Of a stretch of DNA of 64,000 nucleotides, positions 1 to 64,000 are shown piece by piece. Position 1 is the first letter of the stretch; every line of letters starts with the position of its first letter. The notes under the pieces are model-generated. The model did not search any database. It had not been told where the DNA came from and saw only the letters and a program-made list of their open reading frames with translations. The DNA comes from Escherichia phage vB_EcoM-101117BS1: sequence record MZ234018.1, one strand, 5' to 3'. The translations under genes and the position numbers were made by a program.

Positions 1-969
1 ATGAAAACTGTAACTATCAATAAGGGTATCTACTTCGGTAAAGAAATCTCTGGAACTTTTGAGCTCTTAGGCGAATGGTTCCCAGATAATGCTCCGGTAG
101 ATGCACAAGGAGATGGTAAAGTTTTTGTTGAAATTGACGGTAAACGTCGCGGTGTTTGGGTTTACAAATCAGATATTTCATATGATGGTGTAAAAGTTGA
201 AGAAGTTAAAGAATCGTATGAAGATATGAAAACCCGCATTAATAAAAGATTTAATGTTATGGGAATGATGACGAATGGTATTATTAACGGAAACATTCGT
301 TCATTAATTATCTCGGGAGCAGCAGGTATTGGTAAAACGTATTCTTTAGATAAAGCTTTAAATAAAGCAAATGATATTGGATACATTGAGTATAAAAGCA
401 TTAATGGTAAAATCTCTGGTATCGGTCTTTATGAACAGCTTTGGAATAATCGTGAAGAGAATTCTGTCCTTTTGATTGATGATGTGGATGTTTTCTCTGA
501 TATGGACATTCTTAATCTTCTGAAAGCTGCTCTGGACACTGGAGAGACCCGTAAAGTCTGCTGGAGCACCGCATCTTCTTACTTAGAAGAAAAAGGCATT
601 GAGCGTGAGTTTGAATTTAAAGGAACGATTGTTTTTATCACAAACGTTGACATTGACCGCGAATTAGACCGTGGTACTAAACTTGCTCCACATTTACAAG
701 CATTAGTGTCCCGCTCAGTTTATTTGGATTTGGGTGTTCACACTAATGAAGAAATTATGGTCAGGGTTGAAGATGTTATTCTTTCAACTGACATGATGCA
801 AAAACGCGGTCTTTCTGATGAAGAAACTTATAAAGCATTATCATGGATGAAAGTCAATGTTAATCGTTTACGCAATGTTTCACTGCGTACTGCTCTTTAT
901 CTTGCTGACTTTATTATGACCGACAAAAACGGTTGGGAAGAAATCGCTGAGGTTACTCTTCTGAAATAA
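1..969 (+). CDS. AAA+ ATPase-like protein, function unknown (may be 5'-partial at window edge)
   Basis: 322-aa ORF; Walker A GAAGIGKT and Walker B-like LLIDDVD motifs. Confidence 0.55.
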   Translation: MKTVTINKGIYFGKEISGTFELLGEWFPDNAPVDAQGDGKVFVEIDGKRRGVWVYKSDISYDGVKVEEVKESYEDMKTRINKRFNVMGMMTNGIINGNIRSLIISGAAGIGKTYSLDKALNKANDIGYIEYKSINGKISGIGLYEQLWNNREENSVLLIDDVDVFSDMDILNLLKAALDTGETRKVCWSTASSYLEEKGIEREFEFKGTIVFITNVDIDRELDRGTKLAPHLQALVSRSVYLDLGVHTNEEIMVRVEDVILSTDMMQKRGLSDEETYKALSWMKVNVNRLRNVSLRTALYLADFIMTDKNGWEEIAEVTLLK

Positions 970-1071
970 TTCATAAGAGGACTTCTATGACAAAAAAGGC
1001 AGTTCAGAAATAGATTATATGGACTGCCATCAAAAAGATGACTAGAATTAAACTGGTGAATGGAGGTAGTG

Positions 1072-1374
1072 ATGTTATACTCAAAGGCTCGTGAAATTTA
1101 CGAAACTAAAATTAAAGAAGCTGTATTTCAATTCGCAACGACAATGCGATGGACAAATGACTGGGAGTATTCAAAAAATCATAAGAAGCCCATGGTGACA
1201 AGAAAGGCTCATATGTTAGTGTTAATAGACCGTGAACAGATTAAAGCCCGAGAAGCCCTCCAGAATCATAAAAAGGCTGCCTTTGAATGGTTTATGGATA
1301 ACACTGCTCCTGAGACTAAGAAAGCAGTGAGCGCTTGGTTCAGTGGAAAAAATTGTGAAAGAAGTTTCTTTTAG
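1072..1374 (+). CDS. hypothetical protein
   Basis: ORF with GGAGG Shine-Dalgarno 6 nt upstream of ATG 1072; alternative in-frame ATG at 1060. Confidence 0.45.
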   Translation: MLYSKAREIYETKIKEAVFQFATTMRWTNDWEYSKNHKKPMVTRKAHMLVLIDREQIKAREALQNHKKAAFEWFMDNTAPETKKAVSAWFSGKNCERSFF

Positions 1375-1376
1375 TG

Positions 1377-1406
1377 GTTTACAAGACTGTTCCTCTGTGG
1401 TACTAT
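1377..1406 (+). promoter_or_regulatory. T4-type early promoter (GTTTAC -35, 18-bp spacer, TGGTACTAT -10)
   Basis: GTTTAC 1377-1382, TACTAT 1401-1406, 34 nt upstream of ATG 1435. Confidence 0.55.
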
Positions 1407-1434
1407 ACAACTATCAACTACGGAGGAACAGAAA

Positions 1435-1962
1435 ATGAATGCTAAAGATATTTTCAACTTGGTAAACTACAATGATGGTAAATTTAAATCTGAAGCTCAA
1501 AGCAAGTTCTTTAATGATGTCTCAATCGGTGGTGAAATCACAGTTGATGGAGGACAAATTTATAAATCTCGTTGGAATTGGATTGTTATCATCGATGAAA
1601 TAGGTATCGTAGAAATTTATAAAAATACGAATAAAAATCGTACATTACACTGGTCTCGTGATACTAACGAACAGTACAAAAAGGATAAAGCATCTAAATT
1701 ATCTCGCGTAACTCAAGAAGATATTGAGTTCATCAAGAAAGATATTTTGATGTATGATAACTTAATTGCTGAAGAGCAAGCTGTTATTGATAAATTTGAC
1801 GAGATTAAAGCTTCTCGTGAAATTCCTGATTTTATGAAAGAATCAGTAAATGAACGATACACTCTCATTTCAGAGCGTATTGAAACTTACAAAAAGCAAA
1901 GAGCTGAACGCCAGAATACTCTTCGGAAGTTTGAAGAACGGTTAAAGACGGTACTCGCATAA
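1435..1962 (+). CDS. hypothetical protein with charged helical C-terminus
   Basis: 175-aa ORF, SD GGAGG upstream, downstream of early promoter. Confidence 0.5.
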   Translation: MNAKDIFNLVNYNDGKFKSEAQSKFFNDVSIGGEITVDGGQIYKSRWNWIVIIDEIGIVEIYKNTNKNRTLHWSRDTNEQYKKDKASKLSRVTQEDIEFIKKDILMYDNLIAEEQAVIDKFDEIKASREIPDFMKESVNERYTLISERIETYKKQRAERQNTLRKFEERLKTVLA

Positions 1963-2017
1963 CCGCTTTATACCAAGGATGGTATAATGGTTCTAAGCCC
2001 TTTTAATTGAGATTATT

Positions 2018-2425
2018 ATGAAACAGTTGATAATTAAAAGATTGAATTTATTGATATGTTGTTTATGTATAGTAATTGCATATGGTTATTACGCAATTAA
2101 TGATTATATGCATTATAAAGATTATGATGTTACTGTGGTTAATACCTTTACAGGAACTCAAGGGAAGGGGTCTAGTTTATCGTTTATTGCCGTATATGAA
2201 CTCAAAGACGGTTATAGATTTAGTGAATATATTTCCCCAGAGATGTATTCATCAATAGAAAAAGGCGATAATATTACTGTAAGTTTACGTCCTTTCGACG
2301 TAAAACAGACATTGTTTGATAATATTGTTTGGTTCTTTGGAATGGTATTAGTTCAATCTGTATGCGGTGCTTATATAGTCTTTTCCATCATATTCTGCGT
2401 ATTTAGTAAAATTGAAATTGAGTGA
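2018..2425 (+). CDS. predicted membrane protein
   Basis: 135-aa ORF with hydrophobic N- and C-terminal segments. Confidence 0.5.
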   Translation: MKQLIIKRLNLLICCLCIVIAYGYYAINDYMHYKDYDVTVVNTFTGTQGKGSSLSFIAVYELKDGYRFSEYISPEMYSSIEKGDNITVSLRPFDVKQTLFDNIVWFFGMVLVQSVCGAYIVFSIIFCVFSKIEIE

Positions 2426-2432
2426 GGAAAAT

Positions 2433-3320
2433 ATGTCAGTAGTAATTAATAATGTCAATGCAGTAATTAAATCTTTAGTTAATAAAAAATTGAATGAATG
2501 GACTGTACTTCGTCGTGGAGAGCCAGATAAATTTTTTCATAGATTTAACCCAACTTTGGATTTGAATGTTATTGACAGAGATGTTCATGCAGAAATTTTA
2601 GATAAGTTTAAAGTTGATATTGGATTTGGATTAGAAAAACATTTGCAGCGAACAAACGGGTCTGGAATGGGTTTATCTAATCGCATTATGAAAGCCCTTA
2701 ATAAAATTGGAGCATTGTCTCGTATTAACGCGAGTGAAATCCTTCATAATTATAATAAAGGATATGACCTTTATGGTCGACTAATGCCGAAATTATCATT
2801 TGACCAAATGATCGCAGATTTGTGGGAAAATCAACGACGATTATTAGCATTAGGCGCTCGATTAGCTAAAGGTCTAGATAAACAAATGATTTTTAAGACC
2901 AATAATACAGAAGACCTTAAATGCTTTAAATTTAGTATTCGCGGCGATGATTATTACGTCAGAGCTCGCTCTACAGATTATGTTAATATGGGGCATCATC
3001 TCTGTTTAGCTTTTGAAGTTTTAAAAGAAGCCGGAACATTAGAATATGTGTCTGGTGCTAAATGCCCGATTGGTTCAAGTTGTATTTTAATTTATCGCCC
3101 GGATGAATCCAGTTCATCTAAATTACCTACAAAACCTGTACCAGTTCGTAGTAACGAAAAACATTCTGAGCAAATTGATTATTTTAATAAGCAAATTGAA
3201 GAGCTGAATATTTCTATTCAACAGTATGACGATGAAATTTTCAGACTATCTGGATTGAGTAGTAAAGCTAAATCTGAGCGTGAAAAATTAATTAAAATTG
3301 TTGATTTACTTAAATCTTAA
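2433..3320 (+). CDS. hypothetical protein with C-terminal coiled-coil-like tail
   Basis: ATG at 2433 after GAGGAAAA SD (track start 2412 is TTG); C-terminal K/E-rich heptad-like segment. Confidence 0.55.
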   Translation: MSVVINNVNAVIKSLVNKKLNEWTVLRRGEPDKFFHRFNPTLDLNVIDRDVHAEILDKFKVDIGFGLEKHLQRTNGSGMGLSNRIMKALNKIGALSRINASEILHNYNKGYDLYGRLMPKLSFDQMIADLWENQRRLLALGARLAKGLDKQMIFKTNNTEDLKCFKFSIRGDDYYVRARSTDYVNMGHHLCLAFEVLKEAGTLEYVSGAKCPIGSSCILIYRPDESSSSKLPTKPVPVRSNEKHSEQIDYFNKQIEELNISIQQYDDEIFRLSGLSSKAKSEREKLIKIVDLLKS

Positions 3321-3328
3321 GGAACACT

Positions 3329-4333
3329 ATGAAAACTCGTTCTCAAATTGAAGATATGGTTCGTAATGCCAGCTATACCCGTAATGTTATGACATTTTTG
3401 TGCCAAAATAATTTAGACCCTGATAGAGTTAATAGTTCCATTCACTTTAAGTATATGAATAGCAGTGAATGGTTACGTCATTTTAGTAAAGCGGGATATA
3501 TTACACAAATGACTGCTCGTGAGCAGCTCACCGATTTCTGTAAAACTATTGATTATAAAAATCCTCTATTTGTTCAAGGCGTTGGTCAGAGTAAGGTCGA
3601 TTTATCAACAGGATTTTTTAATCCAAATCATTATCGTATTGAATGGAGATTTATTGCTCTATTTCGTAAACAATTAAAGCAAATTTTGTCTACTGCTAGT
3701 CGATTAAAAGGCTCTGATATTAACTTAAAGAATCTGAAATTTGATGGTTATACTCTTCAGATGGAAGTAAGACCATTAAAAGAAAATAATAGAACTGCAC
3801 GAATTAGCTTTAAACCTAATACAAAAAATTCTCTTTCAATTTGTGAATGTCTTAAATCACAGTTGACAGAAGCATTTAAGTATATGGATGTTGTTGCTGC
3901 TGTTCAATCTAAGATTTCGCAGCATTTCGAACGATTTAAATTAGATACGACAACATATGAACTTGATATGATCGTTTCATTTAAATATGATTTTTTGAGA
4001 AAGGACGAAGTTACACAAGAGAAAAAACCTGAACCCCAAACTAATTACTCATCAAACGATCCTAAATTTTGGATGTATAGTTCAGATAATAATGATGCAT
4101 GGAAATTTAATAAAGTGAATTTTCTTCCTGTTGAAAATCCGAGTCTTAAACCTGTTGAAAAATGGCACGCTGACGCGATTGAGAAGTCTATCAAGGCAGT
4201 AGATGATGAACTCGTTAAAGCAACTAATGAAGTGTTAGAAGCTGAAAAGATGCTAGAAAAAGCTCAAGAAAAAGTAAAAAATCTCACGAAGCAACGTTCT
4301 AAATTGAACAACGCACTAAATGCACTAAACTAG
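3329..4333 (+). CDS. hypothetical protein with C-terminal coiled-coil-like tail
   Basis: 334-aa ORF; C-terminus KATNEVLEAEKMLEKAQEKVKNLTKQ. Confidence 0.55.
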   Translation: MKTRSQIEDMVRNASYTRNVMTFLCQNNLDPDRVNSSIHFKYMNSSEWLRHFSKAGYITQMTAREQLTDFCKTIDYKNPLFVQGVGQSKVDLSTGFFNPNHYRIEWRFIALFRKQLKQILSTASRLKGSDINLKNLKFDGYTLQMEVRPLKENNRTARISFKPNTKNSLSICECLKSQLTEAFKYMDVVAAVQSKISQHFERFKLDTTTYELDMIVSFKYDFLRKDEVTQEKKPEPQTNYSSNDPKFWMYSSDNNDAWKFNKVNFLPVENPSLKPVEKWHADAIEKSIKAVDDELVKATNEVLEAEKMLEKAQEKVKNLTKQRSKLNNALNALN

Positions 4334-4362
4334 TTTACTTCGCCACAAGGATGTGGTATAAT
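4333..4362 (+). promoter_or_regulatory. T4-type early promoter
   Basis: GTTTAC 4333-4338, 18-bp spacer, TGGTATAAT with TATAAT 4357-4362. Confidence 0.6.
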
Positions 4363-4390
4363 GTTCTTACTTTCTACTGAGGAGATTAAT

Positions 4391-5392
4391 ATGACTCGCA
4401 ACGAATATATTAAATCGTTCAACAGCGTTATTGATGATAAAGCTATACCGATGTTTGGTCAAAATATCGTTCTTTCTATTATCAATCAATGGCTCAATAG
4501 TGTTGATGCAAGTATTGTTTCTTCTACTAAATTTATTCATGAAATTCGTAAAATTTCTAGCCGTGTAGATAAAGATGACATTAAGAAAACCTTTAAAGGG
4601 TCTCGTCTTCTTTCATACTTAGTCAACAGAGATATTCTTAGTAAATTTGGGAAAGAAATTAAACGAACTAAAGATGTAGTAGGATATAATTGGTTCGGTG
4701 ATGTTAATTCTTATCATCTTAATAATAAAGAAGACCCTGAGAATATTTTTACTCGTCGTTGGATTAGTAATTTCAGACTTTTCAAAGGACAAATTCTAAA
4801 ATCAGCTTCTAAATTATGTTATGGCGATTATCGTCAAATTCATCCTTTGGCTTCTGATATGATTATCGTAAAAGAATATGAGCTTGATGAAAATAAAGTA
4901 GCTATTTTTGTGAATTATGGATTTTTTACACCAAACGCTAACCAAAAGAATATTAATAAATTTTTCTCAATTGCTAGCACTATAACTCGTCAGTTAGAGA
5001 CTGCATTACTTTGTATGGAAACAGTAGAAAATATTCATACATATCCTTTTAAGAATATATGCGGATGGGAAGGATATAAAATTGTAATTAGTCTTCGTGA
5101 AGTGAAATGTGCTTATTCACCTACTGATAAAGAAATTTATCAACAAAAATGTGAGGAAATTGTGAATACTCCTAAAGAAGAAACTACCCTTGAGGAACTA
5201 ATGGATAATCTTGATGATTCGCCTGAACCGGCAGAAATTCGTCCAGAAGTTATTGCATTAGAAAAAGCTTATAAAGAAGTTCTAGAAATTTCTAATAAAG
5301 CACAGAAAGAATATGAGCAGGCTAAAAGGATTTGGGAAGAATCTGTCAATCGTCTTGATCGTCTTGAACAAGCTTTACAGTTAATTAAGTAA
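4391..5392 (+). CDS. hypothetical protein with C-terminal coiled-coil-like tail
   Basis: ATG 4391 after GAGGAG SD; C-terminus EKAYKEVLEISNKAQKEYEQAKRIWEESVNRLDRLEQALQ. Confidence 0.55.
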   Translation: MTRNEYIKSFNSVIDDKAIPMFGQNIVLSIINQWLNSVDASIVSSTKFIHEIRKISSRVDKDDIKKTFKGSRLLSYLVNRDILSKFGKEIKRTKDVVGYNWFGDVNSYHLNNKEDPENIFTRRWISNFRLFKGQILKSASKLCYGDYRQIHPLASDMIIVKEYELDENKVAIFVNYGFFTPNANQKNINKFFSIASTITRQLETALLCMETVENIHTYPFKNICGWEGYKIVISLREVKCAYSPTDKEIYQQKCEEIVNTPKEETTLEELMDNLDDSPEPAEIRPEVIALEKAYKEVLEISNKAQKEYEQAKRIWEESVNRLDRLEQALQLIK

Positions 5393-5444
5393 TTTAAAGC
5401 CAAGGATGGCTCGGAGTATAAATCATTAACCAAGTGAGAAGAAT

Positions 5445-6374
5445 ATGAAAACTCGTAAACATTATATTGATTATTTTGACAGTCTTATTACTAAACACCG
5501 TAATTATCAGATCGGGCACAGAGCAGTAATCAATAATATTCTTCGTGATTTCCTTCAATATGTTGGTCAGGAAAATCATATCTGTAAAGATACTCAAAAC
5601 GCTTATTCTCATTCGTTAGGCAATTTGCTTGAATGGTTTAAACGTTCTCGTATGTTATCTTCTACTGTAGCTCGTGATAACATTAAAAACTTTATGAAGC
5701 CGAGCTTCATTAAATCTGAGACATCTATAACCGATTTGGTTGAATTTACTATTGTTAATGATGTTAAAAAGACTCATTTGGCTGATTGGTTTTCTACCAT
5801 TCCTGAAACCAAATTTGCTGATAAATTTGCTTGTCAATTCAATGACCAAGTGAATATGCTTTTTAAGCATGCTCGCAAACTGTTTACCGCGGGCGATGCT
5901 CGCACAAATACAGTTCATGTTAAGGACTGGGTTATTGCTGATGAAGTAACACACAAGCCAGGTGGTTCATCAGTATTAATTAATATTCAAGTTCCTTATT
6001 ATTACTCACGTAATCTCGGCACCATGACAGCTAGAGAAATTAATAAGCACAACAAAACTATTCGTTCGTTGTCTTATAAACTCCGCATGATGTTAAAAAT
6101 TATGGATGTAGTGGAAATGTATGACGAAACCGAAGATAATGGTTCAATGTTATACAGTTTACGCATTCTAATTAAACTGAAGAACCCTAATACGTATAAG
6201 CCAGTTGTAAAAGAGCCTAAAGTAGAAAAGGTTGATAATCTGAGTGAAGAACGCGAATATCTCAGTGCCCGTTTGATTGAAGTTGAAAAACAGATTGAAG
6301 AGCATACTAAAGTTATTAAGGCTTTAACCACCAAAGCAAATGGTTTACGTGATGCTATTGAGGTACTGAAATGA
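5445..6374 (+). CDS. hypothetical protein with C-terminal coiled-coil-like tail
   Basis: 309-aa ORF; C-terminus [44 protein letters not shown]. Confidence 0.55.
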   Translation: MKTRKHYIDYFDSLITKHRNYQIGHRAVINNILRDFLQYVGQENHICKDTQNAYSHSLGNLLEWFKRSRMLSSTVARDNIKNFMKPSFIKSETSITDLVEFTIVNDVKKTHLADWFSTIPETKFADKFACQFNDQVNMLFKHARKLFTAGDARTNTVHVKDWVIADEVTHKPGGSSVLINIQVPYYYSRNLGTMTAREINKHNKTIRSLSYKLRMMLKIMDVVEMYDETEDNGSMLYSLRILIKLKNPNTYKPVVKEPKVEKVDNLSEEREYLSARLIEVEKQIEEHTKVIKALTTKANGLRDAIEVLK

Positions 6375-6667
6375 AAAAGCGTTTATTAGAAGATATTGCC
6401 GAAGCTTCAGATTTTCCTGAATGGACTCCATGCGCTGGGTTTGATAAAGGACTGCTAGTTACTGACGATTTAGATTTTAAACCTCCAGCATGGGATGCTA
6501 TTATGGCTATGGTTAAACGTCGCGAAAGGGCTTCTAAAAACGTTCCTAATTGCCCTGAATGTGGAACTGAACAGGTGCAATTGGTCCATTGGCAGACTAG
6601 TAATCTTCGTTATAAATGTCGCCATTGTAAACACCGATTTGACCGAGAAGAAAATGACAAAGCGTAA
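6371..6667 (+). CDS. small zinc-ribbon protein
   Basis: 98-aa ORF with CPEC...CRHC motif pair; start overlaps previous stop (ATGA). Confidence 0.5.
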
Positions 6668-6857
6668 AGAATATATGGAGACTGCTGAAAAGGCAGTCCG
6701 TGAATTAGCAATAGCTTATTATAATGAACATGGTAAATTTCCTGATAGATACAGCGTGCTTAAATCTGCTTTAACTCGTTCATATAAAAATATGCTATCA
6801 GAAGTAAGTGATATTATATACAAACATAAAGAACAAACGGGCCAAAGTCTTGATTGA
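6654..6857 (+). CDS. hypothetical small protein, C-terminally truncated by a 55-bp tandem duplication
   Basis: ATG 6654; TGA 6855-6857 is created at the duplication junction; without the second copy the frame would end at TAA 6949-6951. Confidence 0.45.
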
Positions 6858-6910
6858 AGTAAGTGATATTATATACAAACATAAAGAACAAACGGGCCAA
6901 AGTCTTGATT
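6801..6910 (+). repeat. perfect tandem direct duplication, 2 x 55 bp
   Basis: 6801-6855 is identical to 6856-6910 (gaagtaagtgatattatatacaaacataaagaacaaacgggccaaagtcttgatt). Confidence 0.9.
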
Positions 6911-6952
6911 ACGATGAGACTTTTAAACAAGTACTAGGAATTAAGGAATAAT

Positions 6953-7216
6953 ATGTTTAAAGTATATGGTTATGATAGCAACATTCATAAATGCGTGTAT
7001 TGCGATAATGCAAAACGTCTTTTGACCGTGAAGAAACAGCCGTTTGAATTTATCAACATTATGCCGGAAAAAGGTGTTTTTGATGATGAGAAAATCGCTG
7101 AGCTTCTGACTAAACTAGGTCGTGATACTCAAATCGGCTTGACAATGCCTCAGGTATTTGCTCCTGATGGAAGTCATATTGGTGGATTTGACCAACTGCG
7201 AGAATATTTTAAATGA
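6953..7216 (+). CDS. nrdC: thioredoxin/glutaredoxin-like NrdC
   Basis: 87-aa ORF with CVYC active-site motif; matches T4 NrdC in size and sequence. Confidence 0.85.
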   Translation: MFKVYGYDSNIHKCVYCDNAKRLLTVKKQPFEFINIMPEKGVFDDEKIAELLTKLGRDTQIGLTMPQVFAPDGSHIGGFDQLREYFK

Positions 7217-7428
7217 TGCTCGAAGGAACTGACTATATTCACGATTACCGCGGAAGCGCTGTATATGTAGGTGATGAAGTTGCAGTTTATTATGGGTATG
7301 GAACTTTGATGACAGCAAAGGTTATTCAAATTAAAAATAATCGTGCTAAACTTGAAGTTTATTATTCTAATGGTGAAAAGTCTATTTCTAAGTGGAAATA
7401 CGGCGATTGCATGGTTAAACTGGGGTAA
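7213..7428 (+). CDS. hypothetical protein
   Basis: 71-aa ORF, start overlaps nrdC stop. Confidence 0.4.
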   Translation: MMLEGTDYIHDYRGSAVYVGDEVAVYYGYGTLMTAKVIQIKNNRAKLEVYYSNGEKSISKWKYGDCMVKLG

Positions 7429-7430
7429 AT

Positions 7431-7601
7431 ATGATTTACGATATTAGTGTATCAAGAACTCCGTCAATGGTTACTATTCCAGCCGAAGAACTAGATCGTC
7501 TTCAGAAAATTGAAGAACTTCTTTGGGAAATTGAATGTGACCTGCCATCAGGACTAGAATCCTGGATTGATGATGAAGAACTTAATAAATTGCGAAATTA
7601 A
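7431..7601 (+). CDS. hypothetical small acidic protein
   Basis: 56-aa ORF below the ORF-track threshold; tight spacing to neighbours. Confidence 0.3.
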   Translation: MIYDISVSRTPSMVTIPAEELDRLQKIEELLWEIECDLPSGLESWIDDEELNKLRN

Positions 7602-7611
7602 TTGGTGAAAA

Positions 7612-7932
7612 ATGACTATTGAAAATAAATTAGATGTTGATGCAGTTCTGAGCGAAATCATTGAAGACCATGATGCATTTTCGGAAAACTATGATTTCGA
7701 TTTTTCCGATTATCTTAAACCTGTCGAAATAGAAGACTGGGTGCAAGATGGTAAATGTCAATATCGTCAGTGTGTTTACTTTAGTCCAAAACATAATGTA
7801 CATGTGGCTGTAAATGAATCTCGGTCAGGTTCTTATCATTCTGATTGGTATTATGCAGTTCCGACTGTTGAACTAGTCGAGCCCCGTGAACGTGTAGTAA
7901 CTCAGACAGTACGAGAATGGATTACGCTATAA
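7612..7932 (+). CDS. hypothetical acidic protein
   Basis: 106-aa ORF. Confidence 0.45.
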   Translation: MTIENKLDVDAVLSEIIEDHDAFSENYDFDFSDYLKPVEIEDWVQDGKCQYRQCVYFSPKHNVHVAVNESRSGSYHSDWYYAVPTVELVEPRERVVTQTVREWITL

Positions 7933-8055
7933 AACCTTGGTGGGCGGCTAGATGGGAAACTGTAGAGCCAGAGCCGGAAGAACCGGTTTACACTGATGAA
8001 GAAACAGTATATAATGAACCAACGATAAATGACTTAATTGATATGGAGATGGGAT

Positions 8056-8541
8056 ATGATTACAGTAAATAAATGGTTTAGAATTAATCGTGCTGATACA
8101 GGGCTGTGTAATTACTGGCCGGAACTTAGCGCAGGTGCTGTCTTTAAAGTTCGTGAACTTGCAAAAGAATGTGAAGATGATATAGAGCCTGATACTGGAA
8201 TTATTGAAATTGAACTTTCCGACGGAAAGATTATTAATATCTATGATAAGCCAATTACGTATTGGTGCTTATGGAATACTGAATCCGTTGAAAATGGCGA
8301 AATTGAAGAAGTTGTAGAGCGAACTAATCAAGTTGTTCAGAAGCCTAAAGCCGATTTTCAAGGTGAACGTATTTCATACGCATTAGCTAAATTAGCTGCG
8401 CAAGAAAATAACGATGGTTATGAAGGTAACCTGATGCAAGCTGCCGCAGAATACATTGAATGGCTTGAAACTCAAATTTCTTTTTCTGACCAAAAGATTC
8501 GGCAATATAAGCGATTGAATCAAATGTTTTACAATACTTGA
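8056..8541 (+). CDS. Pin-like protein (candidate inhibitor of host Lon protease)
   Basis: 161 aa from ATG 8056 (track start 8038 is TTG); size and position between nrdC and 49 match T4 pin. Confidence 0.45.
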   Translation: MITVNKWFRINRADTGLCNYWPELSAGAVFKVRELAKECEDDIEPDTGIIEIELSDGKIINIYDKPITYWCLWNTESVENGEIEEVVERTNQVVQKPKADFQGERISYALAKLAAQENNDGYEGNLMQAAAEYIEWLETQISFSDQKIRQYKRLNQMFYNT

Positions 8542-8552
8542 AAATAATAAAT

Positions 8553-8583
8553 ACCCTTATCTATTTAAGGTAAGGGTTTATTA
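8553..8583 (+). terminator. hairpin followed by T-rich tract after pin-like ORF
   Basis: inverted repeat accctta...taagggt followed by tttatt. Confidence 0.3.
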
Positions 8584-9056
8584 TGTTATTGACTGGCAAA
8601 TTATACAAAGAAGAAAAACAGAAATTTTATGATGCACAAAATGGTAAATGTTTAATTTGCCAACGAGAACTAAATCCTGATGTTCAAGCTAATCATCTTG
8701 ATCATGACCATGAATTAAATGGACCAAAAGCAGGAAAGGTGCGTGGATTGCTTTGTAATCTCTGCAATGCCGCAGAAGGTCAAATGAAGCATAAATTTAA
8801 TCGTTCTGGCTTAAAGGGACAAGGTGTTGATTATCTTGAATGGTTAGAAAATTTACTTACTTATTTAAAATCCGATTACACCCAAAATAATATTCACCCT
8901 AACTTTGTTGGAGATAAATCAAAGGAATTTTCTCGTTTAGGAAAAGAGGAAATGATGGCCGAGATGCTTCAAAGAGGATTTGAATATAATGAATCTGACA
9001 CCAAAACACAGTTAATAGCTTCATTTAAGAAGCAGCTTAGAAAGAGTTTAAAATGA
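8583..9056 (+). CDS. 49: recombination endonuclease VII (Holliday junction resolvase)
   Basis: 157 aa; HLDHDHE and CNLCN His-Me/zinc motifs; matches T4 gp49. Confidence 0.85.
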   Translation: MLLTGKLYKEEKQKFYDAQNGKCLICQRELNPDVQANHLDHDHELNGPKAGKVRGLLCNLCNAAEGQMKHKFNRSGLKGQGVDYLEWLENLLTYLKSDYTQNNIHPNFVGDKSKEFSRLGKEEMMAEMLQRGFEYNESDTKTQLIASFKKQLRKSLK

Positions 9057-10870
9057 CAATTGAAAAAGAAATTGAAGGATTGATTCATAAAACTAATAAA
9101 GACCTTTTAAACGAGAATGCTAATAAAGATTCTCGTGTTTTTCCAACTCAACGGGACCTTATGGCTGGTATTGTGTCTAAACACATTGCCAAAAATATGG
9201 TCCCGTCTTTTATTATGAAAGCGCATGAAAGCGGAATTATTCATTTCCACGATATTGATTATTCCCCTGCTCTTCCATTTACTAATTGTTGTTTAGTAGA
9301 TTTAAAAGGAATGCTTGAGAATGGATTTAAGCTTGGTAATGCGCAGATTGAAACTCCTAAATCAATTGGAGTTGCTACTGCAATTATGGCACAAATTACT
9401 GCACAGGTTGCTTCCCATCAATACGGCGGAACGACTTTTGCTAATGTAGATAAAGTACTTTCTCCTTATGTTAAACGCACCTATGCAAAACATATTGAGG
9501 ATGCAGAAAAATGGCAAATCGCCGATGCACTGAATTATGCTCAATCTAAAACAGAAAAAGATGTATACGATGCATTCCAAGCTTATGAATATGAAGTAAA
9601 TACTCTCTTTAGTTCAAACGGACAAACGCCTTTTGTAACAATTACATTTGGTACGGGAACTGACTGGACTGAACGAATGATTCAGAAAGCAATTCTGAAA
9701 AATCGTATTAAAGGTCTTGGTCGTGATGGGATAACTCCTATTTTCCCTAAGCTTGTTATGTTTGTTGAAGAAGGTGTTAATCTTTATAAAGACGATCCGA
9801 ACTATGATATTAAACAGCTTGCTCTAGAGTGCGCAAGCAAAAGGATGTATCCTGATATTATTTCAGCTAAGAACAATAAAGCTATCACTGGTTCATCTGT
9901 TCCTGTTTCTCCGATGGGTTGCCGTAGTTTCTTGAGCGTATGGAAAGATTCGACTGGTAATGAAATTCTTGATGGACGTAATAATCTTGGTGTTGTAACA
10001 CTGAATCTTCCTCGTATCGCATTAGATTCTTATATTGGAACACAGTTCAATGAACAGAAATTTATCGAATTGTTCAATGAGCGAATGGATCTGTGTTTTG
10101 AAGCATTGATGTGTAGAATTAGTTCCTTAAAAGGAGTTAAAGCGACTGTTGCTCCTATTCTTTACCAAGAAGGTGCATTCGGGGTTCGTCTTAAACCTGA
10201 TGACGATATAATTGAGTTATTTAAAAATGGCAGAAGTTCAGTGTCCTTAGGATACATTGGTATTCACGAATTGAATATTCTTGTCGGTCGTGATATTGGA
10301 CAAGAAATTTTAACTAAAATGAATGCTCATCTTAAACAGTGGACTGAAAGAACTGGATTTGCTTTTAGTTTATATTCGACTCCTGCTGAAAACCTTTGTT
10401 ATCGCTTCTGTAAACTTGATACAGAAAAATATGGAAGTGTAAAAGATGTTACCGATAAAGGCTGGTACACTAACAGTTTCCACGTTTCAGTAGAAGAAAA
10501 TATTACTCCGTTTGAAAAGATTTCTCGTGAAGCGCCATATCATTTCATTGCGACAGGTGGTCACATTTCTTATGTTGAACTTCCTGATATGAAAAATAAC
10601 TTGAAAGGTCTTGAGGCCGTATGGGATTATGCTGCACAACATTTAGATTATTTTGGTGTTAATATGCCAGTAGATAAATGTTTTACATGTGGAAGTACCC
10701 ATGAAATGACTCCTACTGAAAACGGATTTGTTTGTTCTATTTGTGGAGAAACTGATCCTAAAAAGATGAACACCATAAGAAGAACATGTGGTTATTTGGG
10801 AAATCCAAACGAACGCGGATTTAATCTCGGTAAAAATAAAGAAATCATGCATAGGGTTAAACACCAATGA
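9053..10870 (+). CDS. nrdD: anaerobic ribonucleoside-triphosphate reductase NrdD
   Basis: 605 aa; C-terminal glycyl-radical motif RTCGYLG and Cys-rich zinc site; uninterrupted ORF. Confidence 0.95.
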   Translation: MTIEKEIEGLIHKTNKDLLNENANKDSRVFPTQRDLMAGIVSKHIAKNMVPSFIMKAHESGIIHFHDIDYSPALPFTNCCLVDLKGMLENGFKLGNAQIETPKSIGVATAIMAQITAQVASHQYGGTTFANVDKVLSPYVKRTYAKHIEDAEKWQIADALNYAQSKTEKDVYDAFQAYEYEVNTLFSSNGQTPFVTITFGTGTDWTERMIQKAILKNRIKGLGRDGITPIFPKLVMFVEEGVNLYKDDPNYDIKQLALECASKRMYPDIISAKNNKAITGSSVPVSPMGCRSFLSVWKDSTGNEILDGRNNLGVVTLNLPRIALDSYIGTQFNEQKFIELFNERMDLCFEALMCRISSLKGVKATVAPILYQEGAFGVRLKPDDDIIELFKNGRSSVSLGYIGIHELNILVGRDIGQEILTKMNAHLKQWTERTGFAFSLYSTPAENLCYRFCKLDTEKYGSVKDVTDKGWYTNSFHVSVEENITPFEKISREAPYHFIATGGHISYVELPDMKNNLKGLEAVWDYAAQHLDYFGVNMPVDKCFTCGSTHEMTPTENGFVCSICGETDPKKMNTIRRTCGYLGNPNERGFNLGKNKEIMHRVKHQ

Positions 10871-11337
10871 ATTATGATAGATTTTATCCTTGCGATTTTG
10901 TTAATGGCCCTGGTTGCAGGGTCGTTCTTTTCGTTACAGGTTGTTTGCATAAATGCGAAGGGTGTTATAATAAATCAACATGGAATGCTAGAAATGGTAT
11001 TCCATTTACTGGTGAAACACTAGAACAATTGATTGAATGTTTGAATAATGATTATATAGAAGGATTAACTATAACCGGAGGTGACCCTCTTTATCCTGAT
11101 AACAGAGACGTGATTCACTCTGTGGTTCAAACAGTAAAAAATCTTTATCCCAATAAAAGCATTTGGTTGTGGACAGGATATAAGTTTGAAGATATTAAAC
11201 AACTAGAAATGCTTAAATATGTTGATGTTATTATTGATGGGAAGTATGAGAAAAATCTTCCGACCAAAAAGCTGTGGAGAGGATCAGATAATCAGCGGCT
11301 TTGGTCAAATACCGATGGGGTGTGGAAACATGATTAA
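10867..11337 (+). CDS. nrdG: anaerobic NTP reductase activating enzyme NrdG (radical SAM)
   Basis: 156 aa; CLHKCEGC radical-SAM cysteine motif; start overlaps nrdD stop. Confidence 0.9.
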   Translation: MNYDRFYPCDFVNGPGCRVVLFVTGCLHKCEGCYNKSTWNARNGIPFTGETLEQLIECLNNDYIEGLTITGGDPLYPDNRDVIHSVVQTVKNLYPNKSIWLWTGYKFEDIKQLEMLKYVDVIIDGKYEKNLPTKKLWRGSDNQRLWSNTDGVWKHD

Positions 11338-11452
11338 ATTGAATTACATTATGGATACTATAAATGATATGATTTTTCATTTTGGTCCAGAATTTTATTC
11401 GCAGTATAGTTTAGTGCTTATCAATGCTTGGTTAATCAATTAAGGGTAAAAT

Positions 11453-11668
11453 ATGTATAAATTTCGTAAAGGTTTAGCTGATTTTCTTACAACTGTAACA
11501 TTCTTTCTGTTTATGGCAGTTGGAGCTATTTTCCTTATTCCTTTTATTGCTATATTTTTCGTGATTAGTTTGATTTCTCCAGAAAAGGGTTTATCTTCTA
11601 GCGAGTTCAATGAGCGTCTGGATAAAATTACTAACAAGCTGAATTCTGTTCTTGATAAAAAGGCTTAA
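11453..11668 (+). CDS. small membrane protein
   Basis: 71-aa ORF with central hydrophobic segment. Confidence 0.45.
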   Translation: MYKFRKGLADFLTTVTFFLFMAVGAIFLIPFIAIFFVISLISPEKGLSSSEFNERLDKITNKLNSVLDKKA

Positions 11669-11670
11669 TT

Positions 11671-11982
11671 ATGATTAGTTTTGAGCGGTATGTGGTAGAG
11701 AGTTGGAAGGGTTTTGATATGTTCGGTAATGACTATTATTTCTATGAATGTAGTCTGAACCCAAGCTTCTGGGCTGGACGTGAACAAGACCTCGAAGAAA
11801 TCAACGCTCGTGCCGATTTGTTAGGTGAACTGCCTACGGTTTATTTTACCTTTGATGAATCCGGCTTCGTTATCCAGGTTTATTTTCCTGAAGAAAACTC
11901 TGGTGAGGATTCTGTTAATCCTCCTTATTGGGCTTACCAAGGAATTATTTCTCGTGGAACAAAACTCGAACTTAAAGAATAA
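11671..11982 (+). CDS. hypothetical protein
   Basis: 103-aa ORF. Confidence 0.5.
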   Translation: MISFERYVVESWKGFDMFGNDYYFYECSLNPSFWAGREQDLEEINARADLLGELPTVYFTFDESGFVIQVYFPEENSGEDSVNPPYWAYQGIISRGTKLELKE

Positions 11983-11983
11983 G

Positions 11984-12277
11984 ATTGAAGTCTATGGAAT
12001 TCCAGATGAAGTAGGTCGTTGTCCTGGATGTCAATCAGTTACAAAACTTCTAAAGGAGCTCAATGCTCCTTTTACTTTCTATAAAGTTCTTACAAATAAT
12101 GGTAAGATTGAGTATGATCGTCCACTGATTGTATCTCTTGCTAAACGCGCTGGATTCACATCTCTTAACATTCGTTATCCAGTCATTTTCATTAATGATT
12201 CTAGACAAAAGAACATTAAACACTTCAAAGAAACTCTCATTTCACTTGGATATGATAGAGATATCATAGAAGACTAA
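11984..12277 (+). CDS. nrdH: glutaredoxin-like protein (NrdH-like); start codon uncertain
   Basis: CPGC redox motif in a ~97-aa domain; no in-frame ATG near the domain start; ATT at 11984 is proposed. Confidence 0.5.
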   Translation: MEVYGIPDEVGRCPGCQSVTKLLKELNAPFTFYKVLTNNGKIEYDRPLIVSLAKRAGFTSLNIRYPVIFINDSRQKNIKHFKETLISLGYDRDIIED

Positions 12278-12280
12278 GAT

Positions 12281-12304
12281 GGGCCCTCTGGGCCTTTCTT
12301 TCTT
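12281..12304 (+). terminator. rho-independent terminator-like hairpin
   Basis: ggccc-tct-gggcc stem-loop followed by tttctttctt. Confidence 0.55.
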
Positions 12305-12375
12305 ACATTCTGTATATTACCATTCTAAGCTATCGTTCCTTTCTTATCATTCCCTGAAATATTTTTCACAAAGTT

Positions 12376-12405
12376 GTTTACAACAAGTTCAAACCGTGGT
12401 ATTAT
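12376..12405 (+). promoter_or_regulatory. T4-type early promoter
   Basis: GTTTAC 12376-12381, 18-bp spacer, TGGTATTAT -10. Confidence 0.55.
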
Positions 12406-12435
12406 TAACATATGAATTACCTTTGAGGAATTGAT

Positions 12436-12618
12436 ATGGTTATGGTTGATAAAGAAATTAAAAAGGGACAGTATTATCTCATTAATGGTAATGCTGTTCG
12501 TGTTACTCATGTAAATAGTTTTGAAGTTTGCTATATTATACTCAAGTTACATAAACGCATGATTTGCGATCGTGCTGCATTTAGTTCAGTTGCTAAGGAA
12601 ATTAAACTCCATGGGTAA
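12436..12618 (+). CDS. hypothetical protein
   Basis: 60-aa ORF downstream of early promoter. Confidence 0.4.
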   Translation: MVMVDKEIKKGQYYLINGNAVRVTHVNSFEVCYIILKLHKRMICDRAAFSSVAKEIKLHG

Positions 12619-12904
12619 AACGTATCGTCGTAAAGACTTAAAAGTGCGTGATTATGACTATTTCGGAAAGCGTAAAGCTCCTGATGGGGTAAGTCATAAA
12701 GATATGGTTGAAAACATTTTTCGCTCAGATAAATGGCGTAGAATGAAAGGTATTGATTCAGAAGTTAAAGATGAGCTAAATCGCCAATTACGTGGTGAAG
12801 TAAGAAAGTTGAAAAAATCAGTTTACATTGACGATGATTTTGATTATAATACTTCTCAACGAGTTGCTAAACGTAAATCAAACGAGTGTTATCGTTACAG
12901 CTGA
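12611..12904 (+). CDS. hypothetical basic protein
   Basis: ATG 12611 in frame with track ORF 12572; 97 aa, Lys/Arg-rich. Confidence 0.45.
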   Translation: MGKTYRRKDLKVRDYDYFGKRKAPDGVSHKDMVENIFRSDKWRRMKGIDSEVKDELNRQLRGEVRKLKKSVYIDDDFDYNTSQRVAKRKSNECYRYS

Positions 12905-12911
12905 GGAAATT

Positions 12912-13043
12912 ATGAATATCAAACGAATGCTTTTTAAGCAGGGGTTATACACTTTAAATGTTACTCCAAAAGGTGATACAACTAAGTGGTCAGTAAATGA
13001 CTGGATTAAATTTATTGATGAAAACGGTAACTGGAAAATTTAA
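12912..13043 (+). CDS. hypothetical small protein
   Basis: 43 aa from ATG 12912 after GAGGAAA SD. Confidence 0.3.
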   Translation: MNIKRMLFKQGLYTLNVTPKGDTTKWSVNDWIKFIDENGNWKI

Positions 13044-13244
13044 ATGAATCTTGAATCTAAATTATCACAACGAATTGCCGAATCTCGTCGTCAGTTCTTT
13101 GAAAATATGATAGCCCAAGGTATTGATGATGAAGTTTTTCTAAACTGGTTTTGGAATCACAAATATTCAAGTTGCTCAGGAGCAATATTAATATCAGCCG
13201 CAATGATGTATGAAGGCTGGAAGGGTGCCAAAAAGTTTAGCTAA
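13044..13244 (+). CDS. hypothetical protein
   Basis: 66-aa ORF followed by terminator hairpin. Confidence 0.45.
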   Translation: MNLESKLSQRIAESRRQFFENMIAQGIDDEVFLNWFWNHKYSSCSGAILISAAMMYEGWKGAKKFS

Positions 13245-13262
13245 GGGCTTCGGCCCTTTTTG
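13243..13262 (+). terminator. rho-independent terminator (UUCG-loop hairpin + T-run)
   Basis: aagggcttcggccctttt. Confidence 0.55.
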
Positions 13263-13296
13263 GATAATAAAATTTTAACGTAATTGAGGATAATGT

Positions 13297-13623
13297 ATGA
13301 CTATTCAAATTAAAAACGTCATTAATTCTTACGCATATGATAAAGTAGTTTCTTTGCTAGAAAAAGGCGATATTGTAACTCCTCAAATTTTGGATAAATG
13401 GGAAAAAGAGCTTCATCAGACGATGAAACAGAATGATCAGAAGATTGGACGCAATACTGTCCGTGAATTGTTGGTTCAATATATCTTGTCAGAATTTGAT
13501 GTTAAAGCTTTTGGTGTAGAATCTAAAGCTTATCAAAAGCATGAAATTTCCGATAAAACTATTCGTCGCATGAAAAATCAACGCAAGAAAAAATTTGCAG
13601 ACCTGAAAATTACTAAGGTATAA
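13297..13623 (+). CDS. hypothetical protein
   Basis: 108-aa ORF. Confidence 0.5.
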   Translation: MTIQIKNVINSYAYDKVVSLLEKGDIVTPQILDKWEKELHQTMKQNDQKIGRNTVRELLVQYILSEFDVKAFGVESKAYQKHEISDKTIRRMKNQRKKKFADLKITKV

Positions 13624-13625
13624 TT

Positions 13626-13841
13626 ATGAACGAAGCTCTTATTAACGATTTGCGTCTTGCTGGATATGAAGTAAATACAAATGGCATTGGTTTAACTCAA
13701 ATTGAAGGAAACGGATTCATCCTTGAGTATGAATTTAGCCAATGGTGGTTATATGCCAATTATGGCGAATTGATTGAATACGTTGACCAATTTGATTCAC
13801 TAGATGCAGCTCTTGAAGCGGCTAAGTTGATGAATGTATGA
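13626..13841 (+). CDS. hypothetical protein
   Basis: 71-aa ORF. Confidence 0.45.
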   Translation: MNEALINDLRLAGYEVNTNGIGLTQIEGNGFILEYEFSQWWLYANYGELIEYVDQFDSLDAALEAAKLMNV

Positions 13842-14107
13842 AATTTATTAATATTTCTATTACTATTGAAAATTATGGCATTTTCTATGTTGACCAATAC
13901 ATGAAAATTTCATTTTTCCCAAATAAAACTGGTGTTGGATATTGGGAAAGTCATGTTTCTGAATTAAATGAAAGTGAATATGTTAGTACACATGAAAAGT
14001 TTTTAGACTTTTTATATCATGCTGATTTAACTAGTCATTATATAGATATTCATGAATTTAAAAAGATGATGGAAAAAGTATTCCAAGCATACTGTTTACT
14101 TAGATAA
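13838..14107 (+). CDS. hypothetical protein
   Basis: 89-aa ORF. Confidence 0.45.
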   Translation: MKFINISITIENYGIFYVDQYMKISFFPNKTGVGYWESHVSELNESEYVSTHEKFLDFLYHADLTSHYIDIHEFKKMMEKVFQAYCLLR

Positions 14108-14185
14108 CTGATATCCTCTATGCTTTAAGATAGATCTTCAAATATTATGATATAATAGATCTATGAATTGAGCTAAGAGGTGAAA

Positions 14186-14743
14186 ATGTCAGAAACTAAG
14201 CCTAAATATAATTACGTAAACAATAAAGAGCTTTTACAAGCTATTATTGATTGGAAAACAGAATTAGCAAATAATAAAGACCCAAATAAAGTAGTTCGTC
14301 AAAATGATACTATTGGATTAGCCATTATGCTTATTGCAGAAGGCTTATCTAAACGTTTCAACTTTTCAGGATACACCCAGTCTTGGAAACAAGAAATGAT
14401 TGCAGATGGTATAGAAGCTTCTATTAAGGGGCTTCATAATTTTGATGAAACGAAATATAAAAACCCACATGCGTATATAACTCAAGCTTGTTTTAATGCA
14501 TTCGTCCAGCGTATTAAAAAAGAACGTAAGGAAGTTGCAAAGAAATATAGTTACTTCGTTCACAATGTCTATGACAGTCGTGACGACGATATAGTTGCGT
14601 TAGTAGATGAAACTTTTATTCAAGACATCTACGATAAAATGACGCATTACGAAGAATCAACCTATAGAACACCGGGGGCTGAAAAGAAAAGTGTTGTAGA
14701 CGATTCTCCTAGTTTGGATTTTTTATATGAGGCTAACGATTAA
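14186..14743 (+). CDS. 55: late-transcription sigma factor gp55
   Basis: 185 aa from ATG 14186 ([20 protein letters not shown]...); matches T4 gp55. Confidence 0.9.
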
Positions 14744-14945
14744 CCTCTCCGGATTCTTGGAAGAAATACCTGAAGTTGAAGCTATTCCCTATTTACTTAA
14801 AATGTATCTCAGGGAAGTTTTAGCTCTTGACATTGATATTGATCCAGAAAATCCGTATGATACCGCTTTTAAATCTAATGGTGTAGAATTAAACTATCGG
14901 TATCATTTAACAGATGATGATTTTTATTTTATATTAGAGAAATAA
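14727..14945 (+). CDS. hypothetical protein
   Basis: 72-aa ORF. Confidence 0.4.
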
Positions 14946-14946
14946 T

Positions 14947-15264
14947 ATGACTGATAAACCCGAAATTAATGATGAAGTGGAAAAGCTTATTTCTTCTATT
15001 GAAGAAAAGAACCGTCTTGAAGCAGAAAGAAAAGCAAATAAGTTATTGTCTAAAAACAAACGCGAACTGAATCGTCTTTATAAGCACGCTCAGATCGCAG
15101 CTGAAAATAATAATTTTGCTCAATACGAATATGCTATCAAGAAAAGTCGGGATATTCTAAAACAGCCATATAACGATGAACTTATCAGTATTCTTTGGAA
15201 GACTACTAGATCGCAAATTGAGGATATGATTGATGCTTACACACGTAAAATTCAAGCGTCTTAA
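14947..15264 (+). CDS. hypothetical protein (charged, helical)
   Basis: 105-aa ORF. Confidence 0.45.
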   Translation: MTDKPEINDEVEKLISSIEEKNRLEAERKANKLLSKNKRELNRLYKHAQIAAENNNFAQYEYAIKKSRDILKQPYNDELISILWKTTRSQIEDMIDAYTRKIQAS

Positions 15265-15436
15265 AATTAATGCAGGATTTACTGAATCTTTGAATGGTCA
15301 TCTTTGTGTGAAAATTTCTGAAAAAGAATACCATGATAGTTCAATTAAAGAAGTTAATCCTCCTATTGTAAGAGCAGACCCTAATATGAAAGTGTGGGTT
15401 GATTCTTATCAAGTCAAAAAATGGTGGCAGTTATGA
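15230..15436 (+). CDS. hypothetical protein
   Basis: 68-aa ORF overlapping previous ORF end. Confidence 0.35.
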   Translation: MMLTHVKFKRLKINAGFTESLNGHLCVKISEKEYHDSSIKEVNPPIVRADPNMKVWVDSYQVKKWWQL

Positions 15437-15631
15437 AAGATGAACACCCAGACTTCTGAAATAGATTATAATAAAATTCGTTCCTCTAAAGAGGAAATGA
15501 TGAGACTCTTTAAAGCGTCTCATGATAAAGCTAAAGCAGAAGGAACTATAAAATATAAGCGCATAAAATTTAAAAGTTCTAACGAGCCTCTGTATGGCGT
15601 ATTATGTGGATAGGAGCTTCGGCTCCTATAT

Positions 15632-15655
15632 TGCTTTATAAATTTTTGGTAAAAT
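15632..15655 (+). promoter_or_regulatory. MotA-dependent middle promoter candidate
   Basis: MotA box TGCTTTA 15632-15638, 11-bp spacer, TAAAAT 15650-15655, upstream of a-gt. Confidence 0.45.
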
Positions 15656-15679
15656 AAACCAAAACAAAGAGGATATTAA

Positions 15680-16882
15680 ATGAAAGTATGTATTTTTATG
15701 GCTCGAGGTCTTGAAGGTTGTGGTGTAACTAAATTTTCTCTTGAGCAACGTGATTGGTTTATTAAGAATGGTCATGAAGTAACTTTGGTTTATGCTAAAG
15801 ATAAATCATTTACTCGTAATTGCGCGCATGATTATAAATCATTTTCAATTCCGGTTTTATTGGCAAAAGAATATGATAAAACACTTAAGCTGGTAAATGA
15901 TTGTGATATTCTAATTATCAATTCAGTTCCTGCTACTTCGGTTGAAGAAGACACTATTAATAACTATAAAAAAATTATTGATAACATTAAACCTTCTGTT
16001 CGTGTTGTAGTTTATCAACATGACCATTCTTCTCTTTCTTTGCGCCGAAATTTGGGATTAGAAGAAACTGTTCGTCGAGCTGATGTTATTTTTAGCCATT
16101 CTGATAATGGTGATTTTAATAAAGTTCTGATGAAAGAATGGTATCCTGAAACAGTTTCTCTGTTTGATGATATTGAAGAAGCACCGACAGTATATAACTT
16201 TCAGCCTCCTATGGATATTGCGAAGGTTCGGTCAACCTACTGGAAAGATGTTTCTGAAATTAACATGAATATCAACCGTTGGATTGGTCGTACGACTACA
16301 TGGAAAGGTTTTTATCAGATGTTTGATTTTCATGAAAAACATCTTAAACCTGCAGGACTAAGTACTATTATGGAAGGTCTGGAACGTTCTCCGGCGTTCA
16401 TTCCTATTAAAGAAAAAGGAATTCCATACGAGTATTATCGTCTTCATCAAGTAGACCAAATTAAAATTGCTCCTAATTTGCCAACGCAAATTCTTGACCG
16501 TTATGTAAATAGCGAAATGCTTGAACGCATGAGTAAATCCGGATTTGGTTATCAGCTAAGTAAGTTGGATAAAAAATATCTACAACGTTCTTTAGAATAT
16601 ACTCATCTCGAGCTTGGTGCATGCGGAACAATTCCAGTATTTTGGAAATCTACTGGCGAAAATTTAAAATTCCGTGTTGATAATACTCCGTTAATTTCTC
16701 ATGATAGCGGTATCGTTTGGTTTGATGAAAATGACATGGAATCAACATTTGAACGTATTAAAGAACTGTCATCTGACCGAGCTTTTTATGACCGTGAACG
16801 CGAAAAAGCTTATGAATTTTTGTATCAGCATCAAGATTCAAGCTTCTGCTTTAAAGAACAGTTTGACATTATTACAAAATAA
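15680..16882 (+). CDS. a-gt: DNA alpha-glucosyltransferase
   Basis: 400 aa; matches T4 alpha-glucosyltransferase. Confidence 0.9.
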   Translation: MKVCIFMARGLEGCGVTKFSLEQRDWFIKNGHEVTLVYAKDKSFTRNCAHDYKSFSIPVLLAKEYDKTLKLVNDCDILIINSVPATSVEEDTINNYKKIIDNIKPSVRVVVYQHDHSSLSLRRNLGLEETVRRADVIFSHSDNGDFNKVLMKEWYPETVSLFDDIEEAPTVYNFQPPMDIAKVRSTYWKDVSEINMNINRWIGRTTTWKGFYQMFDFHEKHLKPAGLSTIMEGLERSPAFIPIKEKGIPYEYYRLHQVDQIKIAPNLPTQILDRYVNSEMLERMSKSGFGYQLSKLDKKYLQRSLEYTHLELGACGTIPVFWKSTGENLKFRVDNTPLISHDSGIVWFDENDMESTFERIKELSSDRAFYDREREKAYEFLYQHQDSSFCFKEQFDIITK

Positions 16883-16898
16883 AGGGCTTCGGCCCTTT
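16881..16898 (+). terminator. UUCG-loop hairpin after a-gt
   Basis: aaagggcttcggcccttt. Confidence 0.5.
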
Positions 16899-16899
16899 A

Positions 16900-16923
16900 G
16901 CTTTATACGGAGTTTGATATAAT
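16900..16923 (+). promoter_or_regulatory. MotA-box-like middle promoter candidate
   Basis: GCTTTA 16900-16905, 12-bp spacer, TATAAT 16918-16923. Confidence 0.35.
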
Positions 16924-17062
16924 GATATTTCTTGGATATGTGATACTTTTTCTCGCATTTTATCTATTCACTAGAGCATGTTGGATTGGGTTCTTTAGCA
17001 CTCCAGATGGATTTATTTCAATAATTTTATTTTGCATTTCAATGACGGTTCTTGATATATGA
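16922..17062 (+). CDS. small membrane protein (at the position of T4 47.1)
   Basis: 46-aa hydrophobic ORF; stop overlaps gene 47 start. Confidence 0.35.
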   Translation: MIFLGYVILFLAFYLFTRACWIGFFSTPDGFISIILFCISMTVLDI

Positions 17063-18078
17063 AAATTTTAAATTTAGGTGATTGGCATTTAGGCGTTAAA
17101 GCCGATGATGAGTGGGTTCAATCCATTCAGTTGGATGGAATTAAGCAAGCGATAGAATATTCTAAGAAAAATGGAATTACTACCTGGATTCAATACGGCG
17201 ATATTTTTGATGTGCGAAAAGCAATTACGCATAAAACTATGGAGTTTGCTCGTGAAATAGTTCAAATGCTTGATGATGCTGGTATTACCCTACATACTGT
17301 TGTAGGAAACCATGATATGCATTTTAAAAATACTTTAACTCCAAATGCCTCTACTGAGCTTTTGGCTAAATATCCTAATGTTAAAGTATATGATAAGCCT
17401 ACTACGGTAGATTTTGACGGGTGTTTGATTGATTTGATTCCTTGGATGTGCGAAGAAAATACTGGTGAAATTCTTGAGCACATCAAAACTTCATCTGCTT
17501 CTTTTTGTGTTGGTCACTGGGAACTGAATGGATTTTATTTTTATAAAGGAATGAAATCTCACGGTCTTGAACCTGATTTCCTTAAGACTTATAAAGAGGT
17601 GTGGTCTGGTCACTTCCATACTATCTCTGAGGCTGCTAACGTCAGATATATTGGGACACCATGGACACTAACCGCAGGTGACGAGAATGACCCTCGTGGG
17701 TTCTGGATGTTTGATACAGAAACAGAACGAATGGAATTTATTCCAAACAATACTACCTGGCATCGTAGAATTCATTATCCATTTAAAGGAAAAATTGACT
17801 ATAAAGATTTTACAAATCTATCAGTACGTGTTATAGTAACTGAAGTAGACAAAAATCTAACGAAGTTCGAATCTGAACTAGAAAAAGTTGTGCATTCATT
17901 ACGAGTTGTGTCAAAGATTGATAACTCTGTCGAGTCAGATGACAGTGAAGAAGTTGAAGTTCAATCTCTTCAGACGTTGATGGAAGAATACATTAATGCA
18001 ATTCCAGACATCACTGATTCTGACCGTGAAGCACTTATTCAATATGCAAATCAGCTATATGTAGAGGCAACACAATGA
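17059..18078 (+). CDS. 47: recombination nuclease subunit gp47 (Mre11-like)
   Basis: 339 aa; N-terminal LGDWHLG phosphoesterase motif; matches T4 gp47. Confidence 0.9.
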   Translation: MKILNLGDWHLGVKADDEWVQSIQLDGIKQAIEYSKKNGITTWIQYGDIFDVRKAITHKTMEFAREIVQMLDDAGITLHTVVGNHDMHFKNTLTPNASTELLAKYPNVKVYDKPTTVDFDGCLIDLIPWMCEENTGEILEHIKTSSASFCVGHWELNGFYFYKGMKSHGLEPDFLKTYKEVWSGHFHTISEAANVRYIGTPWTLTAGDENDPRGFWMFDTETERMEFIPNNTTWHRRIHYPFKGKIDYKDFTNLSVRVIVTEVDKNLTKFESELEKVVHSLRVVSKIDNSVESDDSEEVEVQSLQTLMEEYINAIPDITDSDREALIQYANQLYVEATQ

Positions 18079-18338
18079 CTTTTGATGAATTTAAAAATGT
18101 TATGATGAGTCAGCATTTTGAATGCGAAGTAAAAGATGATATTGGGCATAAAGAAATTATTGAATATTGGTTTGAACCGTTAGAGGTTGAAGATAATTGT
18201 ATTAAAAAGGTTACAGTCTGCACTGACTGGGCTGTATCTTTTAACTTCAACATTTTAGATAATGACACACCTAAATCATTACAAGATATGGCTGTATCTT
18301 GTATTAAGGATGCATACTGTGAAGTTTTCGACATTTGA
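18075..18338 (+). CDS. hypothetical protein
   Basis: 87-aa ORF, start overlaps gene 47 stop. Confidence 0.5.
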   Translation: MTFDEFKNVMMSQHFECEVKDDIGHKEIIEYWFEPLEVEDNCIKKVTVCTDWAVSFNFNILDNDTPKSLQDMAVSCIKDAYCEVFDI

Positions 18339-18525
18339 CATTAATGATGAATTCATAGCAAATATTGATTATACCGAAGAAGATTCTAGATATGTTGGAA
18401 TAATTTATATCACATCAAAAGCAGCACAAGGTGTTGTTTGCATGGCTGAATTTGATGAATACTTTTTAGATTATGATGATATGATAGAATGGTCTAAAAG
18501 ATACATTAAAAGGAATCTTTTGTGA
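18310..18525 (+). CDS. hypothetical protein
   Basis: ATG 18310 in frame with track ORF 18262; 71 aa. Confidence 0.4.
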   Translation: MHTVKFSTFDINDEFIANIDYTEEDSRYVGIIYITSKAAQGVVCMAEFDEYFLDYDDMIEWSKRYIKRNLL

Positions 18526-20204
18526 AGAATTTTAAACTAAACCGAGTTAGGTATCAAAATATAATGTCAGTAGGTGGAAATCCTATTGACATTCAATTAG
18601 ATAAGGTTCAAAAAACTCTTATTACTGGACGAAATGGCGGTGGTAAGTCTACTATGTTAGAAGCCATCACATTTGGGCTTTTTGGCAAGCCATTTCGTGA
18701 TGTAAAGAAAGGTCAATTAATAAACAGCACAAATAAGAAAGAACTTTTAGTTGAACTGTGGATGGAATATGATGAGAAAAAGTATTATATCAAAAGAGGA
18801 CAAAAACCAAACGTTTTCGAAATCACCGTTAACGGTACACGTCTTAATGAATCTGCCAGCAGTAAAGATTTCCAAGCAGAATTTGAACAGCTTATCGGAA
18901 TGTCATATGCCAGTTTCAAGCAGATTGTTGTCCTTGGTACAGCAGGGTATACCCCTTTCATGGGTTTGTCGACCCCTGCACGAAGAAAGCTTGTGGAAGA
19001 CCTGCTTGAGGTAGGAACATTAGCTGAAATGGATAAGCTTAATAAAGCGCTAATACGTGAATTAAATTCACAAAACCAAGTGCTTGATGTTAAAAAAGAT
19101 AGTATTATCCAACAAATTAAAATATATAATGATAACGTTGAACGCCAGAAAAAATTAACGGGTGACAACCTTACTCGTCTACAAAATATGTATGATGATT
19201 TGGCAAAAGAAGCTAGAACGCTAAAATCGGAAATAGAAGAAGCTAATGAAAGATTAGTTAATATTGTTTTGGATGAAGACCCGACTGATGCATTTAATAA
19301 AATCGGTCAAGAAGCAGTTTTAATTAAATCAAAAATTGACTCGTATAATAAAGTCATTAATATGTATCACGAAGGTGGATTATGTCCAACCTGCTTGTCA
19401 CAATTAAGTTCCGGTGATAAAGTTGTTTCTAAAATTAAAGATAAAGTTTCTGAATGTACGCATTCGTTTGAGCAGCTTTCAACGCATCGTGATAATTTAA
19501 AAGTTCTTGTTGATGAATACCGAGATAATATTAAAACCCAACAGTCGTTGGCAAATGATATTCGCAATAAAAAGCAATCTCTAATCACGACGGTAGATAA
19601 AGCTAAAAAAGTTAAAGCGGCTATAGAAAAAGCATCTTCTGAGTTTATTGACCATGCTGATGAAATAGCATTGCTTCAAGAAGAACTTGATAAAATTGTT
19701 AAGACAAAAACTAATTTAGTAATGGAAAAATACCACCGAGGAATTTTGACTGATATGCTCAAAGATTCTGGTATTAAAGGTGCTATTATTAAAAAGTACA
19801 TTCCATTATTTAATAAGCAGATTAACCATTATCTTAAAATAATGGAAGCGGATTATGTGTTTACATTAGATGAAGAATTTAATGAGACAATTAAATCCCG
19901 TGGTCGTGAAGATTTTAGTTATGCTTCATTCAGTCAAGGTGAAAAAGCACGAATTGATATTGCTCTTTTATTTACTTGGCGTGATATTGCTGAAAAAGTT
20001 TCAGGTGTTAAAATAAACACGTTAATTCTTGACGAAGTTTTTGATTCAGCGACCGATGTTGAAGGTGTAAAAGCTATTTCAACTATTTTAGATAGTTTAA
20101 AAAATACTAATGTTTTTGTTATTTCGCATAGAGACCATGACCCACAAGCATATGGTCAGCACCTTCAAATGAAGAAAGTTGGTCGATTTACTGTAATGGT
20201 TTAA
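18522..20204 (+). CDS. 46: recombination ATPase subunit gp46 (Rad50-like)
   Basis: 560 aa; P-loop GRNGGGKST, CPTC zinc hook, C-terminal signature and D-loop; GTG start. Confidence 0.9.
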   Translation: MKNFKLNRVRYQNIMSVGGNPIDIQLDKVQKTLITGRNGGGKSTMLEAITFGLFGKPFRDVKKGQLINSTNKKELLVELWMEYDEKKYYIKRGQKPNVFEITVNGTRLNESASSKDFQAEFEQLIGMSYASFKQIVVLGTAGYTPFMGLSTPARRKLVEDLLEVGTLAEMDKLNKALIRELNSQNQVLDVKKDSIIQQIKIYNDNVERQKKLTGDNLTRLQNMYDDLAKEARTLKSEIEEANERLVNIVLDEDPTDAFNKIGQEAVLIKSKIDSYNKVINMYHEGGLCPTCLSQLSSGDKVVSKIKDKVSECTHSFEQLSTHRDNLKVLVDEYRDNIKTQQSLANDIRNKKQSLITTVDKAKKVKAAIEKASSEFIDHADEIALLQEELDKIVKTKTNLVMEKYHRGILTDMLKDSGIKGAIIKKYIPLFNKQINHYLKIMEADYVFTLDEEFNETIKSRGREDFSYASFSQGEKARIDIALLFTWRDIAEKVSGVKINTLILDEVFDSATDVEGVKAISTILDSLKNTNVFVISHRDHDPQAYGQHLQMKKVGRFTVMV

Positions 20205-20259
20205 TTTATAAGAGATTATGCTTTAATTTATTAGAGTATAATCTCTGTGGAGGAAAAAC

Positions 20260-20448
20260 ATGGAATATTCAACTGGACAACATCTATTAACTATTCCTGA
20301 AATAAAACGATATATTCTGAGAAATAATTTTTCTAATGAAGAGCATATAGTTACTGAATCTATGCTTAGGAATGCATTTAAAGCAGAATATACAAAAATA
20401 ATGTCCAATAGAAATGAAGCTTGGACTGTTACTGATTATTATGACTAA
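20260..20448 (+). CDS. hypothetical protein (at the position of T4 45.2)
   Basis: 62-aa ORF. Confidence 0.45.
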   Translation: MEYSTGQHLLTIPEIKRYILRNNFSNEEHIVTESMLRNAFKAEYTKIMSNRNEAWTVTDYYD

Positions 20449-20457
20449 AGGTGTATT

Positions 20458-20847
20458 ATGACTAAAATTACTGTGAATTATACTGTTGATGTAAAAGATA
20501 TTCAGCCAAAACACGTGCGTTCTGAATCAAATCCACAAAACCAAAATAAAATTCGTCGAGCATGGGTTTTGTCTCTTTCTGATAACGCAATGGAAGTTAT
20601 TCAGAACAAAATTAAATCTGCACCTGCTCGTCATGCGTATTATGAAGCTATCGATCGTGAAGTAAGTAATAAATGGATTGAACTAATGCGCAAACATACT
20701 ACAGAATCCCTAAACGCCGGTGCTAAATTTATTATGACTTCATGTGGTGAACGTCTTGAAGATGATTATTGCGGTAATGCAGATGAACGTCTAATTGTTG
20801 CTGCTCAAATTGTTGCGGAAACAATTGCGGCTGATTTTAATCGTTAA
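20458..20847 (+). CDS. rpbA: RNA polymerase-binding protein RpbA
   Basis: 129 aa, located between 46 and 45 as in T4. Confidence 0.65.
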
Positions 20848-20902
20848 TTGCTTTATTAAATTAGTTATAAAATTAAATCTCATTTGAATTGAAGGAAATT
20901 AC

Positions 20903-21589
20903 ATGAAACTGTCTAAAGATACTACTGCTCTGCTCAAAAATTTCGCTACTATTAACTCTGGTATTATGCTTAAATCCGGTCAATTTATTATGACTCGCGC
21001 AGTTAATGGTACAACTTACGCGGAAGCAAATATTTCTGACACTATTGATTTTGATGTAGCAATTTACGATTTGAACGGTTTTCTCGGTATTCTGTCTCTA
21101 GTTAATGATGATGCAGAAATTTCCCAGTCAGAAGATGGAAATATTAAAATTGCTGATGCCCGTTCAACAATTTTTTGGCCAGCAGCCGATCCGAGTACAG
21201 TAGTTGCTCCTAATAAACCAATTCCATTCCCGGTAGCATCTGTTGTTACTGAAATTAAAGCTGAAGACCTTCAACAGCTGTTGCGTGTATCTCGTGGTCT
21301 GCAGATTGATACAATTGCTATCACGGTAAAAGAAGGTAAAATCGTAATTAACGGTTTTAATAAAGTAGAAGATTCTGCTTTGACCCGTGTTAAATATTCT
21401 TTGACTCTTGGTGATTATGATGGTGAAAACACATTTAATTTCATTATCAATATGGCAAATATGAAAATGCAACCAGGAAATTATAAACTTCTGCTCTGGG
21501 CAAAAGGTAAACAAGGCGCTGCTAAATTTGAAGGTGAACATGCGAATTATGTAGTAGCTCTTGAAGCTGATTCTACCCACGATTTTTAA
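20903..21589 (+). CDS. 45: sliding clamp gp45
   Basis: 228 aa; matches T4 gp45. Confidence 0.9.
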   Translation: MKLSKDTTALLKNFATINSGIMLKSGQFIMTRAVNGTTYAEANISDTIDFDVAIYDLNGFLGILSLVNDDAEISQSEDGNIKIADARSTIFWPAADPSTVVAPNKPIPFPVASVVTEIKAEDLQQLLRVSRGLQIDTIAITVKEGKIVINGFNKVEDSALTRVKYSLTLGDYDGENTFNFIINMANMKMQPGNYKLLLWAKGKQGAAKFEGEHANYVVALEADSTHDF

Positions 21590-21591
21590 TA

Positions 21592-21607
21592 GAGGGCTTC
21601 GGCCCTT
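21592..21607 (+). terminator. UUCG-loop hairpin after gene 45
   Basis: agagggcttcggcccttt. Confidence 0.45.
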
Positions 21608-21640
21608 TATAATTTACACTAAAACTTGAATGAGGAAATT

Positions 21641-22600
21641 ATGATTACCGTAAATGAAAAAGAACACATTCTTGAACAGAAATATCGTCCATCTACTATC
21701 GATGAATGTATTCTTCCCGCCTTTGATAAAGAAACCTTTAAATCTATTACAAGTAAAGGTAAGATTCCACATATTATTCTTCATTCTCCTTCTCCAGGAA
21801 CAGGTAAAACAACTGTAGCAAAAGCATTGTGTCATGATGTAAATGCTGATATGATGTTTGTGAATGGGTCAGATTGTAAAATTGATTTCGTTCGTGGTCC
21901 TTTGACTAATTTTGCCAGCGCCGCTTCATTTGATGGTCGTCAAAAAGTAATCGTTATTGATGAATTTGACCGTTCAGGTTTAGCAGAATCTCAGCGACAT
22001 CTTCGTTCCTTTATGGAAGCTTACAGCTCAAACTGTAGTATTATTATTACTGCTAACAATATTGATGGTATTATTAAACCGCTTCAGTCACGCTGCCGAG
22101 TTATCACATTCGGTCAACCGACCGATGAAGATAAAATTGAAATGATGAAGCAGATGATTCGTCGGTTGACCGAAATCTGTAAACATGAAGGTATTGCTAT
22201 AGCTGATATGAAAGTTGTAGCAGCTTTGGTTAAAAAGAATTTTCCTGATTTTCGTAAAACTATTGGCGAGCTCGATAGTTATTCATCTAAAGGTGTTTTG
22301 GATGCTGGTATTTTATCACTGGTTACTAACGATCGTGGTGCTATTGATGATGTTCTTGAGTCTCTCAAAAATAAAGATGTTAAACAACTCAGAGCTTTAG
22401 CACCAAAATATGCAGCCGATTATTCGTGGTTCGTAGGTAAACTTGCCGAAGAAATCTATTCACGTGTAACTCCACAGAGTATTATTCGTATGTACGAAAT
22501 TGTCGGCGAAAATAATCAGTATCATGGTATTGCAGCTAATACTGAATTGCATTTAGCTTATCTTTTCATTCAATTAGCATGCGAAATGCAGTGGAAGTGA
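21641..22600 (+). CDS. 44: clamp loader large subunit gp44
   Basis: 319 aa from ATG 21641; Walker [11 protein letters not shown]. Confidence 0.9.
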
Positions 22601-22601
22601 T

Positions 22602-23165
22602 ATGAGCTTATTTGAAGATGATATTCAATTAAACGAGCATCAAGTTGCTTGGTATTCAAAAGATTGGACAGCTGTCCAATCCGCTGCTGATTCTTTTAAA
22701 GAAAAAGCTGAAAATGAATTTTTTGAAATAATTGGAGCTATTAATAATAAAACTAAATGCTCTATTGTTCAAAAAGATTATTCAAAATTCATGGTTGAAA
22801 ATGCATTGTCACAATTTCCAGAGTGCATGCCAGCTGTATATGCTATGAATTTAATTGGATCAGGCTTAAGTGATGAAGCCCATTTTAATTATCTAATGGC
22901 TGCAGTTCCTCGTGGTAAAAGATATGGTAAATGGGCAAAACTAGTTGAAGATTCCACCGAAGTATTGATTATTAAGTTACTTGCTAAGCGGTATCAAGTT
23001 AATACAAATGATGCAATTAACTATAAATCAATTCTTATTAAAAATGGAAAACTTCCTTTAGTATTAAAAGAACTAAAAGGTTTAGTCACGGATGATTTTT
23101 TGAAAGAAGTGACTAAGAACGTAAAAGAACAGAAACAACTCAAAAAACTAGCATTGGAATGGTAA
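22602..23165 (+). CDS. 62: clamp loader small subunit gp62
   Basis: 187 aa; position and size match T4 gp62. Confidence 0.8.
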
Positions 23166-23166
23166 A

Positions 23167-23535
23167 ATGATTGAAATTACTCTTAAAAAACCTGAAGATT
23201 TTCTGAAAGTAAAAGAAACTTTGACTCGTATGGGAATTGCTAATAATAAAGATAAAGTTCTGTATCAGTCCTGTCATATTCTTCAGAAAAAAGGACTATA
23301 CTATATCGTTCATTTTAAAGAAATGCTTCGTATGGATGGCCGTCAAGTTGAAATGACAGAAGAAGATGAAGTTCGTCGTGATTCGATTGCATGGCTATTA
23401 GAAGATTGGGGACTGATTGAAATCGTTCCTGGTCAAAGAACTTTTATGAAAGATTTAACTAATAACTTCCGAGTTATTTCTTTTAAACAAAAACATGAAT
23501 GGAAACTCGTTCCTAAATATACGATTGGTAATTAA
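23167..23535 (+). CDS. regA: translational repressor RegA
   Basis: 122 aa; position and size match T4 RegA. Confidence 0.8.
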   Translation: MIEITLKKPEDFLKVKETLTRMGIANNKDKVLYQSCHILQKKGLYYIVHFKEMLRMDGRQVEMTEEDEVRRDSIAWLLEDWGLIEIVPGQRTFMKDLTNNFRVISFKQKHEWKLVPKYTIGN

Positions 23536-23545
23536 GGTAAATTAT

Positions 23546-23782
23546 ATGACACAATCAGAGATTCAGTTTACCGAAGCTTTTCTAATATTCGAAAATCTAA
23601 AACAAACATATGGTCTGTCTTCTACCCAACTGGTTTTTGACCTCCCGGAAGATAAACAAATAGAATTCCAAAAAGAATTCCAACGATTAGTTTACCCACG
23701 CCAACGCGCATTTCATGCGATTATCAAAACCACAAATACAGATGGCAAGTCCGTTATATCGCGTCGTACAATAGAAATTTAA
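23546..23782 (+). CDS. hypothetical protein
   Basis: 78 aa from ATG 23546. Confidence 0.45.
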   Translation: MTQSEIQFTEAFLIFENLKQTYGLSSTQLVFDLPEDKQIEFQKEFQRLVYPRQRAFHAIIKTTNTDGKSVISRRTIEI

Positions 23783-23786
23783 AGCA

Positions 23787-23804
23787 AAGGGGCTTCGGCC
23801 CCTT
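23787..23804 (+). terminator. UUCG-loop hairpin
   Basis: aaggggcttcggcccctt. Confidence 0.45.
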
Positions 23805-23862
23805 ATTTGGAGTATAATATATCAAGAGCCTAATAACTCGGGCTATAAACTAAGGAATATCT

Positions 23863-26559
23863 ATGAAAGAATTTTATATCTCTATTGAAACAGTCGGAAA
23901 TAATATTGTTGAACGTTATATTGATGAAAATGGAAAGGAACGTACTCGTGAAGTAGAATATCTTCCAACTATGTTTAGGCATTGTAAGGAAGAGTCAAAG
24001 TACAAAGACATCTATGGTAAAAACTGCGCTCCTCAAAAATTTCCATCAATGAAAGATGCTCGAGATTGGATGAAACGAATGGAAGACATCGGTCTCGAAG
24101 CTCTCGGTATGAACGATTTTAAACTCGCTTATATCAGTGATACATACGGTTCAGAAATTGTTTATGACCGAAAATTTGTTCGTGTAGCTAACTGTGACAT
24201 TGAGGTTACTGGTGATAAATTTCCTGACCCAATGAAAGCTGAATATGAAATTGATGCTATCACTCATTACGATTCAATTGATGATCGTTTTTATGTTTTC
24301 GACCTTTTGAATTCAATGTATGGTTCAGTATCAAAATGGGATGCAAAGTTAGCTGCTAAGCTTGACTGTGAAGGTGGTGATGAAGTTCCTCAAGAAATTC
24401 TTGACCGAGTAATTTATATGCCATTCGATAATGAGCGTGATATGCTCATGGAATATATCAATCTCTGGGAACAGAAACGACCTGCTATTTTTACTGGTTG
24501 GAATATTGAGGGATTTGACGTTCCGTATATCATGAATCGCGTTAAAATGGTTCTCGGTGAACGTAGTATGAAACGCTTCTCTCCAATCGGTCGAGTAAAA
24601 TCTAAACTAATTCAAAATATGTACGGCAGCAAAGAAATTTATTCTATTGATGGTGTATCTATTCTTGATTATTTAGATTTGTACAAGAAATTTGCTTTTA
24701 CTAATTTGCCGTCATTCTCTTTGGAATCAGTTGCTCAACATGAAACCAAAAAAGGTAAATTACCATACGACGGTCCTATTAATAAACTTCGTGAGACTAA
24801 TCATCAACGATACATTAGTTATAACATCATTGACGTAGAATCAGTTCAAGCAATTGATAAAATTCGCGGGTTTATCGATCTAGTTTTAAGTATGTCTTAT
24901 TACGCTAAAATGCCTTTTTCTGGTGTAATGAGTCCTATTAAAACTTGGGATGCTATTATTTTTAACTCATTGAAAGGTGAACACAAGGTTATTCCTCAAC
25001 AAGGTTCGCACGTTAAACAAAGTTTTCCGGGTGCATTTGTATTTGAACCTAAACCAATTGCTCGTCGATATATTATGAGTTTTGACTTGACGTCTCTGTA
25101 TCCGAGCATTATTCGTCAGGTTAACATTAGTCCTGAGACTATTCGTGGTCAGTTTAAAGTTCATCCAATTCATGAATATATCGCAGGAACAGCTCCTAAA
25201 CCGAGTGATGAATATTCTTGTTCTCCGAATGGATGGATGTATGATAAGCATCAAGAAGGTATCATTCCAAAGGAAATCGCTAAAGTATTTTTCCAGCGTA
25301 AAGATTGGAAAAAGAAAATGTTCGCTGAAGAAATGAATGCCGAAGCTATTAAAAAGATTATTATGAAAGGCGTAGGGTCTTGTTCAACTAAACCTGAAGT
25401 TGAACGATATGTTAAGTTCAGTGATGATTTCTTAAATGAACTATCGAATTATACTGAATCTGTTCTCAATAGTTTGATTGAAGAATGTGAAAAAGCGGCT
25501 ACACTTGCTAATACAAATCAGCTGAACCGTAAAATTCTTATTAACAGCCTTTACGGTGCTCTTGGTAATATTCATTTCCGTTACTATGATTTGCGAAATG
25601 CTACTGCTATCACAATTTTCGGCCAAGTTGGTATTCAGTGGATTGCTCGTAAAATTAATGAATATCTGAATAAAGTATGCGGAACTAATGGCGAAGATTT
25701 CATTGCAGCAGGTGATACTGATTCGGTATATGTTTGTGTAGATAAAGTTATTGAAAAAGTTGGTCTTGACCGATTCAAAGAGCAGAACGATTTAGTTGAA
25801 TTCATGAATCAGTTCGGTAAGAAAAAGATGGAACCTATGATTGATGTTGCATATCGTGAGTTATGTGATTATATGAATAACCGCGAGCATCTGATGCATA
25901 TGGACCGTGAAGCTATTTCTTGCCCTCCACTTGGTTCAAAGGGCGTTGGTGGATTTTGGAAAGCGAAAAAGCGTTATGCTCTGAACGTATATGATATGGA
26001 AGATAAGCGATTTGCTGAACCGCATCTAAAAATCATGGGTATGGAAACTCAGCAGAGTTCAACGCCTAAAGCGGTCCAAGAAGCTCTCGAAGAAAGTATT
26101 CGTCGTATTCTTCAGGAAGGTGAAGAGTCTGTCCAAGAATATTACAAGAACTTCGAGAAAGAATATCGTCAACTTGACTATAAAGTTATTGCTGAAGTAA
26201 AAACTGCGAACGATATAGCGAAATATGATGATAAAGGTTGGCCAGGATTTAAATGTCCGTTCCATATTCGTGGTGTGCTAACTTATCGTCGAGCTGTTAG
26301 CGGTTTAGGTGTAGCTCCAATTTTGGATGGAAATAAAGTAATGGTTCTTCCATTGCGTGAAGGAAATCCATTTGGTGACAAGTGCATTGCTTGGCCATCA
26401 GGTACAGAACTTCCAAAAGAAATTCGTTCTGACGTACTGTCTTGGATTGACTACTCAACTTTGTTCCAAAAATCGTTTGTTAAACCGCTTGCGGGCATGT
26501 GTGAATCGGCTGGTATGGACTATGAAGAAAAAGCTTCGTTAGACTTCCTGTTTGGCTGA
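23863..26559 (+). CDS. 43: DNA polymerase gp43 (family B)
   Basis: 898 aa; exo and pol motifs (DIE, YGDTDS); near-identical to T4 gp43 as recalled. Confidence 0.97.
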   Translation: MKEFYISIETVGNNIVERYIDENGKERTREVEYLPTMFRHCKEESKYKDIYGKNCAPQKFPSMKDARDWMKRMEDIGLEALGMNDFKLAYISDTYGSEIVYDRKFVRVANCDIEVTGDKFPDPMKAEYEIDAITHYDSIDDRFYVFDLLNSMYGSVSKWDAKLAAKLDCEGGDEVPQEILDRVIYMPFDNERDMLMEYINLWEQKRPAIFTGWNIEGFDVPYIMNRVKMVLGERSMKRFSPIGRVKSKLIQNMYGSKEIYSIDGVSILDYLDLYKKFAFTNLPSFSLESVAQHETKKGKLPYDGPINKLRETNHQRYISYNIIDVESVQAIDKIRGFIDLVLSMSYYAKMPFSGVMSPIKTWDAIIFNSLKGEHKVIPQQGSHVKQSFPGAFVFEPKPIARRYIMSFDLTSLYPSIIRQVNISPETIRGQFKVHPIHEYIAGTAPKPSDEYSCSPNGWMYDKHQEGIIPKEIAKVFFQRKDWKKKMFAEEMNAEAIKKIIMKGVGSCSTKPEVERYVKFSDDFLNELSNYTESVLNSLIEECEKAATLANTNQLNRKILINSLYGALGNIHFRYYDLRNATAITIFGQVGIQWIARKINEYLNKVCGTNGEDFIAAGDTDSVYVCVDKVIEKVGLDRFKEQNDLVEFMNQFGKKKMEPMIDVAYRELCDYMNNREHLMHMDREAISCPPLGSKGVGGFWKAKKRYALNVYDMEDKRFAEPHLKIMGMETQQSSTPKAVQEALEESIRRILQEGEESVQEYYKNFEKEYRQLDYKVIAEVKTANDIAKYDDKGWPGFKCPFHIRGVLTYRRAVSGLGVAPILDGNKVMVLPLREGNPFGDKCIAWPSGTELPKEIRSDVLSWIDYSTLFQKSFVKPLAGMCESAGMDYEEKASLDFLFG

Positions 26560-26572
26560 TAGAATAAATCTA

Positions 26573-26593
26573 GGGACCTCCGGGTCCCTTTTT
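26573..26593 (+). terminator. rho-independent terminator after gene 43
   Basis: gggacctccgggtccc hairpin followed by ttttt. Confidence 0.6.
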
Positions 26594-26675
26594 CATACAA
26601 GTAATATAAATCTATACTTATGAAAAACAGATGATTCTGGACATTTAGAATTCCCTAAAAATTTTTCACAAAACT

Positions 26676-26705
26676 GTTTACAAGACTGTTCTTCCATGGT
26701 ACTAT
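26676..26705 (+). promoter_or_regulatory. T4-type early promoter
   Basis: GTTTAC 26676-26681, 18-bp spacer, TGGTACTAT; shares a conserved leader with the promoters at 53899 and 57885. Confidence 0.55.
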
Positions 26706-26739
26706 ACAACTATCAACTAATACGGATTTGGAGAATAAA

Positions 26740-26976
26740 ATGAAAATTGTTTATGGTTGCTTAGCAGTGTGTTTAGTTGCATTAGCAACTGTTCCATTTA
26801 TTGATATTGAAAATGATACTCAGAATGTGATTGAATCTAATACTGTTATTCACATGAATGGTAAAGTATCAACAAAAATTGATGATAATCTTCATATGAA
26901 TACTAATGGAACGCTAGGTGTTCAATTAGGTAATACCTGTGTAAGCACTACTGGAGTAATTACTACTTGCATTTGA
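26740..26976 (+). CDS. small secreted protein (signal peptide)
   Basis: 78 aa from ATG 26740; N-terminal hydrophobic signal-like segment. Confidence 0.45.
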   Translation: MKIVYGCLAVCLVALATVPFIDIENDTQNVIESNTVIHMNGKVSTKIDDNLHMNTNGTLGVQLGNTCVSTTGVITTCI

Positions 26977-26986
26977 GGAAATTATT

Positions 26987-27367
26987 ATGAAAATCGCTAT
27001 TTTGGTTATTGCATTAGGTCTTACTGGTTGTGTAGCTCAAGGACCGGTAGTAAATCAGTCTGATGCAGGAAAAATTGTAAACTGTTCAAGCAAATTTTAT
27101 AATCCTAATGTCAAGTGTTATAAAGAAGCTCCAAAGCAAACAGTCGAACAAATGCAGGCGAATTTTGACGAAGCTATTCGTCCAGATGAATCTGCTCAAG
27201 CATATCGTAATTCGGATGTAATTACACGCGAAGAAAAAATTGAAAACTACTGCGCTGAAATTTGGGCTAATTGGGCTAATAATTACCAATGGCGTACTGG
27301 TAAAAATGCTCCGATGGAGTATGTAGTGAATTCTTATAATTCATGCGTAAAAAATTTGACTAAGTGA
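26987..27367 (+). CDS. putative lipoprotein
   Basis: 126 aa; lipobox-like LTGC after N-terminal signal segment. Confidence 0.5.
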   Translation: MKIAILVIALGLTGCVAQGPVVNQSDAGKIVNCSSKFYNPNVKCYKEAPKQTVEQMQANFDEAIRPDESAQAYRNSDVITREEKIENYCAEIWANWANNYQWRTGKNAPMEYVVNSYNSCVKNLTK

Positions 27368-27374
27368 GGAAAAG

Positions 27375-27626
27375 ATGGAAACTTTAGTAGCAGGTTCAAT
27401 TTTTATGGTTTTAGTTTCAGGTGTGTTGGCTATTATTATATACATGCTTCCATGGTTTATCGCCTTGATGCGTGGGTCAAAATCGACAGTAGGAATCTTT
27501 TTCACATCTTTACTGTTTAATTGGTCAATTATTGGTTGGTTTATTACATTTATTTGGTCAATTGCGGGTGAAACTAAAAAGTCTGCACAACCAAATCAGG
27601 TAATTATCATCAGAGAGAAGGAATGA
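27375..27626 (+). CDS. imm: immunity to superinfection membrane protein Imm
   Basis: 83 aa with two TM segments; matches T4 Imm. Confidence 0.8.
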   Translation: METLVAGSIFMVLVSGVLAIIIYMLPWFIALMRGSKSTVGIFFTSLLFNWSIIGWFITFIWSIAGETKKSAQPNQVIIIREKE

Positions 27627-27772
27627 AAAGCAAAATTATAACAGTGTTGCTTTTAATCTTGATGGTTATAATAAGTATATACTATAGCGTAACAGTTCCT
27701 GCTATGATTCCAACTATTATTTTAGGTTGGGGTTTATTACTGTTACAAGTTAAATATGAATGTATCAATTGA
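27623..27772 (+). CDS. small membrane protein
   Basis: 49-aa hydrophobic ORF overlapping imm stop. Confidence 0.35.
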   Translation: MKSKIITVLLLILMVIISIYYSVTVPAMIPTIILGWGLLLLQVKYECIN

Positions 27773-27779
27773 GGTTTAA

Positions 27780-28520
27780 ATGATTAGTGACTCTATGACA
27801 GTTGAAGAAATCCGTCTTCATTTGGGGCTTGCATTAAAAGAAAAAGATTTCGTAGTTGATAAAACTGGTGTTAAAACTATTGAAATTATTGGCGCATCAT
27901 TTGTAGCAGATGAACCGTTTATTTTTGGCGCTCTTAATGATGAATACATTCAGCGTGAACTTGAATGGTATAAATCTAAGAGCTTGTTTGTTAAAGATAT
28001 TCCAGGTGAAACACCGAAGATTTGGCAACAAGTAGCATCTTCTAAAGGTGAAATTAACTCGAATTATGGTTGGGCTATCTGGTCAGAAGATAACTATGCT
28101 CAATATGATATGTGTTTAGCTGAACTTGGTCAAAATCCTGATTCTCGACGTGGTATCATGATTTATACTCGTCCATCCATGCAATTTGACTACAATAAAG
28201 ATGGCATGTCAGATTTCATGTGTACGAATACCGTACAGTATCTGATTCGTGACAAGAAAATCAATGCGGTTGTTAACATGCGCTCAAATGACGTGGTCTT
28301 CGGATTCCGTAATGATTATGCATGGCAAAAATACGTATTAGATAAATTAGTATCTGATTTGAATGCAGGCGATTCAACTCGTCAGTATAAAGCAGGTTCT
28401 ATTATATGGAATGTTGGAAGTCTTCATGTATATTCTCGTCATTTTTACTTGGTTGATCATTGGTGGAATACTGGCGAAACTCATATTGTGAAAAAAGATT
28501 ATAACGGTGAGTGGAAATGA
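27780..28520 (+). CDS. 42: dCMP hydroxymethylase gp42
   Basis: 246 aa; thymidylate-synthase-like; matches T4 gp42. Confidence 0.9.
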   Translation: MISDSMTVEEIRLHLGLALKEKDFVVDKTGVKTIEIIGASFVADEPFIFGALNDEYIQRELEWYKSKSLFVKDIPGETPKIWQQVASSKGEINSNYGWAIWSEDNYAQYDMCLAELGQNPDSRRGIMIYTRPSMQFDYNKDGMSDFMCTNTVQYLIRDKKINAVVNMRSNDVVFGFRNDYAWQKYVLDKLVSDLNAGDSTRQYKAGSIIWNVGSLHVYSRHFYLVDHWWNTGETHIVKKDYNGEWK

Positions 28521-29359
28521 TTCAATTCGTAATTCCAAGTTATCAGCGTGTTGGGGCAGTTTCTGCCCTTGATATGTTTCCGACTGATTATGAACCCCAT
28601 ATTGTAGTGCGTGAACACGAAGAAAAAGCTTATTATGATGCCTATGGGTCTAGAGCTAAAATTGTAACTATTCCTGATGATGTAAATGGAATTGCCGGTA
28701 CTCGTAAAGCAATTACTGATATGTATGCAGGTCAACGAATCTGGATGATTGACGATGATACTACTATTCGTATGAGTTCAATGCGAAAAAGAGATGATCG
28801 TCGTTGTGTAGATAAAGTCAATCAATTGACTCGTGAACAGTTCTATGAATTGATTCAATATGTTGAGGATGCCATGGATTGCGGGTATTATCACGGTCAT
28901 GCTCGTCTACCTATTTTTAAAATTACTTCATCTTGGGGTAATTATCGTGAAAATTCATATGGATTCACGAATACATGGTATGACCTTGGAAAACTTACTA
29001 CAGAACAAATTGGGTATGGAAAAATTGATTTATGCGAAGATATGTATGCATTTCTCAATTTAATTAATCAAGGTTATCCGCATTTGGCCTTGTTCAAATA
29101 TCTAGTTGTATCTGGAAAAGCACAAGCTCCTGGCGGGTGCAGTTCAATTCGTAGTAATTCTAAACATAATAGAGCGCTTGAGCAAATCAATAGAGAGTTT
29201 CCAGAACAAGCTCGTTGGAAAACTTCTAATATTGAAAAACGAAAATCGTTGGGTGAAGAAGACGAGCCATTAAAGGTTCTTCGCATGTGTGTTTCGCGTA
29301 AAGAAAAATCAGAAGCATTTCATAAGTTTAATGCTATTCATCCGATAGCAGTTGATTAA
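28517..29359 (+). CDS. DNA glucosyltransferase (beta-alpha-gt-like, T2/T6 type rather than T4 b-gt)
   Basis: 280 aa in the b-gt position; sequence unlike T4 351-aa beta-gt as recalled. Confidence 0.55.
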   Translation: MIQFVIPSYQRVGAVSALDMFPTDYEPHIVVREHEEKAYYDAYGSRAKIVTIPDDVNGIAGTRKAITDMYAGQRIWMIDDDTTIRMSSMRKRDDRRCVDKVNQLTREQFYELIQYVEDAMDCGYYHGHARLPIFKITSSWGNYRENSYGFTNTWYDLGKLTTEQIGYGKIDLCEDMYAFLNLINQGYPHLALFKYLVVSGKAQAPGGCSSIRSNSKHNRALEQINREFPEQARWKTSNIEKRKSLGEEDEPLKVLRMCVSRKEKSEAFHKFNAIHPIAVD

Positions 29360-29436
29360 TGCCTAAATTTATTGTGTTATAATTACTCTATCTTTAACCA
29401 GTGAGGAAAATATAATGATGCCTATGGAAAAAATGA

Positions 29437-30618
29437 ATGTCTATTGCAGATTTAAAATCCCGTTTGATTAAAGCTTCCACTTCTAAAATGACTGCTGAAC
29501 TGACTACATCTAAATTCTTTAATGAAAAGGATGTAATCCGTACAAAAATCCCAATGCTTAATATTGCTATTTCTGGTGCGATTGATGGCGGCATGCAGTC
29601 TGGTTTAACTATTTTCGCAGGGCCTTCTAAACACTTTAAATCAAATATGTCTTTGACTATGGTTGCGGCATATTTGAACAAATATCCTGACGCGGTTTGT
29701 CTATTCTATGATAGCGAATTTGGTATTACTCCAGCTTATTTGCGATCCATGGGAGTTGACCCGGAACGAGTAATTCATACACCAATCCAGTCAGTTGAAC
29801 AACTGAAAATTGACATGGTGAATCAGCTTGAAGCTATTGAGCGTGGTGAAAAGGTTATTGTATTCATCGACTCAATCGGTAATATGGCTTCTAAGAAAGA
29901 AACGGAAGATGCCTTGAATGAAAAATCTGTGGCAGATATGACTCGTGCTAAATCACTGAAGTCATTATTCCGTATTGTTACTCCTTATTTTAGCATTAAA
30001 AATATTCCATGTGTTGCGGTTAACCATACAATTGAAACAATTGAAATGTTTAGTAAAACCGTGATGACAGGTGGTACAGGCGTAATGTATTCGGCTGATA
30101 CTGTATTCATTATCGGTAAACGCCAGATTAAAGATGGTTCTGATCTTCAGGGGTATCAATTTGTTCTAAATGTAGAAAAATCTCGTACCGTTAAAGAAAA
30201 AAGTAAATTCTTTATTGATGTTAAATTTGACGGTGGTATCGATCCTTATTCTGGATTGTTAGATATGGCTCTAGAATTAGGATTTGTAGTAAAACCTAAA
30301 AATGGCTGGTATGCCCGTGAATTTCTTGATGAAGAAACCGGTGAGATGATTCGCGAAGAAAAATCTTGGCGTGCAAAAGATACCAACTGCACTACATTCT
30401 GGGGTCCTTTATTTAAGCATCAACCATTCCGAGATGCTATTAAACGTGCTTATCAGTTAGGTGCTATTGATAGTAATGAAATTGTTGAAGCTGAAGTTGA
30501 TGAATTGATTAACTCAAAGGTTGAAAAATTTAAATCTCCAGAAAGTAAAAGTAAATCAGCTGCTGATTTAGAAACTGACCTCGAACAGTTAAGTGATATG
30601 GAAGAATTTAATGAATAA
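29437..30618 (+). CDS. uvsX: recombinase UvsX (RecA-like)
   Basis: 393 aa; Walker A GPSKHFKS; near-identical to T4 UvsX as recalled. Confidence 0.95.
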   Translation: MSIADLKSRLIKASTSKMTAELTTSKFFNEKDVIRTKIPMLNIAISGAIDGGMQSGLTIFAGPSKHFKSNMSLTMVAAYLNKYPDAVCLFYDSEFGITPAYLRSMGVDPERVIHTPIQSVEQLKIDMVNQLEAIERGEKVIVFIDSIGNMASKKETEDALNEKSVADMTRAKSLKSLFRIVTPYFSIKNIPCVAVNHTIETIEMFSKTVMTGGTGVMYSADTVFIIGKRQIKDGSDLQGYQFVLNVEKSRTVKEKSKFFIDVKFDGGIDPYSGLLDMALELGFVVKPKNGWYAREFLDEETGEMIREEKSWRAKDTNCTTFWGPLFKHQPFRDAIKRAYQLGAIDSNEIVEAEVDELINSKVEKFKSPESKSKSAADLETDLEQLSDMEEFNE

Positions 30619-30955
30619 AGATGATTTAGATTTAGATCTAGAAATTATCGATGAATCCCCCTCTTCGGAGGGGGAAGAAGAAAGAAAAGAACGTCTTTTT
30701 AATGAGTCTCTTAAGATAATTAAATCTGCTATGGAAAATGTTATCCAGGAGATTGTCATTAAACTAGAAGATGGTTCTACGCATATAGTGTATGTAACTA
30801 AACTGGATTGGGTTGATGGAAAGGTTGTAATGGACTTTGCTGTTCTTGACCAAGAAAGAAAAGCTGAGTTAGCTCCTCATGTAGAAAAATGTATTACAAT
30901 GCAACTGCAAGATGCATTTAATAAAAGGTCAAAGAAAAAATTTAAATTCTTTTAA
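30611..30955 (+). CDS. 40: gp40 (head vertex assembly protein)
   Basis: 114 aa from ATG 30611 (track GTG start 30593); position between uvsX and 41. Confidence 0.55.
   Translation: MNKDDLDLDLEIIDESPSSEGEEERKERLFNESLKIIKSAMENVIQEIVIKLEDGSTHIVYVTKLDWVDGKVVMDFAVLDQERKAELAPHVEKCITMQLQDAFNKRSKKKFKFF
30657..30674 (+). other. stable UUCG-loop RNA hairpin inside gene 40 coding sequence
   Basis: ccccctc-ttcg-gaggggg, 7-bp G/C stem. Confidence 0.5.
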
Positions 30956-30964
30956 GGAGTAAGT

Positions 30965-32392
30965 GTGGTAGAAATTATTCTTTCTCATCTCATATTTGAT
31001 CAAGCTTATTTTTCAAAAGTTTGGCCATATATGGATTCAGAATATTTTGAAAGTGGTCCAGCTAAAAATACATTCAAATTAATTAAATCTCATGTCAATG
31101 AGTATCATAGCGTTCCATCTATTAATGCGTTAAATGTTGCATTAGAAAATAGTTCATTTACTGAAACAGAATATTCTGGTGTAAAAACACTTATTTCAAA
31201 ACTGGCTGATTCTCCGGAAGACCACAGTTGGTTAATAAAAGAAACAGAAAAATATGTTCAGCAAAGGGCGATGTTTAATGCTACGTCTAAAATAATCGAA
31301 ATTCAAACTAATGCTGAGCTTCCTCCGGAAAAACGAAATAAGAAAATGCCGGACGTTGGTGCTATTCCTGACATTATGCGACAAGCATTATCAATTTCAT
31401 TTGATAGTTACGTTGGTCATGATTGGATGGATGACTACGAAGCACGTTGGCTATCTTATATGAATAAAGCTCGTAAGGTTCCATTTAAACTCAGAATTCT
31501 AAACAAAATTACTAAAGGCGGAGCTGAGACTGGAACACTGAACGTTTTAATGGCTGGCGTTAACGTTGGTAAGTCATTAGGATTGTGTTCATTGGCAGCA
31601 GATTATTTGCAGCTCGGACATAATGTTCTTTACATTTCCATGGAAATGGCAGAAGAAGTCTGTGCTAAGCGTATTGATGCTAATATGCTTGATGTTTCTC
31701 TTGATGATATTGATGATGGGCATATTTCTTACGCTGAGTATAAAGGAAAAATGGAAAAATGGCGTGAGAAATCTACCCTTGGTCGTTTAATCGTTAAGCA
31801 ATATCCTACTGGTGGAGCAGACGCTAATACATTTCGATCACTTTTAAATGAATTAAAGCTCAAGAAGAATTTTGTTCCAACAGTCATTATTGTCGACTAT
31901 CTAGGTATTTGTAAATCTTGCCGCATTAGAGTTTATTCAGAAAATAGTTACACAACTGTTAAAGCTATCGCAGAGGAATTGCGTGCTCTGGCTGTTGAAA
32001 CCGAAACTGTTCTTTGGACTGCAGCACAGGTCGGTAAACAAGCTTGGGACTCTTCCGATGTTAACATGAGCGATATTGCAGAATCTGCTGGTCTTCCAGC
32101 AACAGCTGATTTTATGCTTGCGGTCATTGAAACCGAGGAGCTAGCAGCTGCTGAACAACAACTCATTAAGCAAATCAAATCACGATATGGCGATAAGAAT
32201 AAGTGGAATAAGTTTTTAATGGGTGTTCAAAAGGGAAATCAGAAATGGGTAGAAATTGAACAAGATTCTACTCCAACTGAAGTGAGTGAAGTAGCAGGTT
32301 CACAACAGATTCAGGCTGAACAGAATCGCTATCAAAGAAACGAATCAGCTCGAGCTCAGTTAGATGCTTTGGCAAATGAATTAAAATTTTAG
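30965..32392 (+). CDS. 41: replicative DNA helicase gp41
   Basis: 475 aa; GTG start; Walker A GVNVGKS; matches T4 gp41. Confidence 0.95.
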   Translation: MVEIILSHLIFDQAYFSKVWPYMDSEYFESGPAKNTFKLIKSHVNEYHSVPSINALNVALENSSFTETEYSGVKTLISKLADSPEDHSWLIKETEKYVQQRAMFNATSKIIEIQTNAELPPEKRNKKMPDVGAIPDIMRQALSISFDSYVGHDWMDDYEARWLSYMNKARKVPFKLRILNKITKGGAETGTLNVLMAGVNVGKSLGLCSLAADYLQLGHNVLYISMEMAEEVCAKRIDANMLDVSLDDIDDGHISYAEYKGKMEKWREKSTLGRLIVKQYPTGGADANTFRSLLNELKLKKNFVPTVIIVDYLGICKSCRIRVYSENSYTTVKAIAEELRALAVETETVLWTAAQVGKQAWDSSDVNMSDIAESAGLPATADFMLAVIETEELAAAEQQLIKQIKSRYGDKNKWNKFLMGVQKGNQKWVEIEQDSTPTEVSEVAGSQQIQAEQNRYQRNESARAQLDALANELKF

Positions 32393-32421
32393 TTTACAAG
32401 CTGACAAGACTATGGTATAGT
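32392..32421 (+). promoter_or_regulatory. T4-type early promoter
   Basis: GTTTAC 32392-32397, 18-bp spacer, TGGTATAGT. Confidence 0.55.
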
Positions 32422-32450
32422 AGTCTTGTTGGTTAAATGAGGAGATTGTT

Positions 32451-32633
32451 ATGGAATTGGTAAAGGTAGTTTTTATGGGGTGGTTTAAGAATGAAAGCAT
32501 GTTTATTAAAGAAATCACAATGATGAAAGATGACGTTCAATGGGCTACTACTCAATATGCTGAAGTTAATAAAGCATTAGTTAAAGCTTTCATTGATGAC
32601 AAGAAAGTGTGCGAAGTGGATTGCCGAGGATAA
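32451..32633 (+). CDS. dmd: Dmd, inhibitor of host RnlA/LsoA toxins
   Basis: 60 aa MELVKVVFMGWFKNESMF...; matches T4 Dmd as recalled. Confidence 0.75.
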   Translation: MELVKVVFMGWFKNESMFIKEITMMKDDVQWATTQYAEVNKALVKAFIDDKKVCEVDCRG

Positions 32634-32634
32634 T

Positions 32635-32892
32635 ATGCATATTGTTTTATTTAAACCTACTCCGTATAACGTCAGGAAAAATACTCAATTCAAAGCACTT
32701 ATTGCAGATACGTGGGAATTGGTGTTAGATATTCCAGCAGAAGAAAGTCCTCCATTTGGTCGAGTGGAATTTATTAAGTTTGCTGTACGTCCTACGAAGA
32801 GGCAGATTCGTCAGTATAAAAGGTATTTTCGTAAAATCGTTAAGCTAGAGAAACAGTTTGTAACATGTGATTACGCAGAAGTTTTAAAATAG
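32635..32892 (+). CDS. small basic protein at the T4 61.4 position (possible TifA-like ToxIN inhibitor)
   Basis: 85 aa from ATG 32635; Arg/Lys-rich C-terminus; adjacent to dmd. Confidence 0.4.
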   Translation: MHIVLFKPTPYNVRKNTQFKALIADTWELVLDIPAEESPPFGRVEFIKFAVRPTKRQIRQYKRYFRKIVKLEKQFVTCDYAEVLK

Positions 32893-32894
32893 CT

Positions 32895-32924
32895 GTTTAC
32901 TTTTGTTGGAAATTGAGATACTAT
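32895..32924 (+). promoter_or_regulatory. T4-type early promoter
   Basis: GTTTAC 32895-32900, 18-bp spacer, TACTAT 32919-32924. Confidence 0.5.
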
Positions 32925-32952
32925 ATAAACATAAACTACTGAGGAGATTATC

Positions 32953-33246
32953 ATGAAAAAATTTATTTTTGCTACAATTTTTACTTTGGCTTCTTGTGCT
33001 GCTCAGCCTGCTATGGCAGGATATGATAAAGATTTGTGTGAATGGTCTATGACTGCAGATCAGACTGAAGTTGAAACTCAAATTGAAGCGGATATTATGA
33101 ATATCGTTGAGCGCGATCGTCCTGAAATGAAAGCTGAAGTGCAAAAACAACTTAAGTCTGGTGGTGTAATGCAGTATAATTATGTTCTGTATTGCGATAA
33201 AAACTTTAATAACAAAAATATCGTAACCGAAATCACAGGCGAATAA
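32953..33246 (+). CDS. sp: Spackle (Sp), periplasmic superinfection-exclusion protein
   Basis: 97 aa with cleavable signal peptide ending AQPAMA; matches T4 Sp. Confidence 0.75.
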   Translation: MKKFIFATIFTLASCAAQPAMAGYDKDLCEWSMTADQTEVETQIEADIMNIVERDRPEMKAEVQKQLKSGGVMQYNYVLYCDKNFNNKNIVTEITGE

Positions 33247-33247
33247 T

Positions 33248-33880
33248 ATGATTTATTATATGCACAAAAATCCACCGTTTAAATACGGTAAATTTCCTGA
33301 TGCACAATGTTATAATATAACGCCTGATGAAAATAACCGTGGATATCTTATTGGCACAATTTTTGTAATTGTTAAAGATAACGAAATCGTTGCCTGGGCA
33401 GATTTTAAAGGTACAACATATGATGTTAATCCGGTGCCTTTCACATATTACAATTTAATGGATTTGGCATACGATTATAATTGGTTTAATCATGACACTT
33501 TGGCTCATATTGAAGGTGTAGGATTTGATATTTCATATTCGGAATACACTTTAAGCCCTATGAGTCGAGCCCATAAAGAACCTGAATATTTTTCATTTAG
33601 GAAACGTGTAAACTTTAAACGCAGCACAGAGTATGTCGGTGGAATCTTTGTTAAAGATAATCGAATTATTCGTATTAATTATCCTTTGAGCGTTAGTCAA
33701 AAAGATATTGATGTTGATTTAGATTTCACTGAAAATAATATTAATAATATTGCTTCTGTGTATTTTGGTATCGATCACAAAATTGTAATATGTGGATATG
33801 AATTACCGTTTGAAGAACAGCCTAAAGTAAAAGTTTCTATTGACGATCAAATTTTTAATGCTTTTATGAATAAAGGTTAA
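33248..33880 (+). CDS. hypothetical protein at the T4 61.2 position (possible AdfA-like)
   Basis: 210-aa ORF; C-terminal tail IDDQIFNAFMNKG is shared with the next ORF. Confidence 0.45.
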   Translation: MIYYMHKNPPFKYGKFPDAQCYNITPDENNRGYLIGTIFVIVKDNEIVAWADFKGTTYDVNPVPFTYYNLMDLAYDYNWFNHDTLAHIEGVGFDISYSEYTLSPMSRAHKEPEYFSFRKRVNFKRSTEYVGGIFVKDNRIIRINYPLSVSQKDIDVDLDFTENNINNIASVYFGIDHKIVICGYELPFEEQPKVKVSIDDQIFNAFMNKG

Positions 33881-33884
33881 TATG
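33836..33884 (+). repeat. 49-bp direct repeat, copy A (3' end of ORF plus junction to next start)
   Basis: tctattgacgatcaaatttttaatgcttttatgaataaaggttaatatg; 3 mismatches to copy B. Confidence 0.8.
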
Positions 33885-34238
33885 TATAGTTCTGAATTTT
33901 CATATTTAAAAATGGAAAAAATTTCATACGATTTTATAGATGAAAAGGTTTATTACAGTTTCCATGAACCGCGTTTTAATAGTGAGGTTGGGTTTATTGT
34001 AGTAAAAGACAATTTCATTTTAAAGATATATTCGGCATTAAAGGATTTTCACTACGAAAATATTAACCTAAAATTTGATAAAGAAAACGTTCGTAATTGT
34101 GCAGTAACAATTACAGGAAATAAAGGTACATGTGTTATGCTATCTGATGAAATTAATGATTTGCTAAATGATGCAGAAAATATTACTGCGCCATCTATTG
34201 ATGACCAAATTTTTAATGCTTTTATGAATAGAGGTTAA
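33882..34238 (+). CDS. hypothetical protein
   Basis: 118-aa ORF ending IDDQIFNAFMNRG. Confidence 0.45.
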   Translation: MYSSEFSYLKMEKISYDFIDEKVYYSFHEPRFNSEVGFIVVKDNFILKIYSALKDFHYENINLKFDKENVRNCAVTITGNKGTCVMLSDEINDLLNDAENITAPSIDDQIFNAFMNRG

Positions 34239-34242
34239 TATG
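34194..34242 (+). repeat. 49-bp direct repeat, copy B
   Basis: tctattgatgaccaaatttttaatgcttttatgaatagaggttaatatg. Confidence 0.8.
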
Positions 34243-34404
34243 AAAACATATAAAGAATTTATTAAAGAAGATATGGTCGCTGGAGATTCAGGTGGTAATC
34301 CTGAAAATATCTCTACTGGAACAACATCAGGTGCTGTAGTAAATAAAGGTCCTGAACAGATTCCTAAAAAGAAAAAAGAGGAATCTAAAGAAAAAGAAGA
34401 GTAA
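34240..34404 (+). CDS. hypothetical small Lys/Glu-rich protein
   Basis: 54-aa ORF filling the gap to gene 61. Confidence 0.35.
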   Translation: MKTYKEFIKEDMVAGDSGGNPENISTGTTSGAVVNKGPEQIPKKKKEESKEKEE

Positions 34405-34406
34405 AA

Positions 34407-35435
34407 ATGTCATCAATACCTTGGATTGATAATGAGTTTGCGTATCGTGCATTGGCTCATTTACCTAAATTCACACAAGTAAATAATAGTTCAACTTTTA
34501 AATTGCGGTTTAGATGTCCTGTTTGTGGAGATTCAAAAACCGACCAGAATAAAGCTCGTGGATGGTATTATGGTGATAATAATGAAGGAAATATTCATTG
34601 TTATAACTGTAATTATCATGCACCAATCGGAATATATTTAAAGGAGTTTGAACCTGATTTATATCGTGAGTATATCTTTGAAATAAGAAAAGAAAAAGGT
34701 AAAAGTCGTCCAGTAGAAAAACCTAAAGAACTTCCTAAGCAACCTGAGAAGAAAATAATTAAATCTCTTCCGTCATGTGTTAGATTAGATAAACTGGCGG
34801 AAGACCATCCAATTATAAAATATGTAAAAGCTCGTTGTATTCCAAAGGATAAATGGAAATATCTTTGGTTTACAACCGAATGGCCTAAATTAGTTAATAG
34901 CATAGCACCGGGAACATACAAAAAGGAAATTTCTGAGCCTCGTCTTGTTATTCCAATTTATAATGCTAATGGAAAAGCTGAGTCTTTTCAAGGACGTGCA
35001 TTAAAGAAAGATGCTCCTCAAAAATATATCACCATTAAAGCTTATCCTGAGGCAACAAAAATTTACGGTGTTGAACGAGTTAAAGATGGTGATGTATATG
35101 TTCTAGAAGGACCTATAGATTCACTTTTTATTGAAAATGGTATAGCTATTACAGGTGGTCAATTAGACCTAGAAGTTGTTCCATTTAAAGATAGACGAGT
35201 GTGGGTTTTAGATAATGAACCTCGTCACCCTGACACTATCAAACGAATGACTAAATTAGTTGATGCTGGAGAAAGGGTTATGTTTTGGGATAAATCTCCC
35301 TGGAAATCAAAAGATGTCAATGATATGATTAGAAAGGAAGGTGCAACCCCTGAACAAATTATGGAATATATGAAAAATAATATTGCCCAGGGGTTGATGG
35401 CTAAAATGCGGCTATCTAAATATGCTAAGATTTAA
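34407..35435 (+). CDS. 61: DNA primase gp61
   Basis: 342 aa; N-terminal zinc ribbon CPVCGDS...CYNC and TOPRIM domain. Confidence 0.95.
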   Translation: MSSIPWIDNEFAYRALAHLPKFTQVNNSSTFKLRFRCPVCGDSKTDQNKARGWYYGDNNEGNIHCYNCNYHAPIGIYLKEFEPDLYREYIFEIRKEKGKSRPVEKPKELPKQPEKKIIKSLPSCVRLDKLAEDHPIIKYVKARCIPKDKWKYLWFTTEWPKLVNSIAPGTYKKEISEPRLVIPIYNANGKAESFQGRALKKDAPQKYITIKAYPEATKIYGVERVKDGDVYVLEGPIDSLFIENGIAITGGQLDLEVVPFKDRRVWVLDNEPRHPDTIKRMTKLVDAGERVMFWDKSPWKSKDVNDMIRKEGATPEQIMEYMKNNIAQGLMAKMRLSKYAKI

Positions 35436-35632
35436 ATCAACCCAACTAAAGCAAATGCTAAATCTACAAATGTATCAAGAGTAACTACTGGAATATTAAT
35501 ACCATGCGCAATTGCAACAGGTGATAGAATAAAGTTCCAGAGTAAAATTCCTACCATAGCAGAAATAGTAAAAGCTATACGTTTTTTATTACCTTTTATG
35601 GCATTAACAAGTGCCATTAATTTTTGTACCAT
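35432..35632 (-). CDS. small membrane protein encoded antisense to the early-gene block
   Basis: 66 aa with two hydrophobic segments; AAGGAGG SD 4 nt upstream of ATG on the - strand. Confidence 0.4.
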   Translation of the reverse strand: MVQKLMALVNAIKGNKKRIAFTISAMVGILLWNFILSPVAIAHGINIPVVTLDTFVDLAFALVGLI

Positions 35633-35645
35633 ATGTCCTCCTTAT

Positions 35646-35669
35646 TGCTTTATATATTTATTGTATAAT
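35646..35669 (+). promoter_or_regulatory. MotA-dependent middle promoter candidate upstream of gene 56
   Basis: TGCTTTA 35646-35652, 11-bp spacer, TATAAT 35664-35669. Confidence 0.5.
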
Positions 35670-35703
35670 TAATCTACTAACCCATGAATTGAAAGGAAAA
35701 ATA

Positions 35704-36222
35704 ATGGCTTACTTTAATGAATGTGCTCATTTGATCGAAGGTGTTGATAAAGCAAATCGTGCATATGCTGAGAATATTATGCACAATATTGACCCACTGC
35801 AGGTTATGCTTGATATGCAGCGGCATTTACAGATTCGTTTGGCTAATGATAAACCAGAAACAAATCGTCATCCTGATTCACTTGAAACCGCAGGAGAAGT
35901 TCTTGCTTGGTTGCGAAACCAAGACGATTATATCGCAGATGAAACTCGCGAACTATATACTTCTCTTGGTGGTATGAGTAATGGTGAAAAAGAAGCTTCT
36001 GCTGTATGGAAACCTTGGAAGAAACGTTATTCTGAAATGCAATCCAAGAAAATTCAAGATTTATCTCCCGAAGATCAGCTTGAAATTAAATTTGAACTGA
36101 TTGACCAATTTCACTTTTTCATGAATAAATTTATTGCTCTTGGAATGTCAGCTGAAGAAATCTTTAAACTTTATTACCTGAAAAATGCTGAAAACTTCGC
36201 TCGTCAAGACCGAGGTTATTAA
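35704..36222 (+). CDS. 56: dCTP pyrophosphatase gp56 (MazG-like)
   Basis: 172 aa from ATG 35704 (MAYFNECAHLIEGVDKA...). Confidence 0.7.
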   Translation: MAYFNECAHLIEGVDKANRAYAENIMHNIDPLQVMLDMQRHLQIRLANDKPETNRHPDSLETAGEVLAWLRNQDDYIADETRELYTSLGGMSNGEKEASAVWKPWKKRYSEMQSKKIQDLSPEDQLEIKFELIDQFHFFMNKFIALGMSAEEIFKLYYLKNAENFARQDRGY

Positions 36223-36422
36223 TGGCTCGTTTAAATAAGCGTCAGCTTAAGAAAGCCCATAAGAAACGTATTGACCAGCTATTTAAAGATTATAACAAGG
36301 AGCTCGTATGTGAGCTCTTAACTAATCAACTTCGTATGGTTGATTGGGTTATAGAAGAAGGTCCTGACGAAATTTTTGTCAGCGAAGAAGCCTTAAAATT
36401 AATTATAGAGCATTCAAAATGA
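36222..36422 (+). CDS. hypothetical protein
   Basis: 66-aa ORF. Confidence 0.4.
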   Translation: MARLNKRQLKKAHKKRIDQLFKDYNKELVCELLTNQLRMVDWVIEEGPDEIFVSEEALKLIIEHSK

Positions 36423-36628
36423 AATTTGATTTCTACGCGTGGCAAAAAGCCGGGAGACCGGCTACTCGAGCATTTGGTTCTGATGGATATAATATTAGAG
36501 CCCATTGGAAATTTAATGCTCCAGAAGATTATTCTCCGGTAATTATTAACGGTGATGTTGTTATATTAACTAAAATCGGATATTTTAACGTTCCGCGAGA
36601 ATTTATTATAAATAATCATGTAATTTAA
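36419..36628 (+). CDS. hypothetical protein
   Basis: 69-aa ORF. Confidence 0.4.
   Translation: MKFDFYAWQKAGRPATRAFGSDGYNIRAHWKFNAPEDYSPVIINGDVVILTKIGYFNVPREFIINNHVI
36607..36614 (+). promoter_or_regulatory. T4 late promoter (TATAAATA) upstream of soc
   Basis: TATAAATA located 30 nt upstream of the soc ATG. Confidence 0.5.
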
Positions 36629-36644
36629 ATAAAAGGAGAATTAC

Positions 36645-36902
36645 ATGGCTAGTACTCGCGGTTATGTTAATATCAAAACATTTGACCAAGCAGTTGATGG
36701 TGGTACAATTCAGGGTAAAGAAATTTCTGTAGCTTTCCCTCTTTATTCTGATGTTCACAAAATTTCTGGTGCTCATTATCAGACATTCCCTTCTGAAAAA
36801 GCAGCATATTCTACAGTATATGAAGAAAATCAGCGTACTGAATGGATCACTGCTAATGAAGGTCTTTGGACTGTTACGCCAACTCCAGGTATTGGTGGTT
36901 AA
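36645..36902 (+). CDS. soc: small outer capsid protein Soc
   Basis: 85 aa MASTRGYVNIKTF...; matches T4 Soc as recalled. Confidence 0.85.
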   Translation: MASTRGYVNIKTFDQAVDGGTIQGKEISVAFPLYSDVHKISGAHYQTFPSEKAAYSTVYEENQRTEWITANEGLWTVTPTPGIGG

Positions 36903-36908
36903 AATTTA

Positions 36909-36940
36909 AGGAATCCTTCGGGGTTCCTTTTTTCGTTTTT
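36909..36940 (+). terminator. rho-independent terminator after soc
   Basis: aggaatcc-ttcg-gggttcct hairpin followed by tttttcgttttt. Confidence 0.6.
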
Positions 36941-36943
36941 GCA

Positions 36944-36973
36944 GTTTACATATCAAAATGAGTATGGTATAAT
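36944..36973 (+). promoter_or_regulatory. T4-type early promoter
   Basis: GTTTAC 36944-36949, 18-bp spacer, TGGTATAAT. Confidence 0.6.
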
Positions 36974-36999
36974 AGAATTATCTTATAGAGGAGAGCACT

Positions 37000-37206
37000 A
37001 TGTTAAATCGTTGGATTAAACCAAATGAAGATTTAGATATTATCATTTCACGGCATGTAATGAAGAAATATGAACTGCAACCATGGTCTACAGAAGTTGT
37101 TGTTCATTCATTTATGATGTACGCAGATGGTTCTGTCGAATTTAATGCAGAAATTCGATATGATTATGGCGAAAAGCAAGTCGAATTCAAGAGAGGCTTT
37201 TTGTAA
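37000..37206 (+). CDS. hypothetical protein
   Basis: 68-aa ORF. Confidence 0.4.
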   Translation: MLNRWIKPNEDLDIIISRHVMKKYELQPWSTEVVVHSFMMYADGSVEFNAEIRYDYGEKQVEFKRGFL

Positions 37207-37547
37207 TGTTTATCTTTAATTGGTTTAAAAGTTTCTTTACAGATTTTTTCTCTACAACTCCCGGAGAAGGTGTAGTTCCTATTTCAAATGACTACCTTCC
37301 TTTAACTGTAGTTGAGTATGTTTATATGGGAGATGGAACAGTAGAAGCAGTTACTATGACTTATGAAGAAGCCCAAGAATATTATAAAAATCCTTGGCGC
37401 TGGTCAACACCTACTACATCATCTAATGCACAGAAAACACAGTCTAGTTCTGATTCATATGATACAAATGTTCCTGTTCATGTATGGACGGGCGATTCAT
37501 GTGGAAGTTCTTGTGATTCTAGTTGTTCATCTACATCTTGTGATTGA
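37206..37547 (+). CDS. hypothetical protein with Cys/Ser-rich C-terminal tail
   Basis: 113 aa ending [18 protein letters not shown]. Confidence 0.45.
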
Positions 37548-38041
37548 GGAAAATTATGGAAGCAATTTTGTTTGAAATGTCTATCAATAGCATTAGTATG
37601 GCGTTTGTCAAGGATGTTCCAATTACCGTAGCAGTAATGATTGATAAAAGATATGACAATAACATGTATCTAGTAGAAGATTTTATTTCAATGCCAATTC
37701 CAGAAGATGTTGAAATAAAACTTAAAAAGATCGGAATTATTGAAACTGTACAAAATTCTCCATTTATGGCAATTCAAGCATTTACTAAATCTAACTATAT
37801 TGATGTTGCTGAAGCATATTATAATAATAAACCGTTATCCTTCTATTCATATGATTCAATATATGATTGGAAAATAGATAAAGGAAATAAATTTATAATT
37901 ACGGACGAAAGTGCGCTATCATATTTTATTACCTCTTTATGGAATAATTTAAATCCAAATTTGCTAAAAATTCATAAATTTGACAATGCTCCTACTATTG
38001 TTTTAGGTAAAATAAATGAAAGCTCTCAAGAAGATTCTTGA
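37544..38041 (+). CDS. hypothetical protein
   Basis: 165-aa ORF. Confidence 0.45.
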
Positions 38042-38219
38042 ATGGTTCAATAGACCAAACTCAATGTACATTGATGATGGTTGGGTTGAACAAGCAAATA
38101 AAGAAATGCAGAACGAATCGGAAGAATGGATGAAATCAATGATTAGTGCTGAGAAAGAAAAGAAATTAGAACGCTCAGCGCTTAAATTGATGAGAGACAT
38201 CTATGGGGATAAATCGTGA
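38016..38219 (+). CDS. hypothetical protein
   Basis: 67-aa ORF. Confidence 0.4.
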
Positions 38220-38227
38220 ACAAAGAT

Positions 38228-38380
38228 ATGACGCTGGAAGAGGCTAAAGCTAAAGCAAATGAAGCACTGGATTTGCTTCTTAAAATTGGCAGTAAAATGA
38301 TGGAAGAAAATGAGAAATATATCCAGGAAAACAAAATTCCCGATGGTCCATTAGTAGGCAAAAGGAAATCCCATGATTGA
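38228..38380 (+). CDS. hypothetical small protein
   Basis: 50-aa ORF (possible GTG start at 38216). Confidence 0.3.
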
Positions 38381-38843
38381 AGTAGCAAAACATTATTCAA
38401 TAGAATTTATGTCTAAAGAAGGTAAATCAGTAAATACACTTGATAAAAAGTGCTCATTAATTATTCCTTTAGCAGAAAATCCGGATATTTTAATTAAAGA
38501 TATAAAAGAAAGAAAATATCCAGAAAATATTATTCTAATTATAAAGCATACTGAAGATATTTTGCAGAATACAGATTCACCATTTTCTTCTTCTGAAGCT
38601 TTAACTATTAAAGGCTATAAAAGAGCTCATGAATATGGTCTTTTTGACATGTTTGAAGATGATAAAGTTAAATTAGCGAGTCAGCCTTTTAAAAGTAAAA
38701 CATTCATTATTGAAGATATTAAAGATATAAATGCATTTGTTAAGATGGTCTGGGCTCATTTTGACGTTGGACTACGCTGGAGAATGTCCGAAGAAGAAAG
38801 AAAGATTGCTGAAGCTAATCGTCATTTTGGTTTTTATCGCTAG
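38373..38843 (+). CDS. hypothetical protein
   Basis: 156-aa ORF. Confidence 0.45.
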
Positions 38844-38851
38844 GAATTAAT

Positions 38852-39034
38852 ATGGATTTATTTGAGATGTTAGAAGATAATCATTCTACGAATATCCAGA
38901 ATGATTCTAGTGATTATAAGAAAGAGTACCGTATAGTATTACAGAATTATGGAATTGAAGCCCCAGATGCTCTTCTAGAAGAACTAGCTTCATACCATCT
39001 TGACCCTCCGCCCTGGGCTCCCTGGGCAAAATAA
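38852..39034 (+). CDS. hypothetical acidic protein
   Basis: 60-aa ORF. Confidence 0.4.
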   Translation: MDLFEMLEDNHSTNIQNDSSDYKKEYRIVLQNYGIEAPDALLEELASYHLDPPPWAPWAK

Positions 39035-39045
39035 TTCAAAAAGTT

Positions 39046-39075
39046 GTTTACTTTCCTTTCTATCGATGATATGAT
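39046..39075 (+). promoter_or_regulatory. T4-type early promoter
   Basis: GTTTAC, 18-bp spacer, TATGAT, 26 nt upstream of modB ATG. Confidence 0.5.
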
Positions 39076-39101
39076 AGCTTCTGAAGTATACGGAGGCTAT
39101 C

Positions 39102-39725
39102 ATGATTATTAATCTTGCAGATGTTGAACAGTTATCTATAAAAGCTGAAAGCGTTGATTTTCAATATGATATGTATAAAAAGGTCTGTGAAAAATTTACT
39201 GACTTTGAACAATCCGTTCTTTGGCAATGTATGGAAGCCAAAAAGAATGAAGCTCTTCATAGGCAGTTGAATAAAATCATTAAAAAGCATTTAACTAAAT
39301 CACCTTATCAGTTATATCGTGGTATATCAAAATCAACAGAAGAACTTATTAAAGATTTACAAGTTGGAGAAGTGTTTTCAACGAATAGAGTAGATTCATT
39401 TACTACTAGTTTGCTCACAGCATGTTCTTTTTCTTACGCTGAATATTTTACTAAAATAATACTTCGCTTAAAAACTAATAAAGCTTTTAATTATTCTGAC
39501 CATATCAGCGATATTATACTTTCTTCTCCTAATACTGAGTTTAAGTACACGTATGAAGATACTGATGGATTAGATTCAGAGCGTACTGATAACTTAATGA
39601 TGATTGTGCGTGAACAGGAATGGATGATTCCAATTGGAAAGTATAGAATAACTTCTATTTCAAAAGAAAAATTACACGATTCATTTGGAACATTTAAAGT
39701 TTATGATATTGAGGTAGTTGAATGA
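39102..39725 (+). CDS. modB: ADP-ribosyltransferase ModB
   Basis: 207 aa; R...STS...E-x-E type motifs (YRGISKST, FSTNR, EQEWMIP). Confidence 0.65.
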   Translation: MIINLADVEQLSIKAESVDFQYDMYKKVCEKFTDFEQSVLWQCMEAKKNEALHRQLNKIIKKHLTKSPYQLYRGISKSTEELIKDLQVGEVFSTNRVDSFTTSLLTACSFSYAEYFTKIILRLKTNKAFNYSDHISDIILSSPNTEFKYTYEDTDGLDSERTDNLMMIVREQEWMIPIGKYRITSISKEKLHDSFGTFKVYDIEVVE

Positions 39726-40324
39726 AATACTCAGTAATGCAACTAAAAGATTTTAAAATAAAATCAATGGATGCATCGGTGCGTGCTTCTATTCGTGAAG
39801 AATTACTTTCTGAAGGGTTTAATTTATCTGAAATTGAACTTTTAATTCATTGTATTACTAATAAACCAGATGACCATACTTGGTTAAATGAAATAATCAA
39901 ATCTCGTTTGGAACCAAACGATAAACCTCTTTGGAGAGGTGTTCCAGCTGAGACTAAACAAGTATTAAATCAAGGAATTGATATTATTACATTTGATAAA
40001 GTAGTATCAGCTTCATATGATAAAAATATAGCTCTACATTTTGCTTCTGGTTTAGAATATAACACACAAGTTATTTTTGAATTCAAAGCTCCTATGGTAT
40101 TCAATTTCCAGGAGTATGCTATAAAAGCTCTACGCTGTAAAGAATACAATCCAAACTTTAAGTTTCCGGATAGTCATCGTTATCGTAATATGGAATTAGT
40201 TTCAGATGAACAAGAAGTAATGATACCAGCTGGAAGTGTATTTAGAATTGCAGATAGATATGAGTACAAAAAGTATTCAACATACACTATCTATACTCTT
40301 GATTTTGAAGGATTTAATCTATAA
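39722..40324 (+). CDS. modA: ADP-ribosyltransferase ModA
   Basis: 200 aa; paralogue of the preceding ORF (WRGVP, SASYD, EQEVMIP). Confidence 0.65.
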   Translation: MKYSVMQLKDFKIKSMDASVRASIREELLSEGFNLSEIELLIHCITNKPDDHTWLNEIIKSRLEPNDKPLWRGVPAETKQVLNQGIDIITFDKVVSASYDKNIALHFASGLEYNTQVIFEFKAPMVFNFQEYAIKALRCKEYNPNFKFPDSHRYRNMELVSDEQEVMIPAGSVFRIADRYEYKKYSTYTIYTLDFEGFNL

Positions 40325-40381
40325 TGGAAGGACTTAGATTCATTATACCATGAAAGTTTTAAAGCATTTTTACATAAAGTT

Positions 40382-40411
40382 GTTTACAAGTTAAGGTAAA
40401 AATGTTATAGT
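40382..40411 (+). promoter_or_regulatory. T4-type early promoter
   Basis: GTTTAC 40382-40387, 18-bp spacer, TATAGT. Confidence 0.5.
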
Positions 40412-40450
40412 ATAAGTAGTAGTTAACCGTCCGTAAGATGTGAGAAAAAT

Positions 40451-41197
40451 ATGAAGCTGTCTAATAATCAAATTCGTAAAATTAAACGTCGTCTAGAGCA
40501 TACTCAGGCATCTGCAAAAAGACGTTCTAAAGATTTTAACTTAGACTTCAATTACATTAAGAACATTTTAGATCAAAAAGTTTGTGCTTACTCGGGAGAA
40601 CCTTTTGATAATCGTATTGAAGGAGAGAAATTATCATTAGAACGTTTTGATAATAACATTGGATACATTAAAGGGAATGTTATTGCAGTAAAGAAAAAGT
40701 ATAATACATTTCGTTCTGATTATACTTTAGAAGAGTTGATTGAAAAACGGGATTTATTTGCTTTGCGAATTGGTCGTTCATCTGCGAAAAAAGTTCATAA
40801 ACTAAATTTAGATGAAAAGAAATGGGCTAAAATCAAAAAGACTTATAATCAAATTAAAGCTATACAGAAAAAACGTGAAAACCGAATTGAACACATTTCT
40901 CAGCTTTCTAAATCAAAACAGACCTCTGACATTAAGCTAAGGATTATAGCACTTAAAGCACGTATTGATGGTTCTCGCATAGCAGAAGGCGCTGAAGTTG
41001 TTAAATTGAACGTTCTTCTTAAAGGCTCGGATTGGAAAATTGTGAAAAAGCTGTCAGAAGCAGAAATGCAATATGATATGTGTGATAAAATTATTCAAGG
41101 TGTAGAGCGGTATCAAAATTTGTCTTTTATTGATAAACTTAAACTGAAAAGAGGATACCCGCTAAATTGTTCAATTTTTAAACTTATCCGAGGATAA
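40451..41197 (+). CDS. Srd-like protein (at the position of T4 srd)
   Basis: 248-aa basic ORF between modA and dda. Confidence 0.4.
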   Translation: MKLSNNQIRKIKRRLEHTQASAKRRSKDFNLDFNYIKNILDQKVCAYSGEPFDNRIEGEKLSLERFDNNIGYIKGNVIAVKKKYNTFRSDYTLEELIEKRDLFALRIGRSSAKKVHKLNLDEKKWAKIKKTYNQIKAIQKKRENRIEHISQLSKSKQTSDIKLRIIALKARIDGSRIAEGAEVVKLNVLLKGSDWKIVKKLSEAEMQYDMCDKIIQGVERYQNLSFIDKLKLKRGYPLNCSIFKLIRG

Positions 41198-41198
41198 T

Positions 41199-41510
41199 AT
41201 GGTTTATGTATATGCGATAGTTTACCGAGACAAAGACGGATTTACGGCGCCAGTTCCACTTGATGAACATCGTCCTGCTGTGTTTTTTGAAAGAGAGATT
41301 GCTGATAGAGTTTTTACTACTCTCAAAGACCAATATAAACTAGCTTTAGGTATGGGAATTCCAAGACTAGTTGAGACTCCACGCAAGTTTTGGTTTAATA
41401 AAATAGAAGTTAAACATGTTAAGCCTGATGTAGATACACAAAGATTATATCAACGAATTCTAGATACTGGGCGTATTGTTAGTATTCCAATTGCAGGGAC
41501 TTTCCGATGA
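41199..41510 (+). CDS. hypothetical protein
   Basis: 103-aa ORF. Confidence 0.45.
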   Translation: MVYVYAIVYRDKDGFTAPVPLDEHRPAVFFEREIADRVFTTLKDQYKLALGMGIPRLVETPRKFWFNKIEVKHVKPDVDTQRLYQRILDTGRIVSIPIAGTFR

Positions 41511-42826
41511 CATTTGATGATTTGACAGAAGGCCAGAAAAATGCCTTTAACATCGTTATGAGGGCTATTAAAGAAAAGAAACATCATGTAACTATTAATG
41601 GACCTGCTGGTACTGGTAAGACTACTCTTACTAAGTTCATCATTGAAGCCTTAATATCTACAGGCGAAACTGGCATTATTTTAGCAGCTCCTACTCATGC
41701 AGCTAAAAAGATTCTTTCAAAACTGTCGGGGAAAGAAGCGAGTACTATTCACAGTATTCTTAAAATTAACCCAGTTACGTATGAAGAAAACGTTCTTTTT
41801 GAACAGAAGGAAGTACCAGATTTAGCTAAATGCAGGGTATTAATCTGCGACGAAGTGTCAATGTATGATAGAAAGCTATTTAAAATTCTGCTTTCAACTA
41901 TTCCACCATGGTGTACTATAATTGGAATAGGCGATAATAAGCAAATTAGACCTGTTGACCCAGGAGAAAACACTGCTTATATCAGTCCGTTCTTTACACA
42001 CAAAGATTTTTATCAGTGTGAACTCACTGAAGTTAAACGCAGTAATGCTCCTATTATTGATGTAGCTACTGACGTTCGTAACGGTAAGTGGATTTATGAT
42101 AAAGTTGTTGACGGGCATGGAGTACGTGGATTTACTGGTGATACCGCTTTACGCGATTTTATGGTAAATTATTTTTCAATCGTCAAATCTTTAGATGATT
42201 TGTTTGAAAATCGCGTAATGGCATTTACGAATAAATCTGTTGACAAGTTAAATAGCATTATTCGTAAAAAGATTTTTGAAACTGATAAAGATTTTATTGT
42301 CGGTGAAATTATTGTAATGCAGGAACCATTAATTAAAACATATAAAATTGATGGAAAGCCTGTGTCAGAAATTATTTTTAATAACGGACAATTAGTTCGT
42401 ATTATAGAAGCAGAGTATACATCAACGTTTGTTAAAGCTCGTGGTGTTCCTGGAGAATATCTAATTCGTCATTGGGATTTAACAGTAGAAACTTATGGCG
42501 ATGATGAATATTATCGTGAAAAGATTAAAATAATTTCATCTGACGAAGAATTGTATAAGTTTAACCTATTTTTAGGTAAAACTGCAGAAACTTATAAAAA
42601 TTGGAACAAAGGCGGAAAAGCTCCGTGGAGTGATTTTTGGGATGCTAAATCACAGTTTAGTAAAGTGAAAGCACTTCCTGCATCAACATTCCATAAAGCT
42701 CAGGGTATGTCTGTAGACCGTGCTTTCATTTATACGCCTTGTATTCATTATGCAGATGCTGAATTGGCTCAACAACTTCTTTATGTTGGTGTTACCCGTG
42801 GTCGTTATGACGTATTTTATGTGTGA
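41507..42826 (+). CDS. dda: DNA helicase Dda (SF1B)
   Basis: 439 aa; Walker A GPAGTGKTT; matches T4 Dda. Confidence 0.9.
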   Translation: MTFDDLTEGQKNAFNIVMRAIKEKKHHVTINGPAGTGKTTLTKFIIEALISTGETGIILAAPTHAAKKILSKLSGKEASTIHSILKINPVTYEENVLFEQKEVPDLAKCRVLICDEVSMYDRKLFKILLSTIPPWCTIIGIGDNKQIRPVDPGENTAYISPFFTHKDFYQCELTEVKRSNAPIIDVATDVRNGKWIYDKVVDGHGVRGFTGDTALRDFMVNYFSIVKSLDDLFENRVMAFTNKSVDKLNSIIRKKIFETDKDFIVGEIIVMQEPLIKTYKIDGKPVSEIIFNNGQLVRIIEAEYTSTFVKARGVPGEYLIRHWDLTVETYGDDEYYREKIKIISSDEELYKFNLFLGKTAETYKNWNKGGKAPWSDFWDAKSQFSKVKALPASTFHKAQGMSVDRAFIYTPCIHYADAELAQQLLYVGVTRGRYDVFYV

Positions 42827-42832
42827 GGATAT

Positions 42833-43093
42833 ATGATTAACATCAATTCAAAATATTTAAATCGTCTAATAGATGGTATAAGGAAGCATACTAATAAGCA
42901 AGATAATCTTAATGTTATGGTAACAGGAGCTGAGCTCCTTCATAAGCTTTATCTTATAAGTGATACTATATTAGCAATTAAACGAATTGAAAAACAATCA
43001 TATCACAGTAATACAGATACGGTAATTACACTAGATGAAAGTGTCTGTAAATTACTAATTAAATTTGAGGAAGCTATTCGTGGAAATAACTAA
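42833..43093 (+). CDS. hypothetical protein
   Basis: 86-aa ORF. Confidence 0.4.
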   Translation: MININSKYLNRLIDGIRKHTNKQDNLNVMVTGAELLHKLYLISDTILAIKRIEKQSYHSNTDTVITLDESVCKLLIKFEEAIRGNN

Positions 43094-43325
43094 AGATCAG
43101 TTTTATCTTCTTCAGGATAAAGTTAGCGAAATTTATGAAATTGCTCATGGTAAAAATCGTGAAACTGTAAAAATTGAATCTAGTAAGTTGATGCTTCAAT
43201 TAGAAGAAATTGAACGAGATTTAATTGCGTTAGAATTCTTTTGTGGTGAAGTGAAAACTGTTACAATCAATGATTACGTTTTAGGCGAAATTAGCTATCT
43301 TTATGAGGCGATTATTAATGATTGA
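43080..43325 (+). CDS. hypothetical protein (paralogue of the next ORF)
   Basis: GTG 43080 with GAGGA SD; shares a C-terminal motif with ORF 43318. Confidence 0.4.
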   Translation: MEITKDQFYLLQDKVSEIYEIAHGKNRETVKIESSKLMLQLEEIERDLIALEFFCGEVKTVTINDYVLGEISYLYEAIIND

Positions 43326-43560
43326 ATTAAGTTGGTACCAGTTTAAATCTCTTATGACAAATGTTAAAGCTGTCATTGAGAAAAATTCTGGTCCTGAAAA
43401 TATTACTATTCGCGAAAAAGCTTTAAAGATAATATACAGTCTTGAAGAGATGCAAAAAGATATTGAATCTATGGCAAAATTTATTGATGAGCCCATTAAT
43501 AAAGTTTATATCCAAGATTATACTGTAGGTCAAATTCGCGATTTAGCGAGGAAAGTTTAA
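43318..43560 (+). CDS. hypothetical protein (paralogue of the previous ORF)
   Basis: ATG 43318 overlapping previous stop; 80 aa. Confidence 0.4.
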   Translation: MIELSWYQFKSLMTNVKAVIEKNSGPENITIREKALKIIYSLEEMQKDIESMAKFIDEPINKVYIQDYTVGQIRDLARKV

Positions 43561-44243
43561 TGTTTGATTTTATTATAGATTTTGAAACAATGGGAAGTGG
43601 TGAAAAAGCAGCTGTTATTGATTTGGCTGTAATTGCTTTTGACCCTAACCCGGAAGTTGTTGAAACATTCGATGAATTAGTTTCACGTGGCATTAAAATC
43701 AAATTTGATTTAAAAAGCCAAAAAGGACATCGTCTTTTTACTAAAAGCACTATCGAATGGTGGAAGAATCAATCTCCCGAAGCTCGAAAAAATATTGCGC
43801 CATCAGATGAAGATGTAAGCACTATCGATGGTATTGCAAAATTTAATGATTACATCAATGCACATAATATCGATCCTTGGAAATCTCAAGGCTGGTGCCG
43901 TGGAATGTCGTTTGATTTTCCAATTTTAGTCGATCTCATTCGCGATATTCAACGTCTTAACGGCGTTTCAGAGAATGAGCTTGATACATTTAAGTTAGAA
44001 CCTTGTAAATTTTGGAATCAGCGTGATATTCGTACCAGAATTGAAGCACTTCTCCTTGTTCGTGATATGACCACGTGTCCTCTTCCAAAAGGAACCTTAG
44101 ATGGATTCGTTGCGCATGATTCTATTCATGACTGTGCGAAAGACATCCTGATGATGAAGTATGCTTTGCGCTATGCTATGGGTCTTGAAGATGCTCCGTC
44201 AGAGGAAGAGTGCGATCCTCTATCTCTTCCAACAAAACGATAA
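43560..44243 (+). CDS. dexA: exonuclease A DexA (DEDDh 3'-5' exonuclease)
   Basis: 227 aa; DFETMG and H...D motifs. Confidence 0.85.
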   Translation: MFDFIIDFETMGSGEKAAVIDLAVIAFDPNPEVVETFDELVSRGIKIKFDLKSQKGHRLFTKSTIEWWKNQSPEARKNIAPSDEDVSTIDGIAKFNDYINAHNIDPWKSQGWCRGMSFDFPILVDLIRDIQRLNGVSENELDTFKLEPCKFWNQRDIRTRIEALLLVRDMTTCPLPKGTLDGFVAHDSIHDCAKDILMMKYALRYAMGLEDAPSEEECDPLSLPTKR

Positions 44244-44249
44244 AAAGTT

Positions 44250-44279
44250 GTTTACTTCCTCGGTTAGTTGTGGTATTAT
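44250..44279 (+). promoter_or_regulatory. T4-type early promoter
   Basis: GTTTAC 44250-44255, 18-bp spacer, TGGTATTAT. Confidence 0.55.
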
Positions 44280-44306
44280 AACATCATAGCTACTGAGGAT
44301 AATAAA

Positions 44307-44819
44307 ATGAAAATTTATCGTGTTGAATCATCGTTTAGTGCATTAAATGATGATAGTGGTATAATGAAAATTAGGCAAGAGTTATGCGTTCAATCAACTC
44401 CTTATCGTGGATTTGATTCTATGAAAACTCGAACTTGGTTAAAATTTTGTGGTATTAATTCATCATCATTTCATCATCATAGCGATAATTATGAAAGCCA
44501 TGAAAGTATTCCTATTCCACACGATGATAAGTTATTAGTTGAAAATGCTAATGATGTTATTAAAACTAAATGGAATAAAGATTATTCACGAATTGAAAAT
44601 TATATTCCATTATGGTTTATTGCATTATATCATTTTGCTTTCGCTAGTGAATATGATATGATGAGATGGTTCACTCGAGAAGAGCGTGAAGACTTAAAAG
44701 AACGTGGAATGTACATTGCGATTTATGAAGTGCCAGATGATCAAGTTATCATTGGTGGGCATCAAGTAATGTTTCGCAAATCGCATGCTGAATTAAAAGG
44801 CTTTATTACCTTAGACTAA
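44307..44819 (+). CDS. hypothetical protein
   Basis: 170 aa from ATG 44307 after GAGGA SD. Confidence 0.45.
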   Translation: MKIYRVESSFSALNDDSGIMKIRQELCVQSTPYRGFDSMKTRTWLKFCGINSSSFHHHSDNYESHESIPIPHDDKLLVENANDVIKTKWNKDYSRIENYIPLWFIALYHFAFASEYDMMRWFTREEREDLKERGMYIAIYEVPDDQVIIGGHQVMFRKSHAELKGFITLD

Positions 44820-44829
44820 AGAGAAAATT

Positions 44830-45330
44830 ATGATTAAAATTAATACTACGTATCAAATGAAAAAACCGTCTGAAATTGATTTCCAGACAATGTCGAATAC
44901 GACTGATAGCAAGTTTTGGGAACTTCTTGGTACAACTGGCGGATATCCTTTTACTGTTATTAGTGTTAATAGCGGAATTCTCATTGGTACAGTGTACATG
45001 GAAATTAGAAACTATTATGGAAGGGTATCATCATTCATCATCTATGAAGAAGATTTCAATTTATTGACAGAAATTGAAAAAGAAGAACAAGAAAAATCCC
45101 ATATTGATATGGATTTAGTTTCTATGTATGTAACACCAGTTGAAAAAATTGAAGACCCGACTGATTTGTTGTGTAAGGCAGTTTATATTCGTCGTCCATT
45201 CGCGAATCCGATTGGCGGTTGGGTAACTGATCAGTGGATTGAAGATGGTGTTGAACTTCTGAACGTAGTTCATGCTGGAGAGTACTCTGTAGTTCCTCGC
45301 AGCGCAGTGATTAATGTTCGTGTAAGCTAG
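44830..45330 (+). CDS. hypothetical protein (paralogue of ORF 45404)
   Basis: 166 aa; shared C-terminal motif TDQWIEDGVELLNVV. Confidence 0.5.
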   Translation: MIKINTTYQMKKPSEIDFQTMSNTTDSKFWELLGTTGGYPFTVISVNSGILIGTVYMEIRNYYGRVSSFIIYEEDFNLLTEIEKEEQEKSHIDMDLVSMYVTPVEKIEDPTDLLCKAVYIRRPFANPIGGWVTDQWIEDGVELLNVVHAGEYSVVPRSAVINVRVS

Positions 45331-45359
45331 TTTACAAACTCTTGGGACCAGAGTATAAT
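45330..45359 (+). promoter_or_regulatory. T4-type early promoter
   Basis: GTTTAC 45330-45335, 18-bp spacer, TATAAT 45354-45359. Confidence 0.6.
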
Positions 45360-45403
45360 GGTCCTGCGGAGTATAAAATCTTTTTAACAAGTGAGAGATA
45401 ATT

Positions 45404-45895
45404 ATGAATATTAATATCGGTGAAATTGCTCGTGTATCTGATAAATCCCGTTCTAAAGCAGCAGGAAAATTGGTTGAAGTCGTAAGCATTCAGCTTAAAC
45501 ATGGTGTTAAAGATGAAGATTCTGAAGTAAAAGTGCGTATCATTCCTAAAGATGGAATGTCTAAACCTCAGTTTGGTTATGTTCGATGGAAATTTCTTGA
45601 GCCTGCGTTTTTGAAAGCTGTTCCCGCTAAAGGAATTGAAACGATTGATACTTCGCATGTAGGTGTAGACTTTAAGTGGAAACTCGGTCAAGCTATCAAG
45701 TTCGTTGCTCCTTATGAGTTTGAATTTACTGAAGGTGAGGAAGGTGTTGTTAACCGTACTCGCGCTATGTGTGCATACATTACTGATCAATGGGTAGAAG
45801 ATGGCGTTAAATTATACAACGCGGTATTTTTAGGAACATACAAAGTCATTCCTGAAAGTTGGATTAAACACTACAGCAAAGCTCGCTATGCATAA
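45404..45895 (+). CDS. hypothetical protein (at the position of T4 motB)
   Basis: 163 aa; paralogue of the preceding ORF. Confidence 0.5.
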   Translation: MNINIGEIARVSDKSRSKAAGKLVEVVSIQLKHGVKDEDSEVKVRIIPKDGMSKPQFGYVRWKFLEPAFLKAVPAKGIETIDTSHVGVDFKWKLGQAIKFVAPYEFEFTEGEEGVVNRTRAMCAYITDQWVEDGVKLYNAVFLGTYKVIPESWIKHYSKARYA

Positions 45896-45991
45896 AGTTT
45901 AAAATTTTTCATAAAACTATATACATCAGTAGTTGATTATGGTACTATATCAATATCAACTACTGATACAGAAAATAACTTGGAGAATAAA

Positions 45992-46261
45992 ATGGAAAAC
46001 TTAATTATCATCGAGCAATCTTTCAATGATTATGGTATGGCTTATGGTTATCGTGCGATAATGGAAGATTCTCGTGGATGTGTTATCGATATTGCTGAAT
46101 GTAAAGATTTACTGCAGCTTTTGAAGATTGTTCGTAAAAATTGGGATTGTGAAAACATTAAAGCTCGTGTTGTAACGGAAGAAGAAACTGTTTTTCATGA
46201 TGTAAAATTCGCTAAAGGTGCTGCTACTCTTCTGAAACGTATCGCTCCACTGTTTAATTAA
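45992..46261 (+). CDS. hypothetical protein
   Basis: 89 aa from ATG 45992; upstream leader resembles those at 26740 and 53966. Confidence 0.45.
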   Translation: MENLIIIEQSFNDYGMAYGYRAIMEDSRGCVIDIAECKDLLQLLKIVRKNWDCENIKARVVTEEETVFHDVKFAKGAATLLKRIAPLFN

Positions 46262-46274
46262 TGAGGAAATTGTA

Positions 46275-46490
46275 ATGAAACGTAAAATTGTTCAGAATTG
46301 CACTAATGACGAATTTGAAGATGTATTATTTGATCCAGATTTGGTAGTGGTTCAAAAGGAACATACCGTTAAGTTTACTCACTTGACTTCGGTTTATGTG
46401 TATGAAAAGGTTGGTGATAAACAACCGATTTATGGTGTATTCCGTGAAATCACTGAAGACGGTACAACTTACTGGAAGGAAATTTATTAA
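46275..46490 (+). CDS. hypothetical protein
   Basis: 71-aa ORF. Confidence 0.4.
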
Positions 46491-46915
46491 TGGCTATTAG
46501 ATTTGAAGTTAATAAATGGTATCAATTTAAAAATAAACAAGCTCAAGAAAATTTTATTAAAGACCATACTGATAACGGAATTTATGCACGACGTTTAGGT
46601 ATGCATCCTTTTAAAATTTTAGATGTTGACCATCTTGGTCGTCCTACTAAAATTGTGACATCTACTGGCACAGTTGGATATGCAACACATGGTGATATCC
46701 TTGACGAAAACTTTATCTGGCTCTCTACTAACGAAGCCGAGTTCTTTGATGAAGTTGAAAATCCATACCAGGCAGCTGAAGAGCAAGAGCAGGAAGAGAA
46801 AGAGCAAGAACAAATAGAAGATTTCACAGAATTTCCTGTCATGAAAGTTACTATTAAAAATAATGAACAGGCATGGTCCTTGTATCAAATGCTGAAAGCA
46901 CACTTTAAGGAATAA
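46490..46915 (+). CDS. hypothetical protein with acidic E/Q-rich region
   Basis: 141-aa ORF. Confidence 0.45.
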
Positions 46916-46917
46916 TT

Positions 46918-47094
46918 ATGCCAATGTATGATTATAAATGCCAATCCGAAGATTGCGGGCATGAATATGAAAAAATTAAAAAGATTTCTGAACGAGAAAA
47001 TGATGTTTGCCCTAAATGTCATCGTTTGTCTACTCGTCGGCCTTCTGCTCCTAAGCATGTGAATGGTGGTTTTTACGATTTACTTAAAGGGTAA
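46918..47094 (+). CDS. small zinc-ribbon protein
   Basis: 58 aa with CQSEDC...CPKC motif pair. Confidence 0.4.
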   Translation: MPMYDYKCQSEDCGHEYEKIKKISERENDVCPKCHRLSTRRPSAPKHVNGGFYDLLKG

Positions 47095-47096
47095 TT

Positions 47097-47468
47097 ATGT
47101 TTAAAATCGGTAAGAAATATTGCATTCGTGAAGGTGAAGAACAGAAATATCTACTTTCTGCTAGTAATAGGAATAGTTCTATTAATGCTGTAATATTGAC
47201 TAGTGAATTTATCGTTGAAGATATGAAAGGTCATAATGTTACAATGATTAGTACAGCATCTGGAAATGATGGAAAAATTCTTCATAGTTGTCAGAGTAAT
47301 GTTCTAATTTATGATGAAGAATTTGACTTCTTCAAAGAAGTTTCCGAAGATTTTGATTTTGAATGTACTATTACTATGAAATCTGGTGACCCTCTTTCTT
47401 TTACAGTTAAAGATGAAAGAAGTCGCTTGAGAATTATTAGTCTTCTTCAAGCCATTAAATTTAAGTGA
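47097..47468 (+). CDS. hypothetical protein
   Basis: 123-aa ORF. Confidence 0.45.
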   Translation: MFKIGKKYCIREGEEQKYLLSASNRNSSINAVILTSEFIVEDMKGHNVTMISTASGNDGKILHSCQSNVLIYDEEFDFFKEVSEDFDFECTITMKSGDPLSFTVKDERSRLRIISLLQAIKFK

Positions 47469-47473
47469 AAATT

Positions 47474-47734
47474 ATGAAATATATTAATCGTTCTATTGCA
47501 GCATTAGTATTAGCAGTGTCTTTAGTAGGATGTACTGATGCTGATAATGCAACCAAAGTTTTGTCTTCAAGTGGTTTTACGAATATCGAAATCACTGGAT
47601 ATAACTGGTTCGGTTGCTCTGAAAATGATTTCCAACATACTGGATTTCGTGCTGTTGGACCTACCGGGCAGAAAGTAGAAGGAACAGTATGTTCTGGGCT
47701 GTTCTTTAAGGATTCAACTATTCGTTTTAAATAA
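47474..47734 (+). CDS. putative lipoprotein
   Basis: 86 aa from ATG 47474; signal segment then lipobox-like LVGC. Confidence 0.45.
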   Translation: MKYINRSIAALVLAVSLVGCTDADNATKVLSSSGFTNIEITGYNWFGCSENDFQHTGFRAVGPTGQKVEGTVCSGLFFKDSTIRFK

Positions 47735-47752
47735 AAAGGCCTTCGGGCCTTT
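47735..47752 (+). terminator. UUCG-loop hairpin
   Basis: aaaggccttcgggccttt. Confidence 0.45.
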
Positions 47753-47753
47753 A

Positions 47754-47777
47754 GCTTTATGATTACCGGAGTATAAT
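47754..47777 (+). promoter_or_regulatory. MotA-box-like middle promoter candidate upstream of gene 39
   Basis: GCTTTA 47754-47759, 12-bp spacer, TATAAT 47772-47777. Confidence 0.4.
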
Positions 47778-47804
47778 ATTCCCGAAACCAAACGAGGATA
47801 AGTG

Positions 47805-49622
47805 ATGATTAAGAATGAAATTAAAATTCTGAGCGATATTGAACATATCAAAAAGCGTAGCGGCATGTACATTGGCTCTTCAGCTAATGAAATGCATGAG
47901 CGCTTTCTGTTTGGTAAATGGGAAAGTGTTCAGTATGTACCTGGTCTTGTTAAGCTTATTGATGAAATTATCGATAACTCAGTAGATGAAGGTATTCGTA
48001 CTAAGTTTAAATTCGCAAATAAAATTAATGTTACTATTAAAAACAATCAAGTAACAGTTGAAGATAACGGTCGTGGTATTCCGCAGGCAATGGTTAAAAC
48101 ACCTACCGGTGAAGAAATTCCTGGTCCTGTTGCTGCATGGACTATTCCAAAAGCAGGTGGTAACTTTGGTGATGATAAAGAACGCGTCACTGGCGGTATG
48201 AATGGTGTTGGTTCTAGTTTGACAAACATTTTTTCTGTGATGTTTGTCGGTGAAACTGGTGATGGTCAAAATAATATTGTAGTTCGTTGTTCAAATGGCA
48301 TGGAAAATAAATCATGGGAAACTATTCCTGGAAAATGGAAAGGAACTCGTGTTACTTTCATTCCTGATTTTATGTCATTTGAAACTAATGAGCTGTCCCA
48401 AGTTTATCTTGACATTACATTAGATCGTCTCCAGACACTTGCTGTTGTTTATCCTGATATTCAATTTACCTTTAATGGTAAAAAGGTTCAGGGCAATTTT
48501 AAGAAATATGCACGCCAATATGATGAGCATGCTATTGTTCAAGAACAAGAAAATTGTTCTATTGCGGTTGGTCGTTCACCGGATGGTTTTCGTCAATTAA
48601 CATACGTCAATAACATTCATACTAAGAATGGTGGCCATCACATTGACTGTGTTATGGATGATATTTGTGAAGACCTTATTCCACAAATCAAACGTAAGTT
48701 CAAAATTGATGTGACTAAAGCACGCGTTAAAGAATGTTTGACTATCGTTATGTTTGTCCGTGATATGAAAAACATGCGATTTGATTCTCAAACTAAAGAG
48801 CGTTTGACTTCTCCATTTGGCGAAATTCGTAGTCATATTCAGCTTGATGCTAAAAAGATTTCACGCGCTATTCTAAATAATGAAGCAATTCTAATGCCGA
48901 TTATCGAAGCTGCTTTGGCTCGTAAATTGGCAGCAGAAAAAGCAGCTGAAACTAAAGCAGCTAAAAAGGCCTCTAAGGCAAAGGTTCATAAACATATTAA
49001 AGCGAATCTTTGCGGTAAAGATGCTGACACTACTCTTTTCTTGACTGAGGGTGATTCTGCTATCGGATATCTTATTGATGTTCGTGATAAAGAACTTCAC
49101 GGTGGTTATCCATTGCGTGGTAAAGTTCTTAATAGCTGGGGTATGTCATATGCCGATATGCTTAAAAACAAAGAACTATTTGATATTTGCGCAATCACTG
49201 GTCTAGTTCTTGGTGAAAAAGCTGAAAACTTGAATTATCATAATATTGCTATTATGACTGATGCTGACCATGATGGTCTAGGAAGCATTTATCCTTCTCT
49301 GCTCGGGTTTTTTAGTAATTGGCCAGAATTGTTTGAACAAGGACGAATTCGCTTTGTCAAAACTCCTGTAATCATCGCTCAGGTCGGTAAAAAACAAGAA
49401 TGGTTTTATACAGTCGCTGAATATGAGAGTGCCAAAGATGCTCTACCTAAACATAGCATCCGTTATATTAAGGGACTTGGCTCTTTGGAAAAATCTGAAT
49501 ATCGTGAGATGATTCAAAACCCAGTATATGATGTTGTTAAACTTCCTGAGAACTGGAAAGAGCTTTTTGAAATGCTCATGGGAGATAATGCTGACCTTCG
49601 CAAAGAATGGATGAGTCAGTAG
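47805..49622 (+). CDS. 39: DNA topoisomerase II large subunit (gyrase B-like), fused 39+60 form
   Basis: 605 aa from ATG 47805; ATPase and TOPRIM regions in one continuous ORF. Confidence 0.9.
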   Translation: MIKNEIKILSDIEHIKKRSGMYIGSSANEMHERFLFGKWESVQYVPGLVKLIDEIIDNSVDEGIRTKFKFANKINVTIKNNQVTVEDNGRGIPQAMVKTPTGEEIPGPVAAWTIPKAGGNFGDDKERVTGGMNGVGSSLTNIFSVMFVGETGDGQNNIVVRCSNGMENKSWETIPGKWKGTRVTFIPDFMSFETNELSQVYLDITLDRLQTLAVVYPDIQFTFNGKKVQGNFKKYARQYDEHAIVQEQENCSIAVGRSPDGFRQLTYVNNIHTKNGGHHIDCVMDDICEDLIPQIKRKFKIDVTKARVKECLTIVMFVRDMKNMRFDSQTKERLTSPFGEIRSHIQLDAKKISRAILNNEAILMPIIEAALARKLAAEKAAETKAAKKASKAKVHKHIKANLCGKDADTTLFLTEGDSAIGYLIDVRDKELHGGYPLRGKVLNSWGMSYADMLKNKELFDICAITGLVLGEKAENLNYHNIAIMTDADHDGLGSIYPSLLGFFSNWPELFEQGRIRFVKTPVIIAQVGKKQEWFYTVAEYESAKDALPKHSIRYIKGLGSLEKSEYREMIQNPVYDVVKLPENWKELFEMLMGDNADLRKEWMSQ

Positions 49623-49651
49623 TTTACTTTACCACAAGGATGTGGTATAAT
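49622..49651 (+). promoter_or_regulatory. T4-type early promoter
   Basis: GTTTAC 49622-49627, 18-bp spacer, TGGTATAAT. Confidence 0.6.
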
Positions 49652-49676
49652 TAATTGGGCAAATGAGGATATTGAA

Positions 49677-49880
49677 ATGAAATCATATAAAGTAAATTTA
49701 GAACTTTTTGATAAAGCAGTTCATCGAGAATATAGAATCATTCAACGCTTTTTCGATATGGGAGAAGCCGAAGAATTTAAAAACCGCTTTAAAGATATTA
49801 GAGATAAAATTCAATCCGACACCGCAACTAAAGATGAACTACTAGAAGTTGCTGAAGTTATTAAGCGTAATATGAATTAA
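49677..49880 (+). CDS. hypothetical protein (at the position of T4 rIIA.1)
   Basis: 67-aa ORF. Confidence 0.45.
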
Positions 49881-49890
49881 TGAGGAAATT

Positions 49891-52068
49891 ATGATTATCA
49901 CCACTGAAAAAGAAACAATTCTTGGTAATGGTTCTAAATCAAAAGCATTTAGCATCACAGCATCTCCTAAAGTATTTAAAATTCTGTCATCTGATTTGTA
50001 TACAAACAAAATTCGCGCAGTAGTCCGTGAATTGATTACCAACATGATTGATGCCCATGCTCTCAATGGAAATCCTGAAAAATTTATCATACAAGTTCCT
50101 GGACGTTTAGACCCACGATTTGTTTGTCGAGATTTTGGTCCGGGTATGAGTGATTTTGATATTCAAGGTGATGATAATTCTCCTGGGTTGTATAATTCAT
50201 ACTTCAGTTCATCTAAAGCTGAATCTAATGACTTTATTGGCGGATTTGGTTTAGGTTCTAAATCTCCATTTAGTTATACTGATACGTTTAGTATTACTTC
50301 GTATCACAAAGGTGAAATTCGTGGTTATGTAGCTTACATGGATGGCGATGGTCCACAAATTAAACCTACATTCGTAAAAGAAATGGGTCCAGATGATAAA
50401 ACTGGTATTGAAATCGTAGTTCCAGTTGAAGAAAAAGACTTTAGAAACTTTGCTTATGAAGTTTCTTATATCATGCGACCATTCAAAGATTTGGCTATCA
50501 TTAATGGTCTTGACCGCGAAATTGATTATTTTCCGGATTTTGATGATTATTATGGCGTAAATCCAGAAAGATACTGGCCTGATCGCGGTGGATTATATGC
50601 TATCTATGGCGGTATTGTTTATCCTATCGATGGTGTTATTAGAGACCGTAACTGGCTAAGCATTCGCAATGAAGTGAATTACATTAAGTTTCCAATGGGT
50701 TCACTTGATATTGCTCCATCTCGCGAGGCTCTTTCACTGGATGATCGCACTCGTAAAAATATTATTGAACGAGTTAAAGAACTCAGTGAGAAAGCATTTA
50801 ATGAAGATGTAAAACGATTTAAAGAATCTACATCTCCTCGTCATACATATCGTGAATTGATGAAGATGGGGTATTCTGCTCGAGATTATATGATTAGTAA
50901 TTCAGTCAAATTCACGACTAAAAATCTGTCATATAAGAAAATGCAGAGCATGTTTGAACCTGACAGTAAGTTATGTAATGCAGGCGTGGTGTATGAAGTA
51001 AATCTTGACCCTCGACTGAAGCGTATTAAGCAAAGTCATGAAACTTCAGCCGTTGCATCAAGTTATCGTCTGTTTGGTATTAATACGACAAAAATTAATA
51101 TTGTTATTGATAATATTAAAAATCGTGTTAATATTGTCCGTGGATTAGCACGTGCATTAGATGATAGTGAATTTAATAACACCTTAAATATTCATCACAA
51201 TGAGCGTCTTCTGTTTATTAATCCGGAAGTAGAATCACAGATTGATTTGCTTCCTGACATTATGGCGATGTTTGAAAGTGATGAAGTTAACATTCATTAT
51301 TTGTCAGAAATTGAAGCTTTAGTTAAAAGCTATATTCCAAAGGTAGTTAAAAGTAAAGCTCTTCGTCCTAAAGCTGCTACAGCATTTAAATTTGAAATTA
51401 AAGATGGGCGATGGGAAAAAGAGGAACTATTTACACTTACGTCAGAAGCAGATGAAATTACTGGTTATGTAGCGTATATGCATCGTTCTGATATTTTCTC
51501 TATGGATGGTACTACATCGCTTTGTCATCCATCTATGAATATTTTGATTCGTATGGCTAATCTTATTGGCATTAATGAATTTTATGTTATTCGTCCGCTT
51601 TTGCAGAAAAAGGTAAAAGAGCTTTGTCAGTGCCAATGTATTTTTGAAGCTTTACGTGATTTATATGTAGATGCTTTTGATGATGTAGATTATGATAAGT
51701 ATGTAGGTTATTCAAGTTCAGCTCAACGATATATTGATAAAATTATCAAGCATCCTGAACTAGATTTTATGATGAAGTACTTCAGTACAGATGAAGTTTC
51801 TGAAGAATATACACGACTTGGTAATATGGTTAGTTCATTACGCGGTGTATATTTCAACGGTGGAAAAGATACCATCGGTCATGATATCTGGACAGTAACT
51901 AATCTCTTTGATGAATTATCACGTAATGCTTCAAAAAATAGTGATAAAATGGTTGCTGAGTTTACCAAGAAATTCCGTATTGTTTCCGACTTCATCGGTT
52001 ATCGCAACTCTTTAAGTGATGATGAAGTTTCCCAAATCGCTAAAACTATGAAGGCCCTTGCGGCCTAA
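49891..52068 (+). CDS. rIIA: rIIA protein
   Basis: 725 aa; size, position and sequence match T4 rIIA. Confidence 0.9.
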
Positions 52069-52079
52069 TAAGGAAAATT

Positions 52080-53018
52080 ATGTACAATATTAAATGCCTG
52101 ACCAAAAACGAACAATCTGAAATTGTTAAATTGTATTCAAGTGGTAATTACACCCAACAGGAATTGGCTGATTGGCAAGGTGTATCGGTTGACACAATCC
52201 GTCGTGTTTTGAAAAATGCTGAAGAAGCTAAACGCTCTAAAGTTACTATTAGCGGTGATATTACAGTTAAAGTTAATAGCGATGCAGTTATTGCTCCAGT
52301 TGCTAAATCTGACATTATTTGGAATGCATCTAAAAAATTCATTTCAATTACTGTTGACGGTGTAACTTATAACGCAACTCCTAATACTCATTCAAACTTC
52401 CAGGAAATTCTTAATCTGCTTGTAGCGGATAAGCTGGAAGAAGCTGCACAAAAAATTAATGTTCGCCGTGCTGTTGAAAAATATATTTCCGGCGATGTTC
52501 GAATTGAAGGTGGAAGCTTGTTCTATCAAAATATCGAATTGCGGTCTGGTTTGGTTGATCGTATTCTTGACTCGATGGAAAAAGGCGAAAACTTTGAATT
52601 TTATTTTCCGTTCTTGGAAAATCTGCTGGAAAACCCAAGCCAAAAAGCGGTATCTCGACTCTTTGATTTCTTGGTAGCAAACGATATTGAAATTACAGAA
52701 GATGGTTACTTCTATGCTTGGAAAGTAGTTCGCAGCAATTACTTTGACTGTCACTCAAACACCTTTGATAACAGTCCGGGTAAAGTAGTTAAAATGCCGC
52801 GTACTCGTGTGAATGACGATGATACACAAACTTGTTCTCGTGGTCTGCATGTGTGTTCTAAATCTTATATTCGTCACTTCGGTGGTTCAACCAGCCGAGT
52901 TGTAAAAGTTAAAGTACATCCACGCGATGTAGTATCAATTCCGATTGATTACAACGATGCTAAAATGCGTACCTGCCAATACGAAGTAGTTGAAGACGTT
53001 ACTGAACAATTTAAATAA
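52080..53018 (+). CDS. rIIB: rIIB protein
   Basis: 312 aa immediately downstream of rIIA. Confidence 0.9.
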   Translation: MYNIKCLTKNEQSEIVKLYSSGNYTQQELADWQGVSVDTIRRVLKNAEEAKRSKVTISGDITVKVNSDAVIAPVAKSDIIWNASKKFISITVDGVTYNATPNTHSNFQEILNLLVADKLEEAAQKINVRRAVEKYISGDVRIEGGSLFYQNIELRSGLVDRILDSMEKGENFEFYFPFLENLLENPSQKAVSRLFDFLVANDIEITEDGYFYAWKVVRSNYFDCHSNTFDNSPGKVVKMPRTRVNDDDTQTCSRGLHVCSKSYIRHFGGSTSRVVKVKVHPRDVVSIPIDYNDAKMRTCQYEVVEDVTEQFK

Positions 53019-53032
53019 GGGCTTCGGCCCTT
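53017..53032 (+). other. UUCG-loop hairpin after rIIB
   Basis: aagggcttcggccctt, no T-run. Confidence 0.4.
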
Positions 53033-53046
53033 AACTAAGGAAAATT

Positions 53047-53241
53047 ATGTTAGGTTATCAAGCACGAGTAAAAGAAGAATACGATCAATTAATGCTCAAA
53101 ATTAATGCACTGAGTAAATTTTTAGAAAGCACAAAGTTTCTAACGGTTAGTGCAGTTGAGCAAGAACTGCTACTTTCACAGTTCATCTCAATGAAATCTT
53201 ATGCTGAATGTTTAGAGAAAAGAATTGCACAATTCAAATAA
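53047..53241 (+). CDS. hypothetical protein
   Basis: 64-aa ORF. Confidence 0.4.
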   Translation: MLGYQARVKEEYDQLMLKINALSKFLESTKFLTVSAVEQELLLSQFISMKSYAECLEKRIAQFK

Positions 53242-53243
53242 AT

Positions 53244-53267
53244 AAGGGCTTCGGCCCTTTTGTTTTA
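53244..53267 (+). terminator. rho-independent terminator
   Basis: aagggcttcggccctttt followed by gtttt. Confidence 0.55.
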
Positions 53268-53323
53268 AGGGAAACTATGATTTTGTATGAATATCAGTGA
53301 TTCCGACGTAAAAGGAAAGTTTA

Positions 53324-53881
53324 ATGCAGAAAACGAATCCGGGTTTACAGAGACTATTTCAGATTCCGACATTTACCCTATCGAACAGTGACTTGACTAG
53401 TGAAATGAAGGTCAAAATTGCTGATACAGCAAGATACTCTTTAAAACAAAACCCGAACCAGGATAAAGCAGAAGTTATCGAAAGATGCCGTATCGCTGTG
53501 TACGCAGAGTTTTTTGTGGCAGATTGGCTAAGCGGATATGTCAATAAAGGCCAAGAAAATGTCGATGATCCGTACACGTATGCATGGGATGTTTTAGCGC
53601 ATCCAAAATATTGCGGGCTTCGTGTAGAAGTCAAAACACATCAAACTGACTCGCGTTGGATTTCGGTAACAACGGGATGCAGCGGAGAGTATCCATATGG
53701 TTCTGGAATAAATTTAGGGCCCATTCTAAATCATCAAGTCGCTGACTGTATAATTATATTCAACACTAAAGAAATTCATCCAGGTGTCATCCAGTACACT
53801 CCGAAGTTCATCGGTGACAGAGAAGACCTTCGTAGGGTTGTAAGAAAAAGCAACTACAACGGATGGTATCTTTCCATTTAA
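53324..53881 (+). CDS. denB: endonuclease IV DenB-like
   Basis: 185 aa; size and position (between rIIB and ndd) match T4 denB. Confidence 0.6.
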   Translation: MQKTNPGLQRLFQIPTFTLSNSDLTSEMKVKIADTARYSLKQNPNQDKAEVIERCRIAVYAEFFVADWLSGYVNKGQENVDDPYTYAWDVLAHPKYCGLRVEVKTHQTDSRWISVTTGCSGEYPYGSGINLGPILNHQVADCIIIFNTKEIHPGVIQYTPKFIGDREDLRRVVRKSNYNGWYLSI

Positions 53882-53898
53882 AAAAATTTCACAAAACA

Positions 53899-53928
53899 GT
53901 TTACATACCACAAGGACCGTGGTACTAT
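53899..53928 (+). promoter_or_regulatory. T4-type early promoter
   Basis: GTTTAC 53899-53904, 18-bp spacer, TGGTACTAT. Confidence 0.55.
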
Positions 53929-53965
53929 ACAACTATCAACTACTGATACGGATTTGGAGAATAAA

Positions 53966-54229
53966 ATGAAATTTAAATTTTATTACGCTAAACATAAAAT
54001 AACTGATGAGTTTGTGTCAGTTGAATATTCTAGCGATGATGAAGGCATGATTTATACTCGCTTAGGATTATCGCATTGGGAGTCTGATCAGCCTTATTTT
54101 TCAACTCCCGAAGAAATTACACGCTTAATTAATGGTCATATGAATGACCACTGGAATGTAATTCTTTCAGATAGTCTTAAAGCGGCTATTAATAGTAATG
54201 AAATGAAAATCGCTGAGATTGAGCTATGA
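53966..54229 (+). CDS. hypothetical protein
   Basis: 87 aa from ATG 53966. Confidence 0.45.
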   Translation: MKFKFYYAKHKITDEFVSVEYSSDDEGMIYTRLGLSHWESDQPYFSTPEEITRLINGHMNDHWNVILSDSLKAAINSNEMKIAEIEL

Positions 54230-54308
54230 GTTCATTATGGTGGTGTTTTATTTGGTTAATTAGTATTCCAGTAATTTGTTTAACATTTACTTTTGTAATG
54301 AGGTTATT

Positions 54309-54407
54309 ATGAAAATTTTGAATTCTGTACTTATTGCTTGCGCGTGGTGGGTTGCACAGGTTTCAGCGGTAGTAGTTGGTATTCACATTTATTACGAATA
54401 TTTTTAA
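54309..54407 (+). CDS. tiny hydrophobic protein
   Basis: 32-aa ORF with one predicted TM segment. Confidence 0.3.
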   Translation: MKILNSVLIACAWWVAQVSAVVVGIHIYYEYF

Positions 54408-54414
54408 AAAAGTT

Positions 54415-54444
54415 GTTTACAAGACTGTTCTTCCGTGGTATTAT
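54415..54444 (+). promoter_or_regulatory. T4-type early promoter
   Basis: GTTTAC 54415-54420, 18-bp spacer, TGGTATTAT. Confidence 0.55.
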
Positions 54445-54472
54445 TACTCTATCAACTACGGAGGAACAGAAA

Positions 54473-54586
54473 ATGAAAAAGATTATTAAAGCTATATGGA
54501 ATGTAGTTATAATATTAATAGTTTTGAGTATATTCCCAATCGTTTTAATGATTGATGTATTAAACGCTTACTTTGGATTTATGTGA
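54473..54586 (+). CDS. tiny hydrophobic protein
   Basis: 37-aa ORF after GGAGGAACAGAAA leader. Confidence 0.35.
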   Translation: MKKIIKAIWNVVIILIVLSIFPIVLMIDVLNAYFGFM

Positions 54587-54593
54587 GGAAAAT

Positions 54594-54791
54594 ATGAAGC
54601 GTAAACGCAGTGCTTTTACATTTATTGAATGGTTTTTCGATAATATTTTTCCGGCTTTATTCATTTTCATGCTGATTTTTGCGCTAGGTTCAGTTGTAGT
54701 TGGAATCTATTTGATGGCAGTAGTCGGAATGGATATTCATCAAAATGGTTTAAAATCCGTAGTTGAAACAATTTGGAATGGTGTAAAATGA
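54594..54791 (+). CDS. small membrane protein
   Basis: 65 aa from ATG 54594 after GAGGAAAA SD. Confidence 0.4.
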   Translation: MKRKRSAFTFIEWFFDNIFPALFIFMLIFALGSVVVGIYLMAVVGMDIHQNGLKSVVETIWNGVK

Positions 54792-54898
54792 TGAATTTAC
54801 TAAACATTTGGTTTTATATTCTTATGTTTTACATTGGTGCAAATTTTCCGTATTGGATGGGATGGTCAACAACTGCATTTGGATTTTATACTCCTTGA
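54788..54898 (+). CDS. tiny hydrophobic protein
   Basis: 36-aa ORF overlapping previous stop. Confidence 0.3.
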   Translation: MMNLLNIWFYILMFYIGANFPYWMGWSTTAFGFYTP

Positions 54899-54906
54899 GG
54901 TGAATT

Positions 54907-55122
54907 ATGAAAATCTTTAAAGATGTAAAAGTTGGTGAAATTTTCTGTTTAGATAACGGTGATCAGTTAATTCGTATTTCACCTCTTAAGAGCACCAGCG
55001 AGAAAATGACAGTTAACGCTACTTTAGCAAATAACAGTAATGAACGTTTCTGTATTGAAAATGATACTGAAACTTATACTGTAGAAGAGTTTTGGGAATT
55101 GAGCGTCGACTGCGACGATTAA
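54907..55122 (+). CDS. hypothetical protein
   Basis: 71-aa ORF. Confidence 0.45.
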   Translation: MKIFKDVKVGEIFCLDNGDQLIRISPLKSTSEKMTVNATLANNSNERFCIENDTETYTVEEFWELSVDCDD

Positions 55123-55182
55123 TTTATCGGGCCGTATGTATTCATGCGGCCTTGGAGTAGAAAATAATTAGAGGAAATTAAC

Positions 55183-55638
55183 ATGAAATATATGACTGTT
55201 ACTGATTTGAATAATGCAGGCGCAACTGTTATTGGTACAATCAAGGGCGGTGAATGGGTTTTTGGAACTCCGCATAAAGACATTTTGTCTAACCCTGGAT
55301 TTTACTTTTTAGTGAGCAAATTTGGTGGTCCATTTGATAGTCCGTGTGTATCTGCACGATTTTATGTAGGTAATCAGCGTTCTAAACAAGGGTTCAGTGC
55401 AGTTCTAAGTCATATTCGTCAGCGTCGGTCTCAGCTTGCGCGTACTATTGCAAATAACAATGTTCCATACACAGTATTTTATCTTCCTGCTTCTAAGATG
55501 AAACCTTTGACGACAGGATTTGGAAAAGGTCAGTTAGCTTTGGCGTTTACTCGTAATCATCATTCTGAGTATCAAACGCTTGAAGAAATGAACCGTATGT
55601 TGGCTGATAACTTTAAATTTGTTTTGCAGGCATACTAA
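55183..55638 (+). CDS. ndd: nucleoid disruption protein Ndd
   Basis: 151 aa; size and position match T4 ndd. Confidence 0.75.
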
Positions 55639-55811
55639 TGAAAGCTCTATTTGTAATGGGTTACCTATTAGTTTTAGCCTTATTCACATTGACTGGAATC
55701 TTTACGGCTTTAGGTCTACCTCTTAATGATAATGTGGCTGTCGTGATGTGTGTAGGTGGCGGATTTATCTGTTTTGAACGTTTATGCAAAATGTGTGGTG
55801 TGTATGAGTAA
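55638..55811 (+). CDS. small membrane protein
   Basis: 57-aa hydrophobic ORF overlapping ndd stop. Confidence 0.35.
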
Positions 55812-55884
55812 TTTCCATAACGAACATGTGATGCAGTTCTATCGTAACAATCTTAAAACCAAAGGCGTCTTCGGACGCCAGTGA
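55804..55884 (+). CDS. stp: Stp peptide (activator of host PrrC anticodon nuclease via EcoprrI)
   Basis: 26-aa [29 protein letters not shown], matching T4 Stp as recalled. Confidence 0.7.
55864..55879 (+). other. UUCG-loop hairpin inside stp coding sequence
   Basis: ggcgtcttcggacgcc. Confidence 0.45.
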
Positions 55885-55891
55885 GGAAAAT

Positions 55892-56047
55892 ATGAAATTT
55901 GTTCACGGTATAGCCTTTTTCTGTTGGTTCTTTTTATGCATCGGAACAGTAATAACCGGAGAAACTTCAGTATTTTTGCAAGCATCAGCTCAGGGCGTAT
56001 TAGCGATTTTATCATTATTCGCGTACATTGGTTCTAAAAATAGTTGA
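55892..56047 (+). CDS. ac: Ac-like small membrane protein (acridine sensitivity)
   Basis: 51-aa hydrophobic ORF between ndd and 52; size matches T4 Ac. Confidence 0.55.
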   Translation: MKFVHGIAFFCWFFLCIGTVITGETSVFLQASAQGVLAILSLFAYIGSKNS

Positions 56048-56057
56048 GGAGAATATT

Positions 56058-56216
56058 ATGAATATCGCAAAATTATTAGGAGTTATTTCATTTATTTGTT
56101 GGATAGTAGCATGTGTTTTAACTATCTGTATCGATGCTAGCAGTGTGTTTTCACAAGCTTTAGCCCAGGGTATGTGTGCATATTTAACATTTGTGTTGTT
56201 ATCTACTAATGATTAA
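56058..56216 (+). CDS. small membrane protein
   Basis: 52 aa from ATG 56058. Confidence 0.4.
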   Translation: MNIAKLLGVISFICWIVACVLTICIDASSVFSQALAQGMCAYLTFVLLSTND

Positions 56217-56349
56217 GAAAATCTTGGGCTATTCATTAGCCCTTGCTACTTTATTAGTAGCACTATATTATGGAGTAATGTTCGGATTAATTCAAGTCGT
56301 GCTTTTCATTTCTGATGTTATTATGGCACTACATTCACTAGTATGGTAA
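56209..56349 (+). CDS. small membrane protein
   Basis: 46-aa hydrophobic ORF. Confidence 0.3.
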   Translation: MIKKILGYSLALATLLVALYYGVMFGLIQVVLFISDVIMALHSLVW

Positions 56350-56353
56350 ATTT

Positions 56354-57682
56354 ATGCAACTGAATAATCGCGATTTAAAAAGTATCATTGATAATGAAGC
56401 ATTGGCTTATGCTATGTACACGGTTGAAAATCGTGCTATTCCAAATATGATTGATGGATTTAAGCCAGTTCAACGATTTGTTATTGCTCGAGCTCTTGAT
56501 TTGGCACGAGGAAATAAAGATAAGTTTCACAAACTCGCTTCTATTGCAGGTGGTGTAGCGGACCTTGGATATCATCATGGTGAAAACTCTGCGCAAGACG
56601 CAGGTGCTTTGATGGCTAACACTTGGAATAATAACTTTCCTCTGTTAGATGGTCAAGGAAACTTCGGTTCTCGTACTGTCCAAAAGGCAGCAGCAAGTCG
56701 TTATATTTTTGCTCGTGTAAGTAAAAATTTCTATAACGTATATAAAGATACTGAATATGCTCCGGTACATCAAGATAAAGAACACATTCCGCCTGCTTTC
56801 TATTTGCCTATTATTCCTACTGTTCTTCTTAATGGCGTTTCCGGTATTGCAACTGGTTATGCAACTTACATTCTTCCTCATAGTGTTTCTTCTGTTAAGA
56901 AAGCTGTACTGCAAGCTCTTCAAGGAAAGAAAGTAACTAAACCGAAGGTAGAATTCCCAGAATTTCGTGGTGAAGTCGTTGAAATTGATGGGCAATATGA
57001 AATTCGTGGAACATATAAGTTTACTTCACGAACTCAAATGCATATCACTGAGATTCCGTATAAGTATGATCGTGAAACTTACGTGAGTAAAATCTTAGAC
57101 CCACTTGAAGATAAAGGCTTCATTACATGGGATGATGCTTGCGGTGAGCACGGTTTTGGATTCAAAGTTAAATTCCGCAAAGAATATTCTTTGAGCGATA
57201 ATGAAGAAGAACGCCATGCAAAAATTATGAAAGACTTCGGGTTGATTGAGCGTCGTTCTCAGAATATTACGGTTATTAATGAGAAAGGAAAACTGCAAGT
57301 TTACGATAACGTAGTTGATTTAATCAAAGACTTCGTCGAAGTTCGTAAAACTTATGTCCAAAAACGAATTGATAACAAAATTAAAGAAACTGAGTCAGCT
57401 TTTCGTTTAGCCTTTGCCAAGGCACATTTCATTAAGAAAGTAATTTCAGGTGAAATTGTTGTACAGGGTAAAACTCGTAAAGAACTGACCGAAGAACTTT
57501 CGAAAATCGATATGTATTCTTCTTATGTTGATAAACTAGTTGGAATGAATATTTTTCATATGACTTCCGACGAAGCAAAGAAACTTGCTGAAGAAGCTAA
57601 AGCTAAAAAAGAAGAAAACGAATATTGGAAAACTACTGATGTAGTTACTGAATACACCAAAGATTTAGAGGAAATCAAATGA
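56354..57682 (+). CDS. 52: DNA topoisomerase II medium subunit gp52 (gyrase A-like)
   Basis: 442 aa; matches T4 gp52. Confidence 0.9.
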   Translation: MQLNNRDLKSIIDNEALAYAMYTVENRAIPNMIDGFKPVQRFVIARALDLARGNKDKFHKLASIAGGVADLGYHHGENSAQDAGALMANTWNNNFPLLDGQGNFGSRTVQKAAASRYIFARVSKNFYNVYKDTEYAPVHQDKEHIPPAFYLPIIPTVLLNGVSGIATGYATYILPHSVSSVKKAVLQALQGKKVTKPKVEFPEFRGEVVEIDGQYEIRGTYKFTSRTQMHITEIPYKYDRETYVSKILDPLEDKGFITWDDACGEHGFGFKVKFRKEYSLSDNEEERHAKIMKDFGLIERRSQNITVINEKGKLQVYDNVVDLIKDFVEVRKTYVQKRIDNKIKETESAFRLAFAKAHFIKKVISGEIVVQGKTRKELTEELSKIDMYSSYVDKLVGMNIFHMTSDEAKKLAEEAKAKKEENEYWKTTDVVTEYTKDLEEIK

Positions 57683-57828
57683 GTCCATTCATTGGTATTA
57701 CAAGCGCTGCATTAGTATCTGGTAGCATTTTACTGGCGGGTTTAGGCGTTGTTCCAGCAGTAGCAGGAGGTCTTCTTGCGTTCGGCATTCAACGTGTTAT
57801 CATGACAGTTATCACAGTCATGCAGTAA
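57679..57828 (+). CDS. small membrane protein
   Basis: 49-aa Gly/Ala-rich hydrophobic ORF overlapping gene 52 stop. Confidence 0.35.
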   Translation: MSPFIGITSAALVSGSILLAGLGVVPAVAGGLLAFGIQRVIMTVITVMQ

Positions 57829-57833
57829 TTTTA

Positions 57834-57862
57834 GGGAGAGCCGAGGCTCTCCCTTTTTTATT
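57834..57862 (+). terminator. rho-independent terminator
   Basis: gggagagccgaggctctccc hairpin followed by ttttttatttt. Confidence 0.6.
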
Positions 57863-57884
57863 TTAAAATTTTTTTCACAAAACG

Positions 57885-57914
57885 GTTTACAACCAAAGCA
57901 TACTGTGGTACTAT
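57885..57914 (+). promoter_or_regulatory. T4-type early promoter of motA
   Basis: GTTTAC 57885-57890, 18-bp spacer, TGGTACTAT. Confidence 0.6.
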
Positions 57915-57955
57915 ACAACTATCAACTACTGATACAGAATTACGGAGATTAGAAA

Positions 57956-58591
57956 ATGTCTAAAGTAACTTACATCATCAAAGCTTCTAACGATGTTCTG
58001 AATGAAAAAACTGCTGCGATTTTAATTACCATTGCTAAGAAAGATTTCATTACAGCTGCGGAAGTTCGTGAGGTGCATCCAGATTTAGGTAACGCAGTAG
58101 TTAATAGTAATATTGGGGTGTTGATTAAAAAAGGCCTGGTGGAGAAATCTGGTGATGGATTAATCATTACTGGTGAAGCTCAGGATATTATTTCAAATGC
58201 AGCAACTTTATACGCGCAAGAAAATGCTCCGGAACTACTGAAAAAACGAGCAACTCGTAAAGCTCGTGAGATTACTTCTGATATGGAAGAAGATAAAGAC
58301 CTCATGTTAAAACTTTTAGATGAAAATGGATTTGTTCTTAAAAAGGTCGAAACTTATCGCAGTAACTATCTCGCTATTTTAGAAAAACGCACTCACGGAA
58401 TTCGTAATTTTGAAATTAACAACAATGGAAATATGCGAATTTTTGGATACAAAATGATGGAACATCATATTCAGAAATTTACTGACATCGGAATGTCATG
58501 TAAAATCGCTAAAAACGGTAATGTGTATCTTGACATTAAACGCTCGGCAGAAAACATTGAAGCTGTAATCACTGTAGCATCTGAACTGTGA
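57956..58591 (+). CDS. motA: middle-transcription activator MotA
   Basis: 211 aa; matches T4 MotA. Confidence 0.9.
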   Translation: MSKVTYIIKASNDVLNEKTAAILITIAKKDFITAAEVREVHPDLGNAVVNSNIGVLIKKGLVEKSGDGLIITGEAQDIISNAATLYAQENAPELLKKRATRKAREITSDMEEDKDLMLKLLDENGFVLKKVETYRSNYLAILEKRTHGIRNFEINNNGNMRIFGYKMMEHHIQKFTDIGMSCKIAKNGNVYLDIKRSAENIEAVITVASEL

Positions 58592-58601
58592 GGAATAAAT
58601 A

Positions 58602-58931
58602 ATGAACAAGTTAGAAATTGTTAATGAACTTCGTCGTTGCGCAGAACCCACTCAAGAGGGGTGGGACATCTGGTATCATGGAGCTTATCTTGGAACTATC
58701 GTAAAGATTAAGACTGGTAAATACATGATTATTCGTGAAAGTAAAGATGCTCCAGTAGGTATTCGCAATAATTTTATGGCAGCGATAAGTTCATTTACTG
58801 ATGCAGCTTACGAAATTTACCTTGCCGATTATAAAGAATATCAGCAGTCACAACCGGTTATTCGTTCAATTGGTGTTAACAAAGCTCAGCAGAAAACTTT
58901 GTGGCAACGTATTAAAGGATGGTTTAAATGA
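58602..58931 (+). CDS. hypothetical protein
   Basis: 109-aa ORF. Confidence 0.45.
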
Positions 58932-59389
58932 AAACTTTTAAAGAACGTTTAGCTCTGTTAAATAAAGCTTTGTCGCGTGAGACTCCGGAAAGTCTGGCTG
59001 CTAAATTAGCTTCTTACGGTGGTGAATATACAGAACAAAATGTTTTAGATGAAGTTCCTGAAATCTGTTGGCAGACTGCATATTGGGATGAAAAACAAAA
59101 GTATCAACGACGAATTGTCTGTGCAGCCAACCGTTTTAAATTAAAAGATGGACGAACTCTTATTATTCCAGGTGCTCGTCATTATTCTAAAGATATGGCC
59201 GAAGTTTTAGATGTAGTTAAACCTCAATTAGTTACTCAACAAGTTTGTGATGATGACCAAGGGTTTATTGACCAATATAGTAATTATTGGACACGTGAAG
59301 AAGCAATGATTATTGCAACTTACGCTGGACAAGTACGTATTGAACGCGGTGGTAGTGAAAAAGAACTTTACTCTGAGGACCTTTACTAA
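58928..59389 (+). CDS. hypothetical protein
   Basis: 153-aa ORF. Confidence 0.5.
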
Positions 59390-59685
59390 TGAATATTAAA
59401 AAGTTTCAAATTGATGGAATTATGAATCAAATCCAGGCATTAGAATATGCCAATAAAATGATGTCAACTAATTGGGGAATTTATGCCAATGAACCGGCGT
59501 TTCAGTTCTGTAATATGGAATTCGCCAAAAAGCTCGTAGGAAAAGATTATGTGTGTCCATTTAGTTCTCCAGTAAATGGAATGCTAAAACCTGCTTTACG
59601 CGATCTTTATATTGCGATGAACGAAGAAATGATAAAAGAGTTAAAACGTCAACTGAAGGTGATTCAATTTGGCCAGGGAAATTAA
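59389..59685 (+). CDS. hypothetical protein
   Basis: 98-aa ORF. Confidence 0.45.
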   Translation: MNIKKFQIDGIMNQIQALEYANKMMSTNWGIYANEPAFQFCNMEFAKKLVGKDYVCPFSSPVNGMLKPALRDLYIAMNEEMIKELKRQLKVIQFGQGN

Positions 59686-59887
59686 TTCAAAATCCGATTA
59701 TTTTAATTCTCTCAATGATAAAGATAAAAATCTAATACGGCATTTTATTGTTGAGATGGGATATACGGATACACGCGATTTAAGAGAACATATATTTGAA
59801 TGTGGTGTAGCTAAAAAGTTTTCATTCACATGCAAATGTTTGAGAGAGGTAATTCAGCACTATGAACAATTTAGTCGCAAAGCATAA
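59669..59887 (+). CDS. hypothetical protein (start uncertain)
   Basis: TTG start at 59669 or internal ATG at 59756. Confidence 0.3.
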   Translation: MAREINSKSDYFNSLNDKDKNLIRHFIVEMGYTDTRDLREHIFECGVAKKFSFTCKCLREVIQHYEQFSRKA

Positions 59888-59970
59888 TTTTAATAAAGCT
59901 TCTGTTCATAAAGATAAGAAGAAAGCGTTTAAAGAATCTAATCGCAAACAGAAACATAAGGGGAAGGTCT

Positions 59971-60249
59971 ATGATTATTGATTCTCAGTCTGTGGTTCAA
60001 TACACAATCAAAATTGATATTCTAGAAAAGCTATATAAGTTTCTACCAAACCTATACCATTCAATTGTTAATGAATTAGTTGAAGAACTACATCTCGAGA
60101 ATAATGATTTCTTGATTGGAACTTATAAAGACCTCTCAAAAGCAGGATATTTTTACGTAATTCCAGCTCCAGGAAAAAGTATCGATGATGTATTAAAAAC
60201 TATAATGATTTATGTCCATGATTATGAAATTGAAGATTATTTCGAATGA
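59971..60249 (+). CDS. arn: Arn-like anti-restriction protein (inhibitor of McrBC)
   Basis: 92-aa acidic ORF immediately upstream of asiA; size and position match T4 arn. Confidence 0.6.
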   Translation: MIIDSQSVVQYTIKIDILEKLYKFLPNLYHSIVNELVEELHLENNDFLIGTYKDLSKAGYFYVIPAPGKSIDDVLKTIMIYVHDYEIEDYFE

Positions 60250-60398
60250 GTCATAATCTTGAAAAGGTAATCGAGCATAATGTAGCTCAGGAACGCGAGT
60301 CGTTCAAGGAATTCGTAGAAAAAATTTTTGAAGAAAATAACACAGACCAGTTTACAAATCAAGCGTCTGATGATATTATAATAAAGTCAACTAATTGA
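60246..60398 (+). CDS. hypothetical small protein
   Basis: 50-aa ORF between arn and asiA. Confidence 0.3.
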   Translation: MSHNLEKVIEHNVAQERESFKEFVEKIFEENNTDQFTNQASDDIIIKSTN

Positions 60399-60410
60399 GT
60401 GGTATAGTTA

Positions 60411-60683
60411 ATGAATAAAAACATTGATACAGTTCGTGAAATTATTACTGTTGCATCTATTTTGATTAAATTTTCCAGAGAAGATATTGTTGAGAATCGT
60501 GCTAATTTTATTGCATTTCTGAATGAGATTGGAGTAACGCATGAAGGTAGAAAATTAAATCAGAATTCATTCCGTAAAATTGTTTCTGAATTAACTCAAG
60601 AAGATAAGAAAACCCTCATCGACGAATTCAACGAGGGTTTTGAGGGTGTATATCGATATCTAGAGATGTATACGAACAAATAA
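60411..60683 (+). CDS. asiA: anti-sigma70 factor AsiA
   Basis: 90 aa MNKNIDTVREIITVASILIKF...; matches T4 AsiA. Confidence 0.9.
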   Translation: MNKNIDTVREIITVASILIKFSREDIVENRANFIAFLNEIGVTHEGRKLNQNSFRKIVSELTQEDKKTLIDEFNEGFEGVYRYLEMYTNK

Positions 60684-61340
60684 TTATTTAGCCCTTCCTA
60701 ATATTCTGGCCGCCTGAGCACATATTGATTCAAGGCGGTCATTACTTATATGATCATTTCTATACCAGTACATTGTTATTGTTCCAGCATAGATATTATC
60801 CAAATTAAAATATGGACAACTATACATGTAGTTTATTTCGGGAGTAGGCTTTTTAGTTGGTAAAAAAGCAAATTTTGAGTCAGAATAATAATGACGTCCA
60901 TTTAAATGAACTATATATTCATCCATAGTTTTATCAACAGGATATCCTCCAAGTGATTTTTCAGTTATTGTTGAAGGTAATCTTCCTTCGTATGCTATAA
61001 TATCAACAAAATAGTTTAAGTTTTTAGGGCGGAAAGAATACACCGCACTAAAGTCTGCCTCAGATGATATATGAACTATCTGGAGTTGTTCCAGGGCGAC
61101 AGATTCAAAGCGTGCATTTCTTTCCTTTTCAATAATTTCACTGTATGTTTCATACTTTGATTGCTTATAGTACTCAAAGAAACTATCTCCCCTATACCAA
61201 ACAATCGCCATCATAAATAAAAGAATTACGACAGCTACCCGGGAAGCAAGAACCTTCCCAGTAGCGTTATCTTTGAACAAGCGATCTAGAACACCAAACA
61301 GAATATCAGAGGGCGAAAATGATATTCTAGGTGCTGCCAT
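60684..61340 (-). CDS. t: holin T
   Basis: 218 aa with N-terminal TM segment; matches T4 holin. Confidence 0.9.
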   Translation of the reverse strand: MAAPRISFSPSDILFGVLDRLFKDNATGKVLASRVAVVILLFMMAIVWYRGDSFFEYYKQSKYETYSEIIEKERNARFESVALEQLQIVHISSEADFSAVYSFRPKNLNYFVDIIAYEGRLPSTITEKSLGGYPVDKTMDEYIVHLNGRHYYSDSKFAFLPTKKPTPEINYMYSCPYFNLDNIYAGTITMYWYRNDHISNDRLESICAQAARILGRAK

Positions 61341-61357
61341 AGACCCTCCTTTTAAGA

Positions 61358-61365
61358 TATTTATA
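61358..61365 (-). promoter_or_regulatory. T4 late promoter (TATAAATA) for gene t
   Basis: - strand reads TATAAATA, then AGGAGG SD, then the t ATG. Confidence 0.55.
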
Positions 61366-61912
61366 CGTAATGCTTGAATAAACGCTTATACCAAGGTTTC
61401 CGTTCTTTTTCAGGCCATGAAGGGAATTCACCACCTAAATGCTCATGCTTTTCTAAAAGAGCAAAGAACCGCTTAAGGTTTTTATAATAAAATTTTTCCT
61501 TTTTATTGGCGACAGAAGCTTCAATCATATTATTTAAAACTTGGAACTCTTTATATAATTCTTCAATTTTTCTATTACGAATTAAAACTCGCTTATATGT
61601 TTCGTCTTCTTTCCAACCGTCATCAGTCCATATATCAAATTCGCCAGGCTCATCAAAAGTTATACCAACCGGGCTTCCAATTTCACTTATAAAAATTTCT
61701 TCTTTATTAAAAGTCCATGCTCGTTTTCCGCGATGGTCTTCTTCATAAATCCAATCCTGAGTACGTTCATCAAATACAACTGCATATCCTTCTTTAGGTT
61801 CTAAAGGTTTTTTAATTGTTGAATGAGCAGGAAGACCGAGGCCTTTAACCGGTTTGTAATTTTCTTCTTTGTAAAATTCTTTAGTGTCAAAATAATAATG
61901 ATATATTTTCAT
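61361..61912 (-). CDS. 38: gp38, T4-type tail-fibre assembly chaperone
   Basis: 183 aa MKIYHYYFDTKEFYKEENYKP...; matches T4 gp38. Confidence 0.85.
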   Translation of the reverse strand: MKIYHYYFDTKEFYKEENYKPVKGLGLPAHSTIKKPLEPKEGYAVVFDERTQDWIYEEDHRGKRAWTFNKEEIFISEIGSPVGITFDEPGEFDIWTDDGWKEDETYKRVLIRNRKIEELYKEFQVLNNMIEASVANKKEKFYYKNLKRFFALLEKHEHLGGEFPSWPEKERKPWYKRLFKHYV

Positions 61913-61920
61913 ATTTAGAA

Positions 61921-61934
61921 GGGGCCGAAGCCCC
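61921..61934 (-). other. UUCG-loop hairpin between genes 37 and 38
   Basis: - strand reads ggggcttcggcccc. Confidence 0.4.
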
Positions 61935-61939
61935 TCTCC

Positions 61940-64000
61940 TTATGCTAAACGAACGATATAGTTAAAAGCAATGTTTTTAACCGTGTTTTCTGTATTACCT
62001 GTACTATTTACAGTGATAGTATGACCATGCGAGCCAATTGCTACCTTGTGGGTATGAGCACCGATACCTACAGTATGGGTATGAGCACCAATACCTACTG
62101 TGTGAGCATGGTTACCTGTAGTGCTTGTAGTACCAGACCAAGTATGAGTATGAGCACCGTCTGAAGAAGTTTTGGCTATATTCGACCCTGCAGTAGCACC
62201 GTTCACGGTTCCAGTGAATTTAGCGTTGGCGTTTGCACCTACACTATTATATCCGTCATAGAATATGTTATTGGGTATGCCGGCTTGTATCTGAGGACCT
62301 GAGCGCGCATGTTGGTGTGCACCAGCAGAACTCGTAGTACCGCTTACAGTATGAGAGTGGTTACCTGTGGTATTGCTAGTCTTAGTGCCATAGTCAAAGC
62401 TACTTGTCGTCTTAGTACCATAATCAAAACTCGACGTAGTTTTAGTACCCAAGTCAGTACTTGAAGCCGATGCACTATGGCTATGAGCCTTAACACCATC
62501 GGCTTCTGCGCTTAATACAGCTCGACCACTTGGTTTACCTTTAATAGTTTGCCCGCGCATATCTGGAATTACGCCAGATGGGTAAGCCATAGCCAATTTT
62601 GGGTATGCAGACTTATCAAAAGTCTGGCCTTCCATAATAGCGTAACCGTCAGGAGGAGTATCCGTTGGCCATGGAATAGGAGCACCGATTGGGTAACTCG
62701 ATACAATATCGGTTTTAAGTGATTCAATTGTACTGTTTAAATTAGCAAAATTGCCAGAACCACCTGTAATATTGCCGTCTGTACCTAAATAAACTGAACC
62801 ACCAGCAGAAACACGCTTAGGAGATATAAAATCACCATTTTTGTTAAATTCCCAACCTAAATCCTTTATAATAGCGCCAGTCGAACCGCCATCGCCGCCT
62901 TTATGATAATGAACTCTGAAGTTACCGCCGTTAATTAGAGTTCCCAGAGAATAACAACTGTTTCCTTGGACATATCGTTGTTTCAAAATAGGAACGTAAG
63001 TACTTTTATCTGTACGATTAATATTCATATAGAATGGAGCACGAACGTTTTCATTATTTTGTGAAGCAAAAGACCCTGCACCAGCCGGGCGAACTGTGTC
63101 AGTACATTCAGCATCAATATAAGCTGCTTGTCCTACCTGCATACGGTAATTAGGAGAAATGCGACTATTACTAGTAACAACAACAAGTTTGGTATCGTTG
63201 TCCACAGTAATCATATTACCGCCAGCGCCATCATCGCCTAACGTAACAGAATGGCGCATTTGTACCATACCATTATTAAGACTAATACTAAGTGGGCGGA
63301 GATTACTTATTCCACCACTTTCACCGGCATCTTTAGGAGTCGGGATAATATGTAATGCTGTTTCTGAGCGACGGAAAATAGCACCGTATTCGGCATTCCA
63401 AATTCTTAATGCATCAGCAGTTCCACCAATTTTTACTTGTCCAGTAATAGAAGAACCACCTTGGACAAACAAACCATTAGACATGGTAACATTACCGACT
63501 AAAGTGCTTAATCCATTAACTTTAAAACTTCCGTCAGTAATAATACTTCCTCTAGCATTAACTTGTCCATTGAACTGGGTTACAACAGGCCCAGTAGTTT
63601 CAGAGCCACTTGGAGCCACACGCTGTGAATAAAAATAATATCCTTGTCCATCAGCTACTTCAAAAACCGTTTCACGATTACGATCGCCAGATGCGTTAAA
63701 TGAATTACCCCATGCTTTAACAGTTACATAGCTTTTATTCTGACCAGCACGAGTACCGCCTTCCCACAAAATTTGCTTAGTGCCATCAATTGTAGTAGTT
63801 GGAGCGAATGTTAGCCCAGCAGTAGAATTATTAGCTGCTAAATATATGCCATTATATATTGAAAGCTGCTTAACAGATGTAATACCGCCATCAGCATAAA
63901 ACATTACATTATTAGAGCCAGTTACCAATTTCAAAATACCCGGGTTAACTTCCATGCCTTCTTGAGTATTAATATTAGTTTTGCCTTTACCACGGAAATA
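61940..64000 (-). CDS. 37: long tail fibre distal subunit gp37 (5'-partial; continues beyond window end)
   Basis: reading frame stays open to the window edge; C-terminal His-rich [33 protein letters not shown] repeats as in T4 gp37. Confidence 0.9.
62018..62158 (-). repeat. tandem codon repeats encoding the HxH-rich segment of the gp37 tip
   Basis: near-identical ~24-nt units (gggtatgagcaccgatacctacag...) on the + strand. Confidence 0.6.
62378..62449 (-). repeat. tandem ~30-nt repeats encoding [10 protein letters not shown] units in gp37
   Basis: protein reads [24 protein letters not shown]. Confidence 0.5.

Follow-up and report, generated by a model that had tools for sequence, protein, structure and literature searches.

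The stretch at positions 57833-57955, between gene 52 and motA, is best read as regulatory punctuation between two early transcription units, with cassettes of its kind doubling as portable homologies; the probability of this reading is put at about 0.85. It belongs to the window, i.e., the whole stretch of 64,000 nucleotides of Escherichia phage vB_EcoM-101117BS1 (MZ234018.1) that was analysed, which represents the early-gene part of a T4-like coliphage, a Tequatrovirus. The flagged site is the classical motA early promoter together with its preceding terminator, real but ordinary. T4 early promoters, RegB sites and promoter-early-stem-loops (PeSLs) have already been described, the PeSL part in publications of 2010 and 2014, and no new question is opened. 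For annotation, the boundary between transcription units is fixed at the gene 52/motA junction, and the early promoters indicate small ORFs that are expected right after infection. For the study of evolution, a concrete PeSL example is provided by an ORF of 75 aa that is 99% identical between two genera and lies at motA in 142 phages.

Identity of the locus and structure of the motA site

Phage Lutter and others match the 52-motA stretch at 98% identity, and at least 80% of it is covered in 476 records. Upstream of T4 motA, terminator, promoter and leader are identical and in the same position, the sole difference from hairpin to ATG being a shifted A/T boundary in the upstream A/T-rich tract; the cassettes at the denB/ndd, ndd.4 and asiA positions are likewise identical in T4. 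A terminator is annotated at the focal site in Lutter and NR1, in Lutter together with the promoter. The features of the region are as follows:

56354-57682: gene 52, upstream transcription unit
57679-57828, + strand: motA.1-like small ORF of 49 aa (from the ORF list; T4 motA.1/gene 52 at the orthologous place; phrog_3487 match)
57833-57865, + strand: predicted intrinsic terminator, stem AGGGAGAGC/GCTCTCCCT with CGAG loop (57833-57854) and T-run TTTTTATTTTA
57866-57884, + strand: A/T-rich UP-element-like region, AAATTTTTTTCACAAAACG
57885-57914, + strand: core early promoter with -35 GTTTAC, 15-nt spacer and extended -10 TGGTACTAT, identical before T4 motA
57915-57955, + strand: discriminator ACAACT and 5'UTR of about 35 nt, with the shared block and an SD/RegB-type site GGAGATTAGAA at 57944-57954
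57956-58591, + strand: motA, activator of middle transcription, 211 aa (Pfam MotA_activ, E = 5e-61, and MotCF, E = 3e-67; phrog_1345; T4 annotation)

The upstream transcription unit ends with the motA.1-like ORF. The hairpin behind it (57833-57854) has a folding energy of -17.6 kcal/mol (z = -4.1); its stem is invariant in relatives, the loop being CGAG, CTCG or CTTG, and 31 nt lie between the stem end (57854) and the -35 element. This putative rho-independent terminator, with a GC-rich stem of 9 bp and a T-run, would end the transcripts of gene 52 and motA.1, and about 50 nt downstream a very strong promoter for host sigma-70 would fire right after infection. Transcription probably starts near A57921, as judged from standard sigma-70 geometry, and would yield a 5'UTR roughly 35 nt long, which is predicted to be unstructured (z = -0.7 for the leader) and in which the SD GGAGATTAGAA may double as a target cleaved by the RegB/S1 endoribonuclease in this phage. 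Given an early promoter and a RegB-type SD, motA would thus be made at once and then shut off.

The elements found at the site are those of an early promoter. A -35 element and an extended -10 TGnTAnnnT with 17-nt spacing are present, and A/T-rich, UP-like sequence precedes the -35; the promoter is orthologous to the mapped one before T4 motA, lies on the strand that is transcribed early and has an early gene downstream. T4 early promoters consist of UP, -35, TGn and -10 elements with additional regions of consensus (PMC2988021), UP elements being documented for them (PMC2988021; PMC1524935), and statements on the full T4 early consensus are based here on Hinton (2010) and Nolan (2006). Initiation at T4 motA takes place straight after infection without phage protein synthesis (references in PMC3014915). 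GTTTAC, TGGTAyTAT, the A/T-rich UP region, the extra start-site consensus and the early strand are common to the T4 motA promoter and the one studied here; they differ in that three paralogous promoters of this phage retain small ORFs lost in T4, and otherwise in nothing substantial.

The early promoter family

The window contains about 15 paralogous early-promoter cassettes, the focal site among them, all on the + strand. Thirteen are numbered C1 to C13 and two are named after the downstream gene:

C1, 1377-1434, + strand: promoter, ACAACTATCAACTAC, then GGAGGAACAGAAA; before a 175-aa ORF at 1435-1962
C2, 4333-4390, + strand: early promoter, TGGTATAAT, without shared leader
C3, 12281-12435, + strand: hairpin 12281-12295 (UCU loop), promoter 12376; before a 60-aa ORF at 12436 (T4 55.6-like)
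C4, 26572-26739, + strand: gene 43 terminator hairpin 26572-26589 (UCCG loop), promoter 26676, shared leader, 3' end GGAGAATAAAA at 26730-26740; before a 78-aa ORF at 26740-26976
dmd, 32392-32450, + strand: early promoter, its -10 overlapped by a 15-bp stem-loop at 32399-32434
C5, 36908-36999, + strand: soc terminator hairpin (UUCG loop), promoter 36944 TGGTATAAT; before mrh.2 (T4 and NR1 annotation)
C6, 39046-39101, + strand: early promoter (modB)
srd, 40382-40450, + strand: upstream early promoter
C7, 44250-44306, + strand: early promoter (motB.2)
C8, 45919-45991, + strand: -35 variant ATATAC, leader ATCAATATCAACTAC...GGAGAATAAAA; before an 89-aa ORF at 45992-46261
C9, 49622-49676, + strand: early promoter (rIIA.1), spacer equal to that of C2 at 13 of 15 positions
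C10, 53899-53965, + strand: promoter, shared leader, GGAGAATAAAA; before an 87-aa ORF at 53966-54229, downstream of denB
C11, 54415-54472, + strand: spacer of the C1/C4 type, degenerate leader TACTCTATCAACTAC, SD of C1; before a 37-aa ORF (ndd.4-like)
C12, 57833-57955, + strand: the focal motA cassette
C13, 60350-60410, + strand: early promoter (asiA)

Every cassette ends in an SD of the GGAG, GAGG or GGAT type 5-9 nt before the ATG except the srd promoter, where the strict SD check assigned no start. An orthologous cassette of C3 is present in T4. The ORFs behind C4, C8, C10 and C11 belong to PHROGs of unknown function only, and Pfam gave no match for the small flanked ORFs.

A recurring promoter and leader pattern had been noted by the first-pass annotation, and it is real and far above chance: GTTTAC-N15-TGGTAYTAT occurs seven times against 0 expected from shuffles, and the looser TTTAC..TGnTAnnAT 12 times against 0.57, in both cases on the + strand throughout. 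The GTTTAC elements at 12376, 26676, 36944 and 57885 with the hairpins cited beside them, and the ATGs at 1435, 26740, 45992, 53966, 54473 and 57956, were all found where that annotation had placed them. Its 18-bp spacer did not hold, as GTTTAC-N17-19-TGGTAYTAT has 0 matches, TGG following after 15 nt and the conventional hexamers being 17 nt apart, nor did TGGTA(C/T)TAT at 36944, where the sequence reads TGGTATAAT. A generic sigma-70 scan is uninformative in so AT-rich a window (52 sites versus 53.5 in shuffles).

Behind the -10 element, ACAACTATCAACTAC is exact at 1407, 53929 and 57915 and carries one mismatch at 26706; with up to 3 mismatches allowed, 10 matches were counted versus 2.35 expected. 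This block or a degenerate form of it follows the -10 in six promoters, and the cassette pairs with at least 10 of 15 bases in common after the -10 number 18, where 0.46 would be expected. C1, C4, C10 and C12, degenerately also C8 and C11, form a subfamily that shares ACAACTATCAACTAC as discriminator and initial transcribed block. A common leader of 20-25 nt had been proposed; the block is indeed shared but strictly only over 15 nt, extending to 21-22 nt between C10 and C12, and what was called a leader is partly promoter discriminator and start site, its 3' end being the known RegB/S1 consensus. Further upstream, the alignment showed the motif TTTTTCACAAAAC in the UP-like region to be common to C3, C4, C8, C10 and C12.

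A scan of IMG/VR with the 24-mer TGGTACTATACAACTATCAACTAC gave no basis for a survey, with 12 stretches on 5 contigs, and relatives were surveyed in the GenBank phage collection. The motA cassette as query gave 1265 hits, spread over 514 records at about 2.5 per genome. At gathering thresholds no Rfam family was detected anywhere in the window; hairpins and leaders stand outside the curated RNA families.

Hairpins and their relation to the promoters

The four hairpins cited by the first-pass annotation, at 12281-12295, 26572-26589, 36908-36929 and 57833-57854, reach -13.8, -13.9, -12.1 and -17.6 kcal/mol with z-scores of -2.9 to -4.1, and they are not homologous to one another. They had been described as UUCG-loop hairpins, which applies to one of the four (36908); the other loops are UCCG (26572), CGAG (57833) and UCU (12281). 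Between genes of the window there are 11 GC-stem hairpins with a UUCG loop on the + strand, 10 of which are without a following early promoter.

The supposed pairing of hairpin and promoter is not above chance in intergenic gaps (Fisher p = 0.7): three gaps hold both (four with C3), eight a promoter only, 11 a hairpin only and 18 neither. Only 4 to 5 of the approximately 15 early promoters have an upstream hairpin, and 4 to 7 a stem-loop of either kind; upstream hairpins at C3, C4, C5 and C12 together with overlapping ones at C8 and dmd make about 6 of 15. An inverted repeat of 20 nt encloses the core promoter of C8 (45925-45967; -20.2 kcal/mol, z = -6.0), and the dmd stem-loop reaches -18.9 kcal/mol (z = -4.3). 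At 39012, before the modB promoter, a weak hairpin was rejected as a further composite site, as it does not exceed shuffles (z = -1.0). Hairpin and promoter do not act as an obligate unit.

Putative RegB/S1 sites in the leaders

In T4 the RegB/S1 consensus GGAGAAUAAAA is usually found within the SD of early genes, the RegB consensus being given as GGAGRAYARAA, and the good substrates of RegB include motA RNA (PMC3014915; PMC1702504), for which S1-stimulated cleavage between G and A was reported (PMC1702504). The predicted sites of this phage take the same place at the 3' end of the leader: GGAGAATAAAA at C4, C8 and C10 agrees with the T4 consensus at 11 of 11 positions, and GGAGATTAGAA at motA (57944-57954) at 10 of 11. 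C1 and C11 differ from the T4 targets in carrying GGAGGAACAGA, a poorer match. The RegB-type sites are single-stranded, the leaders being unstructured, and double as SD. The regB gene itself lies outside the window.

Mosaicism of spacers and leaders

Spacers of non-orthologous cassettes are identical at 12-14 of 15 positions (C1/C4/C11; C2/C9), and pairs alike at 9 or more of 15 positions number six versus 0.6 expected. Spacer type and 3'-leader type occur in all four combinations, and at the C10 locus two alternative 3' leaders are found before the same gene, BCH953P2 and HY03 having a different 3' half. Spacer and SD modules are shared among these cassettes as a mosaic. Much of the similarity is attributed to selection on RNA polymerase contacts, start site, RegB/S1 site and SD.

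Gene gain and loss at the cassettes

Presence and absence in relatives, proposed by the first-pass annotation as a check, separates variable ORFs at C4, C8 and C10 from conserved genes at motA and C1. Of about 500 Tequatrovirus records, 320 contain the ORF body behind C4, 259 that behind C8 and 268 that behind C10, the last figure counting fully present bodies. T4 is without all three, and its breakpoints lie a few nt from the cassette ATG at junction repeats of about 5 bp (C8), 8 bp (C4) and 12 bp (C10). At C4 the same cassette directly precedes imm.1 in T4, with the 8-bp repeat ATGAAAAT as junction; at C8 only a remnant of 11 codons was kept; and at C10 an in-frame deletion of 225 bp at the 12-bp repeat left 8 codons. 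The events at C8 and C10 in T4 are ORF-internal deletions, not cassette-to-cassette exchanges. SH1 has an extra ORF of 68 aa (MFTTAELK...) at C10, between the leader and the resident 87-aa ORF. Directions of the single indel events are given as we infer them.

At the focal locus an ORF of 75 aa is located between the motA.1 terminator and motA in 142 records, with the crossover within the leader at the shared CTATCAA; in PsgM02F and ZN18 the left junction reads ACAACTATCAA|ATAAATGAACTGAAAC and lies inside the conserved leader. In the Dhakavirus JS10 the same ORF lies between two cassettes of about 56 nt in direct repeat; it shares 98.9% identity with the copy in Tequatrovirus, while flanking DNA is 74-80% identical. 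Cassettes of the JS10 type occur at different loci (SH-1 7748, ZN18 31926), and an insert of 603 bp in SH-1 holds two promoter-ORF units.

As a class, the early-promoter cassettes are not enriched at indels (4 of 13, versus 25 of 97 other gene starts), and only about 4 of some 25 indel loci touch a cassette. Adjacency was seen at C4, C8, C10 and C12, but neither at C1 nor, in six genome comparisons, at the other promoters; for the shared-leader subfamily this amounts to 4 of 5 (hypergeometric p ~0.017, a post hoc value from six genomes). The proposal that the cassettes mark recombination boundaries is partly supported, for the shared-leader subfamily (C4, C8, C10 and the motA insertion) but not for the class. 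Mobility of the flanked genes fits the ORFs at C4, C8 and C10 but not motA, which is conserved and syntenic, nor the C1 region, which is kept in 496 records. Many indels away from cassettes also break just after an ATG, and the substrate may be microhomology at translation starts at large and not the cassette as such. In the favoured reading the cassettes also serve as short portable homologies, and homologous or microhomology recombination in the leader and translation-start region may add, delete or swap small early ORFs, as in the published PeSL model.

Alternative explanations

The cassettes could be purely regulatory, owing their likeness to convergence or to vertical descent from ancient duplications and having no special role in gene gain and loss. 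A plausible role can indeed be named for each conserved block (UP, -35, TGn/-10, discriminator/+1, RegB/S1 with SD), and orthologous cassettes are syntenic in T4, NR1, BCH953P2, SH-1, ZN18 and HY03, so that similarity within a locus is mostly vertical; the lacking enrichment of the class, the conservation of motA and the C1 gene and the ATG breakpoints of non-cassette indels point the same way. Regulation by itself leaves the spacers unaccounted for, however, as they are not read base by base by RNA polymerase and yet agree so closely between non-orthologous cassettes, and it does not lead one to expect the four-combination mosaic, the two different 3' leaders before one gene, the placing of the 142-record crossover precisely within the shared CTATCAA or the JS10-type cassettes at differing loci. 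We therefore regard it as unlikely. Chance resemblance in AT-rich DNA, for which only the unselective generic sigma-70 scan would speak, is hardly credible and already refuted by the enrichment of the specific motifs on one strand, the 15-mer that recurs exactly three times, the orthology of the cassettes and their presence at corresponding positions of hundreds of genomes.

Site-specific recombination or a mobile element, with the leader as an attachment-like core and cassette-ORF units moving as circles, would suit the JS10 ORF between direct repeats, and the Tequatrovirus copy of the 75-aa ORF resembles a unit that was permuted circularly and then integrated within the leader. Arbiol et al. 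left 'homologous or site-specific' open and detected mini-circles in RB49/phi1 (PMC2839356; PMC4122927). Against such a system, the junctions vary, falling on CTATCAA of the leader, on the start-codon repeat ATGAAAAT, on a 12-bp AATAAAATGAAA-like repeat or inside ORFs, which fits recombination at short homologies rather than a fixed core, and no recombinase family was found among nine scanned cassette-flanked proteins, a subset of the window ORFs. General recombination of T4 is moreover very active, and a site-specific system seems very improbable.

The post -10 core CTATCAA is extended to an imperfect palindrome TATCAACTACTGATA in C8, C10 and C12, and CTATCA is kept across cassette families and genera, with one junction within it. 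Beyond discriminator, start site and passive homology, the block might conceivably be a recognition element for the rapid shut-off of T4 early promoters or a preferred crossover hotspot by which promoter-ORF units pass between genera; judged from sequence, such a role is improbable. The idea of a hotspot was prompted by the transfer of the 75-aa ORF from Dhakavirus to Tequatrovirus, with its junction exactly in CTATCAA.

Comparison with known systems

The site was identified as a PeSL correctly: T4-type sigma-70 early promoters, some of them behind terminators, are the PeSLs of Comeau et al. (2014). The definition goes back to Arbiol et al. (2010; PMC2839356) and Comeau et al. (2014; PMC4122927) and in T4/PST comprises TTTACW-N17-TAYWAT, a stem-loop just upstream or overlapping, an AT-rich region and SD with ATG (PMC4122927); the same paper gives the denB-ndd locus, here C10/C11, as an example of a PeSL-associated swap. 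Assays of mini-circles and of terminator and promoter activity by PCR or reporter are contained in PMC2839356. The focal site has a stable stem-loop upstream of the promoter and an SD and start codon at its 3' end. Common to PeSLs and the present cassettes are the composite layout of AT-rich region, sigma-70-like early promoter, stem-loop and SD with ATG, the vicinity of ORFs that differ between close relatives and, in JS10, tandem cassettes around a single ORF. Differences concern the stem-loop, which is restricted here to the 4 to 7 promoters mentioned and whose link to the promoter lacks statistical support, and several junctions, which are situated in translation-start microhomology or within the ORF and not between two complete cassettes; also, motA is a conserved regulator and not an ORFan, whereas the ORFs at C4, C8, C10 and C11 fit.

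Two further systems invite comparison. Hairpins with a C(UUCG)G tetraloop in intercistronic regions of T4 were reportedly described by Tuerk et al. in 1988; the 11 UUCG hairpins between genes of the window resemble them, but only that at 36908 precedes an early promoter, and the focal loop is CGAG. The 'morons' of lambdoid phages are said by Hendrix and colleagues to consist of promoter, gene and terminator inserted between conserved genes. Small accessory ORFs that bring along a promoter and in some cases a terminator, such as those of the 603-bp SH-1 insert and the 75-aa ORF at motA, are similar to morons, but here promoter and leader are a repeated family common to resident genes, which would supply the homology for integration.

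Results

Early promoters with a shared leader

The intergenic region upstream of motA, whose product was identified by the Pfam domains MotA_activ and MotCF (E = 5e-61 and 3e-67), is composed of a terminator, an early promoter and a leader (cassette C12 among our early-promoter cassettes C1 to C13).

Features upstream of motA (+ strand)
57679-57828: motA.1-like ORF
57833-57854: terminator hairpin, perfect 9-bp stem AGGGAGAGC/GCTCTCCCT with CGAG loop, then TTTTTATTTTA
57866-57884: A/T-rich tract
57885: -35 element GTTTAC
57906-57914: -10 region TGGTACTAT
from 57915: discriminator ACAACT, then presumed start at A57921; leader of about 35 nt
up to 57955: leader 3' end GGAGATTAGAAA, then the motA ATG at 57956

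The hairpin has a folding energy of -17.6 kcal/mol (z = -4.1), and the leader shows no significant structure (z = -0.7). T4 carries the same sequence upstream of motA, the sole difference being a shifted A/T boundary in the A/T-rich tract; terminator and promoter are annotated at exactly these positions in the record of phage Lutter, and the terminator in that of NR1. The terminator loop (57843-57846) reads CGAG in the window, T4, NR1, HY03 and others, its reverse complement CTCG in SH-1 (L018 30995) and ZN18 (L019 31575), and CTTG in one IMG/VR contig (L006 76), while the stem is invariant throughout, a pattern suggestive of the loop having been inverted at a palindrome.

The promoter belongs to a family. 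GTTTAC-N15-TGGTAYTAT occurs seven times in the window (0 expected) and a looser pattern 12 times (0.57 expected), always on the + strand; a slightly wider search added the dmd and srd promoters and an ATATAC variant at 45919, so that about 15 early promoters were compared by alignment. Directly after the -10 element, three sites (1407, 53929 and 57915) carry ACAACTATCAACTAC unchanged and a fourth (26706) with a single mismatch, and at least 10 of 15 bases following the -10 are common to 18 cassette pairs (0.46 expected). The first-pass annotation had reported this recurrence of promoter and shared leader, and all its coordinates proved correct. Its further proposal, that UUCG-loop hairpins are coupled to the promoters, was not borne out: the four hairpins cited are mutually unrelated in sequence, only the one at 36908 has a UUCG loop (the others UCCG, CGAG and UCU), and at 36944 the site reads TGGTATAAT instead of TGGTA(C/T)TAT. 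Once both signals were confined to intergenic gaps, their association was not above chance (both in 3-4 gaps, promoter only in 8, hairpin only in 11, neither in 18; Fisher p = 0.7). The recurring unit is promoter plus leader, not hairpin plus promoter.

Ten more GC-stem hairpins with UUCG tetraloops occupy intergenic positions. No early promoter follows any of them, several have no T-run, and they are probably mRNA-stabilising or processing elements like the classical C(UUCG)G hairpins of T4.

Further UUCG hairpins (+ strand)
13243, 15610, 16880, 21589, 23787, 30656, 47735, 53016, 53244, 55864

A search of the entire window against Rfam matched no family.

Function and probable exchange as sources of similarity

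Standard sigma-70 geometry would make the first six bases of the shared block, ACAACT, the discriminator and the next A the start site, and the block would therefore be partly promoter rather than transcript; this is consistent with the consensus of T4 early promoters, which extends beyond UP, -35, TGn and -10 (PMC2988021). The leaders end in Shine-Dalgarno sequences, which read GGAGAATAAAA in the cassettes at 26572 (C4), 45919 (C8) and 53899 (C10), exactly the T4 consensus for efficient cleavage by the endoribonuclease RegB with S1 according to Durand et al. (PMC1702504). At motA, 10 of the 11 positions fit GGAGRAYARAA, and RegB is known to act well on motA RNA (PMC3014915, PMC1702504). The elements are T4 early promoters, the focal one that of motA, some with upstream terminators and with leaders ending in RegB-type sites. 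Since the parts of the leader would be promoter, Shine-Dalgarno sequence and RegB site, established function explains much of the similarity among cassettes; such a cassette would provide strong immediate transcription, efficient translation and then rapid inactivation by RegB.

The spacers between -35 and -10 are not read base by base, and they are identical at 12-14 of 15 positions among the non-orthologous C1 (1377), C4 and C11 (54415), and at 13 of 15 between C2 (4333) and C9 (49622). When UP, spacer, 5'-leader and 3'-leader types were classified in the window, T4, NR1, BCH953P2, SH-1, ZN18 and HY03, all four combinations of spacer type with 3'-leader type were present, and at the locus downstream of denB the leader of one and the same 87-aa gene continues as ...TGATACGGATTTGGAGAATAAA in the window and NR1 and as ...GCTACGGAGGAGTAAAA in BCH953P2 and HY03. 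Such a pattern requires recombination or conversion inside the shared ACAACTATCAACTAC block.

Two promoters not flagged in the first-pass annotation carry long stem-loops overlapping the -10. The C8 core promoter is situated inside a 20-nt inverted repeat, ATCAGTAGTTGATTATGGTA / TATCAATATCAACTACTGAT (45925-45967; -20.2 kcal/mol, z = -6.0), and its spacer corresponds to the shared leader motif in reverse complement; T4 has an identical sequence, and the hairpin could form solely in read-through transcripts or single-stranded DNA. In the dmd early promoter, the -10 is within the loop of a 15-bp stem-loop (32399-32434; -18.9 kcal/mol, z = -4.3). Both match another PeSL (promoter-early stem-loop) subclass, the one described for RB49/phi1 (PMC2839356).

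An inserted ORF upstream of motA

In 142 records, an ORF of 75 aa is situated between the motA.1 terminator and motA, which makes the focal cassette a polymorphic insertion site.

Loci with the 75-aa ORF (phrog_10955, function unknown)
JS10 (L021): 1100-1555
PsgM02F (L022): 470-960
ZN18 (L019): 31570-31995

In the Dhakavirus JS10 the ORF lies between two cassettes, each about 56 nt long, that form a direct repeat (GTTTACwTCTGCTTTAAACATGATACTAT AGACCTATCAAATAAATGAACTGAAAC), and this tandem unit is preceded by a different terminator with a UUCG loop. The JS10 and Tequatrovirus copies are 98.9% identical, against 74-80% for the flanking gene 52 and arn.4 DNA, which suggests that the ORF moved recently between genera. 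Identity of about 99% to JS10 extends over 140 Tequatrovirus-like records, one phage reported on Pseudomonas among these. PsgM02F keeps an intact resident motA promoter, and its left junction, ACAACTATCAA|ATAAATGAACTGAAAC, places the crossover inside CTATCAA, which is common to both leader families; on the right-hand side of the insertion the foreign promoter is kept 5' of motA. In ZN18 the T-run, UP element and -35 are gone as well. A cassette-ORF circle that integrated through homology in the leader would produce the arrangement seen at motA, and such integration was proposed for PeSLs (PMC2839356, PMC4122927).

With the motA cassette as query, 514 records gave matches at 1265 places, a mean of about 2.5 per genome. 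In 124 records the best match was just 80-90% identical, as would fit replacement of the motA cassette.

Such composites were catalogued as PeSLs in T4 and PST, with the same promoter consensus, by Comeau et al. (2014; PMC4122927), who gave the denB-ndd locus as their example of PeSL-associated exchange. The first-pass annotation had named them correctly in essence, if imprecisely in some details; the finding is real and overall already known. New is the detail of a well-resolved insertion at motA, mediated by the leader and common to more than one genus.

Gene gain and loss next to cassettes

The 5' breakpoints of three indels relative to T4 fall within a few nucleotides of the ATG following C4, C8 and C10. 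T4 has no 78-aa ORF at C4, its cassette being joined to imm.1 via an 8-bp repeat, ATGAAAAT; it retains an 11-codon remnant at C8, and an 8-codon remnant at C10, where 225 bp were deleted in frame at a 12-bp repeat. The ORF bodies behind C4, C8 and C10 were found in 320, 259 and 268 records of the GenBank phage collection, relative to roughly 500 Tequatroviruses (the C1 region is retained in 496 records, with 95-99% identity; 476 of the 921 phage records matched by the 52-motA stretch, 56300-59400, cover at least 80% of it). In SH-1 a further ORF of 68 aa separates the C10 leader from the resident 87-aa ORF.

Genes flanked by cassettes had been regarded as the likely mobile content. This holds for the ORFs behind C4, C8 and C10 and for the intergenic slot at motA; motA and the C1 gene are conserved and syntenic, and for the focal gene itself the expectation therefore fails. 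Taken together, the cassettes show no enrichment for breakpoints (3 of 13 by automatic count, or 4 of 13 including C4, whose alignment extended to ATG+18, versus 25 of 97 other gene starts). The one exception is the shared-leader subfamily, with 4 of 5 next to breakpoints (hypergeometric p ~0.017, a post hoc value from small numbers). Of 25 indel loci in six genome comparisons, only about 4 reach a cassette; the remainder are due to homing endonucleases, introns, swaps of glucosyltransferase or adhesin and promoterless small ORFs. Many ORF-sized promoterless indels break just 3' of an ATG (13852, 42836, 47099, 55901 and others), with flanking alignments overlapping by up to about 20 bp. A/T-rich microhomology at translation starts may be the general substrate, of which cassettes are perhaps just the longest.

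A 603-bp insertion in SH-1 (L018 7380-8010; near window position 32894) comprises two complete early promoter-ORF units of 84 and 60 aa; in the second, promoter and leader are members of the JS10/ZN18 motA cassette family.

Relation to T4

Many Tequatrovirus genomes, e.g. those of phage Lutter and the slur phages, share 97-98% identity with the 52-motA stretch. By blastn the window is colinear with T4 from the nrdC region through 43, 41, dda, rIIA, rIIB, denB, ndd, 52, motA and asiA to t, 38 and 37, with the + strand as early-transcription strand and about 20 indels. Absent relative to T4 are the nrdD intron with I-TevII, mobC, mobB, segA, segF, dam and the mobA/gene 60 insertion.

Sites of losses and differences relative to T4
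9591, 10867, 15664, 28502-29442, 35644, 36222-36607, 49222-49274

In contrast to T4, the topoisomerase large subunit is a single unsplit ORF of 606 aa (47802-49622), and a glucosyltransferase-like ORF of 282 aa (28511-29359) differs from that of T4. A 95-aa ORF between regA and gene 43 (23495-23782), missing from T4 via a 230-bp indel, directly precedes the UUCG hairpin 5' of gene 43. Distal gene 37 and the adhesin region next to it (61364-63955, - strand) diverge sharply, with only 77-80% identity to T4, and are replaced in NR1, SH-1 and HY03, the usual swap of a host-range module.

Follow-up and report, generated by a model that had tools for sequence, protein, structure and literature searches.

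The DNA analysed here (the window) is a 64,000-nt stretch from Escherichia phage vB_EcoM-101117BS1 (MZ234018.1), and its end is occupied by genes for the distal long tail fibre and cell lysis on the minus strand. Gene 37, encoding the long tail fibre distal subunit, is represented by its 3' two thirds at 61940-64000 (686 codons and a stop codon at 61940-61942). Its reading frame stays open up to the end of the window and the 5' third lies outside; the full-length homologue has 1091 aa in phage FelixPlatter versus 1026 aa in T4. Gene 38 starts 27 nt downstream of gene 37 and is a 183-aa ORF on the minus strand (61361-61912, stop codon 61361-61363). The 27-nt spacer between the two genes holds a minus-strand hairpin, GGGGC-UUCG-GCCCC (61921-61934), with a computed fold of -15.6 kcal/mol and a z-score of -2.4, and in phage G53 this site is annotated as a putative terminator. 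The downstream neighbour is the holin gene t (60684-61340, minus strand), an ORF whose product shares 97.2% of its amino acids with the T4 holin, and homologues of asiA, arn and motA lie beyond it. T4 shares the gene order 37-38-t, and its order 37-38-t-asiA is found reversed in the window. A late-promoter-like box, TATAAATA as reverse complement, is present at 61358-61365 and overlaps the stop codon of gene 38.

Over its entire length, the product of gene 38 shares 98.9% identity with T4 gp38; it is 99.5% identical to gp38 of phage TuIb, and exactly the same protein is encoded by FelixPlatter, teqdroes and teqhad. More distant matches were found to PHROG 105 ('tail fiber assembly', E 3.6e-45) and to lambda Tfa (~30% identity, E 2e-10, tblastn), while a Pfam search of gp38 returned no family at E <= 0.001. 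In T2/T6-type phages the same locus fulfils the same host-recognition role with a different division of labor: gp37 is capped by a ~260-aa gp38 that is itself the adhesin and is present in the virion (PMC3157838). In this adhesin, an N-terminal domain serves for attachment and a C-terminal one, which has glycine-rich motifs, for specificity (Trojet et al., PMC3157838). T4 gp38, on the other hand, is a chaperone that is not part of the virion (PMC6957217; PMC3157838). The length of 183 aa and the matches to T4 gp38, PHROG 105 and lambda Tfa identify the window protein, as judged by homology, as a T4-type, Tfa-like tail-fibre assembly chaperone and not an adhesin; its chaperone role would be carried over from T4 gp38, and gp37 would bear the tip. 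The T2/T6-type adhesin was ruled out as a candidate for this locus, in agreement with the original prediction.

The C-terminal part of gp37 displays the collar, needle and head architecture of the T4 fibre tip. The T4 gp37 fragment in PDB 2XGF (residues 785-1026) matches it with a phmmer E-value of 1.5e-95 (query 9-286, chain 2-242), PHROG 295 matches gp37 at E 4.6e-112, and the window protein as a whole is 67% identical to T4 gp37 390-1026. Preceding the needle is a Collar domain (Pfam PF07484) at 62543-62686 on the minus strand, which covers residues 438-485 of the translated 685 aa, scores 44.8 bits (cut-off 24; E 1.3e-11) and aligns near-identically with the collar of 2XGF. A span of the needle (62018-62488, minus strand) carries eight HxH motifs, predicted to be iron-coordinating sites, at 62474-62488, 62348-62362, 62306-62320, 62141-62155, 62099-62113, 62072-62086, 62045-62059 and 62018-62032. 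They are arranged as three ascending and five descending motifs; the crystallised T4 tip contains seven iron atoms for its seven HxH motifs (PMC6957217). All 16 histidines in the last 207 aa of gp37 reside within the eight HxH motifs, and none of 20,000 shuffles yielded eight (mean 1.16).

Between the third and fourth HxH motifs lies the predicted head, or receptor-contacting, segment (62156-62305, minus strand). At ~50-52 aa it is ~17 aa longer than its T4 equivalent of ~34 aa, and no alignment with T4 was possible there; more broadly, the counterpart of T4 gp37 residues ~907-985 is unalignable, while the last 27 aa are identical to T4. The segment is identical to that of FelixPlatter (Bas40) and differs from that of TuIb at three residues. 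The tip had been described as T4-type before, and this holds for its architecture; its variable sequence is unrelated to T4 and is of the TuIb type.

Two families of tandem repeats flank the head, both read on the minus strand. The ascending-arm repeat (62357-62446; TRF period 30, 2.4 copies) comprises two units that encode the same 10-aa FDYG peptide (62417-62446 and 62387-62416) and a degenerate third 10-aa unit (62357-62386). The descending-arm repeat (62018-62098; TRF period 27) consists of VGIGAHTHT (62072-62098), VGIGAHTHK (62045-62071) and VAIGSHGHT (62018-62044). The numbers of FDYG units, HxH motifs and xIGxHxH units are thus 2/8/3 in the window compared to 1/7/2 in T4. The His-rich HxH repeats and tandem 10-aa units that had been noticed in gp37 were recovered as eight motifs and two exact units, and the tip does not align end to end with T4 at equal repeat number (two versus one FDYG units, eight versus seven HxH motifs).

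How such a tip is built is known for T4, where gp38 and gp57A help three gp37 chains to fold into a collar and a six-stranded needle with seven irons held by HxH histidines, and where a small head surface binds OmpC and LPS (PMC6957217; PMC5221442; PMC11705849). We propose that the window proteins work in the same manner. Three gp37 chains would fold with the help of gp38, supplied by the adjacent downstream gene, and, by analogy to T4, of gp57A. The chains would form a collar, followed by a needle of six intertwined strands stabilised by metal ions, with one HxH motif from all three chains binding each ion. A small head domain at the tip of the needle would then contact the outer-membrane porin OmpC. 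With eight HxH sites instead of seven, the needle would have one more layer than that of T4, the extra layer being made of one added 10-aa FDYG unit in the ascending arm and one 9-aa xGIGxHxH unit in the descending arm. By homology with T4, we infer the binding of iron in eight metal layers and the trimer geometry of the window gp37.

The receptor-recognition module is not new to the literature. Over 61361-64000 it is 99.9% identical at the nucleotide level to phage vB-Eco-KMB22 and 99.8% identical to teqhad, FelixPlatter (Bas40), Ozark and others; comparison with FelixPlatter, KMB22, teqhad, Ozark and teqdroes gives an overall range of 99.2-99.9%. FelixPlatter (MZ501065) and these other four phages also have gene 39 fused and their genes in the same order, and FelixPlatter in addition has a gp38 and a 280-aa glucosyltransferase that are 100% identical to those of the window. 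Between FelixPlatter and the window, 4 of 686 aa differ in gp37, none of them in the head segment. In the remainder of the window, identity to any single record is only ~96-98%, and the phage is therefore a distinct isolate. When the needle-coding last 588 nt of gene 37 were used as query, we found GenBank X55191 with 98.8% nucleotide identity, a record of genes 37, 38 and t of phage TuIb (Montag, Hashemolhosseini & Henning 1990). The last 267 aa of TuIb gp37 are 98.5% identical to the window protein, and the repeat architecture is the same (2 FDYG, 8 HxH, 3 xIGxHxH). Four substitutions separate the two: three lie in the head (I/F, S/T and S/N) and the fourth is a Thr to Lys change directly after the seventh HxH motif (AHTHK), which the window alone carries among the sampled sequences. 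With its repeat layout, this tip type was thus already published in 1990. The receptor-recognition module is therefore a known and well-characterised one that is near-identical in many sequenced phages. We are highly confident that the region belongs to a Tequatrovirus, a T-even phage resembling teqdroes and KMB22, and that its module is of the long-known TuIb/Bas40 type.

This type assignment suggests a receptor. TuIb is reportedly the classical OmpC (protein Ib) phage, as attributed to Datta, Arden & Henning in 1977. For FelixPlatter (Bas40), dependence on OmpC was demonstrated in the BASEL study with a knockout and its complementation (PMC8594841). Near-identity to OmpC-dependent phages makes OmpC the best prediction for the primary receptor of the window phage, a prediction that would help to select phages for cocktails and to foresee resistance via loss of ompC. 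An alternative is that the same fold serves another receptor, in which case the small number of substitutions that set the protein apart from Bas40 and TuIb, or changes in its shaft, would direct it to LPS or a different porin. Close tips can indeed use different porins: gp37 of TuIa, an OmpF phage by the assignments that PMC9659904 quotes, matches the repeat architecture exactly and is 79.6% identical to the window protein over the last 387 aa. The unique Thr to Lys change beside an HxH motif, one of the four differences from Bas40, could also be taken to favor a switch. However, the head segment from the third to the fourth HxH motif is identical to that of the OmpC-dependent Bas40, and the four differences between these two proteins spare the tip, affecting instead the shaft, an FDYG unit and the descending arm of the needle. 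We therefore consider a change of receptor extremely improbable and retain OmpC as the predicted one.

The genes surrounding the tip invite a comparison with T4, to which the window is collinear over 92% of its length with a mean nucleotide identity of 94%. The gaps in collinearity correspond to T4 mobile elements (I-TevII, mobC, mobB, segA, segF and 60.1/mobA), to a swap of glucosyltransferases and to the gene 37 tip. No homologue of any of these mobile elements was found in the window, nor one of T4 b-gt. Gene 39 is uninterrupted (47805-49622, plus strand), and its 605-aa product, a topoisomerase II large subunit, corresponds to T4 gp39 and gp60 together. The site of T4 b-gt and segA is occupied by a gene for a 280-aa protein with a Pfam TAGT domain (28517-29359, plus strand), annotated in relatives as a beta-glucosyl-HMC-alpha-glucosyltransferase (ba-gt). 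Both the fused gene 39 and the non-T4 glucosyltransferase had been noted before, and both are present. Their reading as T2/T6-type features in a mosaic genome had the polarity wrong. Among the phage records searched, only 43 contain the mobA/60.1 cassette, by which gene 39 is divided into 39 and 60, and only 29 contain T4 b-gt (at least 90% identity), compared to 471 with the 280-aa ba-gt (at least 95% identity); T4-type gp38 (at least 90% identity) was found in 79. By these counts T4 is the outlier, and what looked like T2/T6-type features is the norm of the genus: most members carry a fused gene 39 and ba-gt, which form a normal background, not an unusual mosaic. A common bias is thereby corrected, as T4 departs from the rest of its genus in splitting gene 39/60, in carrying b-gt and in having a needle with seven HxH motifs.

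Within gene 37 itself, the relation to T4 changes over short distances. Gene 38 and the 3' ~135 nt of gene 37 are 89-100% identical to T4 at the nucleotide level. A variable cassette at ~62078-62437 cannot be aligned with T4; identity returns to 87-96% at ~62438-62572 and is ~64-80% further upstream. Gene 37 is thus a fine-scale mosaic relative to T4, which is a known pattern. The edges of the variable cassette coincide with the two repeat blocks, a placement that agrees with the model in which conserved motifs are the sites of recombination (Tetart et al. 1998, cited in PMC3157838 and PMC5221442).

A more dynamic scenario, close to the original prediction, would be that a T4-derived adhesin cassette recombined recently into a T2/T6-like backbone and that its repeats are live copy-number substrates that shift host range. 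The fine mosaicism of gene 37 and the position of the cassette edges within the repeat blocks would suit it, and there is precedent in the recombination at conserved motifs just mentioned and in gene 37 duplications by which T4 widens its host range (Tetart et al. 1996, as cited in PMC3157838, PMC6957217 and PMC5221442). A metagenomic relative, contig L005 (IMG/VR 3300030021_000020), appears to lack a single GIGAHTH unit, unless its assembly is collapsed there, and this too would count in favor of the scenario. The premise of a backbone that is T2/T6-like as opposed to T4-like is contradicted by the genus-wide rarity of the T4 versions, and the same combination of module and backbone recurs in several sequenced phages, among them KMB22, FelixPlatter and teqdroes. 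The majority-state counts and the collinearity with T4 led us to reject the idea that a T4 tip was recently transferred to a T2/T6 backbone.

The repeats speak against the second half of that scenario. The layout of 2 FDYG, 8 HxH and 3 xIGxHxH is constant in 11 of 11 non-T4 T-even isolates, which span ~80-99.9% nucleotide identity, include two Mosigvirus phages (~80%) and have eight phage records among those compared; copy-number differences between closely related isolates were absent from this sample. The only exceptions to the layout are T4 (1/7/2) and L005. At the DNA level the copies have diverged: the two identical FDYG peptides are encoded by sequences that match at only 21 of 30 nt, all nine differences being synonymous, and the GIGAHTH units match at 23 of 27 nt, the longest exact repeat being 14 nt. 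Neither the FDYG nor the GIGAHTH units offer copies that are near-identical and long enough to be prone to slippage or homologous exchange. Identical peptides with nine synonymous differences in 30 nt show that the duplication of the FDYG unit is old and has been kept at the protein level, with little DNA homology left for slippage. The proposal that the repeats are substrates for host-range variation is not borne out by this invariance, and active copy-number variation was rejected. Both architectures are also found in the side tail fibres of E. coli prophages, which also counts against this scenario. Overall, we consider recent transfer combined with live repeats very unlikely. The earlier observation of the module is confirmed and its interpretation partly supported; we prefer to see the region as an established TuIb/Bas40-type module in a background that is normal for its genus.

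The prophage side tail fibres deserve attention as relatives in their own right. In E. coli lambdoid and other prophages, Stf proteins carry a C-terminal module of ~200 aa that is 56-66% identical to that of gp37 and has both FDYG units and HxH motifs, with a Tfa-like chaperone gene downstream (PMC9659904). The N-terminal shafts and the phage backgrounds are unrelated, however, and the head segments differ. We assembled 95 unique complete needle sequences from T-even phages, IMG/VR contigs and database proteins. Most hits of the IMG/VR scan and the protein search were side tail fibres of E. coli prophages, with only two T-even contigs, and these hits were used for architecture statistics only.

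Across these sequences the two arms of the needle vary together. The number of descending minus ascending HxH motifs equals the number of FDYG units, as counted in the first inter-HxH segment, in 94 of the 95 unique relatives, which fall into only five architecture classes and represent few independent events. Four classes obey this arm rule (2/4/2, 3/4/1, 3/5/2 and 4/6/2 for ascending motifs, descending motifs and FDYG units), and the sole exception is the metagenomic contig L005. The structure of the T4 tip offers a possible explanation. Contacts between G921 and F970 and between H929 and G964 (PMC6957217) would set an antiparallel register of i+j~1892, which would place FDYG at 902-905 opposite GAHTH at 987-991. 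Since FDYG and GAHTH would face each other in this register, an FDYG unit and a GIGAHTH unit would be the halves of one needle layer. We tentatively propose, as a possibility that falls somewhat short of probable, that the repeat families depend on each other as halves of a single layer of the iron needle, one 9-aa xIGxHxH unit in the descending arm matching each His-free FDYG unit in the ascending arm, and that needle length is quantised, changing only by paired insertions or deletions. The extra FDYG and GIGAHTH units of the window relative to T4 would then represent one coupled change. If true, arm matching would explain the near-absence of single-unit slippage variants, and, if also not stated before, it would be usable as a design rule for engineering fibre length. 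More generally, it could guide the engineering of T4/lambda-type fibre tips.

The C-terminal needle of gp37 is found well beyond the T4-like phages: a module of about 200 aa occurs in thousands of prophage tail-fibre proteins of E. coli, Shigella and Enterobacter at 56-66% identity, where it is joined to unrelated N-terminal shafts and carries head segments of 30-52 aa. The E. coli prophage loci with the module in our comparison are L006-L083. Among the 95 unique needle sequences, the rule that the excess of HxH motifs on the descending over the ascending arm equals the number of FDYG units has a sole exception, L005 (IMGVR_UViG_3300030021_000020, match 3001-3831). This needle, whose head is TuIa-like, has two ascending-arm FDYG units versus only two descending-arm xIGxHxH units. 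The missing unit could reflect a natural single-unit deletion, or the 27-nt repeat could have been collapsed during assembly.

Within the needle of the window phage, the codon following the seventh HxH (62045-62047, minus strand) encodes Lys, so that the second GIGAHTH unit ends in AHTHK. In contrast, the corresponding residue is Thr or Ser in TuIb, TuIa, T4, FelixPlatter and all other sampled relatives, and GIGAHTHKV was absent from every fetched locus and protein.

Elsewhere in the window, a homologue of the T4 alpha-glucosyltransferase a-gt (90.8% aa identical) is encoded at 15680-16879 on the plus strand. The phage therefore possesses both a-gt and the beta-glucosyl-HMC-alpha-glucosyltransferase ba-gt (28517-29359, plus strand), the same pair that is typical of T2/T6-like modification. 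The T4 dam methyltransferase gene (T4 16846-17625) had no counterpart by tblastn, neither at window 35644-35663, where the homologues of genes 61 and 56 adjoin, nor anywhere else in the window; phage KMB22 likewise shows no dam at this site. Most breaks in collinearity with T4 arise because T4 homing-endonuclease and intron insertions are absent: I-TevII, mobC, mobB, segA, segF and 60.1/mobA are all missing from the window, the window positions concerned being 9588-9591, ~10867-10887, 15664-15689, 28503-29448, 36186-36606 and 49222-49287.

C(UUCG)G hairpins are a classic observation in intercistronic regions of T4. Genes 37 and 38 are separated by 27 nt that contain one, GGGGC-UUCG-GCCCC with a UUCG tetraloop (61921-61934, minus strand), with a fold of -15.6 kcal/mol and a z-score of -2.4, and the record of phage G53 annotates a putative terminator at the matching position. 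At the other end of gene 38, a TATAAATA box matching the T4 late-promoter consensus (61358-61365, minus strand) overlaps the stop codon, and ~10 nt downstream of this box the holin gene t has its ribosome-binding site, AGGAGG.
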